Below are positions 1 through 64,000 of a stretch of 64,000 bases of DNA, piece after piece; positions within the stretch are counted from its first letter, which is position 1; every line of letters begins with the position of its first letter. The notes under the pieces are model-generated. The model worked only from the letters and a program-made list of their open reading frames with translations. It did no database searches and had not been told where the DNA came from. Source of the stretch: Methanomicrobiales archaeon HGW-Methanomicrobiales-3 (GTDB lineage Archaea; Halobacteriota; Methanomicrobia; Methanomicrobiales; Methanospirillaceae). The stretch spans positions 96,229 through 160,228 of the forward strand of contig PGYK01000003.1 of NCBI GenBank assembly GCA_002839605.1, read 5' to 3'. A program made the translations under genes and the position numbers.

Positions 1-209
1 CATTTCTTGGAAGCGGAACAACCCTTGTTGCCGCGTACCTGAATAACCGGAAGGGAATCGGCATTGATATCGATCCTCATTATTGCCAGATCGCTCTCGA
101 CCGGATAAAAAAGGAAGGCGGGATGGGAGAGACACGCATCAGCCACGATGCTCCCCCGGTTGAGGGAAAGCCAAAAGTCAGGAAAACCGGTGTTCGGAAA
201 ACCGGATAG
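1..209 (+). CDS. DNA methyltransferase, C-terminal fragment (N4/N6 beta-class type; 5' end outside the window)
   Basis: Frame 3 is open from the window edge to TAG 207-209. It reads [40 protein letters not shown]. FxGSGTT plus the downstream acidic strand is the AdoMet-binding motif I, which sits near the C-terminus in N6_N4 methylases. It is missing from the ORF track because it has no start in the window. Confidence 0.75.
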
Positions 210-380
210 TATCCGGCTCTGTAAAATATCGTAATAAGGTTCAGGGCAGGAGAATCATTCCTCATTTTTGCGAGGGTGCAAAGGATTGCGGTGATTTACT
301 ATTCTCCATGATCCGTAGTCTGGTTTTAAAAAAATACGTGTCCTGTCGAAATGCACATGAAATTGGCTTCTTCTGGAATA

Positions 381-520
381 GATGATGGGGGTTGAGACCC
401 CCATACCCCCGTAAATGATGAAACCCGCCGCCCCCGACGGGGCACCCCCGCGGCGGATCAAGACTGTTGAAATCATTATTTGCCGATTTTCATGGTTTGG
501 GTGTGAACTTTACCGGTTCA
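381..520 (+). repeat. GC-rich double-hairpin intergenic module, copy 1 (HP1 385-404 ATGGGGGT-TGAG-ACCCCCAT; HP2 425-456 CCGCCGC-N18-GCGGCGG) plus a shared tail of about 60 nt
   Basis: Aligns by eye over about 140 nt with 30154-30295 in the same orientation. The hairpin core also aligns with reverse-orientation copies at 36637-36716, 59845-59916 and 61531-61610. Confidence 0.8.
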
Positions 521-810
521 TGCCAGTTTCTACAGAGCAGAAAAACGGAAATTATTCCCGAAAACGCTCAAGGCTGCCTGCTGCCACAGGCACACGGGAT
601 GAAAATTTTTAAAAAGACAGGGGAAAATTTACCTCTTTAAAATTTCCGATGGGAGTTGATACCCTTCAATACCCTCAAAAAAGAACGCATGCGCCCCCGA
701 CCCCGTATCCGGGTTCCCCCCAATTGGAGAGCCGGTTGCTCTTCTCGTGCCTGTTGCCTTGGCATGCCTGACTCTGCATGGAGGATCGTAAAACTGGGCC
801 CTGGGTTTTT

Positions 811-917
811 TGGGGGCACATGGGGCACTTAGGCCCTGCTTTCCGGAAAGTCTTACGAGAAAATTGTACAGAAAAAAGATTCCGGAAATGGCACTCAATG
901 TGCCCCATGTGCCCCCA
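811..917. repeat. 18-bp perfect inverted repeat (811-828 TGGGGGCACATGGGGCAC / 900-917 GTGCCCCATGTGCCCCCA) around a 71-nt spacer
   Basis: Read directly from the sequence. The spacer contains two small palindromes, TTCCGGAA(A) and ATTCCGGAAAT. It lies in a 900-nt gene-free region. Confidence 0.85.
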
Positions 918-1101
918 TTTTTTTGCATCTTCCCCGTTGGGGAAATGATCCTTGGGCCTGTTCCGGTACTGTTCTTTAAAATATAATCTTTTCAGGAGCC
1001 CGTCCGGGCATAGACGTTTTCCCTCGTATTGGACCTTCCCGGCCGAAGTGAGTGAAAAAAGGGAATGCAATCCTTATGCCCGAACAGGACAACCTGAGGG
1101 T

Positions 1102-1764
1102 ATGGTGCCCCGTATCGTTGCGTTCCGCCATGAGCCAAACGAACCCCTCGGATATTTCGAAACGATCTTCAACGAACACCAGATCCCGTTCGAATATGTC
1201 GACCTCTTCGACACCAACGAGATTCCGCGTTTGCCAAACGCCACCCACCTGATTTTTCTTGGAGGATGCATGAGCGTCAATGATGAAGAGGAATTTCCGT
1301 GGCTTATAAGGGAAAAAGAACTCATCCGCCGCTCGCCAAAAGCCGGCCAAAGAGTGCTTGGGATCTGTCTTGGGGCGCAGCTCATCGCGTCTGCGTATAA
1401 TGCAAAAGTATTCCGGTTTGTCAATGAGACCGGATGGCGCATGCTCTACCGTAAGGACGATGCTACGGGAATTTTTGCACAGTTTCCCGACCAATTCCCG
1501 GTCTTCCAGATCCATAACGACAGTTTTGAGATCCCTTATGGCGGCCGGTTGCTTGCCTGCGGGACAGAAGTTAAAAATCAGGCATTTTTCTGCAAAAATG
1601 CTCTCGGGCTGCAGTTCCACCTTGAGATGACCCGGAAGATTATCCTGGACTGGTCAAGGTCACTCCGGAAATACCCGCAATTCACGATAGCCCGCGATAC
1701 CCCCCGCTTCATCGAGGAGAGCAACCGGCTCTGCCGGCTGGTAGCGGAAGATTTCATCCGGTAA
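1102..1764 (+). CDS. Class I glutamine amidotransferase-like protein (GATase1 family)
   Basis: ORF 952-1764, trimmed to ATG 1102 (MVPRIVAFRHEPNEPLGYF). GICLGAQLIA is the nucleophile-elbow Cys motif, and LGLQFHLE carries the catalytic His near the C-terminus. Confidence 0.75.
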   Translation: MVPRIVAFRHEPNEPLGYFETIFNEHQIPFEYVDLFDTNEIPRLPNATHLIFLGGCMSVNDEEEFPWLIREKELIRRSPKAGQRVLGICLGAQLIASAYNAKVFRFVNETGWRMLYRKDDATGIFAQFPDQFPVFQIHNDSFEIPYGGRLLACGTEVKNQAFFCKNALGLQFHLEMTRKIILDWSRSLRKYPQFTIARDTPRFIEESNRLCRLVAEDFIR

Positions 1765-1890
1765 ACCGGTTCCTGAACAAAAAAACGATCCCGATGATCC
1801 GACAGGACGGGAGCATCCTTGTGGACTCTGCTGCCGCCAGGGTCCCACTCATCAGAAGGACAACCGGACATTGGCTCACAGGGGCAGTTG

Positions 1891-2160
1891 TTATGACCGC
1901 GGGCCCCGGGCCACCTCGCCCCCGGCATTTTTAATAGCGGTCTCGATTTTTATGAGCAGTTCTTCATCATTGAGCGCAAATGCGAGATGCTCGTACTTGT
2001 TCACGAGGGCGATGGGCTTTAAGACGACCAGCGGTTTCTTCTTCGCGGTTTCGCTGCTGTATGCCGGGGGCACTACGGTCATGGTGCCATCGGACCAGAT
2101 CGCAATGTTCCCGTTCCCCGCTTCATCCCAGAGTTTCTTCACAATATCCTGTGTTATCAT
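1891..2160 (-). CDS. Hypothetical small protein (89 aa)
   Basis: ORF with balanced, non-repetitive composition (MITQDIVKKLWDEAGNGNIAIWSDGTMTVV...). No motif recognised. The overlapping plus-strand ORFs are Ser/Arg/Cys-rich shadow frames. Confidence 0.4.
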   Translation of the reverse strand: MITQDIVKKLWDEAGNGNIAIWSDGTMTVVPPAYSSETAKKKPLVVLKPIALVNKYEHLAFALNDEELLIKIETAIKNAGGEVARGPRS

Positions 2161-2253
2161 ACGAGGATCCCCCTGTTATGTTTAACAAACAGAGAACGTG
2201 CAACGACCATATTATTCCATACCATCTGCGTCCCGCACCGCTGTCACGGTCGA

Positions 2254-3552
2254 TCATGAACCTGTCCGGGTTACCAGCACCTTGTCGATCCGGTTGCCGT
2301 CCATATCCACAACCTCGTAGCGCAACCCTCCTGATTCGGCAGTGTCACCGGTTCTTGGGATTCGCCCAAGCAGGAAGAGTACCAGGCCGGCAAGGGTCCG
2401 GTACTGTCTTTCATCCTCGCCGGGAAATGATTTGACGGAGAGGACGGTCCTGAGTTCTGCAACGGGGATATCCCCGTTGATCAGCCACGATCCATCTTCC
2501 CGCTGAACAACCGGGGTATCCACCGGTTCACCATGAGTCCGGACATCGCCCACGATCGCTTCAAGGATATCATGCAGGGAGACGATCCCCTGGATGCTGC
2601 CGTATTCATCCGTGACAAGGGCGATATGCAGGCCGGTCTTTTTGAACAATTCGAGGAGCCGGAGAACCGAGAGTGACCCGGAGATGAAGAGGGGGTGGGT
2701 GACCGCGGCCCGGATATCGAAAGTGCCCCGGACAATGTGTCCCGCCAGGATATCCCGGACCGAGACCATACCGACAATCCGGTCCAGGTCACCTTCATAG
2801 ACCGGGAAATGCGAGTGATGATTCCGGGTTACAATTTTTGCGTTCTCTTCCGGGGGATCGTGCAGGTCAAGCGCAATAATGCGAGGCCGGGGTATCATGA
2901 CCGAGTCAACCCTCCGGTCGTCAAGGCCAAACACCCCTTCCACCATGCTCAGTTCGGCCTTCTCAAACACCCCGGCTTCGGTGCCCTGGGCCAGCAGGAT
3001 CTTAATCTCATCCTCGGTCACCGGAGGTTCGGCAGCATCATGGATCCGCAGGATCTTCAGGATCACATCGGTGGAATGGCTGAAAATGAAGACCAGGGGG
3101 GCCCCGATGATGGACAGGAGCTGCATGGGTCGTGCAACCGCGGAGGCAATGGCCTCTGCATTTGTCAGGGCAATACGTTTGGGAACCAGTTCCCCGAAGA
3201 CCAGGGTCAGGTACGTGATGACGAGAACAACGAGCGTGATCCCCAGGATATCGCTGTAGGGCGAAAGGAACGGGAATTGCAAAAACCATGCCCCGAGTTC
3301 CCGCGCTACGGTTGCTCCCCCGAATGCCCCGGCAAAGATGCCCACCAGGGTGATGCCAATCTGGACCGTTGAGAGGAATGACGATGGCTCATCCATGAGT
3401 TCGAGCGCTGCTGCGGCTCCCGCATCTCCATGGTCAGCCCGTTGCCGGAGACGGGTTTTTTTGGAAGAGACCAGGGCAAATTCTGCCATGGCAAAGATAC
3501 CGTTGAGTACGATGAGAACAAGGATGATGGTAATCTCAACAACATACAGCAT
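2254..3552 (-). CDS. CNNM/HlyC/CorC-family transporter (DUF21 membrane domain + CBS pair + CorC_HlyC C-terminal domain)
   Basis: 432 aa. The N-terminus NGIFAMAEFALVSSKKTRL and QIGITLVGIFAGAFGG are typical of DUF21. The C-terminus GLRYEVVDMDGNRIDKVLV is typical of the CorC transporter-associated domain. Confidence 0.85.
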   Translation of the reverse strand: MLYVVEITIILVLIVLNGIFAMAEFALVSSKKTRLRQRADHGDAGAAAALELMDEPSSFLSTVQIGITLVGIFAGAFGGATVARELGAWFLQFPFLSPYSDILGITLVVLVITYLTLVFGELVPKRIALTNAEAIASAVARPMQLLSIIGAPLVFIFSHSTDVILKILRIHDAAEPPVTEDEIKILLAQGTEAGVFEKAELSMVEGVFGLDDRRVDSVMIPRPRIIALDLHDPPEENAKIVTRNHHSHFPVYEGDLDRIVGMVSVRDILAGHIVRGTFDIRAAVTHPLFISGSLSVLRLLELFKKTGLHIALVTDEYGSIQGIVSLHDILEAIVGDVRTHGEPVDTPVVQREDGSWLINGDIPVAELRTVLSVKSFPGEDERQYRTLAGLVLFLLGRIPRTGDTAESGGLRYEVVDMDGNRIDKVLVTRTGS

Positions 3553-3742
3553 GAACCAGGATCATCTTCCGTGCTATTGCATTTACACTCCTTTTGAGGA
3601 TTGAAAAAGATTGTGCCGCGGCGGCGGGGATCTTCTCATCATCCGGAAAAGCACGATCACGCAGCACCAGCCCGCAGCAGAAAAAAAGATCTTCCTGGCC
3701 AAAAGATCCCCTTATGACCCGGCAGCGCCAACCTTCCAGCCA

Positions 3743-4294
3743 ATGATTCTCGTTGACTGGCAGCTCCTCGACCGGATTTCGAGAGGCCATATCAAGATCG
3801 ATCCCTATGATCCAAAACTCGTGCAGCCAAACTCCGTGGATATCCGGCTCGGCAGCCATTTTGTCTGGTACAAACCGGGCACCGGCATCATCGACCCGTA
3901 CGACCAGCAGAGCGTGAACACGGATGTCGGGGAGATGCATGCCGACTCGTTTGTGTTGAACCCGGGCCAGTTCATCCTTGCAAAGACCCTGGAACGGATC
4001 GAGCTCCCCGACAATATCGTAGCCACCATCGAGGGCAAATCGAGCATTGCCCGGCTCGGCGTCACGCTCCACCAGACCGGCGGCTGGATCGATGCCGGGT
4101 TCCGCGGCACCATCACCCTTGAGATGGCCAACGTCAACTCGCGGCCGGTGAGGGTGTACGCGGGAATGCCGATCGGCCAGCTCGTCTTCTACACCACCGA
4201 GCGGGCGGAGCGGCCGTACGGCGCAAAGGGTGATGCTAAGTATCTTGACCAGCGGCAGGCAACCCTCTCGCGGTACCACGCGAACAGGATCTGA
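3743..4294 (+). CDS. dcd: dCTP deaminase (dUTPase superfamily)
   Basis: ORF 3611-4294, trimmed to ATG 3743 ([37 protein letters not shown]). Contains GKSSIARLG and [14 protein letters not shown] motifs. Confidence 0.85.
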
Positions 4295-4386
4295 AACCTG
4301 GCCGGTTACCGGTGCAGGGTTAAGCACTATAAATACCATAAAAACCCATTTTATACGGATGATCATACCGGATCGGAGATGAATTA

Positions 4387-6219
4387 ATGCGACTTCTTCT
4401 CATTCATTCAGACTACATAGAATACGAAGCAAAAAAGAAGACAAAGATGGCAGAAGAGTGTTCGGTCCTTTCAGACAAGGAGACCGAAGTCCTCACGGCC
4501 TTCTGCGCTGTTGAATCGATCGATGACGAGGACCTTGACGGCGTTATCGCCCAGGGCATCGACGAGATCAAGAAGACTGCCGGGCAGGTCAATGTGACAA
4601 AAGTCGTCATCTACCCGTACGCCCACCTCTCAAGCGACCTCTCCTCCCCAGAGACCGCGGTTGCCGTTCTCAATGCGCTGAAGACCGGCCTTGAAGCAGA
4701 AGGTTTTGCCGTCAAGCGTGCCCCCTTCGGCTGGTACAAGGCCTTTAAGATCTCCTGCAAAGGCCACCCGCTCTCAGAGCTCTCCAGGACGATTATTCCC
4801 GGCGAGACAACCGTCAAGCCGGCCAAGAAAGAAGTCACCCACGACTGGTTTGTCCTGACCCCGGATGGAAAACAGCACGACTACAAGGATTACCTCAACG
4901 ACACACCCTTTGGCTGCATGGTCAAAAAGGAACTTGGCGTTGCCGTCCCGGTCGGCGGCGACCCGGCCCACGTGGACCTGATGCGCGGAAAAGAACTCGT
5001 GGACTACGAGCCGGCATCCGATGTCGGCTGCCTCCGCTGGATGCCCAAGGGCAAGATCATCCGCGACCTTCTTTCTGATTACGTGCTCCGGCTCGTGCTG
5101 GACTACGGCGGCTCACCCGTTGAGACCCCGGTCATGTACGACCTTGGCGACAAGGCGATCTGCGAGCACGCCGCAAAGTTCGGTGAGCGCCAGTACCGGT
5201 TCAAGTCCAACAACCGGGACATGATGCTGCGCTTTGCGGCCTGCTTTGGCATGTTCTCGATCATGCGCGACATGCACATCTCGCCCAACCACCTGCCGAT
5301 GAAGATGTACGAGCTCTCCACCTACTCCTTCCGCCACGAGCAGAAAGGCGAGGTCATCGGCTTGAAGCGTCTCCGGTGCTTCACGATGCCCGACATGCAC
5401 TCGCTCTGCCTTGACATGCCGCAGGCCCTCAAGTGTTTTGAGGAGCAGCTTGCCATGGGCTGGCAGACGGGTAAGGACTTCGAGACCGAACTCGTTGCCG
5501 CATTCCGGTGCACAAAGGCATTCTATGACGAGAACGAGGCATGGGTGAAGAAGATCGTGAAGGACTCAGACTGCCCGATGCTCATCGAGATCCTCTCCGA
5601 CCGCGTTCACTACTGGGTTGCCAAGATCGACCTTGCGGCCATTGACGGCCAGAAGCGCCCGATCGAGAACCCGACCGTGCAGATCGATGTCGAGAGCTCG
5701 ACCCGGTTTGCCATCAAATACCACAAGGAAGACGGCACGCCGGTTCACCCGCCGATCCTCCACTGTTCCCCGACCGGCAGTGTCGAGCGGGTCATGTGCG
5801 CAATCTTAGAGAACATCTCCACGCAGGAAGTCCCCGGGTTCCCCACCTGGCTTGCGCCGGTGCAGGTCCGGGTCGTGCCGGTAACCGAGAAGCACATCGC
5901 GTTTGCCGAAGAACTGGTAAAAACCATCAACGCCGCCCAGATCCGGTGCGACTTTGATGACCGGAACGAGACCATGGGCAAGAAAGTCCGCGAGGCCGGC
6001 ATGGACTGGGTCCCCTATGTCATTGTTGTCGGTGACGAGGAAGTTGCATCAAAGAACCTGACCGTGACCATCCGGAAGAAGTCGCAGCCCAACAAGCCCT
6101 TCAAGGAGCAGATGACCGCCGATGCGCTGATCGCAGCAGTGAAGAAGGAGACGGATGGGAAACCGTTCCGGCCGCTCTATACCCCCCGGAAGCTTTCGCT
6201 GAAAGCCCGGTATATCTGA
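4387..6219 (+). CDS. thrS: Threonyl-tRNA synthetase, archaeal type with N-terminal editing domain
   Basis: 610 aa. The N-terminus [18 protein letters not shown] is the archaeal ThrRS editing-domain start. A class II catalytic core and a C-terminal anticodon-binding domain (VQVRVVPV..., YVIVVGDEE) follow. Confidence 0.9.
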
Positions 6220-6259
6220 AACCTTCTTTTTTTAGATTTTTTTGTACTGCCGGTTTTTA

Positions 6260-6915
6260 TCACATCGGATCCAGGTCTCTGACTTTTGGCAGATTTTTCC
6301 CTGAAGCGTTCTTCATCATCCAAAATCGTGCATCCGGTACCCTGATCTCGAACCGCCACCTTGTGCCGCAACCCCGGTCTCCCAAATCATGATACCGGTT
6401 GTTGCGAGGATCTCCCGGATTAAAAAGTGACCAGGGCCGGTATTTTTCCTCTTCCCCAGGAAAAGATATGATCCTTTTCTGAAGCGGAGATACCCCTCCC
6501 GTCATCCCCGTACAGGATAACAAGAACATCCCTGTTCTTCTGCACCGACATGGTCACCTTCGTGATATGCCCCCCGTGCCGCAGAGTGTTAAAAAAGAGG
6601 TTGCAGAAGACTTTAAGGAGCAGGGGATCGGAAAAGATCTCAACCTCCTCAAGATTCTCAATCCTAATAATGCGGGCGTCTACCGACAGGAGGTTTACGG
6701 CTTTCCTTATGAGAGGGGCAACCGGCTGCCAGCAGGCTTGCGGGACCCCGATCTTTTCGAAGTCCCCGGTGAGCCGGATCTGCTCCCACATCTTGTCATG
6801 GAGGACGTGCTGTTTCGGATATATTCGATGATGGCGGGATCATCCGTTTGTTCTCATTCCAGCTTGGCGTAACCGGATAATGCGGCAACCTTGTTGAGGA
6901 GGTCGGCAGGTTTGC
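6260..6915 (-). pseudogene. Decayed histidine-kinase gene remnant (H-box to HATPase region, several frameshifts and one in-frame stop)
   Basis: Minus-strand pieces in three frames match the order of the intact kinase upstream. They read DLLNKVAALSGYAKLE-TGA(6854-6856)-EQTDDPAIIEYIR / KMWEQIRLTGDFEKIG...NTLRHGGHITKV...ILYGDDGRGIS / GPGHFLIREILATTGIMIWETG / GTRWRFEIRVPDARF. Confidence 0.7.
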
Positions 6916-6947
6916 AGGAGTTTTATTTTGTCATATTCAAATTTTGG

Positions 6948-9900
6948 TTAATTGAGAAATGGCGAATCAGGGCATTTTATGCGGAATTTTCCGCTTGGGA
7001 TGGAAATTTCAAACCGTGCCCCGGCACCCGGTTCCCCCGTCTCGGCGATCGTGATCCCGGTGATACTTAAGATCTCCCGGGCCAGGAACAGGCCAAATCC
7101 GCCGCTGCCCTTCCCGACATTCTTGTTAAAGATCTTCTCCTTGCGATCCACAGGAACCCCAACGCCGTCGTCTTCGACAACCAGCAGGTAACCGGCAGGA
7201 ACAGGTGTTCCGGAAATACGGATTTTCGTTATCGTTTCCCCATGTTTCAGAGCATTCTCAACAAAACAGTAGAGGACTTTTTCGAGCATCGGGTCGGCAT
7301 AGAGGGCAAGGCCACAGGTCTCGTTCTCCACCGCAACCGTACCCGGATCAAGCGTCTTTTTTACCGCTTCAAGTACGACGGCGAGCTCCTGCCAGACCGG
7401 TGATCCCGCCCCAAGGTTCTCGTACTCTTTGGTAAATTCGATCTGCTGCCGGATTGCCGCTGCCGAGATCTCAACCCGGCTTAAGTATTCGATGAGCTCG
7501 GGATCCTTTGTCGATCCTTTGGCAAGTTCAAGATAGCCCATCACGCCCGTGAGCTTGTTCTTGATGTCATGCCTCGTGATGCCGGAAAGGAGGTTGAGTT
7601 TCCGGTTTGCCTGTTCAAGGGCACGTTTCTCATAGGACCATGTCGTGACCTCGCGGGCGAAGATCATCACTCTTTTTTCCTCCGGGTCATACGAGATTGT
7701 CTCGCCAAAGTGGGCGGTCCCGATCCGGACCTCCCGCATGAGGGGGGAGTCGGGTTCCGCGATAAGACCGGTAACCAGCGTATCGTAATCTGCCGGAATG
7801 AATGCCGCGGGATCCGGTGACACCCCCAGGTTTTCCAGAACCGTCCGGGTAGCAGGATTTGCATAGGTGATGTTTTTTAAAGAATCGATCCCGATGACCG
7901 GATCGGGGTTGAGGTGAGGGAACCGGGCAAGGTGCCGGAACTCCTTCTCGCTTAAGTCCTGCGCTGTACGGTCATGGACGATGGCGATGAGCCGTTCTTC
8001 TCCCTGAACCTGTGCCGGGATGAGGGTGACCTCCGCAGGGAAGAGACGCCCGCTCTGCGTTGTATGTGTCCAGGCAAAGGTCTGGGGGGTACCCGTCTGA
8101 GCGGCCCTGATATACTCTGCTGCCAGATCCGCCGATACCCGGCCCCCGGGCTGTTCCGGAGGAGAGAGGGCCACCGGGTCAAGACCCATGATCTCCTCAC
8201 GGCTGTACCCGAACAGGCGCTCTGCTGCCGGATTGCAATCAAGGAAACGGGAGCTCAGGACAAAGATCGCGTCGGTGGATTTCTCAAACAGGGCACGGTA
8301 CCGGCCCTCGCTTTCAAGAAGGGAGCGCTCTGCTGCTTTACGCTCGGTTATCGGCCGGGCGGTTGTAACGATCCCGTCAATTCCCACAACGCCCGGAAGG
8401 TTGGTTGCAATTGCCTCAACATCGATGTAGTGCCCGTCAGCATGCCGGATCCGGTACTCCGTGGGTGTGCCAAAATTTCTATTCCCAAAAACCTCCGATA
8501 AGGCATCTTTCACGCGCTTTCGGTCATCGGGATGGATATACTCAAGCGGGTCTTTTCCCTGTACCTCTGACGGGTCATACCCGCAGATCCGCAGGGTCGA
8601 GGGCGAACTGTATGCAATGCGCCCGTTGCGGTCGATGATCCGGATCATGTCAGACGAGTTCTGGATCAGGTTCCGGAACCGTTCCTCGCTCTTTTGCAGT
8701 GCATCTTCTGTGAGTTTCCGGTCCGTGATATCCTCGCCCGAGAAGAGGATTCCTGTCACCCATCCATCATCATCTTTGAGCAGCGTGTTGTGGAAGGCAA
8801 GCATCCGCTCCTGCCCGTCCTTCCTGCGAATCACGTTCTCGTGATATTCGACCGGTGCGATGTCCCCGCGGGTAACCTGGCTCAAGACCTCCCGCACCTC
8901 GTCCTGCACATGCTCCGGAAGGCAGGTGGAAATCCAGTCCCTGCCCAGCAGTTCCTCTTCAGGGTACCCGAGAATCTCGCATCCCCGGCGGTTGATTAAG
9001 GAAATTTTTCCGTTTGTGTCCAGCACCGCGAGGAGGACACCGGCCATGTCGAGATACTGCTCTGCCCGGTCACGCTCCTTTCTGATCGCCTCTTTTATCC
9101 TCTTCTGTTCCGTGATGTCCGTGACAAAAGTGTAGAAATATTCGATCTTTTCTCCCGTTGCGGGGAAACGGTGGAGGAACATTTCGACCGGCACCCTGCT
9201 GCCATCCTTTCTGACATACTCCTTCTCGTACCGCTGCGGGATGCCGGTCCTTACGAGTTCCTCAATCGCGGCACTCTCCCGACCGGCAAATTCCGGCGGG
9301 GTGAGATCCGTCCAGTTCACCTGGTGCAGTTCCCCATCAGAATAGCCCAAAAGGTCGCAGAGGGCCGGGTTCACGATCCCGAACCTGCCGTCCGGGTACC
9401 CGATACCGAAGGGCTGGGAGGAATGTTCCAGGATCCCGGCCAGCGTCTGCACCTTCTCCTCGCTGCCGGCAAGTGCCTTCTCGGCTTTTGTGCGGCGTGC
9501 CTGTTCGTCAAGCATATCCAGCGCAAACGAGATGTCCAGGGCAATCTCTTCAAGGAGGGCGATCTCGGCAGCAGTGAAGAAATCCTTCTGTGATGCATAG
9601 ATAACGTACGCCCCGACAACCTCACCGTGAAGACGGAACGGGAATGCTGCAAAGGAACCAAATCCGCGTTTTTTTGCCTCCTTTCGCCATGGCTCCATCC
9701 GCGGGTCGGTTTCGATGTCATTGGAGGTATCGTACCGTCCCTCGCGGACAGCGGTGCCGACTGGCGATACATGGTTCTGCTCCTCATCCCCGCATTGCTC
9801 CCTTGCCGAAAGGTACCCGTCTTCATTGCCGGCATGGGCAACCGGGCGGAGCATGAGGGAGTCGTGGTCGAGCAGGCCAATCCATGCCATACGGAACTTC

Positions 9901-11132
9901 CCGTACTCAACAGAGATCCGGCAGATGTCGGCAAGAAGTGACGGGAGATCCTTTGTCCGGACGATAGCCTGGTTGATCTGGGAGAGGACCGCATAGAGAC
10001 GCCTGGCGGCAAGCACCCGTTTTTCGGCAAGGATCTGCTCCGTGATGTTCCGGATCGAGAGGATGGTGATCGTGCGTCGCTTCTGCGGGTACTCGCTTGA
10101 GAGGACATCGGCCGGAAAGATCGTGCCTTCCCGGGAGCGGTAATACCGGAGGTGCGTCCCGAAAATGCCGTTTGGTGATTCAGCTCCAGACGCCCCGTTT
10201 TCCGCAAGCAGATCCGCATGGTTCATTCCCCGGAACTCTTCAGGAGTGAAACCGAAGAGGTAGCTTGCGGCGCGATTGGCATCCAGGATCTCTTCGGAAT
10301 CCTGGTCCACCACGAGCATTGCGTCGCCGGCAGCCTCAAAGACATTGCGGTACCGCTGTTCGCCTTCTGAGATCTTCTCTTCAGCAGCCCTGACCGACGT
10401 GATATCCGTCATCACGCCATGGATACCGGAAAATTTCCCTTGTACAAAGACCGGCCGGCTTGACGTGCGCACAATCCGGATCTTTCCCGATTCGTCAATG
10501 AGCCGGAACTCGAACGGGTGCAGATCTCCCTTTTCGATCTCTACAAACCGCTCCTTAACGCGGGGGAGGTCGTCGGGGACGATGAAATCAGAAACCGGCC
10601 TCGTGATCACATCGGCCGGCTCGTAGCCGAACTGGCTGATCCGGGGGCTGATATAGGAGATGGTGCCGTTCCGGTCAACAACAAAGAGCACATCATTGAT
10701 CTTCTCGACAAGATCCCGGTATTTCTCCTCGGATTGTAAAAGGGCCATCTCAGCCTGCCTGCGCTGGACGGCCTGACGGATCTTGCTTGCCAGCTCGGCA
10801 TACTGGCTTTTTGGTTCGCCGCCTTTCTGGAGGTAGAAGTCCGCACCGGAGTTGAGGGCTTCGATTGCCACCTCTTCGCGTCCCTTGCCGGTGAAGAGGA
10901 TGAAGGGCACAGCGTTCTTTTCCGATCGGAGGAATTTTAAGAAGGCAAGCCCGTCCATCTCCGGCATCTGGTAATCGGAGATGACCGCATCGAATGCTCT
11001 CGCTGCAAGCATCCCGATTGCTTCCTGTGCCGAGGTGGTGGTGACAACGGAAAAATCGCCGGTGCGTTCAAGATAGACACGGGTGATCTCAAGAAGGGTG
11101 GGCTCATCATCAACATAGAGGATGGATATCAT
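6948..11132 (-). CDS. Hybrid sensor histidine kinase: N-terminal receiver + multiple PAS + GAF + HisKA/HATPase (1394 aa)
   Basis: The REC start is MISILYVDDEPTLLEI...DYQMPEMDG. PAS S-box segments repeat along the protein. The H-box is ITRHDIKNKLTGVMGYLELAK, and the ATPase boxes are ENALKHG, VEDDGVGVP and GFGLFLAREIL. Confidence 0.9.
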   Translation of the reverse strand: MISILYVDDEPTLLEITRVYLERTGDFSVVTTTSAQEAIGMLAARAFDAVISDYQMPEMDGLAFLKFLRSEKNAVPFILFTGKGREEVAIEALNSGADFYLQKGGEPKSQYAELASKIRQAVQRRQAEMALLQSEEKYRDLVEKINDVLFVVDRNGTISYISPRISQFGYEPADVITRPVSDFIVPDDLPRVKERFVEIEKGDLHPFEFRLIDESGKIRIVRTSSRPVFVQGKFSGIHGVMTDITSVRAAEEKISEGEQRYRNVFEAAGDAMLVVDQDSEEILDANRAASYLFGFTPEEFRGMNHADLLAENGASGAESPNGIFGTHLRYYRSREGTIFPADVLSSEYPQKRRTITILSIRNITEQILAEKRVLAARRLYAVLSQINQAIVRTKDLPSLLADICRISVEYGKFRMAWIGLLDHDSLMLRPVAHAGNEDGYLSAREQCGDEEQNHVSPVGTAVREGRYDTSNDIETDPRMEPWRKEAKKRGFGSFAAFPFRLHGEVVGAYVIYASQKDFFTAAEIALLEEIALDISFALDMLDEQARRTKAEKALAGSEEKVQTLAGILEHSSQPFGIGYPDGRFGIVNPALCDLLGYSDGELHQVNWTDLTPPEFAGRESAAIEELVRTGIPQRYEKEYVRKDGSRVPVEMFLHRFPATGEKIEYFYTFVTDITEQKRIKEAIRKERDRAEQYLDMAGVLLAVLDTNGKISLINRRGCEILGYPEEELLGRDWISTCLPEHVQDEVREVLSQVTRGDIAPVEYHENVIRRKDGQERMLAFHNTLLKDDDGWVTGILFSGEDITDRKLTEDALQKSEERFRNLIQNSSDMIRIIDRNGRIAYSSPSTLRICGYDPSEVQGKDPLEYIHPDDRKRVKDALSEVFGNRNFGTPTEYRIRHADGHYIDVEAIATNLPGVVGIDGIVTTARPITERKAAERSLLESEGRYRALFEKSTDAIFVLSSRFLDCNPAAERLFGYSREEIMGLDPVALSPPEQPGGRVSADLAAEYIRAAQTGTPQTFAWTHTTQSGRLFPAEVTLIPAQVQGEERLIAIVHDRTAQDLSEKEFRHLARFPHLNPDPVIGIDSLKNITYANPATRTVLENLGVSPDPAAFIPADYDTLVTGLIAEPDSPLMREVRIGTAHFGETISYDPEEKRVMIFAREVTTWSYEKRALEQANRKLNLLSGITRHDIKNKLTGVMGYLELAKGSTKDPELIEYLSRVEISAAAIRQQIEFTKEYENLGAGSPVWQELAVVLEAVKKTLDPGTVAVENETCGLALYADPMLEKVLYCFVENALKHGETITKIRISGTPVPAGYLLVVEDDGVGVPVDRKEKIFNKNVGKGSGGFGLFLAREILSITGITIAETGEPGAGARFEISIPSGKFRIKCPDSPFLN

Positions 11133-11220
11133 GGCGGATTCCGGGGCTGTTGGGGGGTACTGGTATTTTCTGATCTTTTTTCACCCTTATTTATAGTGAG
11201 CGTTACCAGGCCCGGGTACA

Positions 11221-11595
11221 TCACGAAAGATACCGGGCAATGCCTTCACGGAGTTCTTCGAAAGTGACCGGTTTGTGGAGTACCCCGAGATTTTTGTCAT
11301 TGAGCGCAGCCATCTTCTCCTCGACCTCCGGTGATGCGGTGAAGATGAGTACCGGGATATCGACAATTTTGAGCTCCCCCCGGAGTCGTTCCAAAAACTC
11401 CCAGCCGTTGATGGGCATCATCATGATATCCAGAAGGATAAGGGACGGCCTGGTGCGGCGGACCAGATCGAGGGCATCGATCCCGTTGGTGACCAGCACG
11501 GGTTCATACCCGAGCCGGTGGATCATCAGGTCCATCATCTCGAGGATGGGCTGATCGTCTTCAACAACAAGGATCGTTTCAGGCATTGTTCTCAC
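11221..11595 (-). CDS. Single-domain response regulator (CheY-like receiver)
   Basis: 124 aa. ILVVEDDQPILEMM...LILLDIMMMPINGWEF...IFTAS...KP carries the Asp pocket, the phospho-Asp and the conserved Lys in the usual order. Confidence 0.85.
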   Translation of the reverse strand: MRTMPETILVVEDDQPILEMMDLMIHRLGYEPVLVTNGIDALDLVRRTRPSLILLDIMMMPINGWEFLERLRGELKIVDIPVLIFTASPEVEEKMAALNDKNLGVLHKPVTFEELREGIARYLS

Positions 11596-11797
11596 ATCCG
11601 GAATCTGAAACCGGGCGGGCAGGGAATGGCCGGCATGGTTCCCGAACCGGTGGCCGGACCGGGAGTCGTAGCAACCCGTTACCGCAGTTACCTCGATATA
11701 TACCGCCAGAGTTTAAAAATGTGTTATCTTTGACGGAAACGGGCTCCGTAATAGAAAATTGCCGGGGCGGAAAAAATTGCGCGGGAATGCGAAAGCA

Positions 11798-13138
11798 TCA
11801 GACCGCAAGCGGCGAGAGCTTTGCAACCACCCGCTCCACCTGCTGCACCGCGGTGCCGATGTAGGCATCGGGGGAGAGGAGGATGGCGATATCAGCTTTT
11901 GAGCAGTACCGCACGATCTCGGGGTCGGCTCCCAGCACATCGGCAAGAGGCCGGCCTTCGGCAAGGGCCTGCATGCTCGCCATCCGGATCCGCTCGTGGG
12001 AGTCCTGCCGGCTCATGCCCTTCTTTGTCAGCTCGATCATGACCGACTCGGCCATGTTGATGCCGTGGAGGAAGCCAAGGTTCCTCCGGATTGCGGCACG
12101 GTTGATGACCAGGTTCTCCAGCACCACAGCCATGAGCCGGAGGCAGTGGTCGGTGAGAATCGAGGATTCAGGGAAGAGCACCCGCTCGCAGGAGGAGTTG
12201 GTCAGGTCCCGCTCGTCCCAGAGGGTGTTGTTCTGGAGCGCGGGTTCGACCGCCGAACGGATGATCCGGGCAAGGCCGCAGACCTGCTCTGACTTGATGG
12301 GGTTTCTCTTGTGCGGCATGGTTGAGGAGCCCACCTGTTTTGCCCCAAAGGCTTCCTCGACCTCGCCGATCTCGGTGCGCTGGAGGCTGCGGATCTCAAC
12401 ACCGATCTTGTCAAGCGTGGTTGCGACCCCGGCGCAGAACATGAAGTACTCGGCATACCGGTCGCGGGAGATGACCTGGTTTGAGACGTCCACCGAACTC
12501 ATAGTGAGGAACTCCATCATGGTTGCCTGCACGTCCATTGCCTTTGGCCCGAGGGCCGCCTGTGTCCCGACCGCGCCGGTCATCTGCCCGACCACGACCC
12601 GGGGGCGCATCTGTTCGAGCCGTTCGATGTGCCGGCCAACCTCGCTTGCCCAGATGGCAAACCGGAGGCCGTAGGTTGTGGGGACGCCGTGCTGCCCGTG
12701 GGTCCGGCCGATGCAGACGAGCGCCTTGTTCTCCTCGGCCCGCATCAGCAGGACCGCGAGGAGTTTCCGGAGCTTGGTGTCCAGCAGGTCCAGCGTCTGG
12801 CCGAGCTGGAGACCGGTGGCCGTGTCAAGGATGTCGTTGCTGGTTGCCCCGTAATGCACCCAGCGGCCGGACTCGCCCGTGACTTCCGTGATCGATTTCA
12901 CAATCGCCATCATGTCGTGGCTGATCTCAAGTTCGATCTCTTTTGCCCGTTCGAGCGATGCGTTGTGGGCTTTTTCGCTGATCTCAACTGCTGCTTCTGC
13001 CGGGATCATGCCATGCCGGGCTTCGGCTTTTGCGAGCGCAACCTCCGCGCTGACAATGCAGGAGAACCGGTTCTTCTCGCTCCAGACGGCACGCATCTCC
13101 TTCGTGCCGTAGCGTTCCTCGATGGGGTGGACTGCCAT
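11798..13138 (-). CDS. purB: Adenylosuccinate lyase
   Basis: 446 aa. Contains MAVHPIEERYGTKEMRAVWSE, the fumarate-lyase signature GSSTMPHKRNP, and TSNDILDTA. Confidence 0.9.
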   Translation of the reverse strand: MAVHPIEERYGTKEMRAVWSEKNRFSCIVSAEVALAKAEARHGMIPAEAAVEISEKAHNASLERAKEIELEISHDMMAIVKSITEVTGESGRWVHYGATSNDILDTATGLQLGQTLDLLDTKLRKLLAVLLMRAEENKALVCIGRTHGQHGVPTTYGLRFAIWASEVGRHIERLEQMRPRVVVGQMTGAVGTQAALGPKAMDVQATMMEFLTMSSVDVSNQVISRDRYAEYFMFCAGVATTLDKIGVEIRSLQRTEIGEVEEAFGAKQVGSSTMPHKRNPIKSEQVCGLARIIRSAVEPALQNNTLWDERDLTNSSCERVLFPESSILTDHCLRLMAVVLENLVINRAAIRRNLGFLHGINMAESVMIELTKKGMSRQDSHERIRMASMQALAEGRPLADVLGADPEIVRYCSKADIAILLSPDAYIGTAVQQVERVVAKLSPLAV

Positions 13139-13243
13139 GGGTAGAAATGGGATGTACAGGGATATAAGGGGTGAGGGGGGTGCAAAGCGGAGCCTGATTC
13201 GATCAGATCTCTTTTAAAAAAAGGTGCCTGACAAAAAAACGGG

Positions 13244-16200
13244 GATGAGACTCCGGTTCTTGTGGATGTTTCGCTCGAAGCTCTCGTCACTCGTCAAGCC
13301 CTCGGAAAAGATGGGTTTCAATCCTTGTTCTCTTGGATGAATCGCTCGAAGTAGTCCGGTGCTGAGTTCGTGACTTTGTGACCAAGGTTTCAATCCTTGT
13401 TCTCTTGGATGAATCGCTCGAAGGCGGCCCCATGCTCCTGACCCTCAACGGACGCCAGTTTCAATCCGTGTTCTCTTGGATGAATCGCTCGAAGGCCGGT
13501 GATCCCGGCAGCAGGGAGCGCATAATGGGTTTCAATCCTTGTTCTCTTGGATGAATCGCTCGAAGCCCTCCGGCGCAAAATACAACGTATGTTAAAGCCA
13601 GTTTCAATCCTTGTTCTCTTGGATGAATCGCTCGAAGGCTGTTTTTCTAACATATAGATCATACATACTATAGGTTTCAATCCTTGTTCTCTTGGATGAA
13701 TCGCTCGAAGTGCTGTCGGTGTCCTCGGTTACCTGCCCTTTATCGTTTCAATCCTTGTTCTCTTGGATGAATCGCTCGAAGGCCGGGTGCTAGGATCATT
13801 CGCTGCGGATAAGATGTTTCAATCCTTGTTCTCTTGGATGAATCGCTCGAAGGGTTGGCGCGGAGGCGGAGGAATGATCGACATTTGTTTCAATCCTTGT
13901 TCTCTTGGATGAATCGCTCGAAGCAATGCCATGCGGATGATTACTGCCAGTATAAGTTGTTTCAATCCTTGTTCTCTTGGATGAATCGCTCGAAGTCTTT
14001 GACCGGATCCTTCAGAAACCCGGGCTTGTGTTTCAATCCTTGTTCTCTTGGATGAATCGCTCGAAGCAGAAGATCGAGGAATTGAAAGATGGATGAATGT
14101 ATGTTTCAATCCTTGTTCTCTTGGATGAATCGCTCGAAGAATGCCCAAAGAATCGCCTTAAATGTCATATCGGGGTTTCAATCCTTGTTCTCTTGGATGA
14201 ATCGCTCGAAGCCTATATCGTCAGTCATATCGAGCAGGGGGGCCGGTTTCAATCCTTGTTCTCTTGGATGAATCGCTCGAAGTGCGGGGTCGCACGGGGA
14301 ACTAATCATTATGTATAGTTTCAATCCTTGTTCTCTTGGATGAATCGCTCGAAGTCAAGGGAAGGAACCGCAGCGAGAGAGATAGATGGGTTTCAATCCT
14401 TGTTCTCTTGGATGAATCGCTCGAAGACGTGTCCATGACGGTGCCGTAAAGAGCGTTCTGGTTTCAATCCTTGTTCTCTTGGATGAATCGCTCGAAGCGG
14501 AATGACAGTGCACTTTATTACGGCACCAACCCGGTTTCAATCCTTGTTCTCTTGGATGAATCGCTCGAAGTCTGCCGCCTTGGTAGTAGTCCCCGCCGCT
14601 CATGAGTTTCAATCCTTGTTCTCTTGGATGAATCGCTCGAAGTCAAAAGTCAGCCTGAATGGAGTAAAGCACTATGGGTTTCAATCCTTGTTCTCTTGGA
14701 TGAATCGCTCGAAGGTTAAAGGAGGTAGTTTTGTTTTCTTCATCCTCGGTTTCAATCCTTGTTCTCTTGGATGAATCGCTCGAAGAGGGCATGACCGATG
14801 CGGATCTTGCCCGCGAGCAGGGTTTCAATCCTTGTTCTCTTGGATGAATCGCTCGAAGAAAAAATTGAGGAATTGAAAGAATGACGCAAGGCGTTTCAAT
14901 CCTTGTTCTCTTGGATGAATCGCTCGAAGCAGGGCTGCGTCGTGATAGACAGTCTTACCCTTCTTGAAGTTTCAATCCTTGTTCTCTTGGATGAATCGCT
15001 CGAAGAATGCCACAAGATCCGGGCCAGAATTCCACTATTCTGTTTCAATCCTTGTTCTCTTGGATGAATCGCTCGAAGGCACCCACTGTCGTTGATGTAT
15101 CGGTGAACTGCAGTTTCAATCCTTGTTCTCTTGGATGAATCGCTCGAAGTTGATATCACATTGCATGGAGAGCCGGTACCCTGGTTTCAATCCTTGTTCT
15201 CTTGGATGAATCGCTCGAAGCTCTGGTTTCTGGAGGTTTAGAGATTATGCGTGGTGTGTTTCAATCCTTGTTCTCTTGGATGAATCGCTCGAAGGCGTGC
15301 TCCCCGGGCACGAAAAGGAAACTATCGGGTTTCAATCCTTGTTCTCTTGGATGAATCGCTCGAAGCTGCGCTTCCATGGGATCGTAGGTGTCCGGATCCT
15401 GTTTCAATCCTTGTTCTCTTGGATGAATCGCTCGAAGTCGAGGTTCGCCTCCGGTGGTGCGGAGGGATTCTTGTTTCAATCCTTGTTCTCTTGGATGAAT
15501 CGCTCGAAGATCCACCGATACCACCGACAGGTGATGGTAAGACAGTACGTTTCAATCCTTGTTCTCTTGGATGAATCGCTCGAAGGTAACGACCATCCTA
15601 AACAATGCTCGTTTTAATGCTGTTTCAATCCTTGTTCTCTTGGATGAATCGCTCGAAGCCGTCGCCGCCGGCACCCGCATAAAGACCGGTGAGTTTCAAT
15701 CCTTGTTCTCTTGGATGAATCGCTCGAAGTCACCCAAACACCCCGCTACATCAGAATCAATATTGTTTCAATCCTTGTTCTCTTGGATGAATCGCTCGAA
15801 GCACATTACCACCTCGTGGTATTCCGGTTCGTGGAGTTTCAATCCTTGTTCTCTTGGATGAATCGCTCGAAGACTGCATCGACAATTCATTGGAAGAACC
15901 AAATCGGTTTCAATCCTTGTTCTCTTGGATGAATCGCTCGAAGCATGTCCGGCCGCCCGGCAAGTCCTCACCCATAGGGGGTTTCAATCCTTGTTCTCTT
16001 GGATGAATCGCTCGAAGCGGGATCGCCTTCCCGGACTACGTCAATGCACAGCGAGGTTTCAATCCTTGTTCTCTTGGATGAATCGCTCGAAGATACTTGC
16101 AGGTGTCGCAGGGCGAAATCATTTCATGTTTCAATCCTTGTTCTCTTGGATGAATCGCTCGAAGATCAGATCGGTTGCGGCTGCTGCGCTGGTCATTGGT

Positions 16201-17315
16201 TTCAATCCTTGTTCTCTTGGATGAATCGCTCGAAGCAAGTATCGCAGACGGTTCATCGGTGCGCTCAAATGTTTCAATCCTTGTTCTCTTGGATGAATCG
16301 CTCGAAGCCCCTTACCCCGATTGTAAGCATATCCCTTAATGGTTTCAATCCTTGTTCTCTTGGATGAATCGCTCGAAGCAGATCAAGGATAACGCCCGGG
16401 ACCTCGGCATGAGTTTCAATCCTTGTTCTCTTGGATGAATCGCTCGAAGCGGTATAAAAAACGCCTGTACGATCCATTCAAACGGGTTTCAATCCTTGTT
16501 CTCTTGGATGAATCGCTCGAAGTCCCCACTATCACCTCGTAGTATTCCGGTACGTGGAGTTTCAATCCTTGTTCTCTTGGATGAATCGCTCGAAGATGTT
16601 GGTGATCAAACCCGAATCATCATCCTACCTGTTTCAATCCTTGTTCTCTTGGATGAATCGCTCGAAGACGAACTCGTACAGCGAAGGAACCGAGTAAGAG
16701 AAGTTTCAATCCTTGTTCTCTTGGATGAATCGCTCGAAGATCTGATAGAACCGGAGAGAATAGATATGAATATAGTTTCAATCCTTGTTCTCTTGGATGA
16801 ATCGCTCGAAGATGGTTTCCTTATGCGAGAGGTCCCATGTTTCGTGTTTCAATCCTTGTTCTCTTGGATGAATCGCTCGAAGCATGGTTGGCATTATCCT
16901 CTATGAACATCTTAATGGTTTCAATCCTTGTTCTCTTGGATGAATCGCTCGAAGACCAGATCCCATCATGCAGGATTGGGGCAGGCCAAGTTTCAATCCT
17001 TGTTCTCTTGGATGAATCGCTCGAAGTAGGACAGAGGATAGCCAGACTGCGATGAGGATAGTGTTTCAATCCTTGTTCTCTTGGATGAATCGCTCGAAGG
17101 ATAACGGCAAGGGTGCAGGCTGCGACGGCTTGGTGTTTCAATCCTTGTTCTCTTGGATGAATCGCTCGAAGTCATGGGGCAGATACATCACCCAGGCAGC
17201 AAGGCTGTTTCAATCCTTGTTCTCTTGGATGAATCGCTCGAAGTAAACCATACCACCCATCCTGTGATAGGCTCCTTAGTTTCAATCCTTGTTCTCTTGG
17301 ATGAATCGCTCGAAG
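13244..17315 (-). CRISPR. CRISPR array: 56 intact 37-nt repeats (plus-strand GTTTCAATCCTTGTTCTCTTGGATGAATCGCTCGAAG) plus one degenerate terminal repeat (13244-13280); spacers are 34-39 nt
   Basis: I located every repeat start, from 13315, 13387, 13458 through 17207 and 17279, with a period of 71-76 nt. Read on the minus strand the repeat ends in ATTGAAAC. The A+T-rich leader and the cas genes are at the high-coordinate end. The one mutated repeat (13458-13494, T>G at position 11) and the degenerate repeat are at the low-coordinate trailer end. Confidence 0.97.
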
Positions 17316-17420
17316 TTCGCGAAAATTCGCGTATTTTTCGCTTAATCGCGATTAAAATGCTTAAAATTCCCGCATGAATTTCTTCCTGCGGAATTATGGA
17401 TTCCTATTTAAAGATAAGAA
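17316..17420 (-). promoter_or_regulatory. CRISPR leader (A+T-rich, between the cas4 stop and the first repeat)
   Basis: 105 nt with no ORF, A+T-rich (…TTAAGCATTTTAATCGCGATTAAGCGAAAAATACGCGAATTTTCGCGAA on the minus strand). It directly abuts the newest repeat at 17279-17315. Confidence 0.6.
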
Positions 17421-18014
17421 TCAGGTGCAGATTGTCGCGTAACAACAGTCGATGCACTTATTTTTGTATTTGCCCTTGCTCGGATAAAATCCTTTGTCGA
17501 TGATCTCAAGGATTTCATCAATGATCTCAAGACCCCTCTGAAAATCCTGCTCCGTGAATTCAACAGTCTCGATGTGATGATTACTCCGCGTGAAACAAAT
17601 GAACCCGCGTTTCACATCGCGATGATAATTCTCCCGGATCATGATTGCATGCAGGACAAGCTGGTACTTGTAGGTCTGGAAGATAGTGTCCTTGAATTCG
17701 GCAAACTTATATTCGAACGGCGCTGCGGTCCCGTCATCGAGAAACAGTACTTCATCAACGATCCCTTTAATGTGATTCTGTTTTGATGCGATGAAAACGT
17801 TCATCTCTTTTTTTGTCACTCCCAGTTTCTTCCGCAGATAATCTGGGTTCGTGATCAGTTTCTCTTCATGCACCTCACGCCCTTTCATCACCTTGAATCG
17901 CTTCTCCTGATGCTGAGGTATATCCAGGCAGTGCATGTAATAAATGAAACGGGGACAGAAGAGATACTCCAGCACATCTGAGATCGTGATGATCGTTTCA
18001 GTCTCGTTCGGCAT
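17421..18014 (-). CDS. cas4: CRISPR-associated exonuclease Cas4 (RecB-like, 4-Cys)
   Basis: 197 aa. An N-terminal Cys (YLFCPRFIYY) plus the C-terminal CIDCCYATIC cluster. DEVLFLDDG...EYK is a RecB-nuclease-like motif. Confidence 0.9.
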   Translation of the reverse strand: MPNETETIITISDVLEYLFCPRFIYYMHCLDIPQHQEKRFKVMKGREVHEEKLITNPDYLRKKLGVTKKEMNVFIASKQNHIKGIVDEVLFLDDGTAAPFEYKFAEFKDTIFQTYKYQLVLHAIMIRENYHRDVKRGFICFTRSNHHIETVEFTEQDFQRGLEIIDEILEIIDKGFYPSKGKYKNKCIDCCYATICT

Positions 18015-18016
18015 AA

Positions 18017-18319
18017 TCAGAAGAATTTTGTTAAGAGTTCGTCGCTCACCAGTTTCTTGTCGAAAGCCTGGCCGAGCAGTTTTACTTTCTTAAACGAGGT
18101 GTCATCCATTGGAAACACATACACGGAATCGACTTCCGGATCGATCTCCTGCCCGCATTCCAGCGCCAGTGAATCGCGTTCATTGGAGTTCAGGTTCCCA
18201 AGAAATACGCTCTTCTGAACCCGGTACAGTCCCTTGTTCAGGCAGATCCGGGCCACATGATTCCGTGTTGTCGTTTTTCGAATATCGTAAACCACCCAGA
18301 CCATTGTCATCGTTTTCAC
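18017..18319 (-). CDS. cas2: CRISPR-associated endoribonuclease Cas2
   Basis: 100 aa. VVYDIRKTTTRNHVARICLNKGLYRVQKSVFLG is the typical Cas2 ferredoxin-fold start. It abuts the cas1 stop. Confidence 0.9.
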   Translation of the reverse strand: MKTMTMVWVVYDIRKTTTRNHVARICLNKGLYRVQKSVFLGNLNSNERDSLALECGQEIDPEVDSVYVFPMDDTSFKKVKLLGQAFDKKLVSDELLTKFF

Positions 18320-19288
18320 CTACTTGATCAGTTTGTTTGCGATGGTGTGGCACTCCATCTGGATCGTATTCCGGATCTTCACGTTCCTTCCCCGGTAATC
18401 GATCTCCTTGTCGAGCATCTCGTTGATGGCGCCAATAAGGAAAGCCTTCCCCTCCTTGTTCATGTAGAGGCCGCCGGGAATAGGATCGAAATATTTCTCC
18501 GTGACCTGCCGCTTCATGAAGAGGTTGATTATCGTTTTATCGATGTGAGCCCGGAACAGTTCGATGAGATCGAATACGAATGAACGCTTGTTGTAATTGT
18601 CCGTGTGCAGGAATCCGGCATAGGGATCAAGCCCCGCAATGATGCATGAACGCTCAACCTGTGAGTAGAGGACGCCGTACCCGTAGTTCAGCAGGCAGTT
18701 GAACCCGTCGCGTGCCGGGTCACGGCTCCGGCCTTTGAACTTCCATGCATCGGGCATGGTGCTGTTAATCGCATCGAAATATGCCTGCGAAACCATTCCC
18801 TCAATTCCCATGATCGACCCGCGCTTCTGATCGAGTGTCCCCTTCATATTTTTCAGGGATTCAAGCAGGACTTCCATCCTCGCAATGTACTGTTCCAGCG
18901 TCTCTTTCTGCTCGGGCCGGTTCTTCTTCAGGTCCTTGAGAAGATCGATCTGGCCTTCTATCTTCCGTGAGATCCATTCGCGCGCAAGATAAAATCCGGT
19001 ATCCTCGTTTGCTGCTTCAAGCTGGCGACGGCGGATCAGCGTGGTGCTGCCGAGTTTGGAATGCCACACACGCCCGTACGGGTTGCCGAAGTAATCCAGA
19101 AAAATGATATCGATGTTGTTCTCAACCGCAAATTGGATTGCGTCGGTTGTAATCGTGGCAGATGTAGTGATGAGGATGCTGTCGATCTTGTCTGCGGAAA
19201 CCTCGAAGGTCTTCTCGTCGGTCTTCACGAGAAAACAGTTGTTAGATTTTTTCAGGTAGGAGCCCCGGGTGTTGATGACGAGCTGCAT
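18320..19288 (-). CDS. cas1: CRISPR-associated integrase Cas1
   Basis: ORF 18320-19612, trimmed to ATG 19288 (MQLVINTRGSYLKKSNNCFLV) because the upstream part overlaps cas6 in another frame. Conserved features seen are NCLLNYGYGVLY and GFLH. Confidence 0.9.
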   Translation of the reverse strand: MQLVINTRGSYLKKSNNCFLVKTDEKTFEVSADKIDSILITTSATITTDAIQFAVENNIDIIFLDYFGNPYGRVWHSKLGSTTLIRRRQLEAANEDTGFYLAREWISRKIEGQIDLLKDLKKNRPEQKETLEQYIARMEVLLESLKNMKGTLDQKRGSIMGIEGMVSQAYFDAINSTMPDAWKFKGRSRDPARDGFNCLLNYGYGVLYSQVERSCIIAGLDPYAGFLHTDNYNKRSFVFDLIELFRAHIDKTIINLFMKRQVTEKYFDPIPGGLYMNKEGKAFLIGAINEMLDKEIDYRGRNVKIRNTIQMECHTIANKLIK

Positions 19289-19296
19289 GGACCGCC

Positions 19297-19965
19297 TCAC
19301 TGTGTGTATGTTTTCAGTTGCCGTACCGCCCCGAACCCGCGCGATACTGATTTTCCTATACCAAGCAGATTCGGGATCTGGAAGTTTGCCTGGAATTTCC
19401 CGGTAAATGTCATGACGCTGACATCCTTGAGCCGGTCTTTCCGGAAATGTACCTGCGCATCGCATTTGATCTGGCCCGGCACATCGTAGCCCAGCGATTT
19501 TGACATCGAGATGAGATTGCCGATCAGGATTTTCCGTACGAACTCGTCCCGCTCGGGAGTTCCTTTGAGTGCATAGTATTTCCGGTAATTCTCCTGGTTC
19601 AGCGCGAGCCACGGGGTCACAAACTCGTACGACCGGATCTTCTCTGAGATTCCGAACTCTTCATCTTTCAACGAGATGCCACGTTCGACAATCTGGTACG
19701 TGTCCGTGCCCAGCCGGATTTCCTGGTATTCATCGAAGATCTGTTTGAGAACTTCCGCGCCTTCGTTGATTCCGATCACGGTCGGGACATTATCGATCAT
19801 CTTGTATTGCACGACCGGGTAGCGGTAGATGAACTTGTCCGCGCTGTGCTGGTGAAGCTCCGCGTATTCGTTAAACTTGGTTGCGAAGAATCCGCGAAGC
19901 TGGTGAGCTGAACCGTGAATAGGCCGGGTGGAGCCGAGGGTCAGGGTGAAGGTGTGGAGGATCAT
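19297..19965 (-). CDS. cas6: CRISPR repeat endoribonuclease Cas6
   Basis: 222 aa. The C-terminal glycine-rich loop is LLGIGKSVSRGFGAV. The size and operon context fit Cas6. Confidence 0.8.
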   Translation of the reverse strand: MILHTFTLTLGSTRPIHGSAHQLRGFFATKFNEYAELHQHSADKFIYRYPVVQYKMIDNVPTVIGINEGAEVLKQIFDEYQEIRLGTDTYQIVERGISLKDEEFGISEKIRSYEFVTPWLALNQENYRKYYALKGTPERDEFVRKILIGNLISMSKSLGYDVPGQIKCDAQVHFRKDRLKDVSVMTFTGKFQANFQIPNLLGIGKSVSRGFGAVRQLKTYTQ

Positions 19966-22388
19966 AGGATCACAGTACCCCCATCACACGGTGTGAATCC
20001 TGTTTGAGGATCATACCTGAACTCCAGTTCTTCCTCTGAAATATGACCGATTCCAAGATCCTCCCGGAATAATCTCTGCGCTTTATTTTTAGGAACCGAG
20101 ATGACATAATCGAGAAACTCCCGTTTGATTTTCAAAAACTCATTTTTTCTCTTTGCATAGGGTTTGGATTTTATCTCAACGAACTCTTGCCAGATCTTTT
20201 TGGCATCATCATCGCATTCAATAAAAACATCCAGTTTCGGATAGTCATTCTGGATAAGATGGAATGAATCCTGAAGATCGGAATACTTGAGATAGCGGAT
20301 GAGGTCGAGACATTTTTTAGCGGTGTCATTCGTGTGCAATTCTTCAACAAGCCGGAAGTACTGGTTATTCAATGCAAGAAACTGCTGTTCGCTGATGACA
20401 CTTTTTCCTTCCAGAACAACCCGTGTTTTGTCAAGAAGGAATTGGGAATAAATATAATTGCAGTAGTTCTTCCCATCGGCCTGTAGAGTTACAATTTGCA
20501 CTTCACCACGGGCATCCTGCTGATTGTTACGGTTGCATCGCCCGGCAACCTGGTTGATCGAATCAAGCGGGGCCATGTCACGGTAAACAACATCGACATC
20601 GATATCGACACCTGCTTCAATGAGCTGCGTGCTGACGATTACTTTCCGTTTCTTGGTATGCGAATTGCGGATATTCCTGATTCTCGCCAATCGTTCTTTG
20701 GGAATGATATGAGTGGACAAGAATACGAATTCGGTGTTCGGCTCATTTAAAGAAGATATTAAAGTATAGACCTCTTTGGCAGCGTTTATCGTATTGAGGA
20801 CAATGAGAAAATCTTTCTCCTGTTCGTTATGGATTCTATGCCGAATAGTTTCAATAAATTGTTGAAGGGCACATGGTTCTGGATTGAAGGTAAGATCAAC
20901 ACGGTTGAGTTGGGAAAAGTACGTGTTTTTCTTTAATGCAAGTTCAAAGATTTCACCCGATTTTTCTTCATCAAAGATCAAGGGTTGCGTTGCAGTCACG
21001 AAGATAACTCGTATGTTCAGACATCGGGTGAGTGTTTGAATAACATCGTGGAATAATAGCCAGTATTCATGAGGGATTGACTGGACTTCATCAAGGATGA
21101 CAATTGCATTGGCAAGCGTGTGATATTTCCTTATCGCACGATTCCGGTTTGAAAAGATCGTGTGGAAGAACTGAACGAATGTTGTAATAATGAATTCTGA
21201 ATGCCAACCCTCTATCAGAAGACGGGATGCATCCTCATCATAGTCCTCGTCATCGGTTGAGGTATAGGAAAAATCCGCCAGATGATGGTGTTTGAGTAAA
21301 ATATTCGAAGGGACGGGATCGCCATAGGCAGAGGATAACACCGATGAGATGACATCATAATTCTGGTCGATAATACTCATGAACGGGAGGCAATAGAGAA
21401 TTTGAGGGGATACCCCGGTTTCACGATTAATCCGTTCACGTAATTTCAGAGCAAAGGAGACCGAGGTTAACGTTTTCCCGGTGCCGGTCGGGACATTCAG
21501 AGAAAAAATTTTCTTGTCGAGATCCAGAGTCGGGACACGGGAAATTACTTCATCGTATATTTCATTTCGCAACTGGTTTATAGGAGATGTGGAGCGTGAA
21601 AATCCCTTATTTTCGCGATAGAGATCAACAAGATCTGATCGAAGTGCCTCTTTGTCCCGGTCTGCTGAAATTTCTGCTGCATCCTGTTTATCTCCCGAAA
21701 GCAGGAGGGAATAATAAAACAGTGTAAGTACTTCCATGGAGGGAGCATCCGGGATCTGTTCGAGACGGGGTTTTAATTTGAAAAGTTTACCGTCATTCAC
21801 GATGGAGGAGAGGATTGCATCGGTCTCCAGAAAAAAACCGGTGATGGTTTCTTCAGGAATTAATCCGGCATACACATACTGAAGAGATTGCGTGGAAATG
21901 GATTCGCATTGACGTTTAATGACATCAGTTATTTCTGATTTTCTGATATCCGTGGTCTCATCAAAAAAATTTTTCAGGTCGCCATGATGCCGACGTACCA
22001 GAACATATCCAATAAACGGTAAGAGAGAATCGTTCGCATCAGTTCTGCTTTTGAAAGATTCACGTAAACAGTGGTAGGTGAAAATTGCCGAGATGAGACC
22101 ATGATGAGTCTCTGGTTTCATCTTTAAGGTTGGCCGGTTTTTTTCATCAGAGAAAAGGTAATCCTGGAAGTATTTTGTGGCTTTTCCAAAGTCATGACAT
22201 AATCCCAGGGTTCGGGAAAATACCGACAACAGTTCGTTCGAATAACCCAAGGAGGAAAAATCCGGATTTGCCGAGTTATGGGACACTTCACAATAATCCG
22301 CAACTGCCGTAAGATGATCCCGCAGATTTTTTCCGGGATGGGAAAAAAGATTACATGAAGAGGATTTTGTCATTATTTCCAAGTTCAT
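19962..22388 (-). CDS. cas3: Cas3 nuclease-helicase (HD domain fused to a SF2 helicase)
   Basis: 808 aa. The HD region is HLTAVADYCE...LCHDFGKATKYFQ. The Walker A motif is NVPTGTGKT and the DEAD-like box is LDEVQ. The C-terminal helicase domain contains STQLIEAGVDID. Confidence 0.9.
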   Translation of the reverse strand: MNLEIMTKSSSCNLFSHPGKNLRDHLTAVADYCEVSHNSANPDFSSLGYSNELLSVFSRTLGLCHDFGKATKYFQDYLFSDEKNRPTLKMKPETHHGLISAIFTYHCLRESFKSRTDANDSLLPFIGYVLVRRHHGDLKNFFDETTDIRKSEITDVIKRQCESISTQSLQYVYAGLIPEETITGFFLETDAILSSIVNDGKLFKLKPRLEQIPDAPSMEVLTLFYYSLLLSGDKQDAAEISADRDKEALRSDLVDLYRENKGFSRSTSPINQLRNEIYDEVISRVPTLDLDKKIFSLNVPTGTGKTLTSVSFALKLRERINRETGVSPQILYCLPFMSIIDQNYDVISSVLSSAYGDPVPSNILLKHHHLADFSYTSTDDEDYDEDASRLLIEGWHSEFIITTFVQFFHTIFSNRNRAIRKYHTLANAIVILDEVQSIPHEYWLLFHDVIQTLTRCLNIRVIFVTATQPLIFDEEKSGEIFELALKKNTYFSQLNRVDLTFNPEPCALQQFIETIRHRIHNEQEKDFLIVLNTINAAKEVYTLISSLNEPNTEFVFLSTHIIPKERLARIRNIRNSHTKKRKVIVSTQLIEAGVDIDVDVVYRDMAPLDSINQVAGRCNRNNQQDARGEVQIVTLQADGKNYCNYIYSQFLLDKTRVVLEGKSVISEQQFLALNNQYFRLVEELHTNDTAKKCLDLIRYLKYSDLQDSFHLIQNDYPKLDVFIECDDDAKKIWQEFVEIKSKPYAKRKNEFLKIKREFLDYVISVPKNKAQRLFREDLGIGHISEEELEFRYDPQTGFTPCDGGTVIL

Positions 22389-23055
22389 AAAAATAATTAA
22401 CCCGGGCAGAGATGGGTTTACAGTTCCGCTCGAACATGAACTGCTGATAATCGTTCACCGTCCGGTCTTCAGCCATTTCATTGGGTAATGACTCGGTCAT
22501 ATATTCCATGCCGGATTCGAATTGGATCTGTGATATCTGATCTTTGGGAATGATCGAATCAAGTGAGACGTCGGTTGTTTTCTCAATTTTCTTCAATGGA
22601 TATTCACCAACGTAGCGGAAATTTGCAATATGCTCCGATATTCCCATGCAGGGAGTGTATACGCATTTATGGGCGGAGATCATCTCTCGTGCTGTTGAGT
22701 AGATGTTCGGATCGGAATGCGAGAAATAAATCCGGAATTTTGCATCCTTGAGAAACTCAAATTTGATCCTGGTATGTTGTTTGATGACATTCATCGTTTT
22801 GACAGAATCTGTATCGATCAGGTTCTCAGAGAACCGAACCTTTTTCACAGGATTCATCAACCGGACTGCGAAACTTGCATTTTTCCGTTGAAATTTGGAA
22901 AGGTACGATTCCTTCGAAAATCCGAGAATGGCTCCCATCAATCCGCATAGAGCGGTACGGGGGGGAAGAGAGAAGGTAAGCGGCGAGGTGGTTGTAAAAA
23001 ATTTCCGGAAGTGGGCGTACTCACTCCATACCTCAAACACCAGTACGTTTTCCAT
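22351..23055 (-). CDS. cas5: Cas5 (type I-B)
   Basis: ORF 22351-23088. I prefer ATG 23055 (MENVLVFEVWSEYAHFRKFFTTTSPLTFSLPPRTALCGLMGAILG, the canonical Cas5 N-terminus), which removes the overlap with cas7. 23088 remains a possible start. Confidence 0.85.
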   Translation of the reverse strand: MENVLVFEVWSEYAHFRKFFTTTSPLTFSLPPRTALCGLMGAILGFSKESYLSKFQRKNASFAVRLMNPVKKVRFSENLIDTDSVKTMNVIKQHTRIKFEFLKDAKFRIYFSHSDPNIYSTAREMISAHKCVYTPCMGISEHIANFRYVGEYPLKKIEKTTDVSLDSIIPKDQISQIQFESGMEYMTESLPNEMAEDRTVNDYQQFMFERNCKPISARVNYFYELGNNDKILFM

Positions 23056-23060
23056 GTCGA

Positions 23061-23981
23061 TCAGAAATTGATTTGTTTGGATGGGCACTTTACAGATTTT
23101 AGGGCATCTTCAAGAGTCACGGCTTTTTCCCCAAAGGTGAGACGAAGATGCGGGTCGATGCAATATTCGATATGATCAATCTTTACAGCATTTGCAACAA
23201 ACGCATCGATAAGTGCCGAGATATCCAGAGGAATCTGAGTGATGTCACGGATTTCCTCATCAGACACTTCGGTTTTCCCCTTTTTGATCAGAGCGTCAAG
23301 ATCCCCGATGTGGTAATTCTTTTCTTTATAGGTTACATTAATGAGAAGCCGGGGCATCTGGCCTACCTTGGAGCGGGAGATAAGATTTTTCGTTCCGTTC
23401 CAGAGGCCATCAAGAAGGGAATTTACATCATCGATCGTGAGTGTCGTTGTTTTCGCTGCATTTTCATTGATGATTCCGTAGAATCCGATGAGAGAATAAG
23501 GAAGGACATATTGTTCGGTGAATGTTCCCTGCTTGCTGGTTTTATCTGCTGGCATTACGGTTGTTCCTTTCATAAACGCCATTTTTACACGGTGGAACGA
23601 TCGCCCGATCCGGAACTGGACCGGCCCGGTCATGGTAATAGTCTTTCCTTTAATTGCTGTCGTCGCCCCGAACAAACGGATATCAATACACGATTTCAAA
23701 AGTTCATCCGCATTGGTGATCTTCAGGTCTTTCATCCGGTCTTCCTTGTCCTTCAGATTGCCTTTATCATCCCGTGTACCCCGGATAAAAATCTCCTGAC
23801 CCTTGAAATCATGAAGATAATCTCTTATGGTACGCTTCAACCGAACATCGCTGACAATGTTTTCCATCGTCTCTTCATCGATACGCGGCTTATTCTCATC
23901 TAACGGATCACCGTTTGGATTGATATCCTTCACATCATACAAAAACAATAACTCAACACGGTTAGAAATTACGTCACTCAT
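23061..23981 (-). CDS. cas7: Cas7 backbone subunit (type I-B, Csh2/DevR-like)
   Basis: ORF 23061-24029, trimmed to ATG 23981 (MSDVISNRVELLFLYDVKDINPNGDPLDENKPR). The NPNGDP motif is characteristic of this Cas7 family. Confidence 0.85.
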   Translation of the reverse strand: MSDVISNRVELLFLYDVKDINPNGDPLDENKPRIDEETMENIVSDVRLKRTIRDYLHDFKGQEIFIRGTRDDKGNLKDKEDRMKDLKITNADELLKSCIDIRLFGATTAIKGKTITMTGPVQFRIGRSFHRVKMAFMKGTTVMPADKTSKQGTFTEQYVLPYSLIGFYGIINENAAKTTTLTIDDVNSLLDGLWNGTKNLISRSKVGQMPRLLINVTYKEKNYHIGDLDALIKKGKTEVSDEEIRDITQIPLDISALIDAFVANAVKIDHIEYCIDPHLRLTFGEKAVTLEDALKSVKCPSKQINF

Positions 23982-23982
23982 C

Positions 23983-25869
23983 TTACTCTCCTCCAATATC
24001 CTGTTTTTCAAATGCAAACTGATCGACAAGGTTCATGCCAAGCACGAAATAAAATGCGATTTCATCCTTCGATAATCTCCATTCATTACCTGCCTCTACC
24101 ATGGAGGTGGAAATCAACCGTTCAAGATCGCGGTAATAATTCGCCTTGTACTCTTCAAGCTTGTTCTGGATTTCCGGTAACAGCGACTGGATCCGGTTTT
24201 GATCCAATTTGAGCCCCTGGAGTTTTGTCCTGAAGGGTGTTGCCTTCCGCTCTCGGTACTGGATATTCAGGAGTTTCTGGCAAAGCACCCCTTCAAGGAA
24301 CACGGCACGTTTCGCCGGAATATTGAAGAATGCCGGAAATTCCTGAAAAATTGCATCAGCTTTTTTACATGTTTCAGATGATGCATCAATGGCTATGCTT
24401 TTTGATTGATGTGTCATAGTAGTTCCATCCTGATAATCCCCTAATAATTTGAGTTCATTTAAATAGCTCATAAGAGCTAACCCCCGAAGGGCACTCTCTT
24501 TTGTAGGAAAATTATGAGCAGCCTTTTTCCGGATTTTTCTCGTGATACCGGATAGAATGAACGGGTAACTGATTCGATTCCCGGAAAAAATTCTGCTTAC
24601 GATGTCAAGGAAATAGGTCTTTTCATCCGTGTCATTTTTTTCCTTGCCAAAGAAATGAAAAATACTTTCAAAAGTATATTCAAATGTGCGTTCACCAGTT
24701 TTTTTATTATCCTTGAAAACCGGCACCTGCAATGATCGTAAAATCGGTTTACTATCCACTACATGTTTTGCATCAAATAATTGTTTCAGACGTGATGGAA
24801 AAATGTCTTCGATATACCGCTCGATTTTAAATTCATTATTATTTTCCTGATAAATCAGGATGTTGCACAGGAATGAATTTTCCTTGTCTGAAAGATGACT
24901 GAGAATTTCTTCTTTTGTGTCACTCAACAAGGTTTGATAGTTGTCATTCAGTTTAATCCGGTTGCCTTCGGTCTGGAAAATTTTTAATGTATCGTAAACT
25001 TCAGTGTTTTCACTAAGAAGGGGTTTGGGAATAACGTAATAATCAAACCCATAAAATTTGAAATGCGAGAAATTATTCAGATATTTTTTTCCGTGTTCTA
25101 ATGCAAGGGCGCAATCAAGACAGACTGGATAATTTTTCCACGCGAGACTTTGATCAAATCCCCCGGAGACCATCCCGGGTTTATCAACGGTGTAGAAATT
25201 GTAGGTTGAAACAAACCCGTACACTTCATCTTTTCTTTCTCTGCAAACCGAGCAAACCATTTTCTCCCCGAGGGAGGTTGTATTGTATTTTTGTGAGAGA
25301 GACGCATGAGTTTTTTTGATGAATATCCTCCGGAAAAGATCAATGTCTCCCAAGTAATTACGCTGATTCTTCTCAAGAATTACGATTGTTACAAGAGCTG
25401 ATTCTTTTTTTGTCCGGATACTTGGGAGCAAAGTCTCTATTTGATCTTTGATCTCTGATTCATTTGCCACAAGACAATCATTCAATGATTGGATCTCTCG
25501 TAGATCCTTTTCTTCCAATGAATACGGTAATACGGAGAAATCCTGTCCGAACCAGTTTTTTATTTTATTTGGATAGGTTTTGTTGATATCCGTAACCATC
25601 GCGGTTGGCGTAACATTTGATCCTCTCGGACTACCAAACCGATAGAGATATCGTGAATTCCGTTCTTTTGAATATTCTTCCTCACTTACCCGGATGAAAG
25701 AGATCTGGTTGCCATTTTTTTCTAAATCGATTGTGAGAATGTGTGGTGGTTTTGGAGATCGACCCTGAATATCTTCGCAAAATATTTCGATGAGCCCTTG
25801 AGGATCTCCAGTGTCGATCTGATCTTTTCGAAGTGAGTATTCCCCAATTTCCCGTATCGCTTCAATCAT
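23983..25869 (-). CDS. cas8b: Cas8b large subunit (type I-B, TM1802/Csh1-like)
   Basis: 628 aa and first gene of the operon. Contains Cys pairs CSVCRERKDEVYG and CLDCALALEHG. The position and size fit the I-B large subunit. The family assignment is by recognition only. Confidence 0.75.
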   Translation of the reverse strand: MIEAIREIGEYSLRKDQIDTGDPQGLIEIFCEDIQGRSPKPPHILTIDLEKNGNQISFIRVSEEEYSKERNSRYLYRFGSPRGSNVTPTAMVTDINKTYPNKIKNWFGQDFSVLPYSLEEKDLREIQSLNDCLVANESEIKDQIETLLPSIRTKKESALVTIVILEKNQRNYLGDIDLFRRIFIKKTHASLSQKYNTTSLGEKMVCSVCRERKDEVYGFVSTYNFYTVDKPGMVSGGFDQSLAWKNYPVCLDCALALEHGKKYLNNFSHFKFYGFDYYVIPKPLLSENTEVYDTLKIFQTEGNRIKLNDNYQTLLSDTKEEILSHLSDKENSFLCNILIYQENNNEFKIERYIEDIFPSRLKQLFDAKHVVDSKPILRSLQVPVFKDNKKTGERTFEYTFESIFHFFGKEKNDTDEKTYFLDIVSRIFSGNRISYPFILSGITRKIRKKAAHNFPTKESALRGLALMSYLNELKLLGDYQDGTTMTHQSKSIAIDASSETCKKADAIFQEFPAFFNIPAKRAVFLEGVLCQKLLNIQYRERKATPFRTKLQGLKLDQNRIQSLLPEIQNKLEEYKANYYRDLERLISTSMVEAGNEWRLSKDEIAFYFVLGMNLVDQFAFEKQDIGGE

Positions 25870-26926
25870 CGTATCGGTCCGGTTGTCAGATAAAAATTAT
25901 TTCTTTCACAAATCTATCGCGTTCCATTATCTCTGCACCATTATTCAACAACCATCCATTCACCTCACGCACCATAAACCTGCTGATCTGCGGTGTGAAA
26001 GTGAATGATTCCCCCCGCAACCAAATTCAACGCAAAAGAAGGCTCGCTCAAAATAAATTTCTAAAAAAATCCGCCACTCCAACAAAATTTTTCAAAAAAT
26101 TCGTCCGGGCATTAAACACCTGCACCCCATTCCCTAATTCCCTCCGGGATTTTCTCAAAAAACTTTCAAAGCCCAAAAAAAATTTCAAAATTTCCCCCGA
26201 CCCCGCTCTCCCTCAATCACGCCCCCCTCCCGCAACTCCCTCGCCGTAAACCCACCCCGAAACCCCACTCCCGGAACCACCCTTTTTCGGATAAACCCCA
26301 TTCCCAATCCGGGCCCTGTAAGGGCTCCGTTGTACCACTTTTCCGGAACGGAGCCCTATATGAGCCCGGATTCGGATCCTCCGGCCCCCTGTTTGATCGA
26401 AAACTCCTGGAGGATCCTGCAGGACAGGGGGTCCGGATGAACGGCTGCGACGGTACCCCTATCTCTCCGTCGATACCCGACCCACACGGCAATACCCGCA
26501 ATTCTCCGACGTTGGATGAGGTATATTTCCACTGGAACCCTCCAAAACGGCCGCCATCCCCCTCCGGACAGCCCCTTTTTCCGGACCACCTGAAATAGGG
26601 TCAAAAAAAGGGGGCGTTTAAACGCTGCTATTTTGCAGGTTTAAAACCGCCAGAATTCACTCCGTTTTGAAAAATACGCTCATTTTACAGACTTTTCTAC
26701 GGGCGTGGACATCATTGCCGGTGGAGAAAAAAGTGCCTTTGTCCGTTTGGCAAACGGAGCATTATACGGGCTTTTTAGACTTCAGCCCTCCAAAGGGTCC
26801 CTTGAGAAAATGTCTGCCGTTCCATCAGGACGGGCAGCTCCGCCTGTCTATTTTCTTACATTTTGAAAATTGTTTTACTATTAAACCAAAAACTATAATG
26901 TCTTACAAAACAACAAGTATCTTACC

Positions 26927-27169
26927 ATGGAAGTAGTTACCCTCTCCTCCAAGGGCCAGATCGTCATCCCCGCAAAAGTCCGGAAAAAACTCTCGCTCAA
27001 AGAAGGCGACTCGCTCGTGCTTGTTGAGGAGAACGATGCGATCCGGCTCCAGCCGCTCGTCAACCTTTCAGAACTCTGGGGCGTTGACACGATCAAAGAT
27101 TCCAGAACGGTTCTCAAAGAGTTGCGAAAGGAATGGGACGATTCGCTTGACGAAAAGACTGCTCTTTGA
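26927..27169 (+). CDS. vapB: AbrB/SpoVT-type antitoxin (VapB-like)
   Basis: 80 aa. LSSKGQIVIPAKVRKKLSLKEGDSLVLVEENDAIRLQP is the SpoVT/AbrB looped-hinge-helix signature. It overlaps the downstream PIN gene. Confidence 0.8.
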   Translation: MEVVTLSSKGQIVIPAKVRKKLSLKEGDSLVLVEENDAIRLQPLVNLSELWGVDTIKDSRTVLKELRKEWDDSLDEKTAL

Positions 27170-27542
27170 TACCCACGCCTTCCTCGCGTTCTTCAACCGC
27201 GAAGAAGGATCGGAGAAGATCAAAGAATTTTTTGATGCGGTCCAGAACGGAGAGACTGAGGGTTTCGTTGCGGTGATCACGCTGACCGAGCTCGCGTACA
27301 TCTACACCAGGAATGCCGGTGCAGATGTGGCCCGGCTCCGGGTCATGCAGATCCGGGGCTCGAACCTGAACATCATCCCGCTGATACCAGAGATCGCAGT
27401 TGAAGCCGGCCTGCTCAAGCAGCCGGGTATATCAATTGCCGATGCGATCATCGCGGCATCGGCCAGGTCCGTGGGTGCCGCGGTAGTTACGAATGATCCG
27501 CATTTTTCTGCATTGGGGGTTGAGGTCAACGGGTACAGGTAA
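27147..27542 (+). CDS. vapC: PIN-domain toxin (VapC-like)
   Basis: The acidic residues come in PIN order: LLFDTHAF, LTELAY, IADAIIAASA, VTNDPHF. There is no ATG near the domain start. TTG 27147 is my inferred start, giving a 23-nt overlap with vapB. Confidence 0.7.
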   Translation: MTKRLLFDTHAFLAFFNREEGSEKIKEFFDAVQNGETEGFVAVITLTELAYIYTRNAGADVARLRVMQIRGSNLNIIPLIPEIAVEAGLLKQPGISIADAIIAASARSVGAAVVTNDPHFSALGVEVNGYR

Positions 27543-27639
27543 TATTTTCTTCAGTAATCATTGAGTATTTGGGACAATCACGGGTAAGGCTCAGGAATAC
27601 CGACACCTTCATCCCCAATCCATAATCACCATTCATCCA

Positions 27640-28557
27640 ATGGCAACCGACAACTCCGGGCTCATCATTGTCCTCATCATCTTTGCCGCAGTCATCGGCA
27701 TCTTCGTGTATGCACACCTCAGCAAACGGGTTACCGCGGACAAGAGGAAGGCGCAGATCCGTGCTTTCAAAACTGCGCCGAAGATCGCAAAGGATGCACC
27801 AATCCTTGTGCAGGGGAATGCCGTTGCACCGGACGTCATCCTCCCGTCAACCGGCGAGCATGTGGCATATTACAGCATGTTTGTCCTCAGCAAAGAATCG
27901 AAAATCACCGGCTCACGTTCCAGCACCCGTTTCCGGATCAACGGTATCCCGCTTGGTTCGGACGGGACCCGGATTGAAGGGGTAGAGGGATTCATGTTCC
28001 ATGAGACCAGCGGCGATTTTACCGTCGAAGCTTCGAAAACGCGGTACCTCGTACAGCCATCGGGAGTATTTGCGTATTTCAAGAAAGGGGCAGATCTGGT
28101 GTCCGGTCTTGTTGCGGGCCAGTTTGCGGCAGCCGGCCTTCCCGAATCGTTCTTCCAGGACGCCATGAACATCAGGATCGCCGAGCCGGCGCTTGCCATG
28201 TTCTGCGGGCTCGATGCGCCGATCGTGACCGAACATTCACGGAAGTATTCGGGCTCGCAGGGCCGGATTACAACAACCGGGCGCACCACGTTCTCGGTGG
28301 TCATGGCAAACAGCCGGATCGATTCCCGGGTCCATACCTTCGTGTCCGGGTTCAGTCTCCCGCAGGGAGTTGTGGATCTTATCGAAAAACGGGGAATCGA
28401 ACTTCCGGAAAAAGAAGAGATCCTTGTTGTCGAGACCTTCATCCCGCTCAACCGGGAGGTGTATGTCTTTGGCACCTTTGACGGGAACGGGAACATCGTG
28501 TACGCGGACAGCACATCGCAGCTCTCGGTCTCGTACACGGACCCGGGAGAGGAATGA
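27640..28557 (+). CDS. Hypothetical membrane-anchored protein, GIDE-like (tentative)
   Basis: 305 aa. One N-terminal TM helix (GLIIVLIIFAAVIGIFVYA) is followed by a K/R-rich segment. The beta-rich body (ILVQGNAVAPDVILPSTGEHVAYYSMFV; FMFHETSGDFTVE; ILVVETFIPLNREVYVFGTFDGNGNIV) resembles prokaryotic GIDE-family proteins. The antisense 264-aa ORF is Ser/Arg/Pro-rich. Confidence 0.6.
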   Translation: MATDNSGLIIVLIIFAAVIGIFVYAHLSKRVTADKRKAQIRAFKTAPKIAKDAPILVQGNAVAPDVILPSTGEHVAYYSMFVLSKESKITGSRSSTRFRINGIPLGSDGTRIEGVEGFMFHETSGDFTVEASKTRYLVQPSGVFAYFKKGADLVSGLVAGQFAAAGLPESFFQDAMNIRIAEPALAMFCGLDAPIVTEHSRKYSGSQGRITTTGRTTFSVVMANSRIDSRVHTFVSGFSLPQGVVDLIEKRGIELPEKEEILVVETFIPLNREVYVFGTFDGNGNIVYADSTSQLSVSYTDPGEE

Positions 28558-28697
28558 AGGGATCGATCCTCGCGGCCGGAACCTGCTGCGGCCCGGGCAC
28601 GGGATGCTGCATCCCATCCCCCCGGAAATAAACCACTTTTTCGTCCACCGGGCCCGGCCAGCACCGGTACAGCATCATTTCATAAAGTGTATATCCA

Positions 28698-29627
28698 GTG
28701 GCGGACAGAGCGTTTATTGACGAACAGGAGCGGACGGGCAGAGTTATGGGCGACAACGAAGCCGGGGCGGACTGCAACGCACAGGACTGGTGCGGGATCG
28801 ACTGGACCCGTTGGTTCCCGTTTTCCCTGGAGAGCACGCGGACCGGTGCAATCCCCGATGCCCCCGGCATCTACCGCATCCGGGCTGCCGGCGCACCAAA
28901 CCTGATGTATATCGGCAGGACCGACACATCGCTCCGGAACGTGTTTAACGGGATCCGGCAGAGCACGGCACGAATGCAGATGCCATGGGTTGACCCGTAT
29001 CCCGTTGCCCCCGCCCTCTGGGCCTGGAAGGATGCCAAGGGATTTTCTTTTGAGTTCTCCGCGGTACCGATGGAGGAGTCGGCAACACGGCGGAAGACCG
29101 GGCTCTGCTACCTCCTGTACCGGTACCGGCAGGAAAAGCGCGATTCACCGGCCTGCAACTTCGGGCGGTTCCACAGGAAGTACCGCTGTTCTTCGACCGA
29201 GCGCGAAGGGATCGCCGGGGGGCCCATCGCACCGCAGGATCCGAAAAATCCCGCAGGCGGACCGGCCACCTCGCCCCTCCCCCCCACCGGCTCCCCGGGG
29301 GATGCGAACTGGATGGGCCTTGCATGGTCGCCGAAGCGTGAGCTTTTAGCCCACACCACGACAGCGGTTCCGCAGGCACAGGGCGTATATCTCCTCTTCG
29401 ATGGCGGAGCCGGCCCCCTTCTTGCCGTCCGCACCGCGGAGAACTGTTCGCAGGCCCTGTTCGAGCTGAGTAAAAATCCGCCGGAAGGAAGGACCCTTGC
29501 GTTCATGGTCTGCTGCGAGGCAAAGCCGGTAGCGGGGCACAACCACCGTGAACGCCAGTGCGACCTTGCCGGCCATTTCATCGAGCTCAACCTCGAAGCA
29601 CCGGCCCTGCAGTTCCGGGAAGAATAA
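28698..29627 (+). CDS. Hypothetical protein with tandem GIY-YIG-like domains (first canonical, second degenerate)
   Basis: PGIYRIRAAGAPNLMYIGRTDTSLRNVF fits GIY-X11-YIG-X6-R. A Pro/Gly-rich linker follows, then QGVYLLFDGGAGPLLAVRTAENCSQALF. The ORF track starts at GTG 28698. ATG 28746 is an alternative start, downstream of the TATA-like ATAAAGTGTATAT at 28682-28694. Confidence 0.6.
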   Translation: MADRAFIDEQERTGRVMGDNEAGADCNAQDWCGIDWTRWFPFSLESTRTGAIPDAPGIYRIRAAGAPNLMYIGRTDTSLRNVFNGIRQSTARMQMPWVDPYPVAPALWAWKDAKGFSFEFSAVPMEESATRRKTGLCYLLYRYRQEKRDSPACNFGRFHRKYRCSSTEREGIAGGPIAPQDPKNPAGGPATSPLPPTGSPGDANWMGLAWSPKRELLAHTTTAVPQAQGVYLLFDGGAGPLLAVRTAENCSQALFELSKNPPEGRTLAFMVCCEAKPVAGHNHRERQCDLAGHFIELNLEAPALQFREE

Positions 29628-29687
29628 CCTGTGGTAACCTGCCCTCAACCCAAAACAATATCTGTGGTCGTCGTGCAATGCAGGTAC

Positions 29688-30065
29688 ATGGCAGAAACCA
29701 GGCAGGCCTTTGGATTTTTCGTGATCATCGCAACCCTCATCATCGCCCTCCTTATCGCAGCCGCCCTGCAGCCGCTTGCCGGCAGGTGGGATGCCGTCCT
29801 CTTCGTCACCGCACTCTTCGCGCTCCTGTGGGCAGTCTCATCAAAGCGGGGCTGGACACACCACATCGACCTGCCATTCGTCCGGTCGGATGCGGTGAGC
29901 GACTGGTTCCTCGGGCTCCTTGCCATGGTTGTCGCGCTTGCAGTCTCCTGGTATGCCGGAAATGCCGTGGCAGGGATGTATTCGGACCTTGCCGGGATAT
30001 TCTTCGGGCTGGTCCTCTTTGGCATCATCATGATGGCGGTCTCATCGGTGAAGGAGTGGGAATAG
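29688..30065 (+). CDS. Hypothetical small integral membrane protein (4 predicted TM helices)
   Basis: ORF 29631-30065, trimmed to ATG 29688 (MAETRQAFGFFVIIATLIIALLIAAAL...). Four hydrophobic stretches are separated by short polar loops. Confidence 0.55.
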   Translation: MAETRQAFGFFVIIATLIIALLIAAALQPLAGRWDAVLFVTALFALLWAVSSKRGWTHHIDLPFVRSDAVSDWFLGLLAMVVALAVSWYAGNAVAGMYSDLAGIFFGLVLFGIIMMAVSSVKEWE

Positions 30066-30153
30066 AGCCAGGACTTTTCGATTATCGCCCAATGAGGAAA
30101 CATATTTCTAAAAAATTCTATCCGCTTTGAAAATCGGGTATCTTAATGACACG

Positions 30154-30295
30154 GATGATGGGGGTTGAGACCCCCATACCCCCAATAACGATAAACACCG
30201 CCACTCCCGCGGAGCTTCCTGTGTGGCGGATCAAACGGTTGTAATGGTTATCTGCCGTTTTCTCTTGAACCTGGGTGAACCGGAACGGTATATTT
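30154..30295 (+). repeat. GC-rich double-hairpin intergenic module, copy 2
   Basis: GATGATGGGGGTTGAGACCCCCATACCCCC...GGCGGATCAAACGGTTGTAATGGTTATCTGCCGTTTTC aligns with 381-520. Confidence 0.8.
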
Positions 30296-30536
30296 CCGTT
30301 CTAACACTGCCGATTTTACTGCATTGGCAATTTCTGCACGAAATAACGGGTCAAGGGTTCGGAGAAATGCACAGACATCACTATCTGTGTGGGGAAATCG
30401 GTGGGACTCTTCATCACCCGCGTTGGTGCCGGATGAAAGATTTTTTTTGATATTCTTCATTGTCAGGGAAGTTTTGATCGTACCGGGCAATACAGGTAAC
30501 GGACGGATTTATTGAACAGAGGTGTATGCGATAGCC

Positions 30537-30581
30537 CCGCCGCCTTCCGCGGAGCGCCCCAGGCGGCGGATCAACACGTTG
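30537..30581 (+). repeat. Partial module (HP2 only: CCGCCGCC-N17-GGCGGCGG followed by ATCAACACGTTG)
   Basis: Matches the second hairpin and the following ATCAAgACtGTTG of the copies at 425-470 and 30196-30240. Confidence 0.6.
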
Positions 30582-30771
30582 CCACTCAAGCATAACCGGT
30601 AAAACAACACCATCCCAAAGCGCAGGGGGGCCACGGGGGGACAGGCACTGTCCCCCCTGTCACACATCAGCAGCCCCGGCATCTAAAAATAGCCATCTTT
30701 CTTCTTATGGCACACCTTCGCCCCGCACCCCCACACTCATAAAACATTCAACCGCCAACATACTAAGCGAA

Positions 30772-32778
30772 ATGGACGGCATCGACACCTACTTCCCCTA
30801 CAGCGAATACCGCCCGGGCCAGCGCCACATGCTCGAAGTCGCGGCAACGGTAGCCCGCGAGGGCGGTATCGCCATGATCGATGCCCCGACCGGCTCCGGG
30901 AAGTCGAGCGTTGTTGCCTCGCTCCTTGCGGAGCGAAAGAAAAAGAAGATCGTGATCGCAGTCCGGACCGTCAGCCAGCTCACCACATTCATCCGCGAAC
31001 TCGAACTCGTCAAGAGAAAGCAGCCGCAGATCAAGACCGTGTACCTTGTGGGCAAGAAGAGCATGTGCCCGCTTGGCGGCGAAGGGGACATCTACCGGAG
31101 GTGCGAAGGGGTCAAGGCCTTCTCGAACTCCCTCATGCGTGACCGGGCCGACAAGGGAGCGCTGACTCCTGCAAAAGACCCGTTCATCATCCAGCAGATC
31201 CGCCGGCAGGACAAGGAGCACCCGATGCTCTGCCCGTATTACATCGCGAGCAAGATGTTCGTGCCCGGCGAATCGATGGGGGTCAAGATGGTCCCTTCGA
31301 CTGCGCTGCGGAACAAGGCAGACCGGATCATCGCAAATCCTGTCCCGCCCCGGGAACTGAACGAGTTCTGCGGCGAGATCTGCCCGTACGAACTCATGAT
31401 GCAGGCAGCCCGGAACACGGACGTGGTCATCCTCAACTACCACCACCTCTTCAACCGGGACATCCGCGAGCAGCTCTATGCCAACCTTGGCGTAGAACCG
31501 CAGGACGTCCTCCTCCTCATCGACGAGGCGCACAACTGCGGCGATGTCATCACCGGCATCGAGAGCGTGTCCTTGGAAGAGCGGGACCTTGAACAGGCAT
31601 CCCGCGAACTGGCGGGCATGGCCCGGCGCCACAAGGGGGCAGAAGCCGTCCGGCACGTGCTCCCCCGGCTCACCGAGTTCATCCACGGGCTTGCGAATTC
31701 CCAGGAGGCAGAGGACTGGTTCGATCCCGCCATCTTCGGGCGGATGATCCTGCGTGAATCGCTCTACAAGGAGATGGACGAGATCGTGGACGACCTTATG
31801 GGGCTTGCCGAGACCATGCGGGAGAAGAACATCAAGGGCGGGGATTTCCGCGAGACTGCCATCGAGCGACTGACAACCTTCATGGTCCGGCTCTCCCACT
31901 CCGCTACCGACCCGGCGTTCCTCACGGTCTACCACCGGGACGAGAGCGGGACGGCGCTTGAGGTCCGGAACATCGATCCTGCCGCGTCCCTCTCGGAAGT
32001 CTGCGGCTCACACGGCTGCTGCATCCTCATCTCGGGCACCCTCTCACCCGTGGAGAGTTTCCGGAAATTCTATTTCGGCAAAGCTGCCGTGACCACGCTT
32101 GTCCTCCCGAATGCCTTCCCACGGGAGAACCGGATCGTTGCCTGCGCAAACGACATCACCACCGCGTTCTCCATGCGGCAGAACAAGGACAATACCAGCC
32201 GGATCGTGGAGTATATCCGTGCGTTCGCGGGACTCAAAGGCAACCGGGCCATCTACTTCCCGAGTTACCAGATCCTCGAGACCTACGCGAACCTCGCGAC
32301 ATCGCATATCCGCAACAGGAAGATCTTCATCGAGCCCCGGGACGCTGCCGATGCCAGCGCAGCCCTCACCCATTTCCTCTCGCTGCCCTCCCGCGGCGAG
32401 TCCGGCGTCATGTTCGCGGTCTGCGGCGGGAAGTGGAGCGAGGGGCTCGATTACCGGGGCGAGATGCTGAACGGGGCAATGGTCGTGGGGCTCCCGCTCG
32501 CCCCCTTCAACCGGGTCCGGAAGATGATGATCGAGTATTTCCGGATGAAGTTCGGGCCTGAGGGCGAGTTCCTCTGCTACACGCTGCCGGCCATCAACAA
32601 GTCCTTACAGGCGCTCGGCCGGGTTTTGCGGACGCCCGAGGACCGGGGCGTGCTCGTCCTTGCCGAGAAACGCTTCCTGGAACGACGCGTCCGCGAAGGC
32701 CTCCCGCCCTGGATCCAGCAGGAGATGATCGAGTGCGATGCTGATACGTTCCGCGAGGTTGTCGCACAATGGAAGTGA
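30772..32778 (+). CDS. xpd: XPD/Rad3-family (DinG-like) Fe-S DNA helicase
   Basis: 668 aa. Walker A is DAPTGSGKS and the DEAH-type box is IDEAHN. Four Cys lie between motifs Ia and II (MCPLGG, RRCEG, LCPYY, CGEICPYE), as in the XPD 4Fe-4S domain. The C-terminal motifs are GKWSEGLDY and ALGRVLRTPED. Confidence 0.85.
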   Translation: MDGIDTYFPYSEYRPGQRHMLEVAATVAREGGIAMIDAPTGSGKSSVVASLLAERKKKKIVIAVRTVSQLTTFIRELELVKRKQPQIKTVYLVGKKSMCPLGGEGDIYRRCEGVKAFSNSLMRDRADKGALTPAKDPFIIQQIRRQDKEHPMLCPYYIASKMFVPGESMGVKMVPSTALRNKADRIIANPVPPRELNEFCGEICPYELMMQAARNTDVVILNYHHLFNRDIREQLYANLGVEPQDVLLLIDEAHNCGDVITGIESVSLEERDLEQASRELAGMARRHKGAEAVRHVLPRLTEFIHGLANSQEAEDWFDPAIFGRMILRESLYKEMDEIVDDLMGLAETMREKNIKGGDFRETAIERLTTFMVRLSHSATDPAFLTVYHRDESGTALEVRNIDPAASLSEVCGSHGCCILISGTLSPVESFRKFYFGKAAVTTLVLPNAFPRENRIVACANDITTAFSMRQNKDNTSRIVEYIRAFAGLKGNRAIYFPSYQILETYANLATSHIRNRKIFIEPRDAADASAALTHFLSLPSRGESGVMFAVCGGKWSEGLDYRGEMLNGAMVVGLPLAPFNRVRKMMIEYFRMKFGPEGEFLCYTLPAINKSLQALGRVLRTPEDRGVLVLAEKRFLERRVREGLPPWIQQEMIECDADTFREVVAQWK

Positions 32779-33263
32779 CCGGTGGCTCCTGCCGGCTCGG
32801 GCTCTGGTTTGTGCATGTCTGGAGCGATGGCACGACTATCCACCGGGTCCGGTTTGCGAAGACCGGGATTGACGGGGAAGTCCCGGAGCAGGTACGGCAG
32901 TACTGCGCCGGCCGGTTAATTGACCTGACAACCCTTCCCACCATTGCGATTCATGACGATACCGTGTACAGCCGGATCTACCGGGCCGTGCAGGCCATAC
33001 CGTACGGGAAGACGGCCACCTATGGAGAGATCGCCGCCAGCGTTGGCACCTCCCCCCGGGCTGTCGGGCAGGCCATGGCCCGGAACCCGACCCCGCTCGT
33101 GATCCCCTGCCACCGGGTCGTGGCCGCGGACGGGATCGGGGGATTCTCGCCCGATGTCGCGATCAAGGAGCTGCTGCTCGCAATGGAGAAGAAGACGATT
33201 CAAAAACTACATGTGGCAAAAAAAACCACGTACCTACCAGCAACAGGAATTTTTGGGAGGTGA
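32769..33263 (+). CDS. ogt: Methylated-DNA-protein-cysteine methyltransferase (O6-alkylguanine-DNA alkyltransferase)
   Basis: 164 aa. The active-site motif is IPCHRVV, preceded by YGKTATYGEIA...SPRAVGQA. Its ATG overlaps the xpd stop (ATGGAAGTGA). Confidence 0.85.
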   Translation: MEVTGGSCRLGLWFVHVWSDGTTIHRVRFAKTGIDGEVPEQVRQYCAGRLIDLTTLPTIAIHDDTVYSRIYRAVQAIPYGKTATYGEIAASVGTSPRAVGQAMARNPTPLVIPCHRVVAADGIGGFSPDVAIKELLLAMEKKTIQKLHVAKKTTYLPATGIFGR

Positions 33264-33282
33264 AAGGGAGGTGAGCACACGG

Positions 33283-33900
33283 ATGGTGAAACGGTCGGCA
33301 GTTATCCTTGTCGGGGGAGAAGCAAAGCGGGCCAACGGGCAGGAGAAGTACTTCTTCGTGTACGAGGGGAAGACCTTCATCGAGCGGCTCATCGACACCC
33401 TCTCGCAGGTGGTTGACGAGATCATCCTTGTGGCAAAAGACCCCGAGCAGTGCAAACGCTTCCGCCACCTTGAAGGTGTCCGCTGCATCACCGACATCCG
33501 CCCGGGGATCGGCCCGATCGGGGGCCTCCATGCCGGCACTCTGGCTGCGCATGGCGATACGCTCTTTGTCTCCGCGTGCGACATGCCCTGCATCGAGAGC
33601 GGGGTTGTCCGGTACCTCTTCGAGGCCATTGGTGACGGGGATGCCGCCATCCCGAGCTGGAACTTCGACATGATCGAGCCGCTCCACGCGGTATACCGGC
33701 GCTCGGTCCTCCTGTCATATCTTGAAGACCACGAGTCTTACTCTCTGCGCCCGATGATAAGGAGCATCAACACCCGGTATGTGCCGGTCGAGGATCTGCG
33801 GAAGTTCGACCCCTCCCTAAAAACCTTCACCAACATCAACAAGATCGAGGACCTCGAACGGATCAACGGCGAGATTCCGGCAGGGCAAAAGCAGGGCTGA
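33283..33900 (+). CDS. mobA: Molybdenum cofactor guanylyltransferase (MobA-like nucleotidyltransferase)
   Basis: ORF 33154-33900, trimmed to ATG 33283, which is preceded by GGAGGTGA. Contains AVILVGGEAKRANG..K, CITDIRPGIGPIGGL, ACDMPC, and a C-terminal FTNINKIEDL. Confidence 0.7.
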   Translation: MVKRSAVILVGGEAKRANGQEKYFFVYEGKTFIERLIDTLSQVVDEIILVAKDPEQCKRFRHLEGVRCITDIRPGIGPIGGLHAGTLAAHGDTLFVSACDMPCIESGVVRYLFEAIGDGDAAIPSWNFDMIEPLHAVYRRSVLLSYLEDHESYSLRPMIRSINTRYVPVEDLRKFDPSLKTFTNINKIEDLERINGEIPAGQKQG

Positions 33901-34020
33901 CCCACCGTTTTTCGGGATTTTTTTGACATTTCAACCTGTAATTATTATAAAGGATGAGATCATCGACTATACTGGAGCAATGCATATGGATCTCCGTGCA
34001 GGCCGGCACGGGGCGTTCAT

Positions 34021-34899
34021 GTGCAGGAGAAAATTTCAATAATGCAACGGTTGTCCGGTGAGAACGAGGAGATTTTGCAGCTCTTCATCCTCGCTGCCTC
34101 CTGTATCGGGGCGATCCTCACCACCATATTTTCCCTCACCCACGGGATCTTCGAGGTCTTTTCCTTTCTCTATATTCTGCCCATCATCCTCTGCGTCTAT
34201 TTTTACCCGAAACGGGCAGTGTTCTTCACCCTCGCCCTCAGCCTCACGTACATCGGCCAGATTTATCTCCTCGGGTTCGCCAACACGCATATGATCGCGG
34301 CAGCCACGGCATGGTTTGCCATCTTCATGACGATCGGCGTGGTGGCGTCATCGTATGCCAACCGGATGCATGATGAACGCGTCCGTATCCACAACATTTT
34401 AAAGAACTCGCAGGACGGGATCCTCTGCTTTGATCCGGAATCCGAGACCATCATCGAGCTCAATTTTAAATTCTCCCGGTGGCTCCGGTACGATTCTGAA
34501 GAACTCATCGGTCGCAGGCTTGCGCAGATCTGGTGTGATGCTGCGGAGCGGGAACGGTTTGTTGCCAGGATCCGCAGGGCAGGCAGGGACACCCCCGAGA
34601 CTGAAGGACTGTTCCGGGCAAAGGACGGCACGATCCTCCGGTTTGTCCTGTCAGTTATCCTGGTCTCAAAAAACCGCGTCTACTGCTCGATCATTGACAT
34701 CACGGGCAGCAAGATTGTGGACGAGGAGATCCGGCGCACGCTTGAGGATCTTGAAGAGCAGGTCAAAGCCCGCACGGCACATCTTGAACGGATCAACGAA
34801 GACCTCCGCAGGGAGATCCTGGAGCGGCGGCAGTTCGAGCAGACCATCCTGGCAGCGCCGGCGGATGAGAACCGGGCCGATGGAGGTGAGGAGAAGTGA
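34021..34899 (+). CDS. Membrane sensor protein (polytopic N-terminal domain + one PAS + coiled coil), no kinase domain
   Basis: 292 aa. The N-terminal membrane domain is paralogous to those of 34896-36350 and 42228-43601 (SLTHGIFEVFSFLYILPIILCVYFYP). The protein ends after a coiled-coil segment, with no H-box or ATPase boxes. Confidence 0.75.
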   Translation: MQEKISIMQRLSGENEEILQLFILAASCIGAILTTIFSLTHGIFEVFSFLYILPIILCVYFYPKRAVFFTLALSLTYIGQIYLLGFANTHMIAAATAWFAIFMTIGVVASSYANRMHDERVRIHNILKNSQDGILCFDPESETIIELNFKFSRWLRYDSEELIGRRLAQIWCDAAERERFVARIRRAGRDTPETEGLFRAKDGTILRFVLSVILVSKNRVYCSIIDITGSKIVDEEIRRTLEDLEEQVKARTAHLERINEDLRREILERRQFEQTILAAPADENRADGGEEK

Positions 34900-36350
34900 C
34901 CGTGCCGGAGTCATTCCAGATCCGGGTATTCTGGGGGATCGCGATCGGCATAAGTATCCTTATCGCGATCATCTCCACGGTCTTCTCCTTAACTCACGGC
35001 ATCTACGAAGTATTCCCGTTCCTCTACTTCCTGCCCATCATCCTCTTCGTGTACCGGCATCCCCGGCACGGCGTGGTATTCTCGCTCCTCATCAGCATCA
35101 CGTACCTCATCCTCATCTACCTGCTCAGCCACTTCAACCCGATGCTTGTCGCTGTCTCCACGGCATGGTTTGTCATCTTTGTCACCATCGGGGTTGTCAC
35201 CTCATCGTTTGCAGAAGGGATGCGGTCAGAGGAGCGGAAATACCAGGGGATCTTCGAGAACTCGCAGGCAGGCATCATCACCTTCGATCTCGGCACAAAG
35301 AAGATCCTGGACCTGAACGGGAGATGTGCCCGCATGCTCAGATGCGAACAGAAGGATCTCATCGGCAGGGACTTATCCTTCGTCCTTCCGGCCACCGAAG
35401 AGCGCGATCTGCTCCTGCAGGAGATCGAGACCCGCATCCATACCATTGACCACGAGATCCGGTTTGTCATGAACGATGGAGCAGTCCGGGAATTCCTCGT
35501 CTCTGCATCCCGGTCGCCGGGTGATATGGCCATCTGTTCGCTCATCGACATCACCGAGCGCAAACTTGCAGAGAAGGTGATCCAGAAAGCAAAAGATGAG
35601 CTGGAAGACCGGGTCCGTGAGAGAACCGATGAGCTCCTCCGGGCAAACGGGATCCTCAAGGCGGAGATCCAGGAGCGCAAGCGGTTCGAGACTGCAATCC
35701 AGCTGGCAAACCGGAAACTCAACACCCTCTCGTCCATCACCCGCCACGATATCCTTAACCAGATAACCGCAATCGTGATGTATCTCTCCCTTGCCGAGGA
35801 GACCAACAAGGACCCGCAGGTCGATGAACACCTGAAGAAGATCGGGGATATCACCCGGCTGATCCAGCGGCAGATCCGGTTCACCCGCGATTACCAGAAC
35901 GTTGGTTCCACCGCTCCTTCGTGGCAGGAAGTAACCCAGGTTGTCATCGAAGCACAAAAGGATCTCAGCCCATCGGAAATTCACATCAGGACCGATCTTG
36001 ACGATCTCGAAGTTTTTGCCGATCTCCTGCTCGGGCGGGTCTTTTCAAACCTGATCGACAACACAATCCGTCACGGGGAGCATGCCACGGTCATCCAAAT
36101 CTCGTACCGGCGGAAGGATGAGGCACTGGTGATCGTGTACGAGGATGACGGCGTGGGTATTCCCGAAGGGGTCAAGGAGAAGATCTTCCGGCGCGAGTTT
36201 TACCGCAACACGGGATATGGCCTCTTCCTGTCACAGGAGATCCTTGGCATCACGGGCGCCGTCATGAAGGAAACCGGAGTGCCGGGTACCGGTGCCCGGT
36301 TCGAGATCCAGTTCCCGAAGGGGATGTTCCGGTTCCCGGACGGGGAGTGA
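34896..36350 (+). CDS. Membrane sensor histidine kinase (same N-terminal membrane domain + PAS + HisKA/HATPase)
   Basis: 484 aa. The GTG start overlaps the upstream stop (GTGA). The H-box is ITRHDILNQITAIVMYLSLAE, and the ATPase boxes are DNTIRHG, YEDDGVGIP and GYGLFLSQEIL. Confidence 0.85.
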   Translation: MTVPESFQIRVFWGIAIGISILIAIISTVFSLTHGIYEVFPFLYFLPIILFVYRHPRHGVVFSLLISITYLILIYLLSHFNPMLVAVSTAWFVIFVTIGVVTSSFAEGMRSEERKYQGIFENSQAGIITFDLGTKKILDLNGRCARMLRCEQKDLIGRDLSFVLPATEERDLLLQEIETRIHTIDHEIRFVMNDGAVREFLVSASRSPGDMAICSLIDITERKLAEKVIQKAKDELEDRVRERTDELLRANGILKAEIQERKRFETAIQLANRKLNTLSSITRHDILNQITAIVMYLSLAEETNKDPQVDEHLKKIGDITRLIQRQIRFTRDYQNVGSTAPSWQEVTQVVIEAQKDLSPSEIHIRTDLDDLEVFADLLLGRVFSNLIDNTIRHGEHATVIQISYRRKDEALVIVYEDDGVGIPEGVKEKIFRREFYRNTGYGLFLSQEILGITGAVMKETGVPGTGARFEIQFPKGMFRFPDGE

Positions 36351-36374
36351 GGCAACAGAAAAAAATCTCCCGGG

Positions 36375-37016
36375 GATTTGTTAGTCCGTGCGGGTTTTTT
36401 TATTATTTCTACTCTGTTGAAACGAGCCTGAACGGGAGTTCCCACCCGAAGCATGAAAAATCCCTGATAAAAAAATAACGTCCTCGCCCGCATCCTTGCG
36501 CTCCTTATGGGGGCGGCAAGGCCCCCAATGTCGCGCAATGGTCAGGCGACGGATGCGATTGTGCCCCATATGGCGTGCATGCGGGGCCCTCAAACAGAAT
36601 ATTTCGCGCGAAATTTACATGAAAAACCGAATTGAAGCCGCCGCGGGAGCGCCCCCGCGGGGGCGGCGGTAGTAATCCCCAAGGGGGTATGGGGGTCTCA
36701 ACCCCCATAATCTATTTTTCCGGGAATCCGTTTTTCATTTAAAAAAAACCTGCGATGGATTCTATTGGGTTGCGACGAAGCCACGGGCGCTCGGGGTCTC
36801 ATCGACCCTCGCCCCGTGGAGCATAATCGTGTACTGGGATCCAAACAAAAAAAGGAATCGGGAACGGGGGTTTTGGGGGCTTGACCCCGCAGGCTGCCTC
36901 CCTCCTTTTTAGGTAGAGTGGGGGCCACCATTGTAATTTTTACAAAAGGACGCTGTGGGAATGATTTCTCCAGAGAAAAAAATCCAAATAAAAAAGGAGA
37001 TCCACTTCCTTTTATT
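36375..37016. repeat. Composite intergenic cassette, copy A (convergent gene ends; contains the double-hairpin module, a GCCACGGGCGCTCGGGGTCTCATCGACCCTCGCCCCGTGGAGCA module and a GGGGCTTGACCCC...TTTAGGTAGAG module)
   Basis: Co-linear homology by eye with 61290-61896 in the same orientation. Several blocks of 40-45 nt are identical or nearly identical. Confidence 0.85.
36965..37016 (-). terminator. Oligo-T tracts immediately downstream of pyrK (archaeal-type terminator)
   Basis: After the stop, the minus strand reads AATAAAAGGAAGTGGATCTCCTTTTTTATTTGGATTTTTTTCTCTGG. The same two T-tracts occur downstream of rbcL. Confidence 0.55.
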
Positions 37017-37781
37017 TCACAGATTCTTCTTCCGGCCGCTCGCATCCCGCGAATAATGCCCGAACTCGCTTTTTAAGAGGAGGTCCCCCGTAAAGACCGG
37101 CCCATCCCGGCAGACCCGGAGACCGGACGGGTCGATGCAGCATGAACCGCAGACCCCGACACCGCATTTCATGTACCGGTGGAGCGAGAACTCCGCCTTG
37201 TGGGCAAGGCCTTTCTCTGCAACCTTGGTGAGCACGGATCGCATCATGACCTCCGGCCCGCAGACTGCGATCCGGTCATAGGTGGCAAGATTGAGATCGT
37301 CCATCAATGCCGTGACAAACCCGTGGTGACCGAGTGACCCGTCATCGGTTGCGATCAGGACATCGGTGCACTCGTCGAACTGGTCGAGGAAGAGGAGTTC
37401 GTTCTCGGTGCGGGCCCCAAGAAGGAGTGTCATCACACTGTCTGCCCGGGCGAGCGGAAGGATCGGGGCGGCTCCAAGACCGCCGGCAATCGCAAGGACC
37501 TTCTCTGCTTTGGTAAACCCGTTGCCCAACGGTCCGCGGACCCCGATCTTCCGGCCGGGCTCCAGATCGAAGAGAGCGGTCGTGGCATCCCCTACTTTCT
37601 GGACCGTGATGCTGTTTGCAGAGGAGAGTGCCATGGGGATCTCGTCAACCCCCGGCACCCAGACCATCACGAACTGCCCCGGCTGGAATTCAAACGGTGC
37701 GTCAAAGAAGAACGTGCGAATCTGCGTAGTCTCCTTCTTGACCCGCTCAATGGTTGTGGCAACAGGAAGCGTATCAGTCAT
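37017..37781 (-). CDS. pyrK: Dihydroorotate dehydrogenase electron-transfer subunit (class 1B)
   Basis: ORF 37017-37850, trimmed to ATG 37781 (MTDTLPVATTIERVKKETTQIRTFFFD), which overlaps the pyrD stop. It has an FAD/NAD-binding fold, and the C-terminal 2Fe-2S Cys cluster is CGVGVCGSCC. Confidence 0.85.
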   Translation of the reverse strand: MTDTLPVATTIERVKKETTQIRTFFFDAPFEFQPGQFVMVWVPGVDEIPMALSSANSITVQKVGDATTALFDLEPGRKIGVRGPLGNGFTKAEKVLAIAGGLGAAPILPLARADSVMTLLLGARTENELLFLDQFDECTDVLIATDDGSLGHHGFVTALMDDLNLATYDRIAVCGPEVMMRSVLTKVAEKGLAHKAEFSLHRYMKCGVGVCGSCCIDPSGLRVCRDGPVFTGDLLLKSEFGHYSRDASGRKKNL

Positions 37782-38661
37782 GGGCACACCCCACGATCTC
37801 CTGCGGGCGCACGCCATCCTTTGCATAGAGCTCCTTTTTGATGGTCTCAAAAACGTTCACGTCGCCGTGGACAGCGCTGCCGATCTCAACCGCCTGTGCC
37901 CCGGCCATCATCATCTCGATCACGTTATCTGCCGTTGCAACTCCCCCGCATCCCACGATGGGAATCTTCACGGCTTCATAGAGTTCGTACACGCACCGGA
38001 CCGCGATGGGAAAGACCGCCGGGCCCGAGAGGCCGCCATACCGGTTGCCCAGCACCGGGCGGCGGAGCCCGGTGGAGATCCGCATGGCTTTGACCGTGTT
38101 TACCGCAACGATGGCGCTCGCCCCGCCCTTCTCGGCAGCCCGGCCGATAGCCGTGATGTCGGTGACGTTCGGTGTCAGTTTCACCCACGTGGGGATTTTT
38201 GATTTGCTGACCGCCCGGGTACAGGCCTCGACCAGCGCCGGGTCGCTGCCGATTGCCGCACCATACCCTTCCGCGTGCGGGCAGGAGAGGTTGAGTTCAA
38301 AACCGGCAACTTTTCCGGAGAACCAGCTGGCCACTTCAGAGAACTCCTCCGGAGTGCCGCCAAAGATGCTGGCAATCACCGGTTTTTCGCTCAGGCCTGC
38401 GATCTCCTCCACGAACTCCTGCGAGGGGTTGGGGAGTCCCATCGCGTTCAGGAGACCGTCGGGTAACACCACAAGGCAGGGACCCGCGTGCCCGTTCTTG
38501 GGTTGCGGGCCAATGGACTTGGTCACCACCCCGCCGGCTCCAAGGAGCAGCATGCGCGAGAGGGACGCGCCGGTTGTTCCCAGGATGCCGGCTGCCAGCA
38601 GCAGGTGATTGTCTAAGGAAATACCACCAACAGTTACCGGGCCCTGGCTGATCTGTACCAT
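37774..38661 (-). CDS. pyrD: Dihydroorotate dehydrogenase catalytic subunit (class 1B)
   Basis: 295 aa. Contains LLLAAGILGTTG, ELNLSCPH and VKLTPNVTDI, with GGLSGPAVFPIA and GCGGV near the C-terminus. Confidence 0.9.
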   Translation of the reverse strand: MVQISQGPVTVGGISLDNHLLLAAGILGTTGASLSRMLLLGAGGVVTKSIGPQPKNGHAGPCLVVLPDGLLNAMGLPNPSQEFVEEIAGLSEKPVIASIFGGTPEEFSEVASWFSGKVAGFELNLSCPHAEGYGAAIGSDPALVEACTRAVSKSKIPTWVKLTPNVTDITAIGRAAEKGGASAIVAVNTVKAMRISTGLRRPVLGNRYGGLSGPAVFPIAVRCVYELYEAVKIPIVGCGGVATADNVIEMMMAGAQAVEIGSAVHGDVNVFETIKKELYAKDGVRPQEIVGCAHD

Positions 38662-38702
38662 TCATCAGGAAATGGTCGTTATTTATTATTAGCATACCCA
38701 TA

Positions 38703-39581
38703 TTGGTACCGATAATGGTGCGCCTTGCAGTGGTTGGAGTGGGAAGGATCGGTGGCGAGGTTGCGTACCTGGCAGCAGCGCTTGGGATTGTAAACGAACT
38801 GGTCCTGTATGACAGTGTTCCGGAACTCTTGAAAGCGCAGATTCTCGATCTCCAGCATACCGGCCTCGATGTGACCATCAGCACGGACAGAAGCGTGGTC
38901 CGTGATGCCGACATCTGCCTCTTCTCTGCCGGCCTCCCGCGGAACCCGTCGGTCCGGACCCGGGCCGACCTGCTGGATGCCAACATGCCGGCCACCAACG
39001 ACTGCCTGGGAATGCTTACGGGATTCTCAGGAGTCCTCATCACCGTGACCAACCCGATGGACATCAACAATTTTTATCTCTGTAAGAAAGCCGGTATCCC
39101 GCGGGAACGCTGTATTGGTTTTGGTGGCCAGCTGGACAGCGCCCGGTTGGGCATCGCACTCAATCACCGGAACATCAGCGGCACCCCGTACGTCCTGGGG
39201 GAACACGGCGAACACCAGGTACCGGTCTTCTCAAGCCTCCCGACACCGGTACCGGAGGCGATGCGTGACGAGATCCTTTCTGAACTCCGCGGGGCAAGCA
39301 TGGAAGTGATCAAAGGCAAGGGCGGCACGGTCTTTGGGCCCACCCTCCACATGGCCAACCTGATCAGGATGGTCCTTTCCGATTCCCGCGAACTTACGAT
39401 CTGCTCTGCGGTCCTTGACGGGGAATATGAACAGTCGGATTGTTCCCTGGGCGTTCCCGCCCGGATCGGAAGCGAAGGGATTCTCGCGATCGAGGAGTGG
39501 AAACTTGACAGATGGGAATCGGAGAAGATGAACGAAGCCGGGGCGTTTGTCCGCGAACTTGCAAAGAAGGCGGTGAGCTGA
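38703..39581 (+). CDS. mdh: Malate dehydrogenase (LDH-like family)
   Basis: 292 aa. The Rossmann motif is VVGVGRIGG. AGLPRNPSVRTRADL carries Arg at the substrate-discriminating position. Also present are TNPMD and GEHGE (catalytic His). The start could instead be ATG 38715. Confidence 0.8.
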   Translation: MVPIMVRLAVVGVGRIGGEVAYLAAALGIVNELVLYDSVPELLKAQILDLQHTGLDVTISTDRSVVRDADICLFSAGLPRNPSVRTRADLLDANMPATNDCLGMLTGFSGVLITVTNPMDINNFYLCKKAGIPRERCIGFGGQLDSARLGIALNHRNISGTPYVLGEHGEHQVPVFSSLPTPVPEAMRDEILSELRGASMEVIKGKGGTVFGPTLHMANLIRMVLSDSRELTICSAVLDGEYEQSDCSLGVPARIGSEGILAIEEWKLDRWESEKMNEAGAFVRELAKKAVS

Positions 39582-39584
39582 TCC

Positions 39585-42053
39585 ATGACCTCACAGTCCG
39601 TCCGCCCGGAAGCCTGTAGTGCCGGGCCGTGCACGCTCGACTCGTTTACCGGCCACCGCATCGCGATAAACCAGGTTGAGTACAGCAATTCTCCGGACGG
39701 CCCGGTCATTCACATCTTTGGCCGGGACGTACAGGGAAAAGCGGTGAGAATCGACGTGACCGGGTTCAAACCATACCTGTACGTGCCTGCCGACCAGGCA
39801 GAGTCCGTCCCGCTGCCCCCTCAGGCAGCTCTTGAACCCGGCACAACCTACCGCTCGATCCGGGGCGAACCCCTCCGGCGCCTCTACACCCAGCGGCCGG
39901 GCGATGTGCGGGACGTGCGGGAGCGGTACCGCCATTTCGAGGCCGACATCCCGTTTGCCACCCGGTTCATGATTGACACCGGACTCACCGGCGGGATCTC
40001 GGCTCCGGATACCACGATACATTACCAGGACATCGCACCGGCCGAGGTGGATGCCCCGGCCCGCACCTGCATCATCGACATCGAGTGCGAGGACGAGCGC
40101 GGCTTCCCCGATCCCCAGCGCGACTGTATCACCTGCATCACCTGCCACGACTCGTTTGACAACGATTACACCACGTTCCTTCTCTTCGGGCCGGGCCCGG
40201 AGGGAGAGGTTGCCGCAAAGGAAGCGGAAGGCGGTCTCGACAACGGGTGTTTTAAGAAAGGCACGCACACCATCTGCACCTACCCGGACGAGGTCTCCAT
40301 GCTCCGGGCATTTGCAGCGTACATCATGGCCCGCGACCCGGACGTGCTCTCCGGCTGGAACTTTGTGGATTTCGATATGCCCTACATCACCGGTAGGATG
40401 GAGAAACTGGGGCTCCGGTCAGACACCCTTGCCCGCATTCCGGGCATGACCGAGCGAAACGCCCTCCGGGGCCGGGCCCTCTTCGACCTCCTGACCGCGT
40501 ACAAGAAGATGCACTCCTCGCTCAAGGAATCCTACCGCCTCGACGCTGTTGCCATGGAGGAACTGGGCCAGCAGAAGGTCCGCTACACCGGGACCACCTC
40601 CGACCTCTGGAAAAAGCAGCCGGCACTTCTGGTGGAATATAACTTCAAGGACGTGGAGCTCTGTGTTAAGATCAACCAGAAGGACAACATCATCGACTTC
40701 TACCGCGAGATCGCCCGGTACGTGGGCTGCCCGCTCGACAAGACCCTGAACTCATCGAGCGTCATCGATGTGTATGTCTTAAAAAAAGCGTTCGGGAAGT
40801 ATGTCCTGCCCTCCAAAGGGTTTGCCAATGCCGAGGAGTTCGAGGGCGCAACCGTTTTTGAACCGAGCAAGGGCGTGCGGGAGAACGTGGTGGTGCTCGA
40901 CTTAAAGTCCCTGTACCCGATGGCGATGATGACCATCAACGCCTCGCCCGAGACCAAGTCGCCGGATGGCGAACTTAAAGCCCCCAACGGGATCCGGTTC
41001 AAAAAGCATCCCGACGGCCTGACCCGGAGCATCATATCCGAACTCTTAAAAGAGCGGGACGAGAAGAAGAACCTCCGGAACACCTTCCCCTTCGGTTCGC
41101 CGCAGTACATCCTGTATGACATGCAGCAGAACGTGCTCAAGGTGATCATGAACACCTATTACGGGGTCTCGGGGTACACCCGGTTCCGGCTCTTTGACCG
41201 GGAGATCGGGGCTGCCGTGACGTCCGTTGGACGGGCAATCATCGAACATACCCGGAAGACCATCGAGGAGCAGGGGTACAAAGTCATCTACGGCGACACG
41301 GACTCCTGCATGGTCCAGCTGCCGCCCCTTGACACGGAACAGACGATTGCTGCTGCCCGGGCGATCGAGAAGACCCTCAATGCGAGTTACCAGAAGTTTG
41401 CCGAGGACGAACTGGGCGCCGATGTCCATTTCTTCTCCATCAAGTTCGAGAAGATCTACAAACGGTTCTTCCAGGCCGGCAAGAAGAAGCGGTATGCCGG
41501 CAATCTCATCTGGAAAGAGGGAAAAGACGTCAACGAGACCGATATCGTGGGCTTCGAGATCCGACGGAGCGATACCCCGCAGATCACAAAAATCGTCCAG
41601 ATGCGGGTGATGGAGATGATCCTTGCGGGTGAAGGGTACGATGGGATCAAATCGTTCCTGTCCGATGTTATCAAAAAATACCGGGCCGGAAAATACACCC
41701 TTGACGAGATCGGCATTCCCGGCGGGATCGGGAAGGCGCTCGATGATTACGACAATGACGATGCACAAGTCCGGGGCGCGAAGTATGCCAACGAGCACCT
41801 GCATACGGAGTTTGGCAAGGGCAGCAAGCCCAAGCGGATCTATATCCGGACCGTGACCTCGAAATATCCCAAGACCGATGTGCTCTGTTTTGAGTATGCC
41901 GACCAGGTACCGCCGGAGTTCGTGGTTGACTGGGAGCTGATGCTCGACAAGACCATCAAACAACCGATCTCCCGGATCATCGAGGCGCTCGGCTGGGACT
42001 GGAACGATGTGGATCCCTCGCGGACAACGCTCGCCCAGTGGGGACTCGGGTAA
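39585..42053 (+). CDS. polB: Family B DNA polymerase
   Basis: 822 aa. The Exo I motif is IIDIECED, motif A is VLDLKSLYPMAMM, and motif C is VIYGDTDSC. A KKRYAG motif is also present. The reading frame is continuous, with no intein-sized insertion. Confidence 0.9.
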   Translation: MTSQSVRPEACSAGPCTLDSFTGHRIAINQVEYSNSPDGPVIHIFGRDVQGKAVRIDVTGFKPYLYVPADQAESVPLPPQAALEPGTTYRSIRGEPLRRLYTQRPGDVRDVRERYRHFEADIPFATRFMIDTGLTGGISAPDTTIHYQDIAPAEVDAPARTCIIDIECEDERGFPDPQRDCITCITCHDSFDNDYTTFLLFGPGPEGEVAAKEAEGGLDNGCFKKGTHTICTYPDEVSMLRAFAAYIMARDPDVLSGWNFVDFDMPYITGRMEKLGLRSDTLARIPGMTERNALRGRALFDLLTAYKKMHSSLKESYRLDAVAMEELGQQKVRYTGTTSDLWKKQPALLVEYNFKDVELCVKINQKDNIIDFYREIARYVGCPLDKTLNSSSVIDVYVLKKAFGKYVLPSKGFANAEEFEGATVFEPSKGVRENVVVLDLKSLYPMAMMTINASPETKSPDGELKAPNGIRFKKHPDGLTRSIISELLKERDEKKNLRNTFPFGSPQYILYDMQQNVLKVIMNTYYGVSGYTRFRLFDREIGAAVTSVGRAIIEHTRKTIEEQGYKVIYGDTDSCMVQLPPLDTEQTIAAARAIEKTLNASYQKFAEDELGADVHFFSIKFEKIYKRFFQAGKKKRYAGNLIWKEGKDVNETDIVGFEIRRSDTPQITKIVQMRVMEMILAGEGYDGIKSFLSDVIKKYRAGKYTLDEIGIPGGIGKALDDYDNDDAQVRGAKYANEHLHTEFGKGSKPKRIYIRTVTSKYPKTDVLCFEYADQVPPEFVVDWELMLDKTIKQPISRIIEALGWDWNDVDPSRTTLAQWGLG

Positions 42054-42227
42054 TTTTTAATCCGGCTCTGATGGGCAGAAAACCAAAAAAAGGCGACCGG
42101 AACGGTTTTTCTCCCTCGTTTTTTTCAGTGCAAATAAAAAATGTTTAATACGCATTCAAGCAATTGTGTTTCTTATCTAACCGAAGTGATCTGAAATTCC
42201 GGGGAAACAGGCGGGTAGTATCTGAAA

Positions 42228-43601
42228 ATGACGTACGGGAAAATGTTTATCGAGCGGGAGGAGAGCCTCTCCAACCTCTGGCTGTTTATCGTCATCAACA
42301 CGACCGTTCTTGCACTCCTCATCAATATCCTCTCGCTCCATTACGGTAACAATGATGTTGCCCCGAACCTGTTCTACATCCCGGTGGTGATTGCTGCATA
42401 CTGGTACCCGCACCGGGGGCCGGTCTTTGCCGTTGTCATCTCTGCGGCCTATATGGCACTCGTGTACTGGTTTTTGGGGAGCGATATCGGCATGCTTATC
42501 GAGTCCTCAATTATCTGTTACGTGCTCATCGGGGTATCGGTCGTGGTGTCAAGCCTTGCCACCCACATGCGCAGGAACGAATTGAAGTACCGCAGCCTCT
42601 TCAACAACTCACAGGCCGGCGTCGGGCTTATCGATTACACAACCCAGGAGATCCTGGAGAGCAACCACCAGTTCGCCACCATCCTCGGGCATAGCGAGCA
42701 GGAGATCATCAGGATCCCCTTTGGGGATCTCTTTCTGGATAAGGAAAAGAAGGAGGCGTTTTTTTCGCAGCTGGACCATGACCGGAGCGTGGAGAACTTT
42801 GAGGCCCGGTTCCCGTCAAAGGCTGACGGGAACCGGTGGATCCTCCTCTCCGCCGGGCTGCTCCCGGACAACCAGTTCGTGGTCAACATCGTGGATATCA
42901 CCGATCGCAAGCACGCGGAACTTGCCCTCCTCATCAAAGACCACGCCATCAGTTCCTCCATCAACGCAATCGCCATCCTCGACCTTGACTTCAACATCAC
43001 GTATGTCAACCAGTCCCTCATGCGGCTGATGGAGTACCACCACGAAGAGGAGTTTATCGGCCGGAACACCATGGACTTTGTCAGTTCCCCGCAGCGCTTT
43101 GCCACCGTTCGCGAGGCGATTGGCAGGAACGGGAGCTGGTTTGGCGAGATCTCGCTCCTCAAGTACAACAAGAACCCGTTCTTTGTCCTGCTCTGGATGA
43201 ACAAGGTGAAAGACGATTCCGGCAACCCCATCTGCATCATGGCCTCGTTCATCGACATCACCGACCGGAAGCAGATGGAGATGGCAAAAAGAAAAGCCCT
43301 TGAGCAGATCGAGAAGAACATCGAGCAGTTCGCAATCCTTGGCGACCACATCCGGAACCCGCTTGCGGTCATCGTGGGCTTATCAAGCATGGCACCGGGC
43401 GACATCACCGAGAAGATCATCCTGCAGGCCCGGGAGATCGACCGGATCATCACCCAGCTCGACATGGGATGGATCGAGAGCGAGAAGGTCCGGGATTTCA
43501 TCAAGAAGTATTACATGGTGGGTTCGCAGGACGCGATGATCGTGGATCATGACGATTCGATCCTGGAGTATTCCGGCCCGGGGGAGTTTGGCCGGTCGTA
43601 A
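42228..43601 (+). CDS. Membrane sensor protein (paralogous membrane domain + two PAS + short H-box-like C-terminal segment), no HATPase domain
   Basis: 457 aa. The N-terminal domain (FYIPVVIAAYWYPHRGPVFAVVISAAYMALVYWF) is paralogous to 34021 and 34896. Two DITDRK-terminated PAS units follow. The C-terminus LGDHIRNPLAVIVGLSS resembles a phosphoacceptor box, but no N/G1/G2 boxes follow it. Confidence 0.8.
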   Translation: MTYGKMFIEREESLSNLWLFIVINTTVLALLINILSLHYGNNDVAPNLFYIPVVIAAYWYPHRGPVFAVVISAAYMALVYWFLGSDIGMLIESSIICYVLIGVSVVVSSLATHMRRNELKYRSLFNNSQAGVGLIDYTTQEILESNHQFATILGHSEQEIIRIPFGDLFLDKEKKEAFFSQLDHDRSVENFEARFPSKADGNRWILLSAGLLPDNQFVVNIVDITDRKHAELALLIKDHAISSSINAIAILDLDFNITYVNQSLMRLMEYHHEEEFIGRNTMDFVSSPQRFATVREAIGRNGSWFGEISLLKYNKNPFFVLLWMNKVKDDSGNPICIMASFIDITDRKQMEMAKRKALEQIEKNIEQFAILGDHIRNPLAVIVGLSSMAPGDITEKIILQAREIDRIITQLDMGWIESEKVRDFIKKYYMVGSQDAMIVDHDDSILEYSGPGEFGRS

Positions 43602-43789
43602 GCTGGTCAAATTATTTTTTCCTTATATCTGATAAGCGCTTGATATTGCTGCAATGTCTCCCATCCCGGATGGAGATAGATTAGTCATCTAATCAGGGTC
43701 TCGCTTCGGAGATATCGGTATCATTAATTTTCCGGATTGGAAGAGAAATGATAATACTCAGCACGTTGTTCATAAGCGCTCAGATGATT

Positions 43790-43856
43790 GTGAGGGTGAC
43801 CCCCTCTCTCCCCCAAAGGGGGAAGCAGCCCAAGGGAGCACCCCCTTGACCCCCTC
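43790..43856 (-). repeat. Inverted copy of the GGGGTCAAGGGGG...GTCACCCTC module
   Basis: The reverse complement (GAGGGGGTCAAGGGGGTGCTCCCTTGGG...GGGGTCACCCTCAC) aligns with 61756-61823 and 36866-36930. Confidence 0.65.
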
Positions 43857-44051
43857 AATTTTCTCTTAGTATCCGGAATTGCCCTACAATGCCAGAAATC
43901 AATTCCGATCATTCTTTCAAAAGAAATTAGCGGAAATTGCCCAGCCGCGACCCGACGATGCGATGCGGCGATCCCCCGTCGGGGGGTGGGAAACATCATA
44001 ACGATTTTTGAATGTTTGTTTTCGGGAAATTGTTTGCTAAAAAACTCCCCC

Positions 44052-45986
44052 CTACTTCCCGGCGAGCCGTTCGTTGAACTTCCGGATCTGGTCCCGGAGC
44101 GCAATCGCCCGCTCGAAGTCGAGGTTCTCTGCCGCGTCCCGCATCTGCTTCTCGAGATCGATTATCACGTTCGGGATGTCGGACTTCGGGATGTGCTTGG
44201 TGTCCTTCACATCCACTTCCTTCTCCTTGACCGGTTTTATAATCGTCTGCGGGGTGATGTTGTGCTTTGTGTTGAACGCCACCTGCATTTCGCGCCGGCG
44301 CTTCGTCTCCGCAATCGCCCGCTTCATGGAATCGGTCATGGTGTCGGCATAGAGGACGACTTTTGCGTTCACGTTCCGGGCTGCCCGGCCGATGATCTGG
44401 ATGAGGCTTCTCGCATCGCGGAGGAAGCCCTCCTTGTCGGCGTCGAGGATACCGATGTACCCGACCTCGGGGATGTCGAGACCCTCCCGGAGGAGGTTGA
44501 TCCCGACCAGCACATCGAATTTCCCCAGCCGGAGCTCGCGGATGATCTCGCTGCGCTCCAGCGTCTGGATCTCGGAGTGGAGGTAGCGGGTCCGGATCTT
44601 CTTGTCGGCAAGGAACTCACTCAGTTCCTCGGCAAGTTTCTTGGTCAGGGTGGTGATGAGGACCCGGTCGCCCCGGGCGATCGTTGCCTTCACCTCGCGG
44701 ATCACGTCATCGGTCTGCCCCTCGATTGGCCGGACCTCAACAATCGGATCAACGAGGCCGGTCGGGCGGATGATCTGCTCAACTGCTTGTCCTGATTTCT
44801 TCAGCTCGTACTCGCCGGGGGTTGCCGAGACGAAGACCACGCTGGTCATGTACTGCTCGAACTCGTGGAATTTCAGGGGCCGGTTGTCGTACGCGCTCGG
44901 GAGCCGGAAACCGTAATCGATCAGGGACTTCTTGCGCGACCGGTCGCCGTTGTACATTCCGTGGAGCTGGGGGATCATCTGGTGGCTCTCATCGATGATC
45001 ATCAGGAAATCGTCCGGGAAGTAGTCGAGCAGGCAGTAGGGTTTCTCGCCGGCCTTCCGGCCGTCAAAGTGCCGGGAGTAGTTCTCGATGCCCTTGGTTG
45101 ACCCGGTCTCGGCGATCATCTCGACATCATAGCGCGTCCGCTGTTCGAGCCGGTGCGCCTCGATCATCCCGAGTGAGGGCAGAACTTCTGAGAGTTCCTG
45201 CTGGATGGACTCAATCGCGGTCTTCCTTGCGCTCTCGGGGGTGACGAAGTGCCGGGCGGGGTAGACGTAGAAATACTTCAGCGCCTCCTTTCTCTCCCCG
45301 GTGTTTTTGTCCACCTCGCTGATCCGCTCGATCTCATCCCCGAACATCTCGATCCGGATGATGTTGTTGAAGTACCCGGGGATGATGTCGATGGTGTCTC
45401 CCTTGACCCGGAACCTCCCGGGCATCAGCTCGAGATCGTTTCTCTGGAACAGGATGTCGAGGAGCCGGCTCATGATCTCGTTCCGGGAAATCTTCTGGCC
45501 AACGCTGAGTTCGAACCCCATGTTCCGGAAGTTCTCGGGGTTGCCAAGACCGTAGATACAGGAGACCGAGGCGACAACAATCACGTCCCGCCGGGTCGAG
45601 AGCGACGCGGTGGCGGAGAGCCGGAGCATCTCGATCTTGGGGTTGATGGCCGAGTCCTTCTCGATATACTGGTCCTTTGCCGGGATGTAGGACTCGGGCT
45701 GGTAGTAGTCGTAGTAGGAGACGAAGTACTCGACACGGTTGTTGGGGAAGAAATCGCAGAACTCGGCATAGAGCTGGGCGGCGAGTGTCTTATTATGGGC
45801 GAGGACGAGCGTGGGCTTGCCGGCCGCTGCGATGACGTTTGCCATCGTGAAAGTCTTGCCGGAGCCGGTGACGCCAAGGAGAGTCTGGTATTGTTTGTCC
45901 TCCGCAAGCCCTGCCGTCAGCTCTTTGATTGCACCCGGCTGCGAGCCGGCGGGGGCGAAACTGGAGATGAGCTGAAATTCAGTCAC
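44052..45986 (-). CDS. uvrB: Excinuclease ABC subunit B
   Basis: 644 aa. Contains GVTGSGKTFTMANVI and DESH. The C-terminal UVR domain is DFERAIALRDQIRK. Confidence 0.95.
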   Translation of the reverse strand: MTEFQLISSFAPAGSQPGAIKELTAGLAEDKQYQTLLGVTGSGKTFTMANVIAAAGKPTLVLAHNKTLAAQLYAEFCDFFPNNRVEYFVSYYDYYQPESYIPAKDQYIEKDSAINPKIEMLRLSATASLSTRRDVIVVASVSCIYGLGNPENFRNMGFELSVGQKISRNEIMSRLLDILFQRNDLELMPGRFRVKGDTIDIIPGYFNNIIRIEMFGDEIERISEVDKNTGERKEALKYFYVYPARHFVTPESARKTAIESIQQELSEVLPSLGMIEAHRLEQRTRYDVEMIAETGSTKGIENYSRHFDGRKAGEKPYCLLDYFPDDFLMIIDESHQMIPQLHGMYNGDRSRKKSLIDYGFRLPSAYDNRPLKFHEFEQYMTSVVFVSATPGEYELKKSGQAVEQIIRPTGLVDPIVEVRPIEGQTDDVIREVKATIARGDRVLITTLTKKLAEELSEFLADKKIRTRYLHSEIQTLERSEIIRELRLGKFDVLVGINLLREGLDIPEVGYIGILDADKEGFLRDARSLIQIIGRAARNVNAKVVLYADTMTDSMKRAIAETKRRREMQVAFNTKHNITPQTIIKPVKEKEVDVKDTKHIPKSDIPNVIIDLEKQMRDAAENLDFERAIALRDQIRKFNERLAGK

Positions 45987-46062
45987 GGTGCTTAGAATCT
46001 CGGACTGTGATATTAAAAGGAATGGGGATGCGGCAGGAAAGTGAAGGGAAAAAGCGGGCCCT

Positions 46063-46521
46063 TCAGCGGGATTTGAAGATCAGACAGATGCCCATGAGAT
46101 AAAACAGGGAAAAACCTGCGATCGCGACTGCACAGTATACAGCGGTAAAAAGCCAGACACTCTGCGATACCAGGTAGCCATGGTCCACGAAGAAGGATGA
46201 TACAAAAAGTGATGTAAGTGCCCCTGCATTGCCCAGCATGAGTGACTTGTTTTCCCGCGGGCTCGTTTCCTGCCGGGTACTGGCTGTACCGTTAACGGGT
46301 TCTGCTTCAGCTAATCTCCTGCTGCGCGAAATAACGTCATATCCCCACACTACGATTCCTGCAAGGATGGCAAGAAAACAGACCATGAACAGTAACGAGG
46401 AATACATTGGTGTGTTCCATGTCTGTATACCGGATTTTATCACGTGGGAGCCGGCAAGCCAGCCTGCCATACCGAGAATAATAAGAGAAAATCCCCGTAT
46501 GCTGATGTGATGAATGGCCAT
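46063..46521 (-). CDS. Hypothetical membrane protein (about 4 TM)
   Basis: 152 aa with four hydrophobic segments. No recognisable motif. Confidence 0.5.
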   Translation of the reverse strand: MAIHHISIRGFSLIILGMAGWLAGSHVIKSGIQTWNTPMYSSLLFMVCFLAILAGIVVWGYDVISRSRRLAEAEPVNGTASTRQETSPRENKSLMLGNAGALTSLFVSSFFVDHGYLVSQSVWLFTAVYCAVAIAGFSLFYLMGICLIFKSR

Positions 46522-46670
46522 TACAGGATGTTTTCATTCCGGATGTTTAATAGTAAAGGTTTTGTTTCCGGGACGGCGGGGATATTGCGGGATGTGGGGG
46601 GAACGTGTGGTTACCGCCAAACCACCGGCTTCATTACCGCCTACGTCCCAAAGGCAAATACTGACGCACC

Positions 46671-47252
46671 ATGACACGCCTCCCCCGCACTGCAATCGCC
46701 GGAGTCCTCCTCTTTACCGGAAGCACCGTCCTCTTTCTCGCGATGATGGCCACAGAAGCACTCTATCCGGGTTACAGCATTGCCGACAATTACATCAGCG
46801 ACCTCGGCGTCGGGAGCACCGCGCTGCTCTTCAACACGGCTATCATCGTGTACGGCGCCTGCGTCATCGCCGCCGCATACATCCTGCACAGGGAAGGCAC
46901 GATGCCGGTAGCGGCCACGGCCATACTCGGGATCTCCGGCGCGGGTGCGGCATGCGTGGGCATCTTTCCCGAGACGCTGGGCATGCCGCATTATATTTCG
47001 GCCGGCGCCGCGTTCATCGGCGGGGCGGCTGCCGCACTCATCCTCTCCCGCTCAATATCCCGCCCTTTTTGCTGGTTCTCGATACTGCTCGGGTGCATCG
47101 CGATCGCCGGCCTTTTGCTCCACCTGTCGCACACGTATATCGGCATCGGCCCGGGGGGCACGGAGCGTCTCATCGCCTATCCTCTCATGCTCTGGTCGGC
47201 CGGTTTTGGGGGCTGGCTGATGGCGATGCCGTTAAAGGAAACCGGCCGCTGA
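46671..47252 (+). CDS. DUF998-like membrane protein
   Basis: 193 aa. The multi-TM pattern with YPGYSIADNYISDLG after TM1 is what I associate with DUF998 proteins. Confidence 0.55.
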   Translation: MTRLPRTAIAGVLLFTGSTVLFLAMMATEALYPGYSIADNYISDLGVGSTALLFNTAIIVYGACVIAAAYILHREGTMPVAATAILGISGAGAACVGIFPETLGMPHYISAGAAFIGGAAAALILSRSISRPFCWFSILLGCIAIAGLLLHLSHTYIGIGPGGTERLIAYPLMLWSAGFGGWLMAMPLKETGR

Positions 47253-47426
47253 AGAGCGAGCGATTGACAAAGAAAATATGAGCCAGCCCACCCCTTCGGG
47301 GTCGCTCGGCCGCCTCGTCGGGGCCTCGCTGGGCAAGGAAGTTGATGGAGTGGGGTGTACGGTAATGAGTAGCGCAAAACCCGACGAGGCGTTTTGCGCG
47401 TGAAGACTCGTTTTAATCGAGTGAAA

Positions 47427-48203
47427 TTATAACCCGTACTTTTGCATAATTTTTATCTGTTGTTGGAAAAAGAATCCTTCATCAAAAGGGTGCTTTTCTT
47501 TGATATCATTCCATTCTTTTGCATCAAAATATTCAACATAAATCTCTTCAAAAGAATGACCATTTCCAAGTGGGATAACTTTTGGGTAGGTTTTCAATTT
47601 ACTTCGAAAAATTCCAAGAGCTGTTGATGAAATATAATCACCTTTGATATCAGTCACTATGCTGGGAACGGTCGTTTCTACAAATCCATATCCACACCCA
47701 TACAAACTACATTCTTCCGGGCATTGTATGCCAAGTGCCATGTGATTTTCATCATTAAAATCAAACAACACTACCCCGAATCCAGATTCTTTCAGAAGAA
47801 ACGCAAGTAACAATGATTTCTCGCTACAGATCCCCCGGTTATCAGAAATGACTTCATATGGATATCTAATCCTTCGAGATGAATGGTATCTTTCCAAAGA
47901 GTCTGCTTTTTCATAATCATACGGGATATGCTGAACAAGACTGATAGCGATTCGTGCAAGATCATCTTGACTCTTTGCCACATTTCGAATCTCTTCCAAC
48001 AGACAAGTGAGATATTTTTTTTGAATGGAATTTTGAATGAATCCCAGATAATATTGAGATAGTTCATGGAGGCTTTCAGGGTTTTCTATTGATAATAAAT
48101 TCTTCACATCTGGAAAAATGGGAATTGAAACTGAAAATCCGATTCCATCAAAGGTGAAAAAAAAGTCCTTAATTGTAAAATTCGTTTCATCGATGGGATG
48201 CAT
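47427..48203 (-). CDS. Transglutaminase-like (papain-fold Cys-His) protein, hypothetical
   Basis: 258 aa, in an A+T-rich islet. LVQHIPYDY...RYPYEVISDNRGICSEKSLLLAFLLKESGFGVVLFDFNDENHMALGI fits the transglutaminase-core pattern G-x-C-x2-[FS]-x...H-x-[WA]. Confidence 0.6.
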   Translation of the reverse strand: MHPIDETNFTIKDFFFTFDGIGFSVSIPIFPDVKNLLSIENPESLHELSQYYLGFIQNSIQKKYLTCLLEEIRNVAKSQDDLARIAISLVQHIPYDYEKADSLERYHSSRRIRYPYEVISDNRGICSEKSLLLAFLLKESGFGVVLFDFNDENHMALGIQCPEECSLYGCGYGFVETTVPSIVTDIKGDYISSTALGIFRSKLKTYPKVIPLGNGHSFEEIYVEYFDAKEWNDIKEKHPFDEGFFFQQQIKIMQKYGL

Positions 48204-48395
48204 CTACCTTACTCCAAGTATCCATAAGACAAATGCTATGATGATGAGTAAAACGGCCAAATACAATAATTTTCGAATGTAATCATCAGATTTACAATAT
48301 GCCTGACACCAGTAGTTCTTGTTAAAGTATGGACATGATTGCCCGTGACCGTTACAGTGCGATCCTGGCTGACCTTTATATTTGCAATTTTTCAT
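48204..48395 (-). CDS. Small Cys-rich tail-anchored protein (63 aa), hypothetical
   Basis: Six Cys in the first 35 aa (CKYKGQPGSHCNGHGQSCPYFNKNYWCQAYC), then one C-terminal TM helix. Its stop codon directly abuts the ATG of 47427-48203. Confidence 0.4.
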   Translation of the reverse strand: MKNCKYKGQPGSHCNGHGQSCPYFNKNYWCQAYCKSDDYIRKLLYLAVLLIIIAFVLWILGVR

Positions 48396-48663
48396 GGGAG
48401 CTCACCTAGGGCAGATTCTTTTTTAGAATACTTTTCTAGGTGACATAAAGCTTCGGAATTCTCTTTGATTTTTTCAACCCGTCGGAAAATTTCTGAAAAA
48501 CGTGAATCATGTTTTTCCAAAATTCCAAATTATTGCCTACACGATTATTTAGTTCAACCACAACCACATTCAGTTCAAATGACCCGCGGCGCGCTCGCTG
48601 CTATTCGCGATGAAAAGAAGTTCGCGGTGAGGGTGTGGGGGGCCAATTTCGGATCCCAAAAAA

Positions 48664-49146
48664 TTATCCTTTCTGCCGGTGGAACGTCATGGTCATGATG
48701 AATGAATTTCCGCCCGTATCCTTTCCGCCCGTGTAGGTCAGCACCAGGAACATTGTGTCCGGGTCCATGAGGGTTCCTTTTGCCCAGCCCCCCGGCTGGT
48801 CCAGGATATACACAGATCTGCGGTCAGGCTCAATAATCCCAATCATCGTCTGGTTGGCGAACGTGCCGTCCGGCTGGTAAAAGACCTTGTGCCCCTCTGC
48901 AATATGGCCGTCCTGCGACGTGAATATCCAGGTATTCTTTCCGATTACGACCGGCTGGACCGTGGTATTCAGGTTATACCCGGCCTCGTTTTCCGATATC
49001 CAGACTCCCGTGATGTCGGGAAACGCTTCAGGCGATGCCGGGACATCCGGGGCCGGGGCGGTCACTCCATTGCCGGAGATGCATCCGGCAGCAAACAGGG
49101 ATCCAACCAGGATGAGAATGATGAGGGGACGAAGGGACGGTTTCAT
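48664..49146 (-). CDS. Putative lipoprotein / secreted protein
   Basis: 160 aa. A signal peptide with a lipobox-like LFAAGC. Confidence 0.6.
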   Translation of the reverse strand: MKPSLRPLIILILVGSLFAAGCISGNGVTAPAPDVPASPEAFPDITGVWISENEAGYNLNTTVQPVVIGKNTWIFTSQDGHIAEGHKVFYQPDGTFANQTMIGIIEPDRRSVYILDQPGGWAKGTLMDPDTMFLVLTYTGGKDTGGNSFIMTMTFHRQKG

Positions 49147-49350
49147 AGGTTGAAGAAACCTGTTGCAACCGGAAATACTTATAGTGTCGGATGGCGGGGG
49201 TGAGGTTTTGGGATCCGTCCCCCGCTCCGATCAGGAAATGCTATCTCGCTCGGCCGGGCGTGTAATCGGGCGACGCCCCGGCAGGAGTGTGAGTCGAATC
49301 CGGCTGATCGTCCAAAACCGGAAAATTGGTAGCAGAGGGAAATGATACTC

Positions 49351-49800
49351 CTATACGGCCCCTGTCCGGGTCATCGGGCAGACATTGCAGCCCGCCATCT
49401 CCCCAAAACAGAAGAGGAAACGCTCTTTAATCGTCTTCGGGAGCAGATCTTCATGGATGGGGACAAAACCGAAGGTCTTGTAAAACGCGATCAGGGCAAG
49501 CGTCGAGTGGATGAAGATCTGCTCGCTCCCGCAGGCATCGATCAGTGCCTGGACGGCGAGCCGGGCATACCCTTTGCCGCGGTGCTTCTCGCTTGAAAAG
49601 ACGCAGTCCATCTCAAGACCGTCCGGGTGCCGGGTGCAACGGGCCGTTGCAGCAAGAGTCCCGTTTTCGAAAACGCCAAAGACCCGCTCATCGGGCATAT
49701 CATTCTTCTGGCCGCGATATTCCTCCCATAATTTTTCCGCGAGGGGGAATTCCTCTTTCTTCAGTTCGCGGACGACAACGCCCGGTCCATCTGCTGTCAT
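49351..49800 (-). CDS. GNAT-family N-acetyltransferase
   Basis: This is only the 3' 450 nt of the 485-aa ORF 49351-50808, starting at ATG 49800 (MTADGPGVVVRELKKEEF). The acetyl-CoA motif is HRGKGYARLAVQALI. Confidence 0.75.
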   Translation of the reverse strand: MTADGPGVVVRELKKEEFPLAEKLWEEYRGQKNDMPDERVFGVFENGTLAATARCTRHPDGLEMDCVFSSEKHRGKGYARLAVQALIDACGSEQIFIHSTLALIAFYKTFGFVPIHEDLLPKTIKERFLFCFGEMAGCNVCPMTRTGAV

Positions 49801-49909
49801 GATCCGTTCCGTTGAGTGGTTGACGCCGCTCGTATATGAGCGTGACTTTTCCGGCATGGCTGCGCCTTTAATGCAATAATACGACAATCCGGTAGACAGG
49901 AACCTGCCC

Positions 49910-51115
49910 ATGACCCGCACTCCCATTCTTACTACGACCCTTGGCACCCTTACGCTCAAGAACCCGTTCATCCTCGCATCCGCACCCCCGACTGCGTCCG
50001 TTGACGGCATTCGCCGCGGGTTCCATGCCGGGTGGGGCGGGGCGGTTGTCAAGACCATCCACGCGGATGGCATGGATGTTAAGGACGTCTCGCCACGGTT
50101 CTCTGCATGGAAAGGGACGGGCGGGGAGCTCCTCGGCTTTGAGAACATGGAACTGCTCAGTAAAAAGAGCGTCTCGTACTGGGAGAGCGGGATCGCCGCA
50201 CTCAAAGAAGAGTATCCGGACCATATCCTCATCGCGAGCATCATGGGCGACACCGACCCGGCGAGCTGGCAGGACCTTGCCGTGCGCGTGCAGGACGCCG
50301 GCTGCGATGCCATCGAGCTGAACGTCTCGTGCCCGCACGGGATGCCCGAGGCCGGCGTCGGCGCGGCGATTGGCCAGAACCCCCCGCTCGTGGAGCGTTT
50401 GACACGGGACGTTGTCCGGGTTGCAACGGTCCCGGTGTTTGTCAAGATGACGCCGAACATCACCGACATCACGCTACCCGCCCGTGCCGCGGCCTGCGGA
50501 GGCGCGGCTGGAATCTCGGCGATCAACAGCGTCCAGAGCATCTTTGGCGTCGATATCGAATCCTTCGAGCCGCAACCATCGGTTGGCGGGCAGGGCACAC
50601 ATGGCGGGTACTCTGGGCCGGCGATCAAACCCATCGGCCTTGAGAAGGTTGCAGCAATCGCACGGGCGGTCCCGCTCCCGGTCATGGGGATCGGGGGGAT
50701 CAGCAGATGGGAGGACGCAGCCGAGTACCTGCTGCTCGGCGCATCCGCAGTACAGGTCTGCACGGCCGTGATGTGGAACGGGTACGGAATTGTGCAGGAG
50801 ATGAACACCGGTCTCCTGCGCTACCTGGAGAAGAAAGGGTTCAGATCGCCCGATGAGCTGCAGGGGGCTGCCCTCCCGCGGCTGGTGAGCCACCAGTCCC
50901 TTGACCGCAAGGACCGGATCCGTCCAGTCCTTGGCCTGCCCGAAGCGTGCAACGGCTGCGGCCGGTGTGTCATTGCCTGCCGGGACGGCGGGTACGATGC
51001 CATCCGGTTGAGAGAAAAGAGGCTGGTCTTCAATCCGGCAGCCTGCGACGGGTGCGGGCTCTGCATCAAAGTCTGCCCGGCCGGCGCACTTGCCGCAGAG
51101 CGGTACCGGGTGTGA
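49910..51115 (+). CDS. Dihydroorotate/dihydropyrimidine dehydrogenase-family flavoprotein with a C-terminal 2x[4Fe-4S] ferredoxin domain (PreA-like)
   Basis: 401 aa. The DHOD-fold motifs are ELNVSCPHGMPE, VKMTPNITDI and GGYSGPAIKPIG. The Cys clusters are CNGCGRCVIAC and CDGCGLCIKVCP. Confidence 0.85.
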   Translation: MTRTPILTTTLGTLTLKNPFILASAPPTASVDGIRRGFHAGWGGAVVKTIHADGMDVKDVSPRFSAWKGTGGELLGFENMELLSKKSVSYWESGIAALKEEYPDHILIASIMGDTDPASWQDLAVRVQDAGCDAIELNVSCPHGMPEAGVGAAIGQNPPLVERLTRDVVRVATVPVFVKMTPNITDITLPARAAACGGAAGISAINSVQSIFGVDIESFEPQPSVGGQGTHGGYSGPAIKPIGLEKVAAIARAVPLPVMGIGGISRWEDAAEYLLLGASAVQVCTAVMWNGYGIVQEMNTGLLRYLEKKGFRSPDELQGAALPRLVSHQSLDRKDRIRPVLGLPEACNGCGRCVIACRDGGYDAIRLREKRLVFNPAACDGCGLCIKVCPAGALAAERYRV

Positions 51116-51318
51116 AGGGGGCCCACCCCATTTTTTCCTGCCCGAGGAGCCCGGACTCACTGGTAATTTCCGGGACACCCATCCCCGGCCGGTCTCCTGC
51201 CATGATAGTGCAGGAGAATCCCTGCAACCCTGTTTTCACCTTGAACCTGCCAGGGAAAAACCGCAAGTGACATCCATTGACCGAGAGAGATCATCAAAAT
51301 AATTACCCATGAGGACAA

Positions 51319-51951
51319 TTGGTTCGCATGAATCTGTTCCGGGTCCACATTCTTCTCATTGCTCTGGTTCTTGCCATTGCGGCGACAACCGGGTGCACCT
51401 CATCGAACATCCCCACGAATCCGGTCGATGCCCTCTCCTCCGGCAGCGATGACGAGTTCGTCACCTCGGCAACGAACAACCTCATCATGATGACTGCCGG
51501 GGCGGACAATTTTTTACAGTTGTTCTCGGTGTATTCCATCGGAACGCTGTCTGCTGATGACAACTCGAAAAAGTTCATGCAGCAGTTCCGGCTCGATTAC
51601 CAGGGAATCGACAATCTCATGGGATGCACGTATGAGGAAGGCCGGCCCACCGGCCGTGACCGGGGCGAGGCTGCGCTTGCAAAGGAACTGTACCGGTACC
51701 AGTTGAAGAGCGATGACCTCCAGAACTGGCGCGGGTGGCTCGTCAGTTATCTCTTCGGGGATGGTCGCACCGCCGATGAAACCGGGGTCCTGCACGAGCT
51801 GCACGAAGAGGGACACCTGCTCATCGATGCCTATGACCGCGGCGATTATCCTGCGGCAACCCTGCATGCCGCAGAGTTCGAAAGGACACTAAGGGGATAC
51901 CAGTCGTTCCTTGCTGCACGGCAGGCAGATCTCCGGACAATGCGGTCGTGA
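51319..51951 (+). CDS. Putative lipoprotein, hypothetical
   Basis: 210 aa. Signal peptide plus lipobox (LAIAATTGC). Confidence 0.55.
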   Translation: MVRMNLFRVHILLIALVLAIAATTGCTSSNIPTNPVDALSSGSDDEFVTSATNNLIMMTAGADNFLQLFSVYSIGTLSADDNSKKFMQQFRLDYQGIDNLMGCTYEEGRPTGRDRGEAALAKELYRYQLKSDDLQNWRGWLVSYLFGDGRTADETGVLHELHEEGHLLIDAYDRGDYPAATLHAAEFERTLRGYQSFLAARQADLRTMRS

Positions 51952-52183
51952 TCCATGGGCGGTGAAAGCGAACGTTCACCGTTTTTGTTCTGAAGCACAT
52001 CTACCTGAAATTTCATAGTACAGCACTATGGGGTCACGGGCAGTCCACTCTCTTCCGGTTTCATTTCCGTTGGGGGAAAAATGCACACGGGGAGTTCGGT
52101 GTGGGAAGGACCCGTATAAGACCGGAATCTCCCCTCATTCACCCCGCCGTACCCCCCGGTCCGCAGCAAATCTCTCCCGCCGC

Positions 52184-52717
52184 TCAGGGATTCTCCGTGC
52201 TGCGAACCTTCGCGAGCATCGCCCGTGCAAAAGTCTCCGCGTTCGCGAGGTCGCCCGAATCCGGCCTCCCCCTGTTGATGCCGCCGAAAAACCGGAGGAA
52301 ACTGTTGGTGTTCCACCCGGCACAGCCGAAGTCCCCGATGACCTCGTAGCCTTTGATCCGCAGCTTCCCCCGCATCTCTTCGTGGTTGTCTGCCACAAAA
52401 TCCCGGGTCACGGCAAAAGCCGGAGCCCCGTAGGTTGAGAAGAGGAACGCCTTCCTGCCGTGGGCAAAGGAGAGCCGGTCGGCAAGAGTAAGGACGGAAG
52501 GATCGAAGGTTGCACTGTAGATCCCCGAGCCAAAGCCAATCAGGTCGTACTCCCGGAGCTGCTCCGGCTGGATCTCCTGCGGTGTCTTTACTTCCGCTCC
52601 CAGGACACCCGCGATGGTGCGGGCAATCTTCTCCGTGTTGTTATGGTGGTACGAGAAGACGATGACCAGGGATCGCACGTTCCGTGGATCTTCGGGATTA
52701 TGTTCTGGTTGATTCAT
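52184..52717 (-). CDS. Flavodoxin-family protein
   Basis: 177 aa. Contains SLVIVFSYHHNNTEKIA and DLIGFGSGIY (a flavodoxin-like fold pattern). Confidence 0.7.
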   Translation of the reverse strand: MNQPEHNPEDPRNVRSLVIVFSYHHNNTEKIARTIAGVLGAEVKTPQEIQPEQLREYDLIGFGSGIYSATFDPSVLTLADRLSFAHGRKAFLFSTYGAPAFAVTRDFVADNHEEMRGKLRIKGYEVIGDFGCAGWNTNSFLRFFGGINRGRPDSGDLANAETFARAMLAKVRSTENP

Positions 52718-52959
52718 GGTTCACCTTCTGTTCCGGGAAATGGTTTTCACGTTGAGTGATGCCCCCCCTCTTGCACCACCAGTCCCCCGAGGGGGACGGG
52801 GCGCAGTGTGATGCCTCTGTTTTACCCGTATGGGAATCTTCAACAATGTCGCGAACAGGGGATGCGGCGTTATCATAAGGGGGTGCCCCAGCAGCGCGGC
52901 GAAGCCCCCAGAGCGTCTGATATCCGTAGATAAGAATCTCAATATTTCCATCCCCGGTT

Positions 52960-54054
52960 TCACTCCCGCCCCATCATCGCTTCCACCCATGCTTTGTTTG
53001 CGTGGAGGGCGCACCCGCCTTCGGTTTCCGCGAGCACGGCCGGTTCCTCCCGCAGCCGGGCAAGGAGCCGCGAGCGGAGCGCTTCTTTCAGCGGCTGGCA
53101 GGTAAGATTCGCATCCGAGTACGGCGCTGCCGGGCAGGGTTCGAGATCTCCTGAAGGGCTGATGTGCACAAACCCCCGGCCTGCCGCGAGGCACCCGCCA
53201 TAGTAGTCCTCGTTGCCCGGGAAGCAGAGGAACAGGGCAGGGAACGTACGGTTGTGCTCCGCAAGGATCTCCTGCAACTCCTTCTTCTGCCCGTCTTTCA
53301 GGACAAGTCCCTCTGTACCCGGTTCCATGGGCACGTACTCGACATACGCGAATGTCCGGGCACCGGCATCCAGCATCTGCCGGATGAATGCCGCGTCTGT
53401 GACCCGCGCCAGGTTCTCCCGCGTGGTCGTGACCGAGATCCCAAAGAAGACCTGCCGGCTCTTCAGCCGAAGGCAGGCTGCAAGCAGCCGGTCAAAGACC
53501 CCGCTGCCCCGCCGGGCATCGGTCTCATCCCGGAAACCCTCGAAGCTGATGAGCGGGACAATGTTCCTGCACCCCGCAATCCGGTCGGCAACCGCATCGT
53601 CAATCAACAGGCCGTTGGTGAAGACCGGGAAGAGAAGGGCGGGATGGGCCTCTGCAAGGAGGAGGATCTCCGAAAGCCGGACCAGCGGTTCGCCGCCCGC
53701 GACGACAAGGGCCGAAACCCCGAGCTCCTCAGCCTGGTCCGCGAGCGAGGCGAGGACAGCAGGGCTCATCTCGGCCCGGTACTCCGTGCCGCCGCGGTGC
53801 TGCATGTAACAGCCGGCACAGGCAAGATTGCACCGCGAGGTGATGCTCGCGATGATGACCGGCGGAACGAGGAGCCCGTCGCGCAAATGGCGGGAGCGGA
53901 CTGCCGCCGCCTTCTTCTGGTGGTGCAGGACCCGGGTCGCAGGGATGAGGAGCGCCGGGTCGGCGGCAATGATCCGCACCGCTGATGCGATCACCTCATA
54001 GATCGTTGCATCGAACGATTCCCGGTATCCTTGAGTTTCAGGTGCCATATCCAT
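52960..54054 (-). CDS. Radical SAM enzyme (unknown substrate) with an auxiliary-cluster-like C-terminal segment
   Basis: 364 aa. CNLACAGCYM is the CX3CX2C motif. Also present are the GGEPL glycine motif and a C-terminal GGCLAAGRGFVHISPSGDLEPCP. Confidence 0.85.
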   Translation of the reverse strand: MDMAPETQGYRESFDATIYEVIASAVRIIAADPALLIPATRVLHHQKKAAAVRSRHLRDGLLVPPVIIASITSRCNLACAGCYMQHRGGTEYRAEMSPAVLASLADQAEELGVSALVVAGGEPLVRLSEILLLAEAHPALLFPVFTNGLLIDDAVADRIAGCRNIVPLISFEGFRDETDARRGSGVFDRLLAACLRLKSRQVFFGISVTTTRENLARVTDAAFIRQMLDAGARTFAYVEYVPMEPGTEGLVLKDGQKKELQEILAEHNRTFPALFLCFPGNEDYYGGCLAAGRGFVHISPSGDLEPCPAAPYSDANLTCQPLKEALRSRLLARLREEPAVLAETEGGCALHANKAWVEAMMGRE

Positions 54055-54060
54055 CTCCGG

Positions 54061-54651
54061 TCACTGTGGAACGCAGCCCCTGCATCGTTTCCTGATCCCT
54101 CTTGCTGCCCACCCGACCAGCGCACCGAGGATGATGGCAAACGCAAGGCCGGTTGAGGCGAACTTGAAGAACCCTGCCGCCATCGTGAAGCTGGCAACCC
54201 CGTGCAGTTCCTGCGGCCATGCAAGGATCATCGCGATGATCCCGAAGTTCTCGCAGTAATCGCAGATCCCGCCGATGACCGGCACCACGTTGAGCCGGTG
54301 CCACCGGCTATTTGCCGGGAGCCACTGGCGGAGGAGCCACGTAATGACAAGCGCGTACGCGATGGTGTAGACTGCCGGGAGGATGAGGTCGAGCGGAACG
54401 ATATGGGTCAGCGCGAAAGCCCGACCGGCCTCCCCCATCGCCGCGAGGTGGGCATAGGCCTGATTTGGAGTATAGAGAAACTCCATGTCGAGAATGCCGA
54501 TCCCGCCGGTGATGGACTTGAGTTCGGCCACGCCAAACGGGCGGCCGTTGATCAGGTACCCGAGGACAAAGAAACCAATGAGGGCAGCAACGGTTCGGGG
54601 GCCGGTGGTGATGGCGGTGATCCGATCGGAGACAAGGTCAATGATCCGCAT
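54061..54651 (-). CDS. Hypothetical polytopic membrane protein
   Basis: ORF 54061-54798, trimmed to ATG 54651 (MRIIDLVSDRITAITTG...) so that it does not overlap the upstream gene. Several TM helices. Confidence 0.55.
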   Translation of the reverse strand: MRIIDLVSDRITAITTGPRTVAALIGFFVLGYLINGRPFGVAELKSITGGIGILDMEFLYTPNQAYAHLAAMGEAGRAFALTHIVPLDLILPAVYTIAYALVITWLLRQWLPANSRWHRLNVVPVIGGICDYCENFGIIAMILAWPQELHGVASFTMAAGFFKFASTGLAFAIILGALVGWAARGIRKRCRGCVPQ

Positions 54652-54676
54652 GCCACCTTCGGTTCCTTCCACCGCG

Positions 54677-55471
54677 TCACTCCCCCCGCTGGTCGAGCAT
54701 GTCGCGCACGGTAACATCCGGGTGATGATACCGGGCTTTCCCTTTCGTTCTGCCGCCGATCTCGATCGCCCCGTTCGGGCACCAGTGGATGCAGGCATAG
54801 CACTGGGTGCAGTCGTCCCCGAACGTCACGCCGTCCTTTTTCACCGTGATGTTCCGCGTGGGGCAGATCCGCTCGCAGGTCCGGCACTGGTTGCAGGCCG
54901 CCGTTGCATGGAGATGTGAGGGGGTGTCGTACACCACAGTTGCAAGGTGGCGGCTGAGTCGTCCTCCGAGCTGCCAGAGGCCTGAGTTGCTGCCCTCGGG
55001 CACCGCTACCCTGCGTTCCCGGATCGCGGAGGCAATGGCCGGGATCCGGGCCGATGCTGCTGCAAACTTCTCTTCGCGGCGGGAAACATCGTTCATCAGG
55101 TTGACCGGGCCGATGAAGTTCTCGGGCATGACAAGGGTGAAGCCGGCCGAGAGTTTGTACCCTTTCTCATCGAGCAGTTCCTGGAGGCGGAAGAGCGCAC
55201 CCCCGTGCGGCTCCCCGCAGGTGGCAAGGCCGAAGATATAGGATTCTTCGTTAAAGAGGATGTTGAAGACGAACTGCCGGACAATGGCCGGCATGTCGAG
55301 GAAATGGACGGGAAAGGCGATCCCCACCGCGTCCGCTTCGGGCGCAGAACCGCCGTAGTACATGGCCCGGCGCAGCGGGATCAGTTTCGTGTCGCCGAGT
55401 TCTTCGGCAAGCATGCGTGCAGCGGCAAGCGTGTTGCCCGTTCCGGTGAAATAGTAGATGATGGTCGTCAT
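54677..55471 (-). CDS. Flavodoxin-ferredoxin fusion (EFR1-type: flavodoxin-like N-terminus + 2x[4Fe-4S])
   Basis: Trimmed to ATG 55471 (MTTIIYYFTGTGNTLAAARMLA). The Cys clusters are CNQCRTCERICP and CTQCYACIHWCP. It is a paralogue of 57972-58775. Confidence 0.8.
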   Translation of the reverse strand: MTTIIYYFTGTGNTLAAARMLAEELGDTKLIPLRRAMYYGGSAPEADAVGIAFPVHFLDMPAIVRQFVFNILFNEESYIFGLATCGEPHGGALFRLQELLDEKGYKLSAGFTLVMPENFIGPVNLMNDVSRREEKFAAASARIPAIASAIRERRVAVPEGSNSGLWQLGGRLSRHLATVVYDTPSHLHATAACNQCRTCERICPTRNITVKKDGVTFGDDCTQCYACIHWCPNGAIEIGGRTKGKARYHHPDVTVRDMLDQRGE

Positions 55472-56283
55472 GAAGTCTCCCCGGGCCCGAGTTCCAGGTC
55501 CCGTTTTACGTCCCGGGCCGAGAACCATTCAACAACGGCCCCCAGGGTATGCCAGAGCGGGTTGACCGGGACATCGACAAAGTATTTTGTGCGCCGGTCA
55601 AACCAGCCCTTCTCCTTCCAGTACCTGTAATCGGCGGGCGATACATCCGCAAGTTGTGAGAAGGCAGCCCGCTGCCCGCGGAAGATGAAAACATCCATCA
55701 TGCCCGGGCTCTTCCGCGACCCGCGCTGAAGAGCGGCTGCGAAATCCCGCGCAGCATGGGCAACAGCCTCGCGGTTCTTATCGATCCGGTACTGCGGCAC
55801 AGGAGCGGCGGTGATGAGCCCGGCCTTGCCCGCAACCTCGAATCCCCAGAGCCGGGCAACGGTATCCAGGTACTTCAGGACATCGTCATTCCCGGTCACA
55901 CCAGCGGTCGTGATGAGAAGGGCTTTTTGAGAAAAGAACCGGGGCCGGTGGAAGATGTAACTGAGGCGGTCGATGAAGACCTTCATCTGGCCGGTGACGC
56001 TGAAGCCATATACCGGGGTGGCAAAGACCACGCCATCGGCCTCGTGCATCTTCTGCTCTATGAGCGGGGCATCGTCATGGTTCGGGCACTTCTCCTCACC
56101 CTGCGAAAAACAGGAGAGGCAGCCTTTGCAGGGCGCAAGGTCTGCGTCTTTAAGCCAGAGGTATTCGAAAGTAACGGGAAGTTCTTTTTCCATGAACGCC
56201 CGGAGATCTTCGCACGCCCGGAAGGTGTTGCCTTTCCGCGGGCTTCCCATGATTACCAGTATCTTTTTTGGATCCATCTTCAT
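55468..56283 (-). CDS. isf: Iron-sulfur flavoprotein (NADPH-dependent FMN reductase fold)
   Basis: 271 aa. ILVIMGSPRKGNT is the flavodoxin-like start. CKGCLSCFSQGEEKC matches the compact CX2CX2CX4-7C motif described for methanogen ISF proteins. Confidence 0.8.
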   Translation of the reverse strand: MKMDPKKILVIMGSPRKGNTFRACEDLRAFMEKELPVTFEYLWLKDADLAPCKGCLSCFSQGEEKCPNHDDAPLIEQKMHEADGVVFATPVYGFSVTGQMKVFIDRLSYIFHRPRFFSQKALLITTAGVTGNDDVLKYLDTVARLWGFEVAGKAGLITAAPVPQYRIDKNREAVAHAARDFAAALQRGSRKSPGMMDVFIFRGQRAAFSQLADVSPADYRYWKEKGWFDRRTKYFVDVPVNPLWHTLGAVVEWFSARDVKRDLELGPGETS

Positions 56284-57047
56284 TGCACCTCCCAGGAATA
56301 CCGGATAACCCCCTGCGGGCAGACATCAGCGCAGTTCCCGCACAGGATGCATTCGGAATTTTCCATCTCCTCGCTCCTGACCATGCTGTTCACGTGAAGG
56401 CTCATCGGGCACTCTTTCGAACATTTCCCGCAGTCGATGCACCGCTCTGCTTCTGCGGCAAGGTGGAGCGCCGGCCAGCGGAACAGGCTTTGGATCTTCC
56501 GGCCGATCATCAGCATCGGGGCTATCGGGCAGAAGGTGTGGCAGAACCCGCGACGGCCGAAGATGAGGGTGAAGATCAGGATGATAATGACCGGACCAAG
56601 AAACGCGGCCATGCCTCCTGCTGCAAGGATCGAGATGCCGTTTTCGGTCCGGTACAGCAGGTCGATGGTCGACAACCCCCCTGCCGACCAGATGGCATAC
56701 CCGATGCCCCCGAAGATGCCCAGAAACACGAGGTACTTCAGCCGGTCCATCTTCGTAGTTCGCAGGCGCGGGTCGTGGACAAACCGGACCAGTTCCTGCA
56801 GGCCGCCCGAGGGGCAGAGGTACCCGCACCAGAGCCGGCCGAGAACGAGCGAGCTGACGAAGAGCAGGACAAAGACGACAAGGCCGCCGGTTACAATACC
56901 GAGCCCTGCGGCTTCGGTGATGATCGGGCAGGAGATGTAAGCAAATGTTACGGGATAGAGGATGAACGAGAGGATGATGAGCGAGAGGCGCATCCGCTGC
57001 CGCGATGATGCCTCACCCCCACTCCCCATGGTAAACGGGTTGTTCAT
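56280..57047 (-). CDS. Membrane-bound polyferredoxin (NapH/MauN-like: TM helices with CX3CP motifs + 2x[4Fe-4S])
   Basis: 255 aa. Contains RLWCGYLCPSGG and GFCHTFCPIAP. The Cys clusters are CIDCGKCSKECP and CILCGNCADVCP. Confidence 0.8.
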   Translation of the reverse strand: MNNPFTMGSGGEASSRQRMRLSLIILSFILYPVTFAYISCPIITEAAGLGIVTGGLVVFVLLFVSSLVLGRLWCGYLCPSGGLQELVRFVHDPRLRTTKMDRLKYLVFLGIFGGIGYAIWSAGGLSTIDLLYRTENGISILAAGGMAAFLGPVIIILIFTLIFGRRGFCHTFCPIAPMLMIGRKIQSLFRWPALHLAAEAERCIDCGKCSKECPMSLHVNSMVRSEEMENSECILCGNCADVCPQGVIRYSWEVQ

Positions 57048-57092
57048 CGTTCTTCCCCCGCATGCACCCGGTCGATGGTCATATCCTTCTTC

Positions 57093-57851
57093 TCACTGGC
57101 GTCCCATGCCGTAATCGATCGCACCTTTCGGGCAGGTGTCGGCGCAGTTCGCGCAGAGGATGCAGTCCGCGTTCTCCATCTCCCCGCTCCTGACCATGCC
57201 GTTCACGTCAAGGCCCATCGGGCACTCCTTTGAACATTTTTTGCAGTCGATACAGCACGAAGCATCGGCAGAGAGCCCGAGGGCCGGCCACCGCACGAGG
57301 TTGCGGATCTTCCGGCCCGCGATCATCACTACTGCCATCGGGCAGAGCACGTTGCAGAACCCGCGCCGGCCGGTGAGGAATGCGGTGACGAAGATGATAG
57401 CGAAGATGACAAGAACGATCACCAGCACATCGGGAGACGAGATCGATATCCCGTTCACGGTGCCGTAGAACGGATCAACGGAACGGAATCCGCCGGCAGT
57501 TACGAGAGTGAGCGCGAGCGCACCAAGCCAGAGCGCCGCGATGCCGTACTTGATGTATTTCCGCCAGCCTTCCTGCACAGTGTGTTTCATCACCGGTGAA
57601 CAGATCTCCTGCCATGCCCCCATCGGGCAGAGCCACCCGCACCAGAGCCGGGCCACAAAGAATGAGAGGATAAAGAGCAGGATGAGGAGGATCATGCTGC
57701 CGCTTGCGATACCTTCTGCTGCACCCATCATCAGGACGATGGGGGAGATATAGAAGATCGTCACCGGAATCAGCAGGAACGATACGATCAGGATCCATTT
57801 CCTGAGTGTCTGGCGGGACAGTGCTGGTTTGTTACTTTCATTTTCTGTCAT
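57093..57851 (-). CDS. Membrane-bound polyferredoxin, paralogue of 56280-57047
   Basis: ORF 57093-57920, with probable start ATG 57851 (MTENESNKP). Contains RLWCGWLCPMG and GFCNVLCPMAV. The Cys clusters are CIDCKKCSKECP and CILCANCADTCP. Confidence 0.8.
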   Translation of the reverse strand: MTENESNKPALSRQTLRKWILIVSFLLIPVTIFYISPIVLMMGAAEGIASGSMILLILLFILSFFVARLWCGWLCPMGAWQEICSPVMKHTVQEGWRKYIKYGIAALWLGALALTLVTAGGFRSVDPFYGTVNGISISSPDVLVIVLVIFAIIFVTAFLTGRRGFCNVLCPMAVVMIAGRKIRNLVRWPALGLSADASCCIDCKKCSKECPMGLDVNGMVRSGEMENADCILCANCADTCPKGAIDYGMGRQ

Positions 57852-57971
57852 GGTAAAACTCCTGAATGAACGTTCTTTTTTTGTAACCAAGTACCTTTTT
57901 GGTTCTGTGCAGGCTTGCATGCAGGTCGAACTCTTCGGTGAGTCCTGCTCCGGTGCGGGGGATAATGGCGA

Positions 57972-58775
57972 TCATGGCGTTTCCGTATGGGAGATCTTCA
58001 GATCCGCGAGCGTGACGTTGGGGTTGCGGTACCGCTCACGTCTCCCTGTTTTCGATCCGGCCTGGATTGCCTGCGCCGGGCAGGCATGGATACAGGCACA
58101 GCAGACCTCGCAATTGTGGGAGAAGACCGGTTTTTCGTCCACCAGTGTTATGTTCCCGACCGGGCAGACCGCAAAGCAGGTGCCGCATGCCGTGCAGGTG
58201 TCCATGACGGTGAATGTCCGGTCTTTGTCATGGGCGTTTTTCCTGAACCATCCATACCCCAGGGCATGGACAAGCTGTTCAACGAGAGACCGGGGGAGTT
58301 TTTGCCTTTGGCACTCCCGGACCACGCCCGTGATCCGCGCGATCTCCCCGTCTGCTGCGGCAAGCATCGCTGCACGCCTGGTTCCTTTTGGCGATTCATA
58401 CATCAGGATGTAGTTGCCCGGCATCCGCACCGAAAAACCGGAATCGAGCCCGCGGGATGCATGCTCCCGCAGGATCCCGTCGAGCTGGCCAAGGGCAGGG
58501 GCAGCGCCGGATCCCCCGTACGTGACCACGGCAAAGACATATGACGACGCATCCGGGCAGAGGCGTTCTGCAAAGGATGCCACCATGAGCGGCAGGCCGG
58601 CGAAATAGACCGGGCATACGATGCCGACGCGTTCTGCCGCCGGCGTAATCGTGTCCTGGTCCTTCACAAGCGATGCGATCGGCACCAGCTCGCAGTCCCC
58701 GATAGATGCAGCGATCTTCTTTGCAGCATCGAGCGAGTTGCCGGTTCCGGTAAAATAATAGATGATGGTCTTCAT
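57972..58775 (-). CDS. Flavodoxin-ferredoxin fusion (EFR1-type), paralogue of 54677-55471
   Basis: 267 aa. The start is MKTIIYYFTGTGNSLDAAKKIA. The Cys clusters are CTACGTCFAVCP and CEVCCACIHACP. Confidence 0.8.
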   Translation of the reverse strand: MKTIIYYFTGTGNSLDAAKKIAASIGDCELVPIASLVKDQDTITPAAERVGIVCPVYFAGLPLMVASFAERLCPDASSYVFAVVTYGGSGAAPALGQLDGILREHASRGLDSGFSVRMPGNYILMYESPKGTRRAAMLAAADGEIARITGVVRECQRQKLPRSLVEQLVHALGYGWFRKNAHDKDRTFTVMDTCTACGTCFAVCPVGNITLVDEKPVFSHNCEVCCACIHACPAQAIQAGSKTGRRERYRNPNVTLADLKISHTETP

Positions 58776-58779
58776 ATTT

Positions 58780-59679
58780 TCACGTCCTCATGTGCAGGGA
58801 TTTCCTGCTCTCCCCCGGTATCCTGAACGGATCGGCCTCAATGATCCGCCGGAGCAGTTCGCCCCCGGCATCCGGGTTCTTCGTGTCATCCTGGTCGAGG
58901 CTGATCTGCGCCATGACCTTCACCCCCCGCGCCTCCAGCGCCCGGGCAAGGAGGGGCAGGGCTTCGCCGGGCTGGGTGGAGCAGGTGGTAAAGACCACCG
59001 CCATCTTCCCCTCGCAACCGGTGAGCGCCTGCACTGCGGCATTTATGGCAGGCGCCGGGTGCCATGCCCAGACCGGGGTACCGATGATCAGGAGATCGTA
59101 ACCCGAGACATCGATCACTGCTGGTTCGATCGGGTCGAGCGCCCCTTTACGGGACCGCAGGACACCTTTTGTGTACGCGGTGAAGCTTGAGTACGGCGTC
59201 TTTGTCTTCACCTCAATCAGATCGCACCCGCCCGCACTGTGGATCCCCTCGGCAACGCGCCGTGTCACCCCCGAGTATGAATAGTAGATGACACAGGCCC
59301 GGATCGGGCGGTCGGCAGTGGCTTTCCGGACCATCTCGCGGTGGCAGGTGTCCATCACGCTTGCGTACATCAGCTCGAAGTTCCCCCGGAACTCCACCAT
59401 CCGGTCGCGGTTGACGGTATAATACACAAAGAACCCCTCGCGCCGGGACTCGACCAGCCCCTCGGATTTCAGGGTCTTCAGGTGCTGCGAGACCGCAGGC
59501 TGGGAGATCTTCAGCCGGGCTGCAAGTTCGGACACTCCCAGCGTGCCGCTCGTGTCGGTCGAGAGGAGGTGGATGATCTGGAGCCTTGTTAAGTCCCCGA
59601 GTGCCTTGAACGTCGAGGCCATCTGCGGGACGATCTCGCAGAGGTTGTTACAGACCGGACACTTTTCGCAGGGCTCCAT
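58780..59679 (-). CDS. ArsR-family HTH regulator fused to a flavodoxin-like domain, with an N-terminal Cys-rich extension
   Basis: 299 aa. The N-terminus is CEKCPVCNNLC. The ArsR wHTH is LGDLTRLQIIHLL...VSELAARLKISQPAVSQHLKTLKSEGLV. The flavodoxin-like half follows (CVIYYSYSGVTRRVA...LLIIGTPVWAW). Confidence 0.8.
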   Translation of the reverse strand: MEPCEKCPVCNNLCEIVPQMASTFKALGDLTRLQIIHLLSTDTSGTLGVSELAARLKISQPAVSQHLKTLKSEGLVESRREGFFVYYTVNRDRMVEFRGNFELMYASVMDTCHREMVRKATADRPIRACVIYYSYSGVTRRVAEGIHSAGGCDLIEVKTKTPYSSFTAYTKGVLRSRKGALDPIEPAVIDVSGYDLLIIGTPVWAWHPAPAINAAVQALTGCEGKMAVVFTTCSTQPGEALPLLARALEARGVKVMAQISLDQDDTKNPDAGGELLRRIIEADPFRIPGESRKSLHMRT

Positions 59680-59687
59680 AATTTCTG

Positions 59688-59713
59688 TATAAGTGTTTGC
59701 TTATACACTTATA
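59688..59713. promoter_or_regulatory. 9-bp perfect inverted repeat (TATAAGTGT-N8-ACACTTATA) 9-34 nt upstream of the ArsR-flavodoxin start: candidate operator overlapping a TATA-like element
   Basis: Read directly from the sequence. ArsR-family repressors typically bind dyad sites at their own promoters. Confidence 0.5.
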
Positions 59714-59844
59714 TGATTTTTGGCTCCTGCGGTGCCGGACAGACTTACCGTGATTCGTGAACCAGATTAAAAAAAAAAGGTGCCTCTTCGTCATTTCAAG
59801 TGGGTAAGATAAACGATGAATTCATCTGCCATTGCATTGTTTGA

Positions 59845-59916
59845 GCCGCCGCGGGGGCGCCCCGTCGGGGGCGGCGGAGTTCATCGTAATGGGGGTTTGG
59901 GGGCGTTAGCCCCCAT
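59845..59916 (-). repeat. GC-rich double-hairpin module, reverse-orientation copy
   Basis: GCCGCCGCGGGGGCGCCCCGTCGGGGGCGGCGG...TGGGGGCGTTAGCCCCCAT aligns with 36637-36708 and 61531-61603. Confidence 0.75.
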
Positions 59917-60771
59917 CAACTTGCTCACCGGGATCCAGATTACCCACACAGCTCAGCGAAGAGCCAAAAAAGATCAGAGTTTCGGGACAACCGCGTGGGC
60001 TGCCGGATCGACCTGGTAGGCTGCCGGGCGCTCAAGCAGGTCGAGGGTGTTCACCTTCATGTCGATCAACTCCTGGAACGTGAACGTGTCTGACCGGACA
60101 CCGCTGCCCTCGCCCCATATGACCAGAATTCCTTCCGCTATCTTTTTGGTTCCAACAACATCCTGCATACACTGCGATGGAAGCCGGGGGTATTGAAGGT
60201 TGCGATGGGGGCAGGTGGCCACTCCGATAGCCCGCGTCCGGACTAAAAAAGAGCCGGGCGTTTACGGTTGCATTGCGGCGGGCCATCCAAAACCCGCTGC
60301 CGGGCCGAGAATCCTGCATTGGAACGGAGCGGGATTGACGCACACCAGAGTTGTACCCATGCGACCCCCCCTGCTGCCCGGCCCGTGATCTGATCATTTC
60401 CCACTCCGTAAGATCATGCAAAAATGGACGGAGAACCCGGCCGTGATGTGGGGGGTCGCGTGGGTACAAACTGTTTTTTAAACCGGCCAACCGGTTTTCC
60501 GGTGCTAAAAAAAACGGAGCCAGGGCGGCATTCTCCGTCGTTTGCCCAGATACTGATGGGCCGGGATAGGAGGATATGGGGGGGCCGGCAGGACCGGTTC
60601 TGTACCCGCGTGACCCCCCCTTTGCATCCGGGTTCAGTCATACAGCAACTCTCCCTTTGGCTGATTATTCCATGCAACCGGTACCAGGCGCGAAAAAAAC
60701 AAAACCCATATCGCGTTCTGCATCCGAATATCTTTCACGGTCATTACACCCCCGGAAAAGATCCCAAACAG

Positions 60772-61287
60772 ATGACAGAAGATTCCAGGACCTTAAAAGA
60801 AAACCCGGCGTTCACTATCCGGCCCTTCCGGGAAACGGACGTTGCATACGTGACAGCCGGGCAGCTGGCGCTCTATGCAGCGGAGTACGGGTTCACGTCC
60901 CATGTCTGGCACAACTACCTGACGGGCGGCGTGCAGGACTTTGTCCGGCAGTTCGATCCCGCCCGGGACTGCATGTATATTGCCGAACGGGACGGAGCGC
61001 CCTGCGGGTGCATTGCCATCACCCACACAGATAACGGGACAGCACAGCTCCGCTTCTACTTCGTGGAAAAAGAATGCCGGGGGATGGGTGCGGGGCGCCG
61101 GCTCATCGATCGCGCCATCGGATTTTGCCGGGACGCACAGTACCAGCGTGTGTTCCTCTGGACGTTCAGCACGCTCGACGCGGCCCGGCACCTGTATGCC
61201 GGCGGGGGATTTTCGATCACGGACACCCATTTAAACTCTGAATGGGGTGAGCCGATTCTTGAAGAGAAGTGGGAACTGGATCTTTAA
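60772..61287 (+). CDS. GNAT-family N-acetyltransferase
   Basis: ORF 60424-61287, trimmed to ATG 60772 (MTEDSRTLKENPAFTIRPFRETD). The acetyl-CoA motif is CRGMGAGRRLIDRAI. The upstream part of the ORF runs through repeat-laden non-coding DNA. Confidence 0.75.
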   Translation: MTEDSRTLKENPAFTIRPFRETDVAYVTAGQLALYAAEYGFTSHVWHNYLTGGVQDFVRQFDPARDCMYIAERDGAPCGCIAITHTDNGTAQLRFYFVEKECRGMGAGRRLIDRAIGFCRDAQYQRVFLWTFSTLDAARHLYAGGGFSITDTHLNSEWGEPILEEKWELDL

Positions 61288-61289
61288 AG

Positions 61290-61896
61290 GGTCCGGACGT
61301 TTTTTATTATCTTGTTTCGTGTCAACCCGAAACCCAGTAGATTGCACCGATTGCCTGCTCCGTAGAGTGATTACACACGAGGAAAAAATTGATCTGGAGA
61401 AACACCCATGAACGAGAGTTCACACCAGAATAATGAAAAACGCTACCTTTTTCTTAGGCGGTTCTCCGGTTCAGGAACTCGATAGGGTACTGTGGGGAAA
61501 TGACCGGATATGATATAAACCCGAATTGAGGCCGCCGCGGGAGCGCCCCCGCGGGGGCGGCGGCAGGAATCGCAACCGGGGGCATGGGGGCTTCAGCCCC
61601 CATAATCTATTGTTCTGGAAATTTGTTTTTCATGGGAAAACCTGCCAGAAATCATAGATTGATCTGCGAGGGAGCCACGGGCGCTCGGGGTCTCATCGAC
61701 CCTCGCCCCGTGGAGCAGGAAGTAAATGGGCACTTGAAACTAAAACGATAGAACCGGGGGGTCAAGGGGGCTTGCCCCCTTGGTGTGCCACCCTCCTCTT
61801 TAGGTAGAGAGGGAGTCACCCTCGCAATTCCACTGAGTGTAGTGCAGGCAGGATTTCTCCAAACGCAAAAAAATCAACAAAAAAGGAAGAAGAAAA
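61290..61896. repeat. Composite intergenic cassette, copy B (homologous to 36375-37016)
   Basis: It has the same module order as copy A: a T-tract terminator after the plus-strand gene, CCGAATTGA(G/A)GCCGCCGCGGGAGCGCCCCCGCGGGGGCGGCGG, the HP1 hairpin, GCCACGGGCGCTCGGGGTCTCATCGACCCTCGCCCCGTGGAGCA (identical in both copies), the TTTAGGTAGAG module, and T-tracts after the minus-strand gene. Confidence 0.85.
61860..61896 (-). terminator. Oligo-T tracts immediately downstream of rbcL
   Basis: After the stop, the minus strand reads TTTTCTTCTTCCTTTTTTGTTGATTTTTTTGCGTTTGG. Confidence 0.55.
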
Positions 61897-63189
61897 TCAC
61901 ACCGGCTTGTAATGACCCCACTTGCCCAGCGCTTCTTTGAGCTCCTTTGCCTTCTTTGCCTTCTCCTCGAGGCTCACGCCCTCCTCCCATGCTTCCATTG
62001 CCTGCATTGTCGCCCGGGCGCCGGCCCGGGTTCCCTTCGGGTGGCCGTGGATGCCGCCGCTGACAAGGAGCACCATCTCGTTACCGTAGATATCCATCAC
62101 ATCGGGAACGAGACCGGGGTGCAGGCCGCCCGATGAGACCGGGAACGCCGATTTGATCTTCCCCCAGTCCTGTTCGAGCAGCATCCCTGACACCGCGTTT
62201 GTCTTCTTCTCGCGCAGCAGGTTGGCGAGGGCAACCGACTCCTTTTTGGATCCGGTCAGTTTTCCGACGGCGGTTCCGGTGTGGATCTGCGAGACACCGA
62301 CAAGACGCATCATCTTTGCCAGGAACTGCATGGTGATCCCGTGCTTCCGGTTCCGTGTGAATGTTGCGTGCATGGCCCGGTGGGCATGAATCGCAATGCC
62401 GAGATCCGAGCAGTAGTCCCGCATGGTCATGACGCTGGCGGTACCGGCAACCACCACATCGATCATACAGTAGTTCCAGCCGTTTTCTGCCAGCAGGTCG
62501 ACGCGTTTTTTCATGGTTTCGACATCTGCGGTGATGTTGAGGAACGCCGACTTCTTCTCGCCCGTCTCCTTCTCTGCCTTGTCGCGGAGTTTTGTCATGT
62601 ACTTCACGCGGTCATCGAACCGGTTGAAGGAGACGGACGTAAGATTCTCGTCGTCCTTGACGAAATCGAACCCGCCCATCCACGTCTCGTACCCAACCTC
62701 GGCATGCTCTTTTGCAGAAAAGCCGATCTTGGGCTTGGGCACGGCACCCGTGAGCGGGCGCTTCTTAATCCCCATCATCTTCCGGATGCCGTCGTTCCCG
62801 AAATGCGGTCCCTTGTAATGCTTCAGGTACGCGGGAGGCAGGGAAACGTCGATGAGCCGGAGGCTCTTTACCGCTTTCATTCCAAAGATGTTGCCGGCGA
62901 TCCCCGAAAGGAGCTGGACGGCATTACCCTCCTCCCAGAGATCGAGCGGGTACGCGATCTTCACCACATTGCCTTCGATCTCAAAGGCGGTTGCTTCGAG
63001 TGCCTTCATCCGCGGGGGCAGGGTGTAGAGGGTTGTCCAGGTTCCGGTCGAACTCTCGGATGCTATCCGGCCTGCGGCTTCCTCCGCACTCATGCCGGCC
63101 GCCGGCTCGAAGGTGAAGAGGCAGACGAGTTCATCCTTTGCCGGTTCATACTTCAGGTCGACAAATTCCTTGTACCAGTCAATTGCCAT
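61897..63189 (-). CDS. rbcL: Ribulose-1,5-bisphosphate carboxylase/oxygenase large subunit, form III (archaeal type)
   Basis: ORF 61897-63240, trimmed to ATG 63189 (MAIDWYKEFVDLKYEPAKDELVCLF). Contains GTWTT, GGFDFVKDDENL (the carbamylated-Lys region) and HAHRAMHA. No small-subunit gene is adjacent. Confidence 0.9.
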   Translation of the reverse strand: MAIDWYKEFVDLKYEPAKDELVCLFTFEPAAGMSAEEAAGRIASESSTGTWTTLYTLPPRMKALEATAFEIEGNVVKIAYPLDLWEEGNAVQLLSGIAGNIFGMKAVKSLRLIDVSLPPAYLKHYKGPHFGNDGIRKMMGIKKRPLTGAVPKPKIGFSAKEHAEVGYETWMGGFDFVKDDENLTSVSFNRFDDRVKYMTKLRDKAEKETGEKKSAFLNITADVETMKKRVDLLAENGWNYCMIDVVVAGTASVMTMRDYCSDLGIAIHAHRAMHATFTRNRKHGITMQFLAKMMRLVGVSQIHTGTAVGKLTGSKKESVALANLLREKKTNAVSGMLLEQDWGKIKSAFPVSSGGLHPGLVPDVMDIYGNEMVLLVSGGIHGHPKGTRAGARATMQAMEAWEEGVSLEEKAKKAKELKEALGKWGHYKPV

Positions 63190-63429
63190 AAGCTTGTTCC
63201 TGTACCTGTAAATGCCGGGCAGAATTAAAAAGGTACACATCAGGGATCATTCCTGTGCTGAACGGGGGAAAAGGATGTCAGCCAAATCCTGAAACAATGC
63301 AGGAATCAGATATAAGAACCCGCCTGCCCAATAATTACGGGGAAATAACCGGTCCCGCACGTGTGCACTCATGCCCAGCGGTTGCAGGGATCAAAAAAGG
63401 GGCAAAAACCGGAACGGTGAAACGCCATC

Positions 63430-64000
63430 ATGCTGAAAAAAATTAAAAAGATCATCGGTGAAAAGTCGGGCAGAGGTCCTGTTCCGGTTCCGGAAGTACC
63501 TGGTGATATCTATCGCGACATTTTCGAACAGGCAGCGGTTGCAACCGCTCTTATCGACAAGGATGGAACATTTTTCCTGATCAACCGGAAGTTTGAGCAG
63601 CTGACCGGCTACTTCCGCCAGGAGATCGAGCACACCATGAGCTGGCGCGATCTTGCGGCACCTGAAGATCTTGAAAAATTGTCCCGGTATTATGGGGACC
63701 AGACAAAATCAGAAGGGCAGACGCCGGCATCATCCTGCACCCTTGACATCCAGGATAAAACCGGCCGGCACATTCCCGTGGTGCTCTCCCTCAAACGGGT
63801 TCCCGAAACGCAGAGGGTAATTATGTCCCTTGCGGATAATTCCGTGCAGAAGAGACTTGAGGAGATGCTCCGGGTAAACGAGAACCGGTACCGGACACTT
63901 GTTGAGGGTCTGCCGGTTGGCGTGTACCGGATCAAACTGGAACCACCGGGCAGGTTCCTGTGGGCTAACGCTGCCCTTGTTCAGATGTACGGCTATGACA
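63430..64000 (+). CDS. PAS-domain sensor protein, N-terminal part (3' end outside the window)
   Basis: The frame is open from ATG 63430 to the window edge (MLKKIKKIIGEKSGRGPVPVPEVPGDIYRDIFEQAAVATALIDKDGTFFLINRKFEQLTGY...NENRYRTLVEGLPVGVYRI), giving two PAS S-box starts. It is missing from the ORF track because it has no stop in the window. Confidence 0.7.
   Translation, partial: MLKKIKKIIGEKSGRGPVPVPEVPGDIYRDIFEQAAVATALIDKDGTFFLINRKFEQLTGYFRQEIEHTMSWRDLAAPEDLEKLSRYYGDQTKSEGQTPASSCTLDIQDKTGRHIPVVLSLKRVPETQRVIMSLADNSVQKRLEEMLRVNENRYRTLVEGLPVGVYRIKLEPPGRFLWANAALVQMYGYD

Follow-up and report, generated by a model that had tools for sequence, protein, structure and literature searches.

A methanogen type I-B CRISPR array with two spacers that probably derive from one PAM-anchored site in diverged variants of a rolling-circle element family

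In Legionella pneumophila, pairs made up of an older and a newer spacer of a type I-C system lie on overlapping LME-1 sites (Rao et al., 2016; PMC5071653). As that account presents them, the newer spacer is the better one on the extant target and the older carries a seed or PAM mismatch, and priming by the older spacer is proposed. For the type I-B system of Haloarcula hispanica, experiments described in PMC4066796 show that spacer 13, a partial match to a halovirus, primes adaptation; according to the same description type I-B priming tolerates mismatches, the I-B seed spans positions +1 to +10, and TTG is accepted as a PAM, the canonical acquisition PAM being TTC. In Pyrococcus furiosus, also type I-B, priming is described as working with seed mismatches, Cas4 as defining both the PAM and the spacer size, and the PAM as NGG (PMC7293040). 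How does a type I-B array from a methanogen, found in a window of 64,000 nt (the whole stretch of DNA analysed), compare with these systems?

Two spacers of this array, spacers 35 and 45 (Table 1), very probably represent separate PAM-anchored acquisitions from diverged variants of one element family. They agree at 29 of 34 positions ungapped with their right ends flush, and at 24 of the last 26, and these values, like the coordinates and sequences of both spacers, are as a first-pass annotation of the window had given them. Among the 1485 spacer pairs, compared on both strands, the next best (spacers 11 and 22) reaches 24/34 and the rest 18 at most, and shuffling all spacers 30 times gave best matches of 18-21. 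The similarity of spacers 35 and 45 is far beyond chance, given 29/34 against a shuffle maximum of 21. Counted from the shared repeat-proximal end, the mismatches fall at positions 7 and 18, which the annotation had pointed out, and farther out at 27, 30 and 33. Ten spacers separate the two acquisitions. A search of the organism's own genome for a self-target, with a pattern allowing up to three mismatches, finds only the two spacers themselves.

The 37-nt repeat occurs in 56 copies at 13315-17315, of which 55 are identical and one has a single substitution; a degenerate terminal repeat (about 13244-13280) forms the low-coordinate end, and both it and the variant copy sit at the leader-distal end. 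Transcription of the array runs from right to left. The reverse complement of the repeat has the 3' terminus ATTGAAAC, which we take to be the usual 8-nt 5' handle, and the leader lies on the cas side, where a box, TTTAAATA, is a putative promoter element. The cas operon contains the signature Cas8b (Csh1/TM1802), Cas7 (Csh2) and Cas5b, with profile matches to TIGR02591 (192 bits, cutoff 104), TIGR02590 (298 bits, cutoff 172), TIGR02592 (150 bits, cutoff 97) and PF09484 (E 8e-153); Cas3 (HD nuclease and helicase), Cas6b (Cas6b_N and Cas6b_C), a Cas1-Cas2-Cas4 module and the adjacent array are present as well. The type I system assumed in the first-pass annotation is thus of subtype I-B. An Rfam scan of the whole window gave no match. 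The source assembly consists of 18 contigs and may be a population consensus, and co-occurrence of these spacers in one cell is an assumption.

Table 1. Positions of the array, its leader, the cas operon and the spacers with targets (L005, L006 and L007 are metagenome contigs carrying the target site)
Feature	Position	Strand	Description
CRISPR array	13244..17315	-	56 repeats of 37 nt and a degenerate terminal repeat; 55 spacers of 34-39 nt
Spacers 2 and 3	13424..13528	-	target head-tailed prophage in a same-genus genome
Spacer 24	15006-15041		target head-tailed prophage in a same-genus genome
Spacer 35	15802..15835	-	older of the pair, 34 nt; rep HUH-motif codons, reads H-Y-H-L-V-V-F-R-F-V; 30/34 to L006 (flank TTG), 26/34 to L005 and L007 (flank TTA)
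Spacer 43	16379-16412		target head-tailed prophage in a same-genus genome
Spacer 44	16450..16485	-	adjoins spacer 45; 32/36 to L006 97-132 (flank TTC)
Spacer 45	16523..16558	-	newer of the pair, 36 nt; same rep site, reads (P)-H-Y-H-L-V-V-F-R-Y-V; 34/36 to L006 (flank TTG), 30/36 to L005 and 31/36 to L007 (flank TTA)
Spacer 51	16955..16989	-	newest of the four; target within that rep gene (3' part); 35/35 to L006 1720-1754 (flank GGG), 33/35 to L005 and 30/35 to L007 (flank TGG)
AT-rich leader	17316..17420	-	between cas4 and the first repeat; promoter-like box on the minus strand
Type I-B cas operon	17421..25869	-	cas8b/csh1, cas7/csh2, cas5b, cas3, cas6b, cas1, cas2, cas4

The target was found with a codon-degenerate pattern, which led to three short metagenome contigs (1.9-3.8 kb; L006 is 2.1 kb) that contain no CRISPR repeat. 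The same pattern had no match in viral contigs or in genome contigs and, with up to two mismatches, none in 200 other genomes of the family; the exact or two-variant 26-nt pattern had none in viral contigs. Against phages and plasmids, spacer 45 gave matches at chance level only (E at least 0.3), and the entire array gave none against phages and only a repeat-like match, on a Runella plasmid, against plasmids. Spacers 11 and 22, which form the other related pair, had no viral matches, and their 16/17 match to L005 stands in an unrelated reading context and was taken as chance.

On all three contigs the site lies inside an open reading frame of 379/380 amino acids that matches PF23343 (REP_ORF2-G2P; E 2.3e-9, 37.8 bits, cutoff 27.8). 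Both spacers span the HUH-motif codons of this rolling-circle Rep gene, P-H-Y-H-L-V-V-F-R-[F/Y]-V-D, and thus map to one orthologous rep site and not to unrelated or paralogous loci, which bears out the earlier proposal of a single source site. H149 and H151 are invariant in all 75 aligned Rep homologues, Y208 and Y212 are likewise invariant within N-Y-L-M-K-Y, and N160 is at least 90% conserved, while the residue at crRNA position 7 varies freely across the family (E, D, Y, N, I, R). The N-Y-L-M-K-Y region may be comparable to the motif with two tyrosines in phiX174 protein A. The target gene is predicted from these motifs to be an HUH rolling-circle replication initiator, and a conserved stem-loop upstream of it, about 600 nt from the spacer site, could be the double-strand origin. 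The conserved upstream DNA was also considered as a tRNA, and it is not one. Spacer 25 has a 15-nt exact match inside rep at less than 68% identity across the full spacer, and the match is unproven.

The rep contigs belong to a family of circular elements of about 15 kb linked to Methanoregula. The Rep-encoding family has 74 homologues and is represented by two complete genomes in IMG/VR; of 227 further genomes from the host family, 29 contain relatives. A single Rep protein found no relative in viral contigs, and an alignment used as query then found two. PF23343 also matches the Rep of a further locus (L008) and that of a contig of the host genome itself (C6; 14.3 kb, lower GC). The size and GC of the latter contig suggested a plasmid, a reading that was rejected, as the contig carries housekeeping genes, with rep and an integrase at its end.

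The shared end of the two spacers was proposed in the first-pass annotation to be the PAM-proximal crRNA 5' end. At L006 this end adjoins 5'-TTG for both spacers (TTA at L005 and L007), and TTG is also the 5' flank of all three protospacers that match perfectly in the prophage, those of spacers 3, 24 and 43 (34/34, 36/36 and 34/34). Over distinct sites the flanks are TTG four times, TTC once (spacer 44) and TGG or GGG twice (TGG for spacer 2, which matches the prophage at 29/34; GGG or TGG for spacer 51). Because four independent sites carry TTG, the PAM of this type I-B system is read from these flanks as 5'-TTG, on the 5' side of the protospacer in the crRNA-like strand. At the rep site, the PAM is complementary to the final base of a conserved Asp codon together with the AA of the Asn codon conserved at 90% or more, so that the same PAM-anchored site is present in diverged variants. 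The difference in length does lie at the distal end, as had been suggested, and the two extra bases of spacer 45 agree with the target.

The preferred reading can be set out as follows. The orthologous 34-36-bp rep site would have been sampled in two members of a family of circular, rolling-circle-replicating elements of about 15 kb, their sequences about 15% apart at this site, with the common boundary set by the TTG PAM and only the PAM-distal end left to vary (34 versus 36 nt). Spacer 35 would have been acquired first. With its seed mismatch at position 7, it would probably have ceased to give interference against a later, L006-like lineage, and spacers 44 and 45, and later spacer 51, would have renewed immunity to that lineage. 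Consistent with this order, identity to L006 climbs along the array, from 30/34 (spacer 35) through 32/36 (spacer 44) and 34/36 (spacer 45) to 35/35 (spacer 51). The target of spacer 44 shares contig and strand with the rep site, at a distance of about 1.05 kb, and the three distinct sites fall on one strand within 1.7 kb, on a contig of only 2.1 kb. Compared with the quadrant pattern of P. furiosus, the spacer 51 site is in the favoured quadrant and the spacer 44 site outside it (three sites in all). When all spacers were compared with L008-L047 (40 loci, 244 kb), nothing significant appeared except that spacer 45 agreed over a 17/18 stretch with a homologous rep site.

Could spacer 35 have primed the later acquisitions? 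A partial match to L006 with a seed mismatch was already in the array, and the three later spacers target the same contig; priming by spacer 35 is plausible, if not quite probable. Acquisition without it would call for a local hot spot, or for retention of spacers at a conserved site. Two unrelated naive acquisitions of this kind, favoured by nicking and single-stranded intermediates around rep and the origin or by longer retention at the HUH site, are possible but on the unlikely side. In P. furiosus, a rolling-circle plasmid is described as having a target-independent protospacer peak over its double-strand origin (PMC7293040); here, the candidate origin is about 600 nt away, all four matching spacers lie within 1.7 kb around it, and the site encodes invariant catalytic residues. 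However, the clustering near rep is partly forced, as the contigs are short and were recovered via the rep site. Even a hot spot of kilobase size would span some 260 TTN sites (in 2.1 kb), and with 250 sites four picks include an exact repeat at P of about 2.4%; with about 2400 TTN sites per 15-kb element, the coincidence among four random picks is at P of about 0.35% for 1700 sites and lower for 2400. Nor does the DNA of the spacer site exceed the gene as a whole in conservation, both standing at 85%.

The first-pass annotation had gone further and suggested that the pair could record escape and re-acquisition. On this reading, one evolving lineage would have gained a seed mutation at position 7 under pressure from CRISPR, after which the host sampled the site again. 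This is improbable, even though several observations suit it. Position 7 (TTC to TAC, Phe to Tyr) is the sole non-synonymous difference and falls on a freely varying residue, so that a mutation would be tolerable; the newer spacer fits L006 better (34/36 versus 30/34); and of the other mismatches of spacer 35 to L006, at 18, 30 and 33, the first two are every-sixth positions. Every-sixth crRNA positions are not paired by Cascade in type I-E structures. The other four differences between the spacers are synonymous changes at codon third positions, and the total of 15% equals the distance among lineages that co-occur in one metagenome, whereas a fresh mutant would be expected to differ at one or two bases. 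L006 and L007, for example, agree at 29/34 at the spacer site and at 84.9% over 1293 nt, and many rep variants of 80-99% identity coexist within single sequencing runs, as read from Logan contigs, in which rare variants are invisible (40 of 462 differences listed). L006, a natural contig, carries the spacer 45 states at positions 7 and 18; neither an intermediate nor the Phe codon of spacer 35 was found among the three contigs and 75 Rep proteins. As this set does not contain the exact source of spacer 35, its position-7 base could also stem from a mutation in the spacer itself. The ten intervening spacers do not fix the time elapsed. Equivalent reasoning has been proposed for the Legionella spacer pairs, by the account in PMC5071653. 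For the present pair, a diverged lineage in co-circulation accounts for the data no less well, and of the earlier claim the sampling of one site in two variants stands, more probably from diverged lineages than from one escaping invader.

Spacer duplication does occur in CRISPR arrays and the two units are just 10 spacers apart, but an in-array origin, with one repeat-spacer unit duplicated and the copy then drifting, is effectively refuted, as 55 of 56 repeats are identical (one substitution in 2072 nt) against five differences in 34 spacer positions, the differences track the codon phase of rep, and the variant states and two extra bases of spacer 45 exist in natural target DNA, on contigs that contain no CRISPR repeat and are thus unlikely to be CRISPR-derived chimeras.

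Acquisition from two diverged variants leaves room for a further, rather speculative and unlikely thought: the system may converge repeatedly on the HUH-motif site as an 'escape-constrained' protospacer. The TT of the PAM, from the Asn codon, and most seed bases would be locked by protein constraint at the catalytic site, and the PAM anchor would place codon wobble bases all at crRNA positions that are multiples of three, so that half of the synonymous variation would fall on the every-sixth positions unpaired by Cascade. If so, a single spacer could recognise many diverged lineages across the element family by cross-reaction and prime on them, with re-sampling whenever a lineage slips from range. 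Are spacers on catalytically constrained, PAM-locked sites favoured? The locus offers a case in which this can be tested. The pair constitutes a natural record of CRISPR memory updated at exactly one PAM-anchored site in a methanogen, a host lineage of uncultivated type without virus-host genetics, and it connects Methanoregula hosts with a family of circular, Rep-encoding elements that is largely uncharacterised.

As the updating of an older by a newer spacer has already been described in the Legionella type I-C system, the value of the present locus is that of a well-resolved archaeal example and not of a new principle. With H. hispanica it shares the subtype and an old spacer that is imperfect on a relative of its original target; there the evidence is experimental and TTC is canonical, here the case is inferred from the array and TTG dominates, and the account in PMC4066796 does not report the priming site itself as re-acquired. 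The likeness to P. furiosus, as described in PMC7293040, consists in the subtype and in the sampling of a rolling-circle replicon near its origin (here a candidate one); that system differs in its NGG PAM, and the description there includes no natural same-site spacer pair. Closest are the Legionella pairs as presented in PMC5071653, where, as here, two spacers of one array address one target, the newer fitting better and the older being mismatched in the seed. In contrast to those pairs, the system here is archaeal and of type I-B, the newer spacer is itself imperfect (34/36), the protospacers have an exactly common PAM-anchored boundary, and the sources are 15% apart, mostly by synonymous changes, at a site that encodes the HUH catalytic motif of rep.

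Spacers 35 (34 nt) and 45 (36 nt) match at 29 of 34 positions with their right ends flush, against a best match of 18-21 in 30 shuffled controls, which bears out the similarity and shared end reported in the first-pass annotation. The mismatches that it placed at positions 7 and 18 from the flush end are there, and further differences fall at 27, 30 and 33. Among the 1485 spacer pairs the runner-up is spacers 11 and 22 (24/34, ungapped), and the remaining pairs reach at most 18. Read as codons, spacers 11 and 22 both spell the end of a single gene, ...K-I-E-E-L-K-(D-G or E)-stop, and differ by synonymous changes and one additional codon; at the PAM-proximal end they are not flush. Their source was not found, and a 16/17 match to the metagenome contig L005 looks like chance.

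Which spacer of the 35/45 pair is the newer? The leader is placed on the right, with minus-strand transcription, because a degenerate repeat closes the far end, the AT-rich cas-proximal stretch has a TTTAAATA box on the minus strand (read directly from the sequence), and the repeat's reverse complement ends in ATTGAAAC, which we take to be the usual 8-nt handle. Spacer 45 is therefore the newer, leader-proximal one, as the annotation had it. The array holds 55 spacers of 34-39 nt; 55 of the 56 repeats are identical, the odd copy, third from the low-coordinate end, carrying one substitution. A crude scan of the host assembly found no second array. The cas genes make up a full type I-B operon, and just past it comes a PIN-domain (VapC-like) gene. 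The window also holds a hybrid sensor kinase of 1394 aa that combines a receiver and a GAF domain with multiple PAS domains and a histidine kinase core.

Features of the array, its targets and related loci (array and gene coordinates are those of the window; L005-L007, metagenome contigs with the target site; L009, a further rep-carrying locus; L047, contig C6 of the host assembly; G207:C21, contig of a same-genus genome; L078, its positions 12000-31999)
Feature	Location	Match	Flank or remark
CRISPR array, 56 copies of 37-nt repeat	13315-17315		minus-strand transcription
Degenerate terminal repeat	about 13244-13280		far end from leader
AT-rich stretch, 105 nt	17316-17420		right of array
cas4, cas2, cas1, cas6b, cas3, cas5b, cas7/csh2, cas8b/csh1	beyond 17420		minus strand, this order
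Spacer 35	15802-15835; site common with spacer 45	30/34 to L006	oldest of four
Spacer 44	L006 97-132	32/36 to L006	TTC; adjoins spacer 45
Spacer 45	16523-16558; L006 1180-1215	34/36 to L006	
Spacer 51	16955-16989; L006 1720-1754 (1720-1757 with flank), within rep	35/35 to L006	GGG in L006, TGG in L005 and L007; newest of four
Spacer 3	G207:C21	34/34	TTG
Spacer 24	G207:C21	36/36	TTG
Spacer 43	G207:C21	34/34	TTG
Spacer 2	G207:C21	29/34	TGG
Prophage	L078, about 6575-15028		
Spacers 11 and 22	14067-14102; 14859-14892		second related pair
rep and tyrosine integrase	L047 255-3755		end of chromosomal contig
Element of ~76 nt	L047 1394-1469; L006 551-626; L007 1394-1469; L009 5469-5544		upstream of rep
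PIN-domain gene	27021-27542		
Hybrid sensor kinase	6948-11132		minus strand

Four of the five 35/45 differences are in three-base phase; the plus strand was therefore read as codons, H-Y-H-L-V-V-F-R-F/Y-V-D, and a codon-degenerate pattern of the site was searched in several contig sets. There was no match in viral_contigs, in genome_contigs, in 200 other genomes of the host family or in the remainder of the host's own genome. The set metagenome_contigs yielded three contigs from one metagenome, L005 (1902 nt), L006 (2125 nt) and L007 (3786 nt), from all of which the CRISPR repeat is absent. The site sits within an open reading frame of 379/380 aa that matches PF23343, 'Replication-associated protein ORF2/G2P' (E 2.3e-9, over the curated cutoff). 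The HUH histidines H149 and H151 and the tyrosines Y208 and Y212, in N-Y-L-M-K-Y, are invariant across this frame and 74 homologues. The target gene is a predicted rolling-circle replication initiator (rep), and the protospacer covers its metal-binding motif.

In crRNA sense, this protospacer has TTG on its 5' side in L006, and TTA there in both L005 and L007. As an independent PAM test the whole array was searched against 228 genomes of the host family (matches to G207:C21 in the table), and the dominant PAM is TTG. Since TTG flanks the three perfect protospacers and the L006 site, the flush end is the PAM-proximal end, as first proposed; the proposal of variable length at the distal end also holds, as length differs only there and the two extra bases of spacer 45 are target bases. 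Within rep, the PAM corresponds to the complement of an Asp codon's third base plus the AA of an Asn codon, with Asp in 59/75 sequences and Asn at least 90% conserved. Because the PAM overlaps the conserved Asn codon, its TT is held by protein constraint, and the same anchored site is for this reason present in diverged variants. Cascade leaves every sixth position unpaired in type I-E structures. With the PAM placed over the Asp-Asn codons, the third bases of the target codons line up with crRNA positions 3, 6, 9 and so on, and half of them are every-sixth positions. The mismatches of spacer 35 to L006 are at 7, 18, 30 and 33, of which 18 and 30 are every-sixth positions and may be left unpaired here too. 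Spacer 51 is perfect at L006, yet its flank differs from TTG; either PAM escape by the element or slipped acquisition may be the cause, the latter considered because spacer 51 itself starts with TTG.

Where did the two versions come from? All differences among spacer 45, L005, L006 and L007 are third-position changes. Spacer 35 adds a single second-position change at crRNA position 7 (TTC vs TAC, Phe vs Tyr), at a residue highly variable across the Rep family. L006 and L007, from one metagenome, match at 29/34 positions of the site, the same distance as between spacers 35 and 45, and are 84.9% identical over 1293 nt. Logan contigs from four sequencing runs were aligned to L006, and many rep variants coexist within each run. 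Among the 40 of 462 differences listed, T>C at place 1183 is spacer 45's state.

Logan contigs of four runs by identity to L006
Run	Contigs	>=99%	95-99%	90-95%	<90%
X1	66	16	6	20	24
X2	100	28	19	26	27
X4	180	30	39	62	49
X6	14	2	2	3	7

Because of the equal distances and the many variants per run, the sources appear to be two lineages within a diverse family, not one invader plus a newly arisen escape mutant of it. The core of the first-pass annotation, one PAM-anchored site sampled twice from two variants, is supported, and both spacers map to the same site of one gene, rep. Of the two substitutions it asked after in natural variants, spacer 45's states at positions 7 and 18 are seen in L006; the Phe state of spacer 35 is absent from the three contigs and 75 proteins, and the source of that spacer was not found. 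Its further suggestion, escape of one invader and then re-acquisition at the same site, is possible, and position 7 does lie in the type I-B seed, given as +1 to +10 in PMC4066796; the 35/45 divergence is nevertheless that of the co-occurring L006 and L007, and co-circulating lineages are the likelier source. Duplication within the array followed by drift is excluded, since the repeats are near invariant, the differences follow target codon phase and spacer 45 states occur in natural DNA.

A random repeat match at the site is also unlikely: a 15-kb element offers ~2400 TTN sites, and among four drawn at random from 1700 sites the probability of a coincidence is ~0.35%. Some factor favours the site, be it priming, an acquisition hot spot close to the origin or the keeping of spacers against a constrained site. 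A target-independent protospacer peak at the double-strand origin of a rolling-circle plasmid is described for Pyrococcus furiosus in PMC7293040. The targets of spacers 35, 44, 45 and 51 all lie on one strand, that of the rep site, and the spacers' identity to L006 climbs monotonically with array position, a suggestive trend of four points. Of the strand and position pattern expected of priming, the 2.1-kb contig gives a sample of just three sites. That spacer 35 primed the uptake of spacers 44, 45 and 51 is mechanistically plausible, because mismatches and non-canonical PAMs are tolerated in type I-B priming in Haloarcula hispanica (PMC4066796) and P. furiosus (PMC7293040).

L007 shows synteny across several genes to two IMG/VR contigs (15,298 and 15,150 nt; Rep 38% identical), whose 123-nt terminal direct repeats indicate complete circles. 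One of the two codes for a collagen-repeat protein carrying a Peptidase_S74 domain, as well as for a PKD-domain protein and a C5 methylase, and has a weak AAA-domain hit; it could be a virus or a plasmid. Remoter Rep relatives (29-33% identity) are found in MAGs titled Methanoregula, Methanoregulaceae or Methanomicrobiales, and Rep relatives occur in 29/227 other genomes of the window's family, among them 22/107 in its genus. The window's ThrRS is 91-92% identical to those of two records titled Methanoregula sp. In the host assembly a related rep (430 aa, PF23343) adjoins a tyrosine integrase, and the locus has the look of a relative of the targeted elements that has integrated. Its site homologous to the 35/45 target is identical to spacer 45 at ~19/36 positions (hand count), and no array spacer matches the locus.

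An element of ~76 nt upstream of rep, far better conserved than the Rep proteins, has a GC-rich stem-loop and then an invariant run, with compensatory changes at three pairs in four sequences. Double-strand origin and regulatory RNA are both candidate roles for this element, which is not a tRNA. The G207:C21 region that the array matches carries terminase, portal, Mu-F-like, capsid and tape-measure genes and is thus a head-tailed prophage. The spacers matching it (2, 3, 24 and 43) span old to recent array positions, and through CRISPR tie this virus to hosts of one genus.

An open-access literature search found no paper on the element family or on similar Methanoregula spacer targets. The closest precedent is the type I-C system of Legionella pneumophila, where two spacer pairs in one array match overlapping regions of LME-1, the newer spacer being perfect and the older having a seed or PAM mismatch, and where priming was suggested (PMC5071653). 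The present case is a record of the same kind, now in an archaeal type I-B system. Compared with that precedent, its additional features are a PAM-anchored boundary that is exactly shared, a catalytic motif as target, and sources separated by lineage-level synonymous divergence.

Follow-up and report, generated by a model that had tools for sequence, protein, structure and literature searches.

A tandem GIY-YIG gene in a variable slot of the Methanoregula backbone, and the case against a three-gene defence module

Introduction

Three genes, here called a, b and c, lie on the same strand at positions 27640-30065 of a 64,000-nucleotide stretch of DNA from Methanomicrobiales archaeon HGW-Methanomicrobiales-3 (PGYK01000003.1:96229-160228), referred to below as the window. 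The initial annotation read them as a sensor/effector module, in which a membrane-anchored protein, a predicted nuclease and a small membrane protein would act together in a defence neighbourhood; such a module, if real, would be a new archaeal abortive-infection-like architecture. The locus thus raises the question of whether the three genes form one system, and what the predicted nuclease would do if they do not. In the present study, the reading that we favour, with a probability of about 0.75, is that three independently transcribed genes share a variable slot of the Methanoregula backbone here, and that b would be a stand-alone genome-conflict nuclease.

Results and Discussion

The three genes and their chromosomal context

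The three genes and their neighbours in the window are as follows.

11801-13171, minus strand: purB, a backbone gene, 14.4 kb from a in the window
13458-17316: CRISPR array of ~54 repeats, 37-nt repeat GTTTCAATCCTTGTTCTCTTGGATGAATCGCTCGAAG
up to 25869, minus strand: type I-B cas genes, with Cas7 at 23061-24029 and Cas8b (TM1802) at 23983-25869
26927-27169, plus strand: VapB (MazE/AbrB-type), Pfam PF04014, E 1.9e-12
within ORF 27021-27542, plus strand: VapC, PIN-domain toxin, Pfam PF01850, E 6e-20
27640..28557, plus strand: gene a, 305 aa; N-terminal TM helix, K/R-rich juxtamembrane helix and beta-rich body around a central helical hairpin
28746..29627, plus strand: gene b, 293 aa from ATG; internally duplicated GIY-YIG-fold protein
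29688..30065, plus strand: gene c, 125 aa; four hydrophobic segments, lineage-specific
30772..32778, plus strand: XPD/Rad3-family helicase (Pfam DEAD_2, HBB, Helicase_C_2), a backbone gene

The three same-strand open reading frames first reported (27640-28557, 28698-29627 and 29688-30065) were all present, and each had homologues. All three are under purifying selection, with dN/dS of 0.04-0.28 in a, 0.07-0.19 in b and 0.15-0.60 in c (0.04-0.6 overall), which indicated that they are genuine coding genes. The neighbours that had been named (VapBC, type I-B CRISPR-Cas and the XPD helicase) were also as claimed, on the basis of Pfam matches and the CRISPR array. In scans against Pfam, NCBIfam, PADLOC and PHROGs, the window's a, b and c gave no significant match, c having no family match in any of the four. 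The PADLOC-DB v2 scan at E <= 1 assigned none of the three to a known or candidate defence family, which agreed with the expectation that the trio lies outside named systems. No RNA gene was found in an Rfam scan of 25800-31000, and no tRNA integration site in a tRNA scan across the window.

The backbone order was PAS kinase - purB(-) | a(+) ... XPD - MGMT - MobA, and an MGMT-like gene follows XPD in the window as well. In relatives, a had purB upstream and XPD downstream; purB directly abutted a in 11 related loci, and XPD (cluster k1) lay downstream of a in 12. The GC content was 0.39-0.50 across the CRISPR-Cas/VapBC block, compared with ~0.57 in its flanks; this low-GC block of ~14 kb has been inserted between purB and a, and most relatives lack it. 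Across the loci compared, the purB|a junction carried CRISPR-Cas and VapBC in the window; elsewhere it carried only VapBC, and in most relatives it was empty. The a|XPD interval contained b, c, a TPR gene, or VapBC with Yip1. Taken together, the two junctions clearly illustrate a genomic hot spot. The proposed defence neighbourhood was upheld only in part: homologues of b adjoin defence genes elsewhere, but the defence neighbourhood of a comes from the inserted CRISPR-Cas/VapBC block.

Co-occurrence of a, b and c

The three-gene sensor/effector module failed the co-localisation test that had been set beforehand. Among 78 loci selected by b, it was observed that a adjoined b in three and c lay near b in two. 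When loci were selected by a and restricted to those having at least 1.5 kb of DNA downstream of it (n=14), b was found in none and c in three. The slot between a and c was also variable in content: a TPR gene took the place of b in L080 and L113, whose c was 85% identical to that of the window despite this replacement, and the slot was empty in L079 and L098. L079 had no b even though its a was 80% identical to the window's a, and c was missing from L001.

A lineage-specific a-b-c system, recent in this Methanoregula sub-clade, with a as membrane sensor, b as nuclease effector and c as membrane partner, was weighed against these counts. It would account for the shared strand and the short gaps, and the a-b-c order was indeed kept in the window, L112, L116-L120, L002 and L003, with identities down to 61% for a and 70% for b, persisting to synonymous saturation (dS ~1.3-1.4 against L003). 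However, the co-localisation counts (0/14 a-selected and 3/78 b-selected loci), the TPR gene in place of b in two loci, the absence of b from L079 and of c from L001, and the separate conserved promoter-like boxes of b and c (described below) all stand against it, as does the occurrence of the backbone gene a in Micrarchaeota beside housekeeping genes. We therefore regard such a system as largely refuted and very improbable, and a+b+c as a conserved defence module is refuted. The evidence says that the trio lies together by coincidence of position, where the chromosome has a variable slot, and it should no longer be treated as a system. The tandem GIY-YIG gene b occupies the slot between the backbone gene a and the small gene c in this lineage only.

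Gene a is a membrane-anchored backbone gene without a GIDE match at threshold

The topology first suggested for a, with a single hydrophobic helix at the N-terminus and a K/R-rich stretch after it, was borne out by the sequence (TM helix at about residues 8-27) and by the AF2 model (pLDDT 77; helix 6-45), and the body of the protein is predicted to be cytoplasmic. The 132 homologues of a (50-97% identity) were all of Methanoregula type, and only 44 representatives, Micrarchaeota included, were found in 1.84 billion proteins. Gene a is a vertically inherited, membrane-anchored backbone gene. It has no recognisable catalytic residues. A search for partners of a in the distant Micrarchaeota loci L121, L122 and L124 gave no recurrent neighbour. 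In L121, a 128-aa multi-TM protein follows a and has no detectable similarity to c.

The GIDE-like character proposed for the body of a did not survive four kinds of test, all of which were negative or sub-threshold. With Pfam GIDE PF12483 (gathering threshold 23.6 bits), none of 30 close members of the a family matched at E <= 1, and two of 10 distant members scored 15.8 and 13.7 bits over ~40 residues, both sub-threshold; these matches cover an E-x-x-I/L...V-x-V-x-G-T hairpin. For gene a, the hhalign comparison of A3 with human MUL1 gave a probability of 0.25% (E 0.24), a low-power result because the template was a single sequence, which itself scored as GIDE-positive at E 3.8e-24. PDB profile searches did not support a GIDE assignment either, and a Foldseek search of the PDB with the a model returned only noise (probability <= 0.13, TM ~0.1). 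The protein also has no C-terminal TM helix, and the two-TM bracketing of the BAM/GIDE domain was not seen.

Gene c and the promoter-like boxes

The four hydrophobic helices attributed to c were recovered as four hydrophobic segments in its 125-aa sequence. Its homologues formed only nine clusters, at 78% identity or more, and HMM iteration found c only downstream of a, in 15 loci. Gene c encodes a small four-TM protein that evolves fast and occurs only in one sub-clade of Methanoregula. Two promoter-like boxes were found, one ahead of b and one ahead of c.

28676..28698, plus strand: promoter-like box of b, CATTTCATAAAGTGTATATCCAG, 48-70 nt before the start codon of b, containing the TATA-like motif
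29657..29667, plus strand: promoter-like box of c, AATATCTGTGG, 21-31 nt before the start codon of c, consensus TTATC[TA]GG

The core of the b box, CATTTCATAA[AC][GCA]TGTAT, was kept in the window, L112, L116-L120, L001, L002 and L003; in L003 the rest of the a-b spacer was wholly diverged. A paralogous clade has a similar [CG]ATAAAGA box, equally far upstream, in seven loci (L028, L033, L034, L037, L039, L061 and L066). The TATA-like motif noted at 28682-28694 was therefore real and conserved, but it probably does not lie 4 nt from the gene: with the start of b most likely at ATG 28746, it would be 52-64 nt upstream. The c box was found in the window, L112, L116, L002, L003, L079 and L098, whichever gene precedes c. 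These conserved motifs suggested that each box may act as a promoter, and that b and c are probably transcribed separately. Alignment of the a-b and b-c spacers with the a-c spacer of b-less relatives defined no ends of a b insertion, the spacers being too diverged.

Gene b is an internally duplicated GIY-YIG-fold protein

The longest reading frame of b starts at GTG 28698 and encodes 309 aa. Its homologues are ~294 aa long with the N-termini MGDNE or MAEQ, which makes ATG 28746 the most likely real start, not GTG 28698. The protein is divided as follows, in the numbering of the 309-aa frame.

28773..29147, plus strand: domain 1, residues 26-150; GIY-YIG domain with the full catalytic set
29148..29330, plus strand: linker, residues 151-211; low-confidence or disordered, with conserved motifs
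29331..29624, plus strand: domain 2, residues 212-309; second GIY-YIG-like domain, degenerate in this lineage

In domain 1, a W-x-x-[IL]-x-W-[TS] lead-in precedes the GIY-YIG signature, which reads PGIYRIR...LMYIGRT...LR (residues 56-80), and the catalytic set comprises G57-I-Y59, Y71-I-G73, R80, R87 and E119. Across 34 homologues, the columns were conserved as G57 34/34, Y59 32/34, Y71 30/34, I72 34/34, G73 33/34, R87 31/34 and E119 34/34, and position 80 was Arg in 17 and His in 15. The GIY, YIG, Arg and Glu positions were thus kept among the homologues; the metal-binding role of the Glu and the role of the Arg are putative, being assigned by position. As in the superfamily, GIY and YIG are separated by some 10-12 residues, fall on adjacent beta strands (57-63 and 69-75) and are followed by an Arg in the helix after YIG and a later Glu. 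The AF2 model of b (pLDDT 85, pTM 0.84) had the order strand-strand-helix-helix-strand-helix in domain 1, with the three-stranded sheet flanked by helices that characterises the GIY-YIG fold. Foldseek matched b to the UvrC GIY-YIG domains 1yd6/1yd3 (probability 0.94-0.99, target TM 0.63-0.68) and also to the N-terminal domain of AtGRXS16 (2lwf), and much more weakly to PD-T4-3 and Hpy188I (probability 0.12-0.38, E 0.6-1.5). Several viral matches of b were annotated as GIY-YIG, homing or intron-associated endonucleases.

The Pro/Gly-rich linker and the degenerate second copy were both confirmed. The linker motifs SPxCNFGRFHxxY, NPAGGP and PLxxxGxPGxxxWMGLxWS were kept even in bacterial homologues. 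Domain 2 has LAV for [YAFS]IG, Ala at the Arg position and QC for EN, and it retains G229, Y231, H281, E285 (34/34 homologues) and D289. Profile comparison of the two domains gave a probability of 93% (E 2.6e-07), and a PDB profile search with domain 2 gave a weak UvrC match (E 0.035). Pfam PF01541 did not match the window's b at E <= 1; it matched eight of the 34 homologues, most above the 22.6-bit cut-off and always in domain 2. The conserved catalytic positions, the UvrC-like fold and the internal duplication confirmed the tandem GIY-YIG-like reading, and b is an internally duplicated GIY-YIG-fold protein.

Spread and neighbours of the b family

The b family is patchy and often multi-copy, and occurs in archaea (Methanomicrobiales and Methanomassiliicoccales), in bacteria (Ktedonobacteria, Betaproteobacteria and Bacteroidota) and on haloarchaeal, cyanobacterial and Salinibacter plasmids. 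At least nine genomes carried two or more copies, tandem pairs included. Each b clade held a stable syntenic position across species, no neighbour recurred in more than 12 of 72 loci, and most Methanoregula neighbourhoods consisted of ordinary metabolic or signalling genes. Elsewhere, b homologues adjoined Hachiman (DUF1837 + helicase), DUF262-HNH (GmrSD-like), NACHT NTPase and PDC-M57B genes, the last immediately upstream of the b homologue at two loci in Bacteroidota. Pairs of b with DUF6884 were found on three haloarchaeal plasmids, on one Tolypothrix plasmid and in three methanogen MAGs, with the gene order inverted between phyla; these pairs adjoined Hachiman, a DUF262-HNH protein or a NACHT NTPase. 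The search of IMG/VR viral contigs and GenBank phages found no b. Apparent b pseudogenes were down-weighted as evidence of decay, because many of them belong to Nanopore-based 'MFD' MAGs, assemblies with frequent frameshifts, and several of the apparently frameshifted copies may reflect sequencing errors. The b family belongs to no named defence system.

Proposed role of b

We propose that b would be a divalent-metal-dependent DNA endonuclease, in which the N-terminal GIY-YIG domain would supply the active site (Y59, Y71, R80/R87 and E119) and domain 2 would be a built-in pseudo-dimer partner holding the DNA. In many homologues domain 2 may be catalytically competent, which would give two active sites and double-strand cuts; since domain 2 is degenerate in the window, the window's b would nick or need to dimerise. 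As judged from sequence, b appears to be an autonomous single-gene unit with its own putative promoter. Its role most likely lies in genome conflict, as restriction-like defence or as a selfish homing-type element, and not in housekeeping, although the associations that point to such a role are scattered, and the mostly ordinary Methanoregula neighbourhoods and the absence of b from IMG/VR contigs and phage records count against it. The His at R80 in 15/34 homologues weighs against the proposed nuclease activity. The tandem GIY-YIG family is a possible candidate archaeal defence or homing gene.

Within this role, b may tentatively be read as a stand-alone restriction-like defence nuclease, which, where DUF6884 is present, would be guided by this YaaA-like DNA-binding/base-flipping protein to modified or damaged foreign DNA. 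According to PMC11701544, DUF6884 is predicted to bind DNA lesions and flip bases, and CMoRE/PD-T4-3 offers an earlier case of a GIY-YIG protein that serves in defence as a single gene (PMC12923530). The DUF6884 pairs beside Hachiman, DUF262-HNH and NACHT genes and the upstream PDC-M57B in Bacteroidota argue for defence, and the window's b lies 1.2 kb from VapBC and near CRISPR-Cas. However, the window contains no DUF6884, the Methanoregula neighbourhoods are mostly not defence islands, and PADLOC gave no family-level match: PDC-S14, UzuA and HEase matched only a ~35-residue GIY-YIG motif in homologues, and the window's b matched none of them. That b is a free-standing homing-endonuclease-like selfish gene, spreading between intergenic sites and alleles, seems rather doubtful. 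Its patchy cross-domain spread, plasmid carriage, multiple and tandem copies and presence/absence polymorphism in the a|c slot would fit, as would its movement with its own promoter or leader and the several Foldseek matches annotated as homing or intron-associated. The dS of b was also below that of the flanking a in two comparisons (0.106 against 0.299 with L116, and 0.445 against 0.934 with L001). Against this, b showed no intron or intein association and no NUMOD, HTH or Zn-finger DNA-binding module by Pfam, each clade keeps its syntenic position, purifying selection is sustained (dN/dS 0.07-0.19), and no empty and filled sites were closely enough related for the insertion ends to be drawn.

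It is improbable that b is a UvrC- or Slx1-like repair nuclease with a housekeeping role, working with the neighbouring XPD. The closest solved folds do include UvrC N-terminal domains, and XPD lies 1.1 kb downstream, followed by the MGMT-like gene; yet XPD follows a with or without b, XPD is never near a b homologue in other clades, and a patchy, multi-copy, plasmid-borne spread is atypical of core repair genes. Returning to genome conflict, we consider it possible, though a minority expectation, that the b family represents undescribed single-chain pseudo-dimeric GIY-YIG endonucleases, which would act alone as immune or selfish nucleases in methanogens and haloarchaea and in some lineages would have DUF6884 to sense modified or damaged DNA, with a conserved promoter or 5' leader particular to each clade.

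Comparison with known systems

BAM/GIDE proteins (PF12483; PMC4457424) resemble a in having a membrane-adjacent beta-rich domain and a patchy distribution in archaea and bacteria. In human MAPL, two TM helices flank the BAM/GIDE domain, a topology not established for prokaryotic members (PMC4457424), whereas a has one TM helix. PDC-S14, a PADLOC single-gene candidate from 'guilt by embedding' (PMC10855318), is like b a single gene of ~300 aa with a GIY-YIG motif. Its profile matched 10 of 34 b homologues, up to E 3.9e-07, and did not match the window's b; since the alignment is confined to the GIY-YIG core of ~35 residues (profile positions 62-97 of 301), membership was rejected. In I-TevI-type homing endonucleases the GIY-YIG domain is joined to a NUMOD, Zn-finger or HTH module that binds DNA, and the gene lies in an intron or stands free, with an empty allele that can be cut. 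Gene b stands free and shows presence/absence polymorphism, and Pfam found no such module in it.

CMoRE/PD-T4-3 (PDB 9u7z, 9u75; PMC12923530) is a single-gene GIY-YIG type IV restriction enzyme that works alone and was a weak Foldseek match to b. It combines a GIYxY-YIG motif with a C-terminal 5hmC-sensing domain of unrelated fold (PMC12923530), whereas b has GIYRI without the third Tyr, a GIY-YIG-like C-terminal half and no PADLOC PD-T4-3 match, and was rejected as a member of that family. The N-terminal GIY-YIG domain of UvrC (1yd6, 1ycz, 1yd3), whose structures are among the best solved-structure matches of b, shares with domain 1 the fold and the catalytic order (GIY, YIG, Arg and Glu ~40 residues later). 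However, b lacks the UvrB-binding, EndoV-like and HhH domains, carries two GIY-YIG-type domains per chain with a conserved P/G-rich linker, and is patchy and multi-copy where UvrC is universal. Hpy188I and Eco29kI make double-strand cuts with two GIY-YIG active sites, which a tandem b protein could do in one chain; the Foldseek match of b to Hpy188I was weak (probability 0.12-0.16, E ~0.9-1.5, rmsd 14-19 A). These enzymes pair two identical single-domain subunits and have a cognate methyltransferase, whereas b would be a covalent pseudo-dimer with no linked methyltransferase and a second domain degenerate in this lineage. Should b turn out to be a nuclease that carries its second subunit in the same chain, GIY-YIG enzymes would gain a new architecture.

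Gene content and genomic setting

The three same-strand ORFs of the initial annotation, here called genes a, b and c, were recovered together with the following features of the window.

11801-13171, minus strand: purB
13458-27542: 14-kb low-GC block comprising the CRISPR array, type I-B cas genes and VapBC
13458-17316: CRISPR array, ~54 repeats of 37 nt
27640-28557, same strand as b and c: gene a, ORF of 305 aa
28698-29627, same strand: gene b, longest ORF, 309 aa counted from GTG
29688-30065, same strand: gene c, ORF of 125 aa
30248-30490, minus strand: small ORF between c and XPD, 70-80 aa

Homologues of each gene were found in public data, in 132 clusters for a (50-97% identity), 76 for b (38-95%) and nine for c (78-100%), one c cluster being identical to a "Methanomicrobiales archaeon HGW-Methanomicrobiales-3" protein. 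The pairwise Nei-Gojobori dN/dS values against orthologous loci were coding-like (0.04-0.28 for a, 0.07-0.19 for b and 0.15-0.60 for c); therefore, all three are real protein-coding genes. The neighbours were also as described, with VapBC and CRISPR-Cas on one side and an XPD-family helicase, followed by an MGMT-like gene, on the other. Cas7 and Cas8b were identified, and Pfam indicated a VapB of the MazE/AbrB type and a PIN-domain VapC near a. As had been expected for PADLOC, none of the three proteins gave a significant match there, nor did they in Pfam or NCBIfam. Homologues of b were about 294 aa long and began with MGDNE or MAEQ, and the true start of b is most likely ATG 28746, which places the TATA-like box reported earlier 52-64 nt upstream of the start.

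In relatives, the gene order was PAS kinase, purB (minus strand), a (plus strand), and then XPD, MGMT and MobA; purB directly abutted a in 11 loci, and XPD followed a in 12. In the window, purB and a are separated by 14.4 kb containing the CRISPR array, cas genes and VapBC, and this stretch coincides with a G+C trough of 0.39-0.50, compared with ~0.57 in the flanks. Gene a therefore belongs to the backbone and borders an inserted island, and the "defence neighbourhood" attributed to it is specific to the window's genome, where CRISPR-Cas/VapBC was inserted between purB and a. Some relatives carried VapBC alone at the purB-a junction (cluster k4). Within the island, the 1 kb between cas8b and vapB (25870-26926) had no credible ORF; its plus strand was strongly C-rich (GC skew -0.27), with dyad-symmetric segments at ~26300-26390, and its single Rfam match, a sub-threshold miRNA, was spurious.

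Co-occurrence of a, b and c

Genes a, b and c were located by tblastn and HMM searches in two sets of comparison loci, which carry L numbers like the further loci cited below: 78 loci selected for b relatives, with one genome per species, and 33 metagenomic loci selected for a relatives. Gene a adjoined b in only 3 of the 78 b-selected loci (L001-L003), which were the three closest relatives, with b identity of at least 70%; in the other 75, neither search found a within 10 kb. Downstream DNA reached 1.5 kb or more in 14 of the a-selected loci; b was present in none of these and c in three. No recurrent partner of b emerged among all clustered b neighbours, the commonest being PAS sensor kinases (12 of 72 loci). 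The occupant of the slot between a and c varied as follows.

a-b-c: window, L112, L116-L120, L002, L003
a-b, c absent: L001
a-c, with a spacer of only 103-123 nt: L079, L098
a-TPR protein-c: L080 (TPR gene at 10984-12291), L113 (1686-2915)

The c of the two loci with a TPR gene was 85-86% identical to the window's c; in L080 the identity was 85%, yet the TPR gene replaces b. These TPR-repeat proteins were 409-435 aa long and secreted or membrane-located. The initial annotation stands as a largely accurate observation, and the comparative context refutes its reading of a-b-c as one sensor/effector module of three genes.

Between c and XPD, two close relatives carried another VapBC pair (PIN plus VapB antitoxin) together with a membrane protein of the Yip1 family (L116 7326-8747; L117 3964-5385); therefore, the a-XPD interval is a second variable hot spot. 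The c-XPD intergenic region of the window contained a 28-nt motif, CCGCGGAGCnnCCnnnnnGGCGGATCAA, twice (30207-30234 and 30547-30574, 340 nt apart), and no such pair arose by chance in 100 shuffles. The small minus-strand ORF in this region, which had no Pfam match, was also called in L112 (2157-2369, 70 aa) and was partially conserved at the end of L079.

Upstream elements of b and c

The box CATTTCATAA[AC][GCA]TGTAT upstream of b was kept in every a-b-c locus, and in L003 it was kept though the remainder of the spacer was unrelated. A similar [CG]ATAAAGA box was found at an equal distance in seven loci of a paralogous clade (L028, L033, L034, L037, L039, L061, L066). Gene c had its own box, TTATC[TA]GG, 21-31 nt before the ATG, whether the preceding gene was a, b or the TPR gene. 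From these boxes, we infer that b and c would be independent transcription units.

A C-rich element of 45-48 nt, roughly ccCCnCCAccCTTATcCnnnccCCCGCCCaATnCnTnAtnAcnnATG, was kept across loci directly upstream (-48 to -1) of the start codons of b paralogues in a clade of ~40% identity (L010, L019, L021, L017, L047, L028, L029, L060, L061, L066, L033, L037, L032, L055, L027, L035, L011, L016 and others). These paralogues occupied many unrelated genomic positions, and the DNA farther upstream was unrelated. The 1.55 Mb of loci contained ten occurrences of a strict sub-motif, each at -48 to -1. The element may serve as a 5' leader specific to the family, or as a site for a regulator.

Gene b encodes a predicted tandem GIY-YIG protein

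The AlphaFold2 model of b, built on 34 homologues (pLDDT 85, pTM 0.84), resolved into two domains, each of the order strand-strand-helix-helix-strand-helix, with a low-confidence linker between them. The GIY-YIG signature proposed earlier was borne out in domain 1, the N-terminal half: across the 34 homologues, the GIY and YIG columns (309-aa numbering) were kept as G57 in 34, Y59 in 32, Y71 in 30, I72 in 34 and G73 in 33, together with R87 in 31 and E119 in 34, and position 80 was R in 17 and H in 15. An hhalign comparison aligned domain 1 with domain 2 (probability 93%, E 2.6e-07) over the W-x-x-L-x-W-[ST] lead-in and the GIY...IG core. By this profile alignment, the two halves are homologous, the product of an internal duplication. 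In bacterial and haloarchaeal members, domain 2 had the textbook form G-[VL]-Y...Y-I-G-[EQ]-[TS]...R, and it passed the Pfam GIY-YIG gathering score in 8 of the 34 homologues; the Natrinema pJ7-1 and Tolypothrix proteins are examples with an intact domain 2. In domain 2 of the window's clade, YIG has become LAV, and both the Arg and the EN pair have been lost; G229, Y231, H281, E285 and D289 remain.

DUF7508 matched 7 of the 34 homologues weakly, and a literature search found no description of tandem GIY-YIG proteins or of DUF7508. In PADLOC, those b homologues that matched PDC-S14, UzuA or HEase did so only over the ~35-residue GIY-YIG core, which is no sign of membership in these families.

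Distribution and partners of the b family

The distribution of the b family is patchy. Its archaeal members were found in many Methanoregulaceae and in Methanosphaerula, Methanocalculus, Methanofollis and Methanomassiliicoccaceae, its bacterial members in Dictyobacter, Inhella, Bacteroidota and Poribacteria, and its plasmid members in haloarchaea, Salinibacter and Tolypothrix/Microchaete. At least nine genomes had the gene more than once, in some cases as tandem copies. The tandem pairs of Methanomassiliicoccaceae (L067, L068) each included one copy of 394-409 aa in total with a long acidic C-terminal tail and a Lys/Arg-rich end. The b homologue of Dictyobacter vulcani (L073 8258-10818) was preceded by a fused N-terminal extension (~600 aa) in which Pfam found no domain; domain 2 of this homologue lay in a different frame, therefore representing a frameshift or pseudogene.

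In seven loci, a b homologue was paired with DUF6884 (PF21818, YaaA-like), the ORFs overlapping or adjoining and their order being inverted between archaea and cyanobacteria.

L125 5568-6843: b homologue and DUF6884
L126 5571-6846: b homologue and DUF6884
L130 3552-4894: b homologue and DUF6884
L127 5977-7304: b homologue and DUF6884
L044, L054, L057: b homologue and DUF6884

According to the Pfam curators, the fold of DUF6884 is YaaA-like and DNA-binding, and a base-flipping site is predicted in it (PMC11701544). In the first four loci, which are on plasmids, the pair lay beside Hachiman (DUF1837 plus DEAD/DEAH helicase), a DUF262-HNH endonuclease or a NACHT NTPase. The pair may constitute an unnamed two-gene system; no DUF6884 was found in the window. 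In two Bacteroidota loci (L059, L062), the b homologue was directly preceded by a gene matching PDC-M57B in PADLOC (E 1.6e-100). This match covered the full length of the 211-aa product in L062 (9374-10009); therefore, the Bacteroidota b homologue lies inside or beside a candidate defence locus.

Genes a and c

The gene a family has few members: among 1.84 billion representative proteins, a profile search returned 44 at E <= 0.001, only ~20 of them full length, including Micrarchaeota proteins set among housekeeping genes. In the AlphaFold2 model (pLDDT 77), a long helix at the N-terminus was accompanied by two beta-rich modules and a helical hairpin, and the PDB search gave no credible match. 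The GIDE-like body suggested for a was not supported at threshold: Pfam GIDE matched none of 30 close members and reached 15.8 and 13.7 bits over ~40 residues in two distant ones (cut-off 23.6 bits), the protein has one TM helix rather than two, and hhalign, in a low-power test, gave a probability of 0.25% against a GIDE-positive MUL1 sequence. The template was a sequence that we take to be MUL1, validated by Pfam as GIDE-positive. No invariant catalytic-type residues stood out, and we read a as a putative membrane-tethered structural or binding protein.

Gene c encodes a 125-aa protein with four TM helices and no family match in Pfam, NCBIfam, PADLOC or PHROGs. It evolves fast, with identity down to 36%, and was confined to one Methanoregula sub-clade, where it always directly followed a or the insert behind a; this constant position is due to vertical synteny.

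Predicted role of b

The synonymous divergence of b was two to three times below that of the adjacent a (0.106 against 0.299 relative to L116; 0.445 against 0.934 relative to L001), a hint that b has been exchanged between lineages; codon-usage constraint could produce the same low values. The c and a identities were discordant between loci, as in L080, where c was 85% and a only 65% identical to the window's genes. Together, the divergence gap and these identities suggest recombination or exchange at the a-c slot.

The analysis established the fold of b, its conserved residues, its internal duplication, its distribution and its contexts. Mechanistically, b would be a DNA endonuclease that depends on metal and cuts with the site in domain 1, and domain 2 would serve as its built-in partner, one that would be active in many homologues and is degenerate in the window's copy; the role of b would lie in genome conflict. 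In Foldseek searches of the PDB, the model matched N-terminal domains of UvrC with a probability of 0.94-0.99 and a target TM of 0.63-0.68, and it also matched AtGRXS16 in its GIY-YIG domain (2lwf); matches to PD-T4-3/CMoRE and Hpy188I were far weaker (probability 0.12-0.38). A viral structure library returned several annotated GIY-YIG, homing or intron-associated endonucleases, and no b copies were found in IMG/VR or GenBank phages. The roles weighed here were graded roughly, and they overlap and are not exclusive. A restriction-like defence nuclease is a tentative possibility, a homing-like selfish gene is rather doubtful, and a repair nuclease is improbable. What stays of interest once the a-b-c module is set aside is the tandem GIY-YIG family, a predicted nuclease that, judged from its sequences and models, varies the architecture of a well-known nuclease superfamily in a new way.
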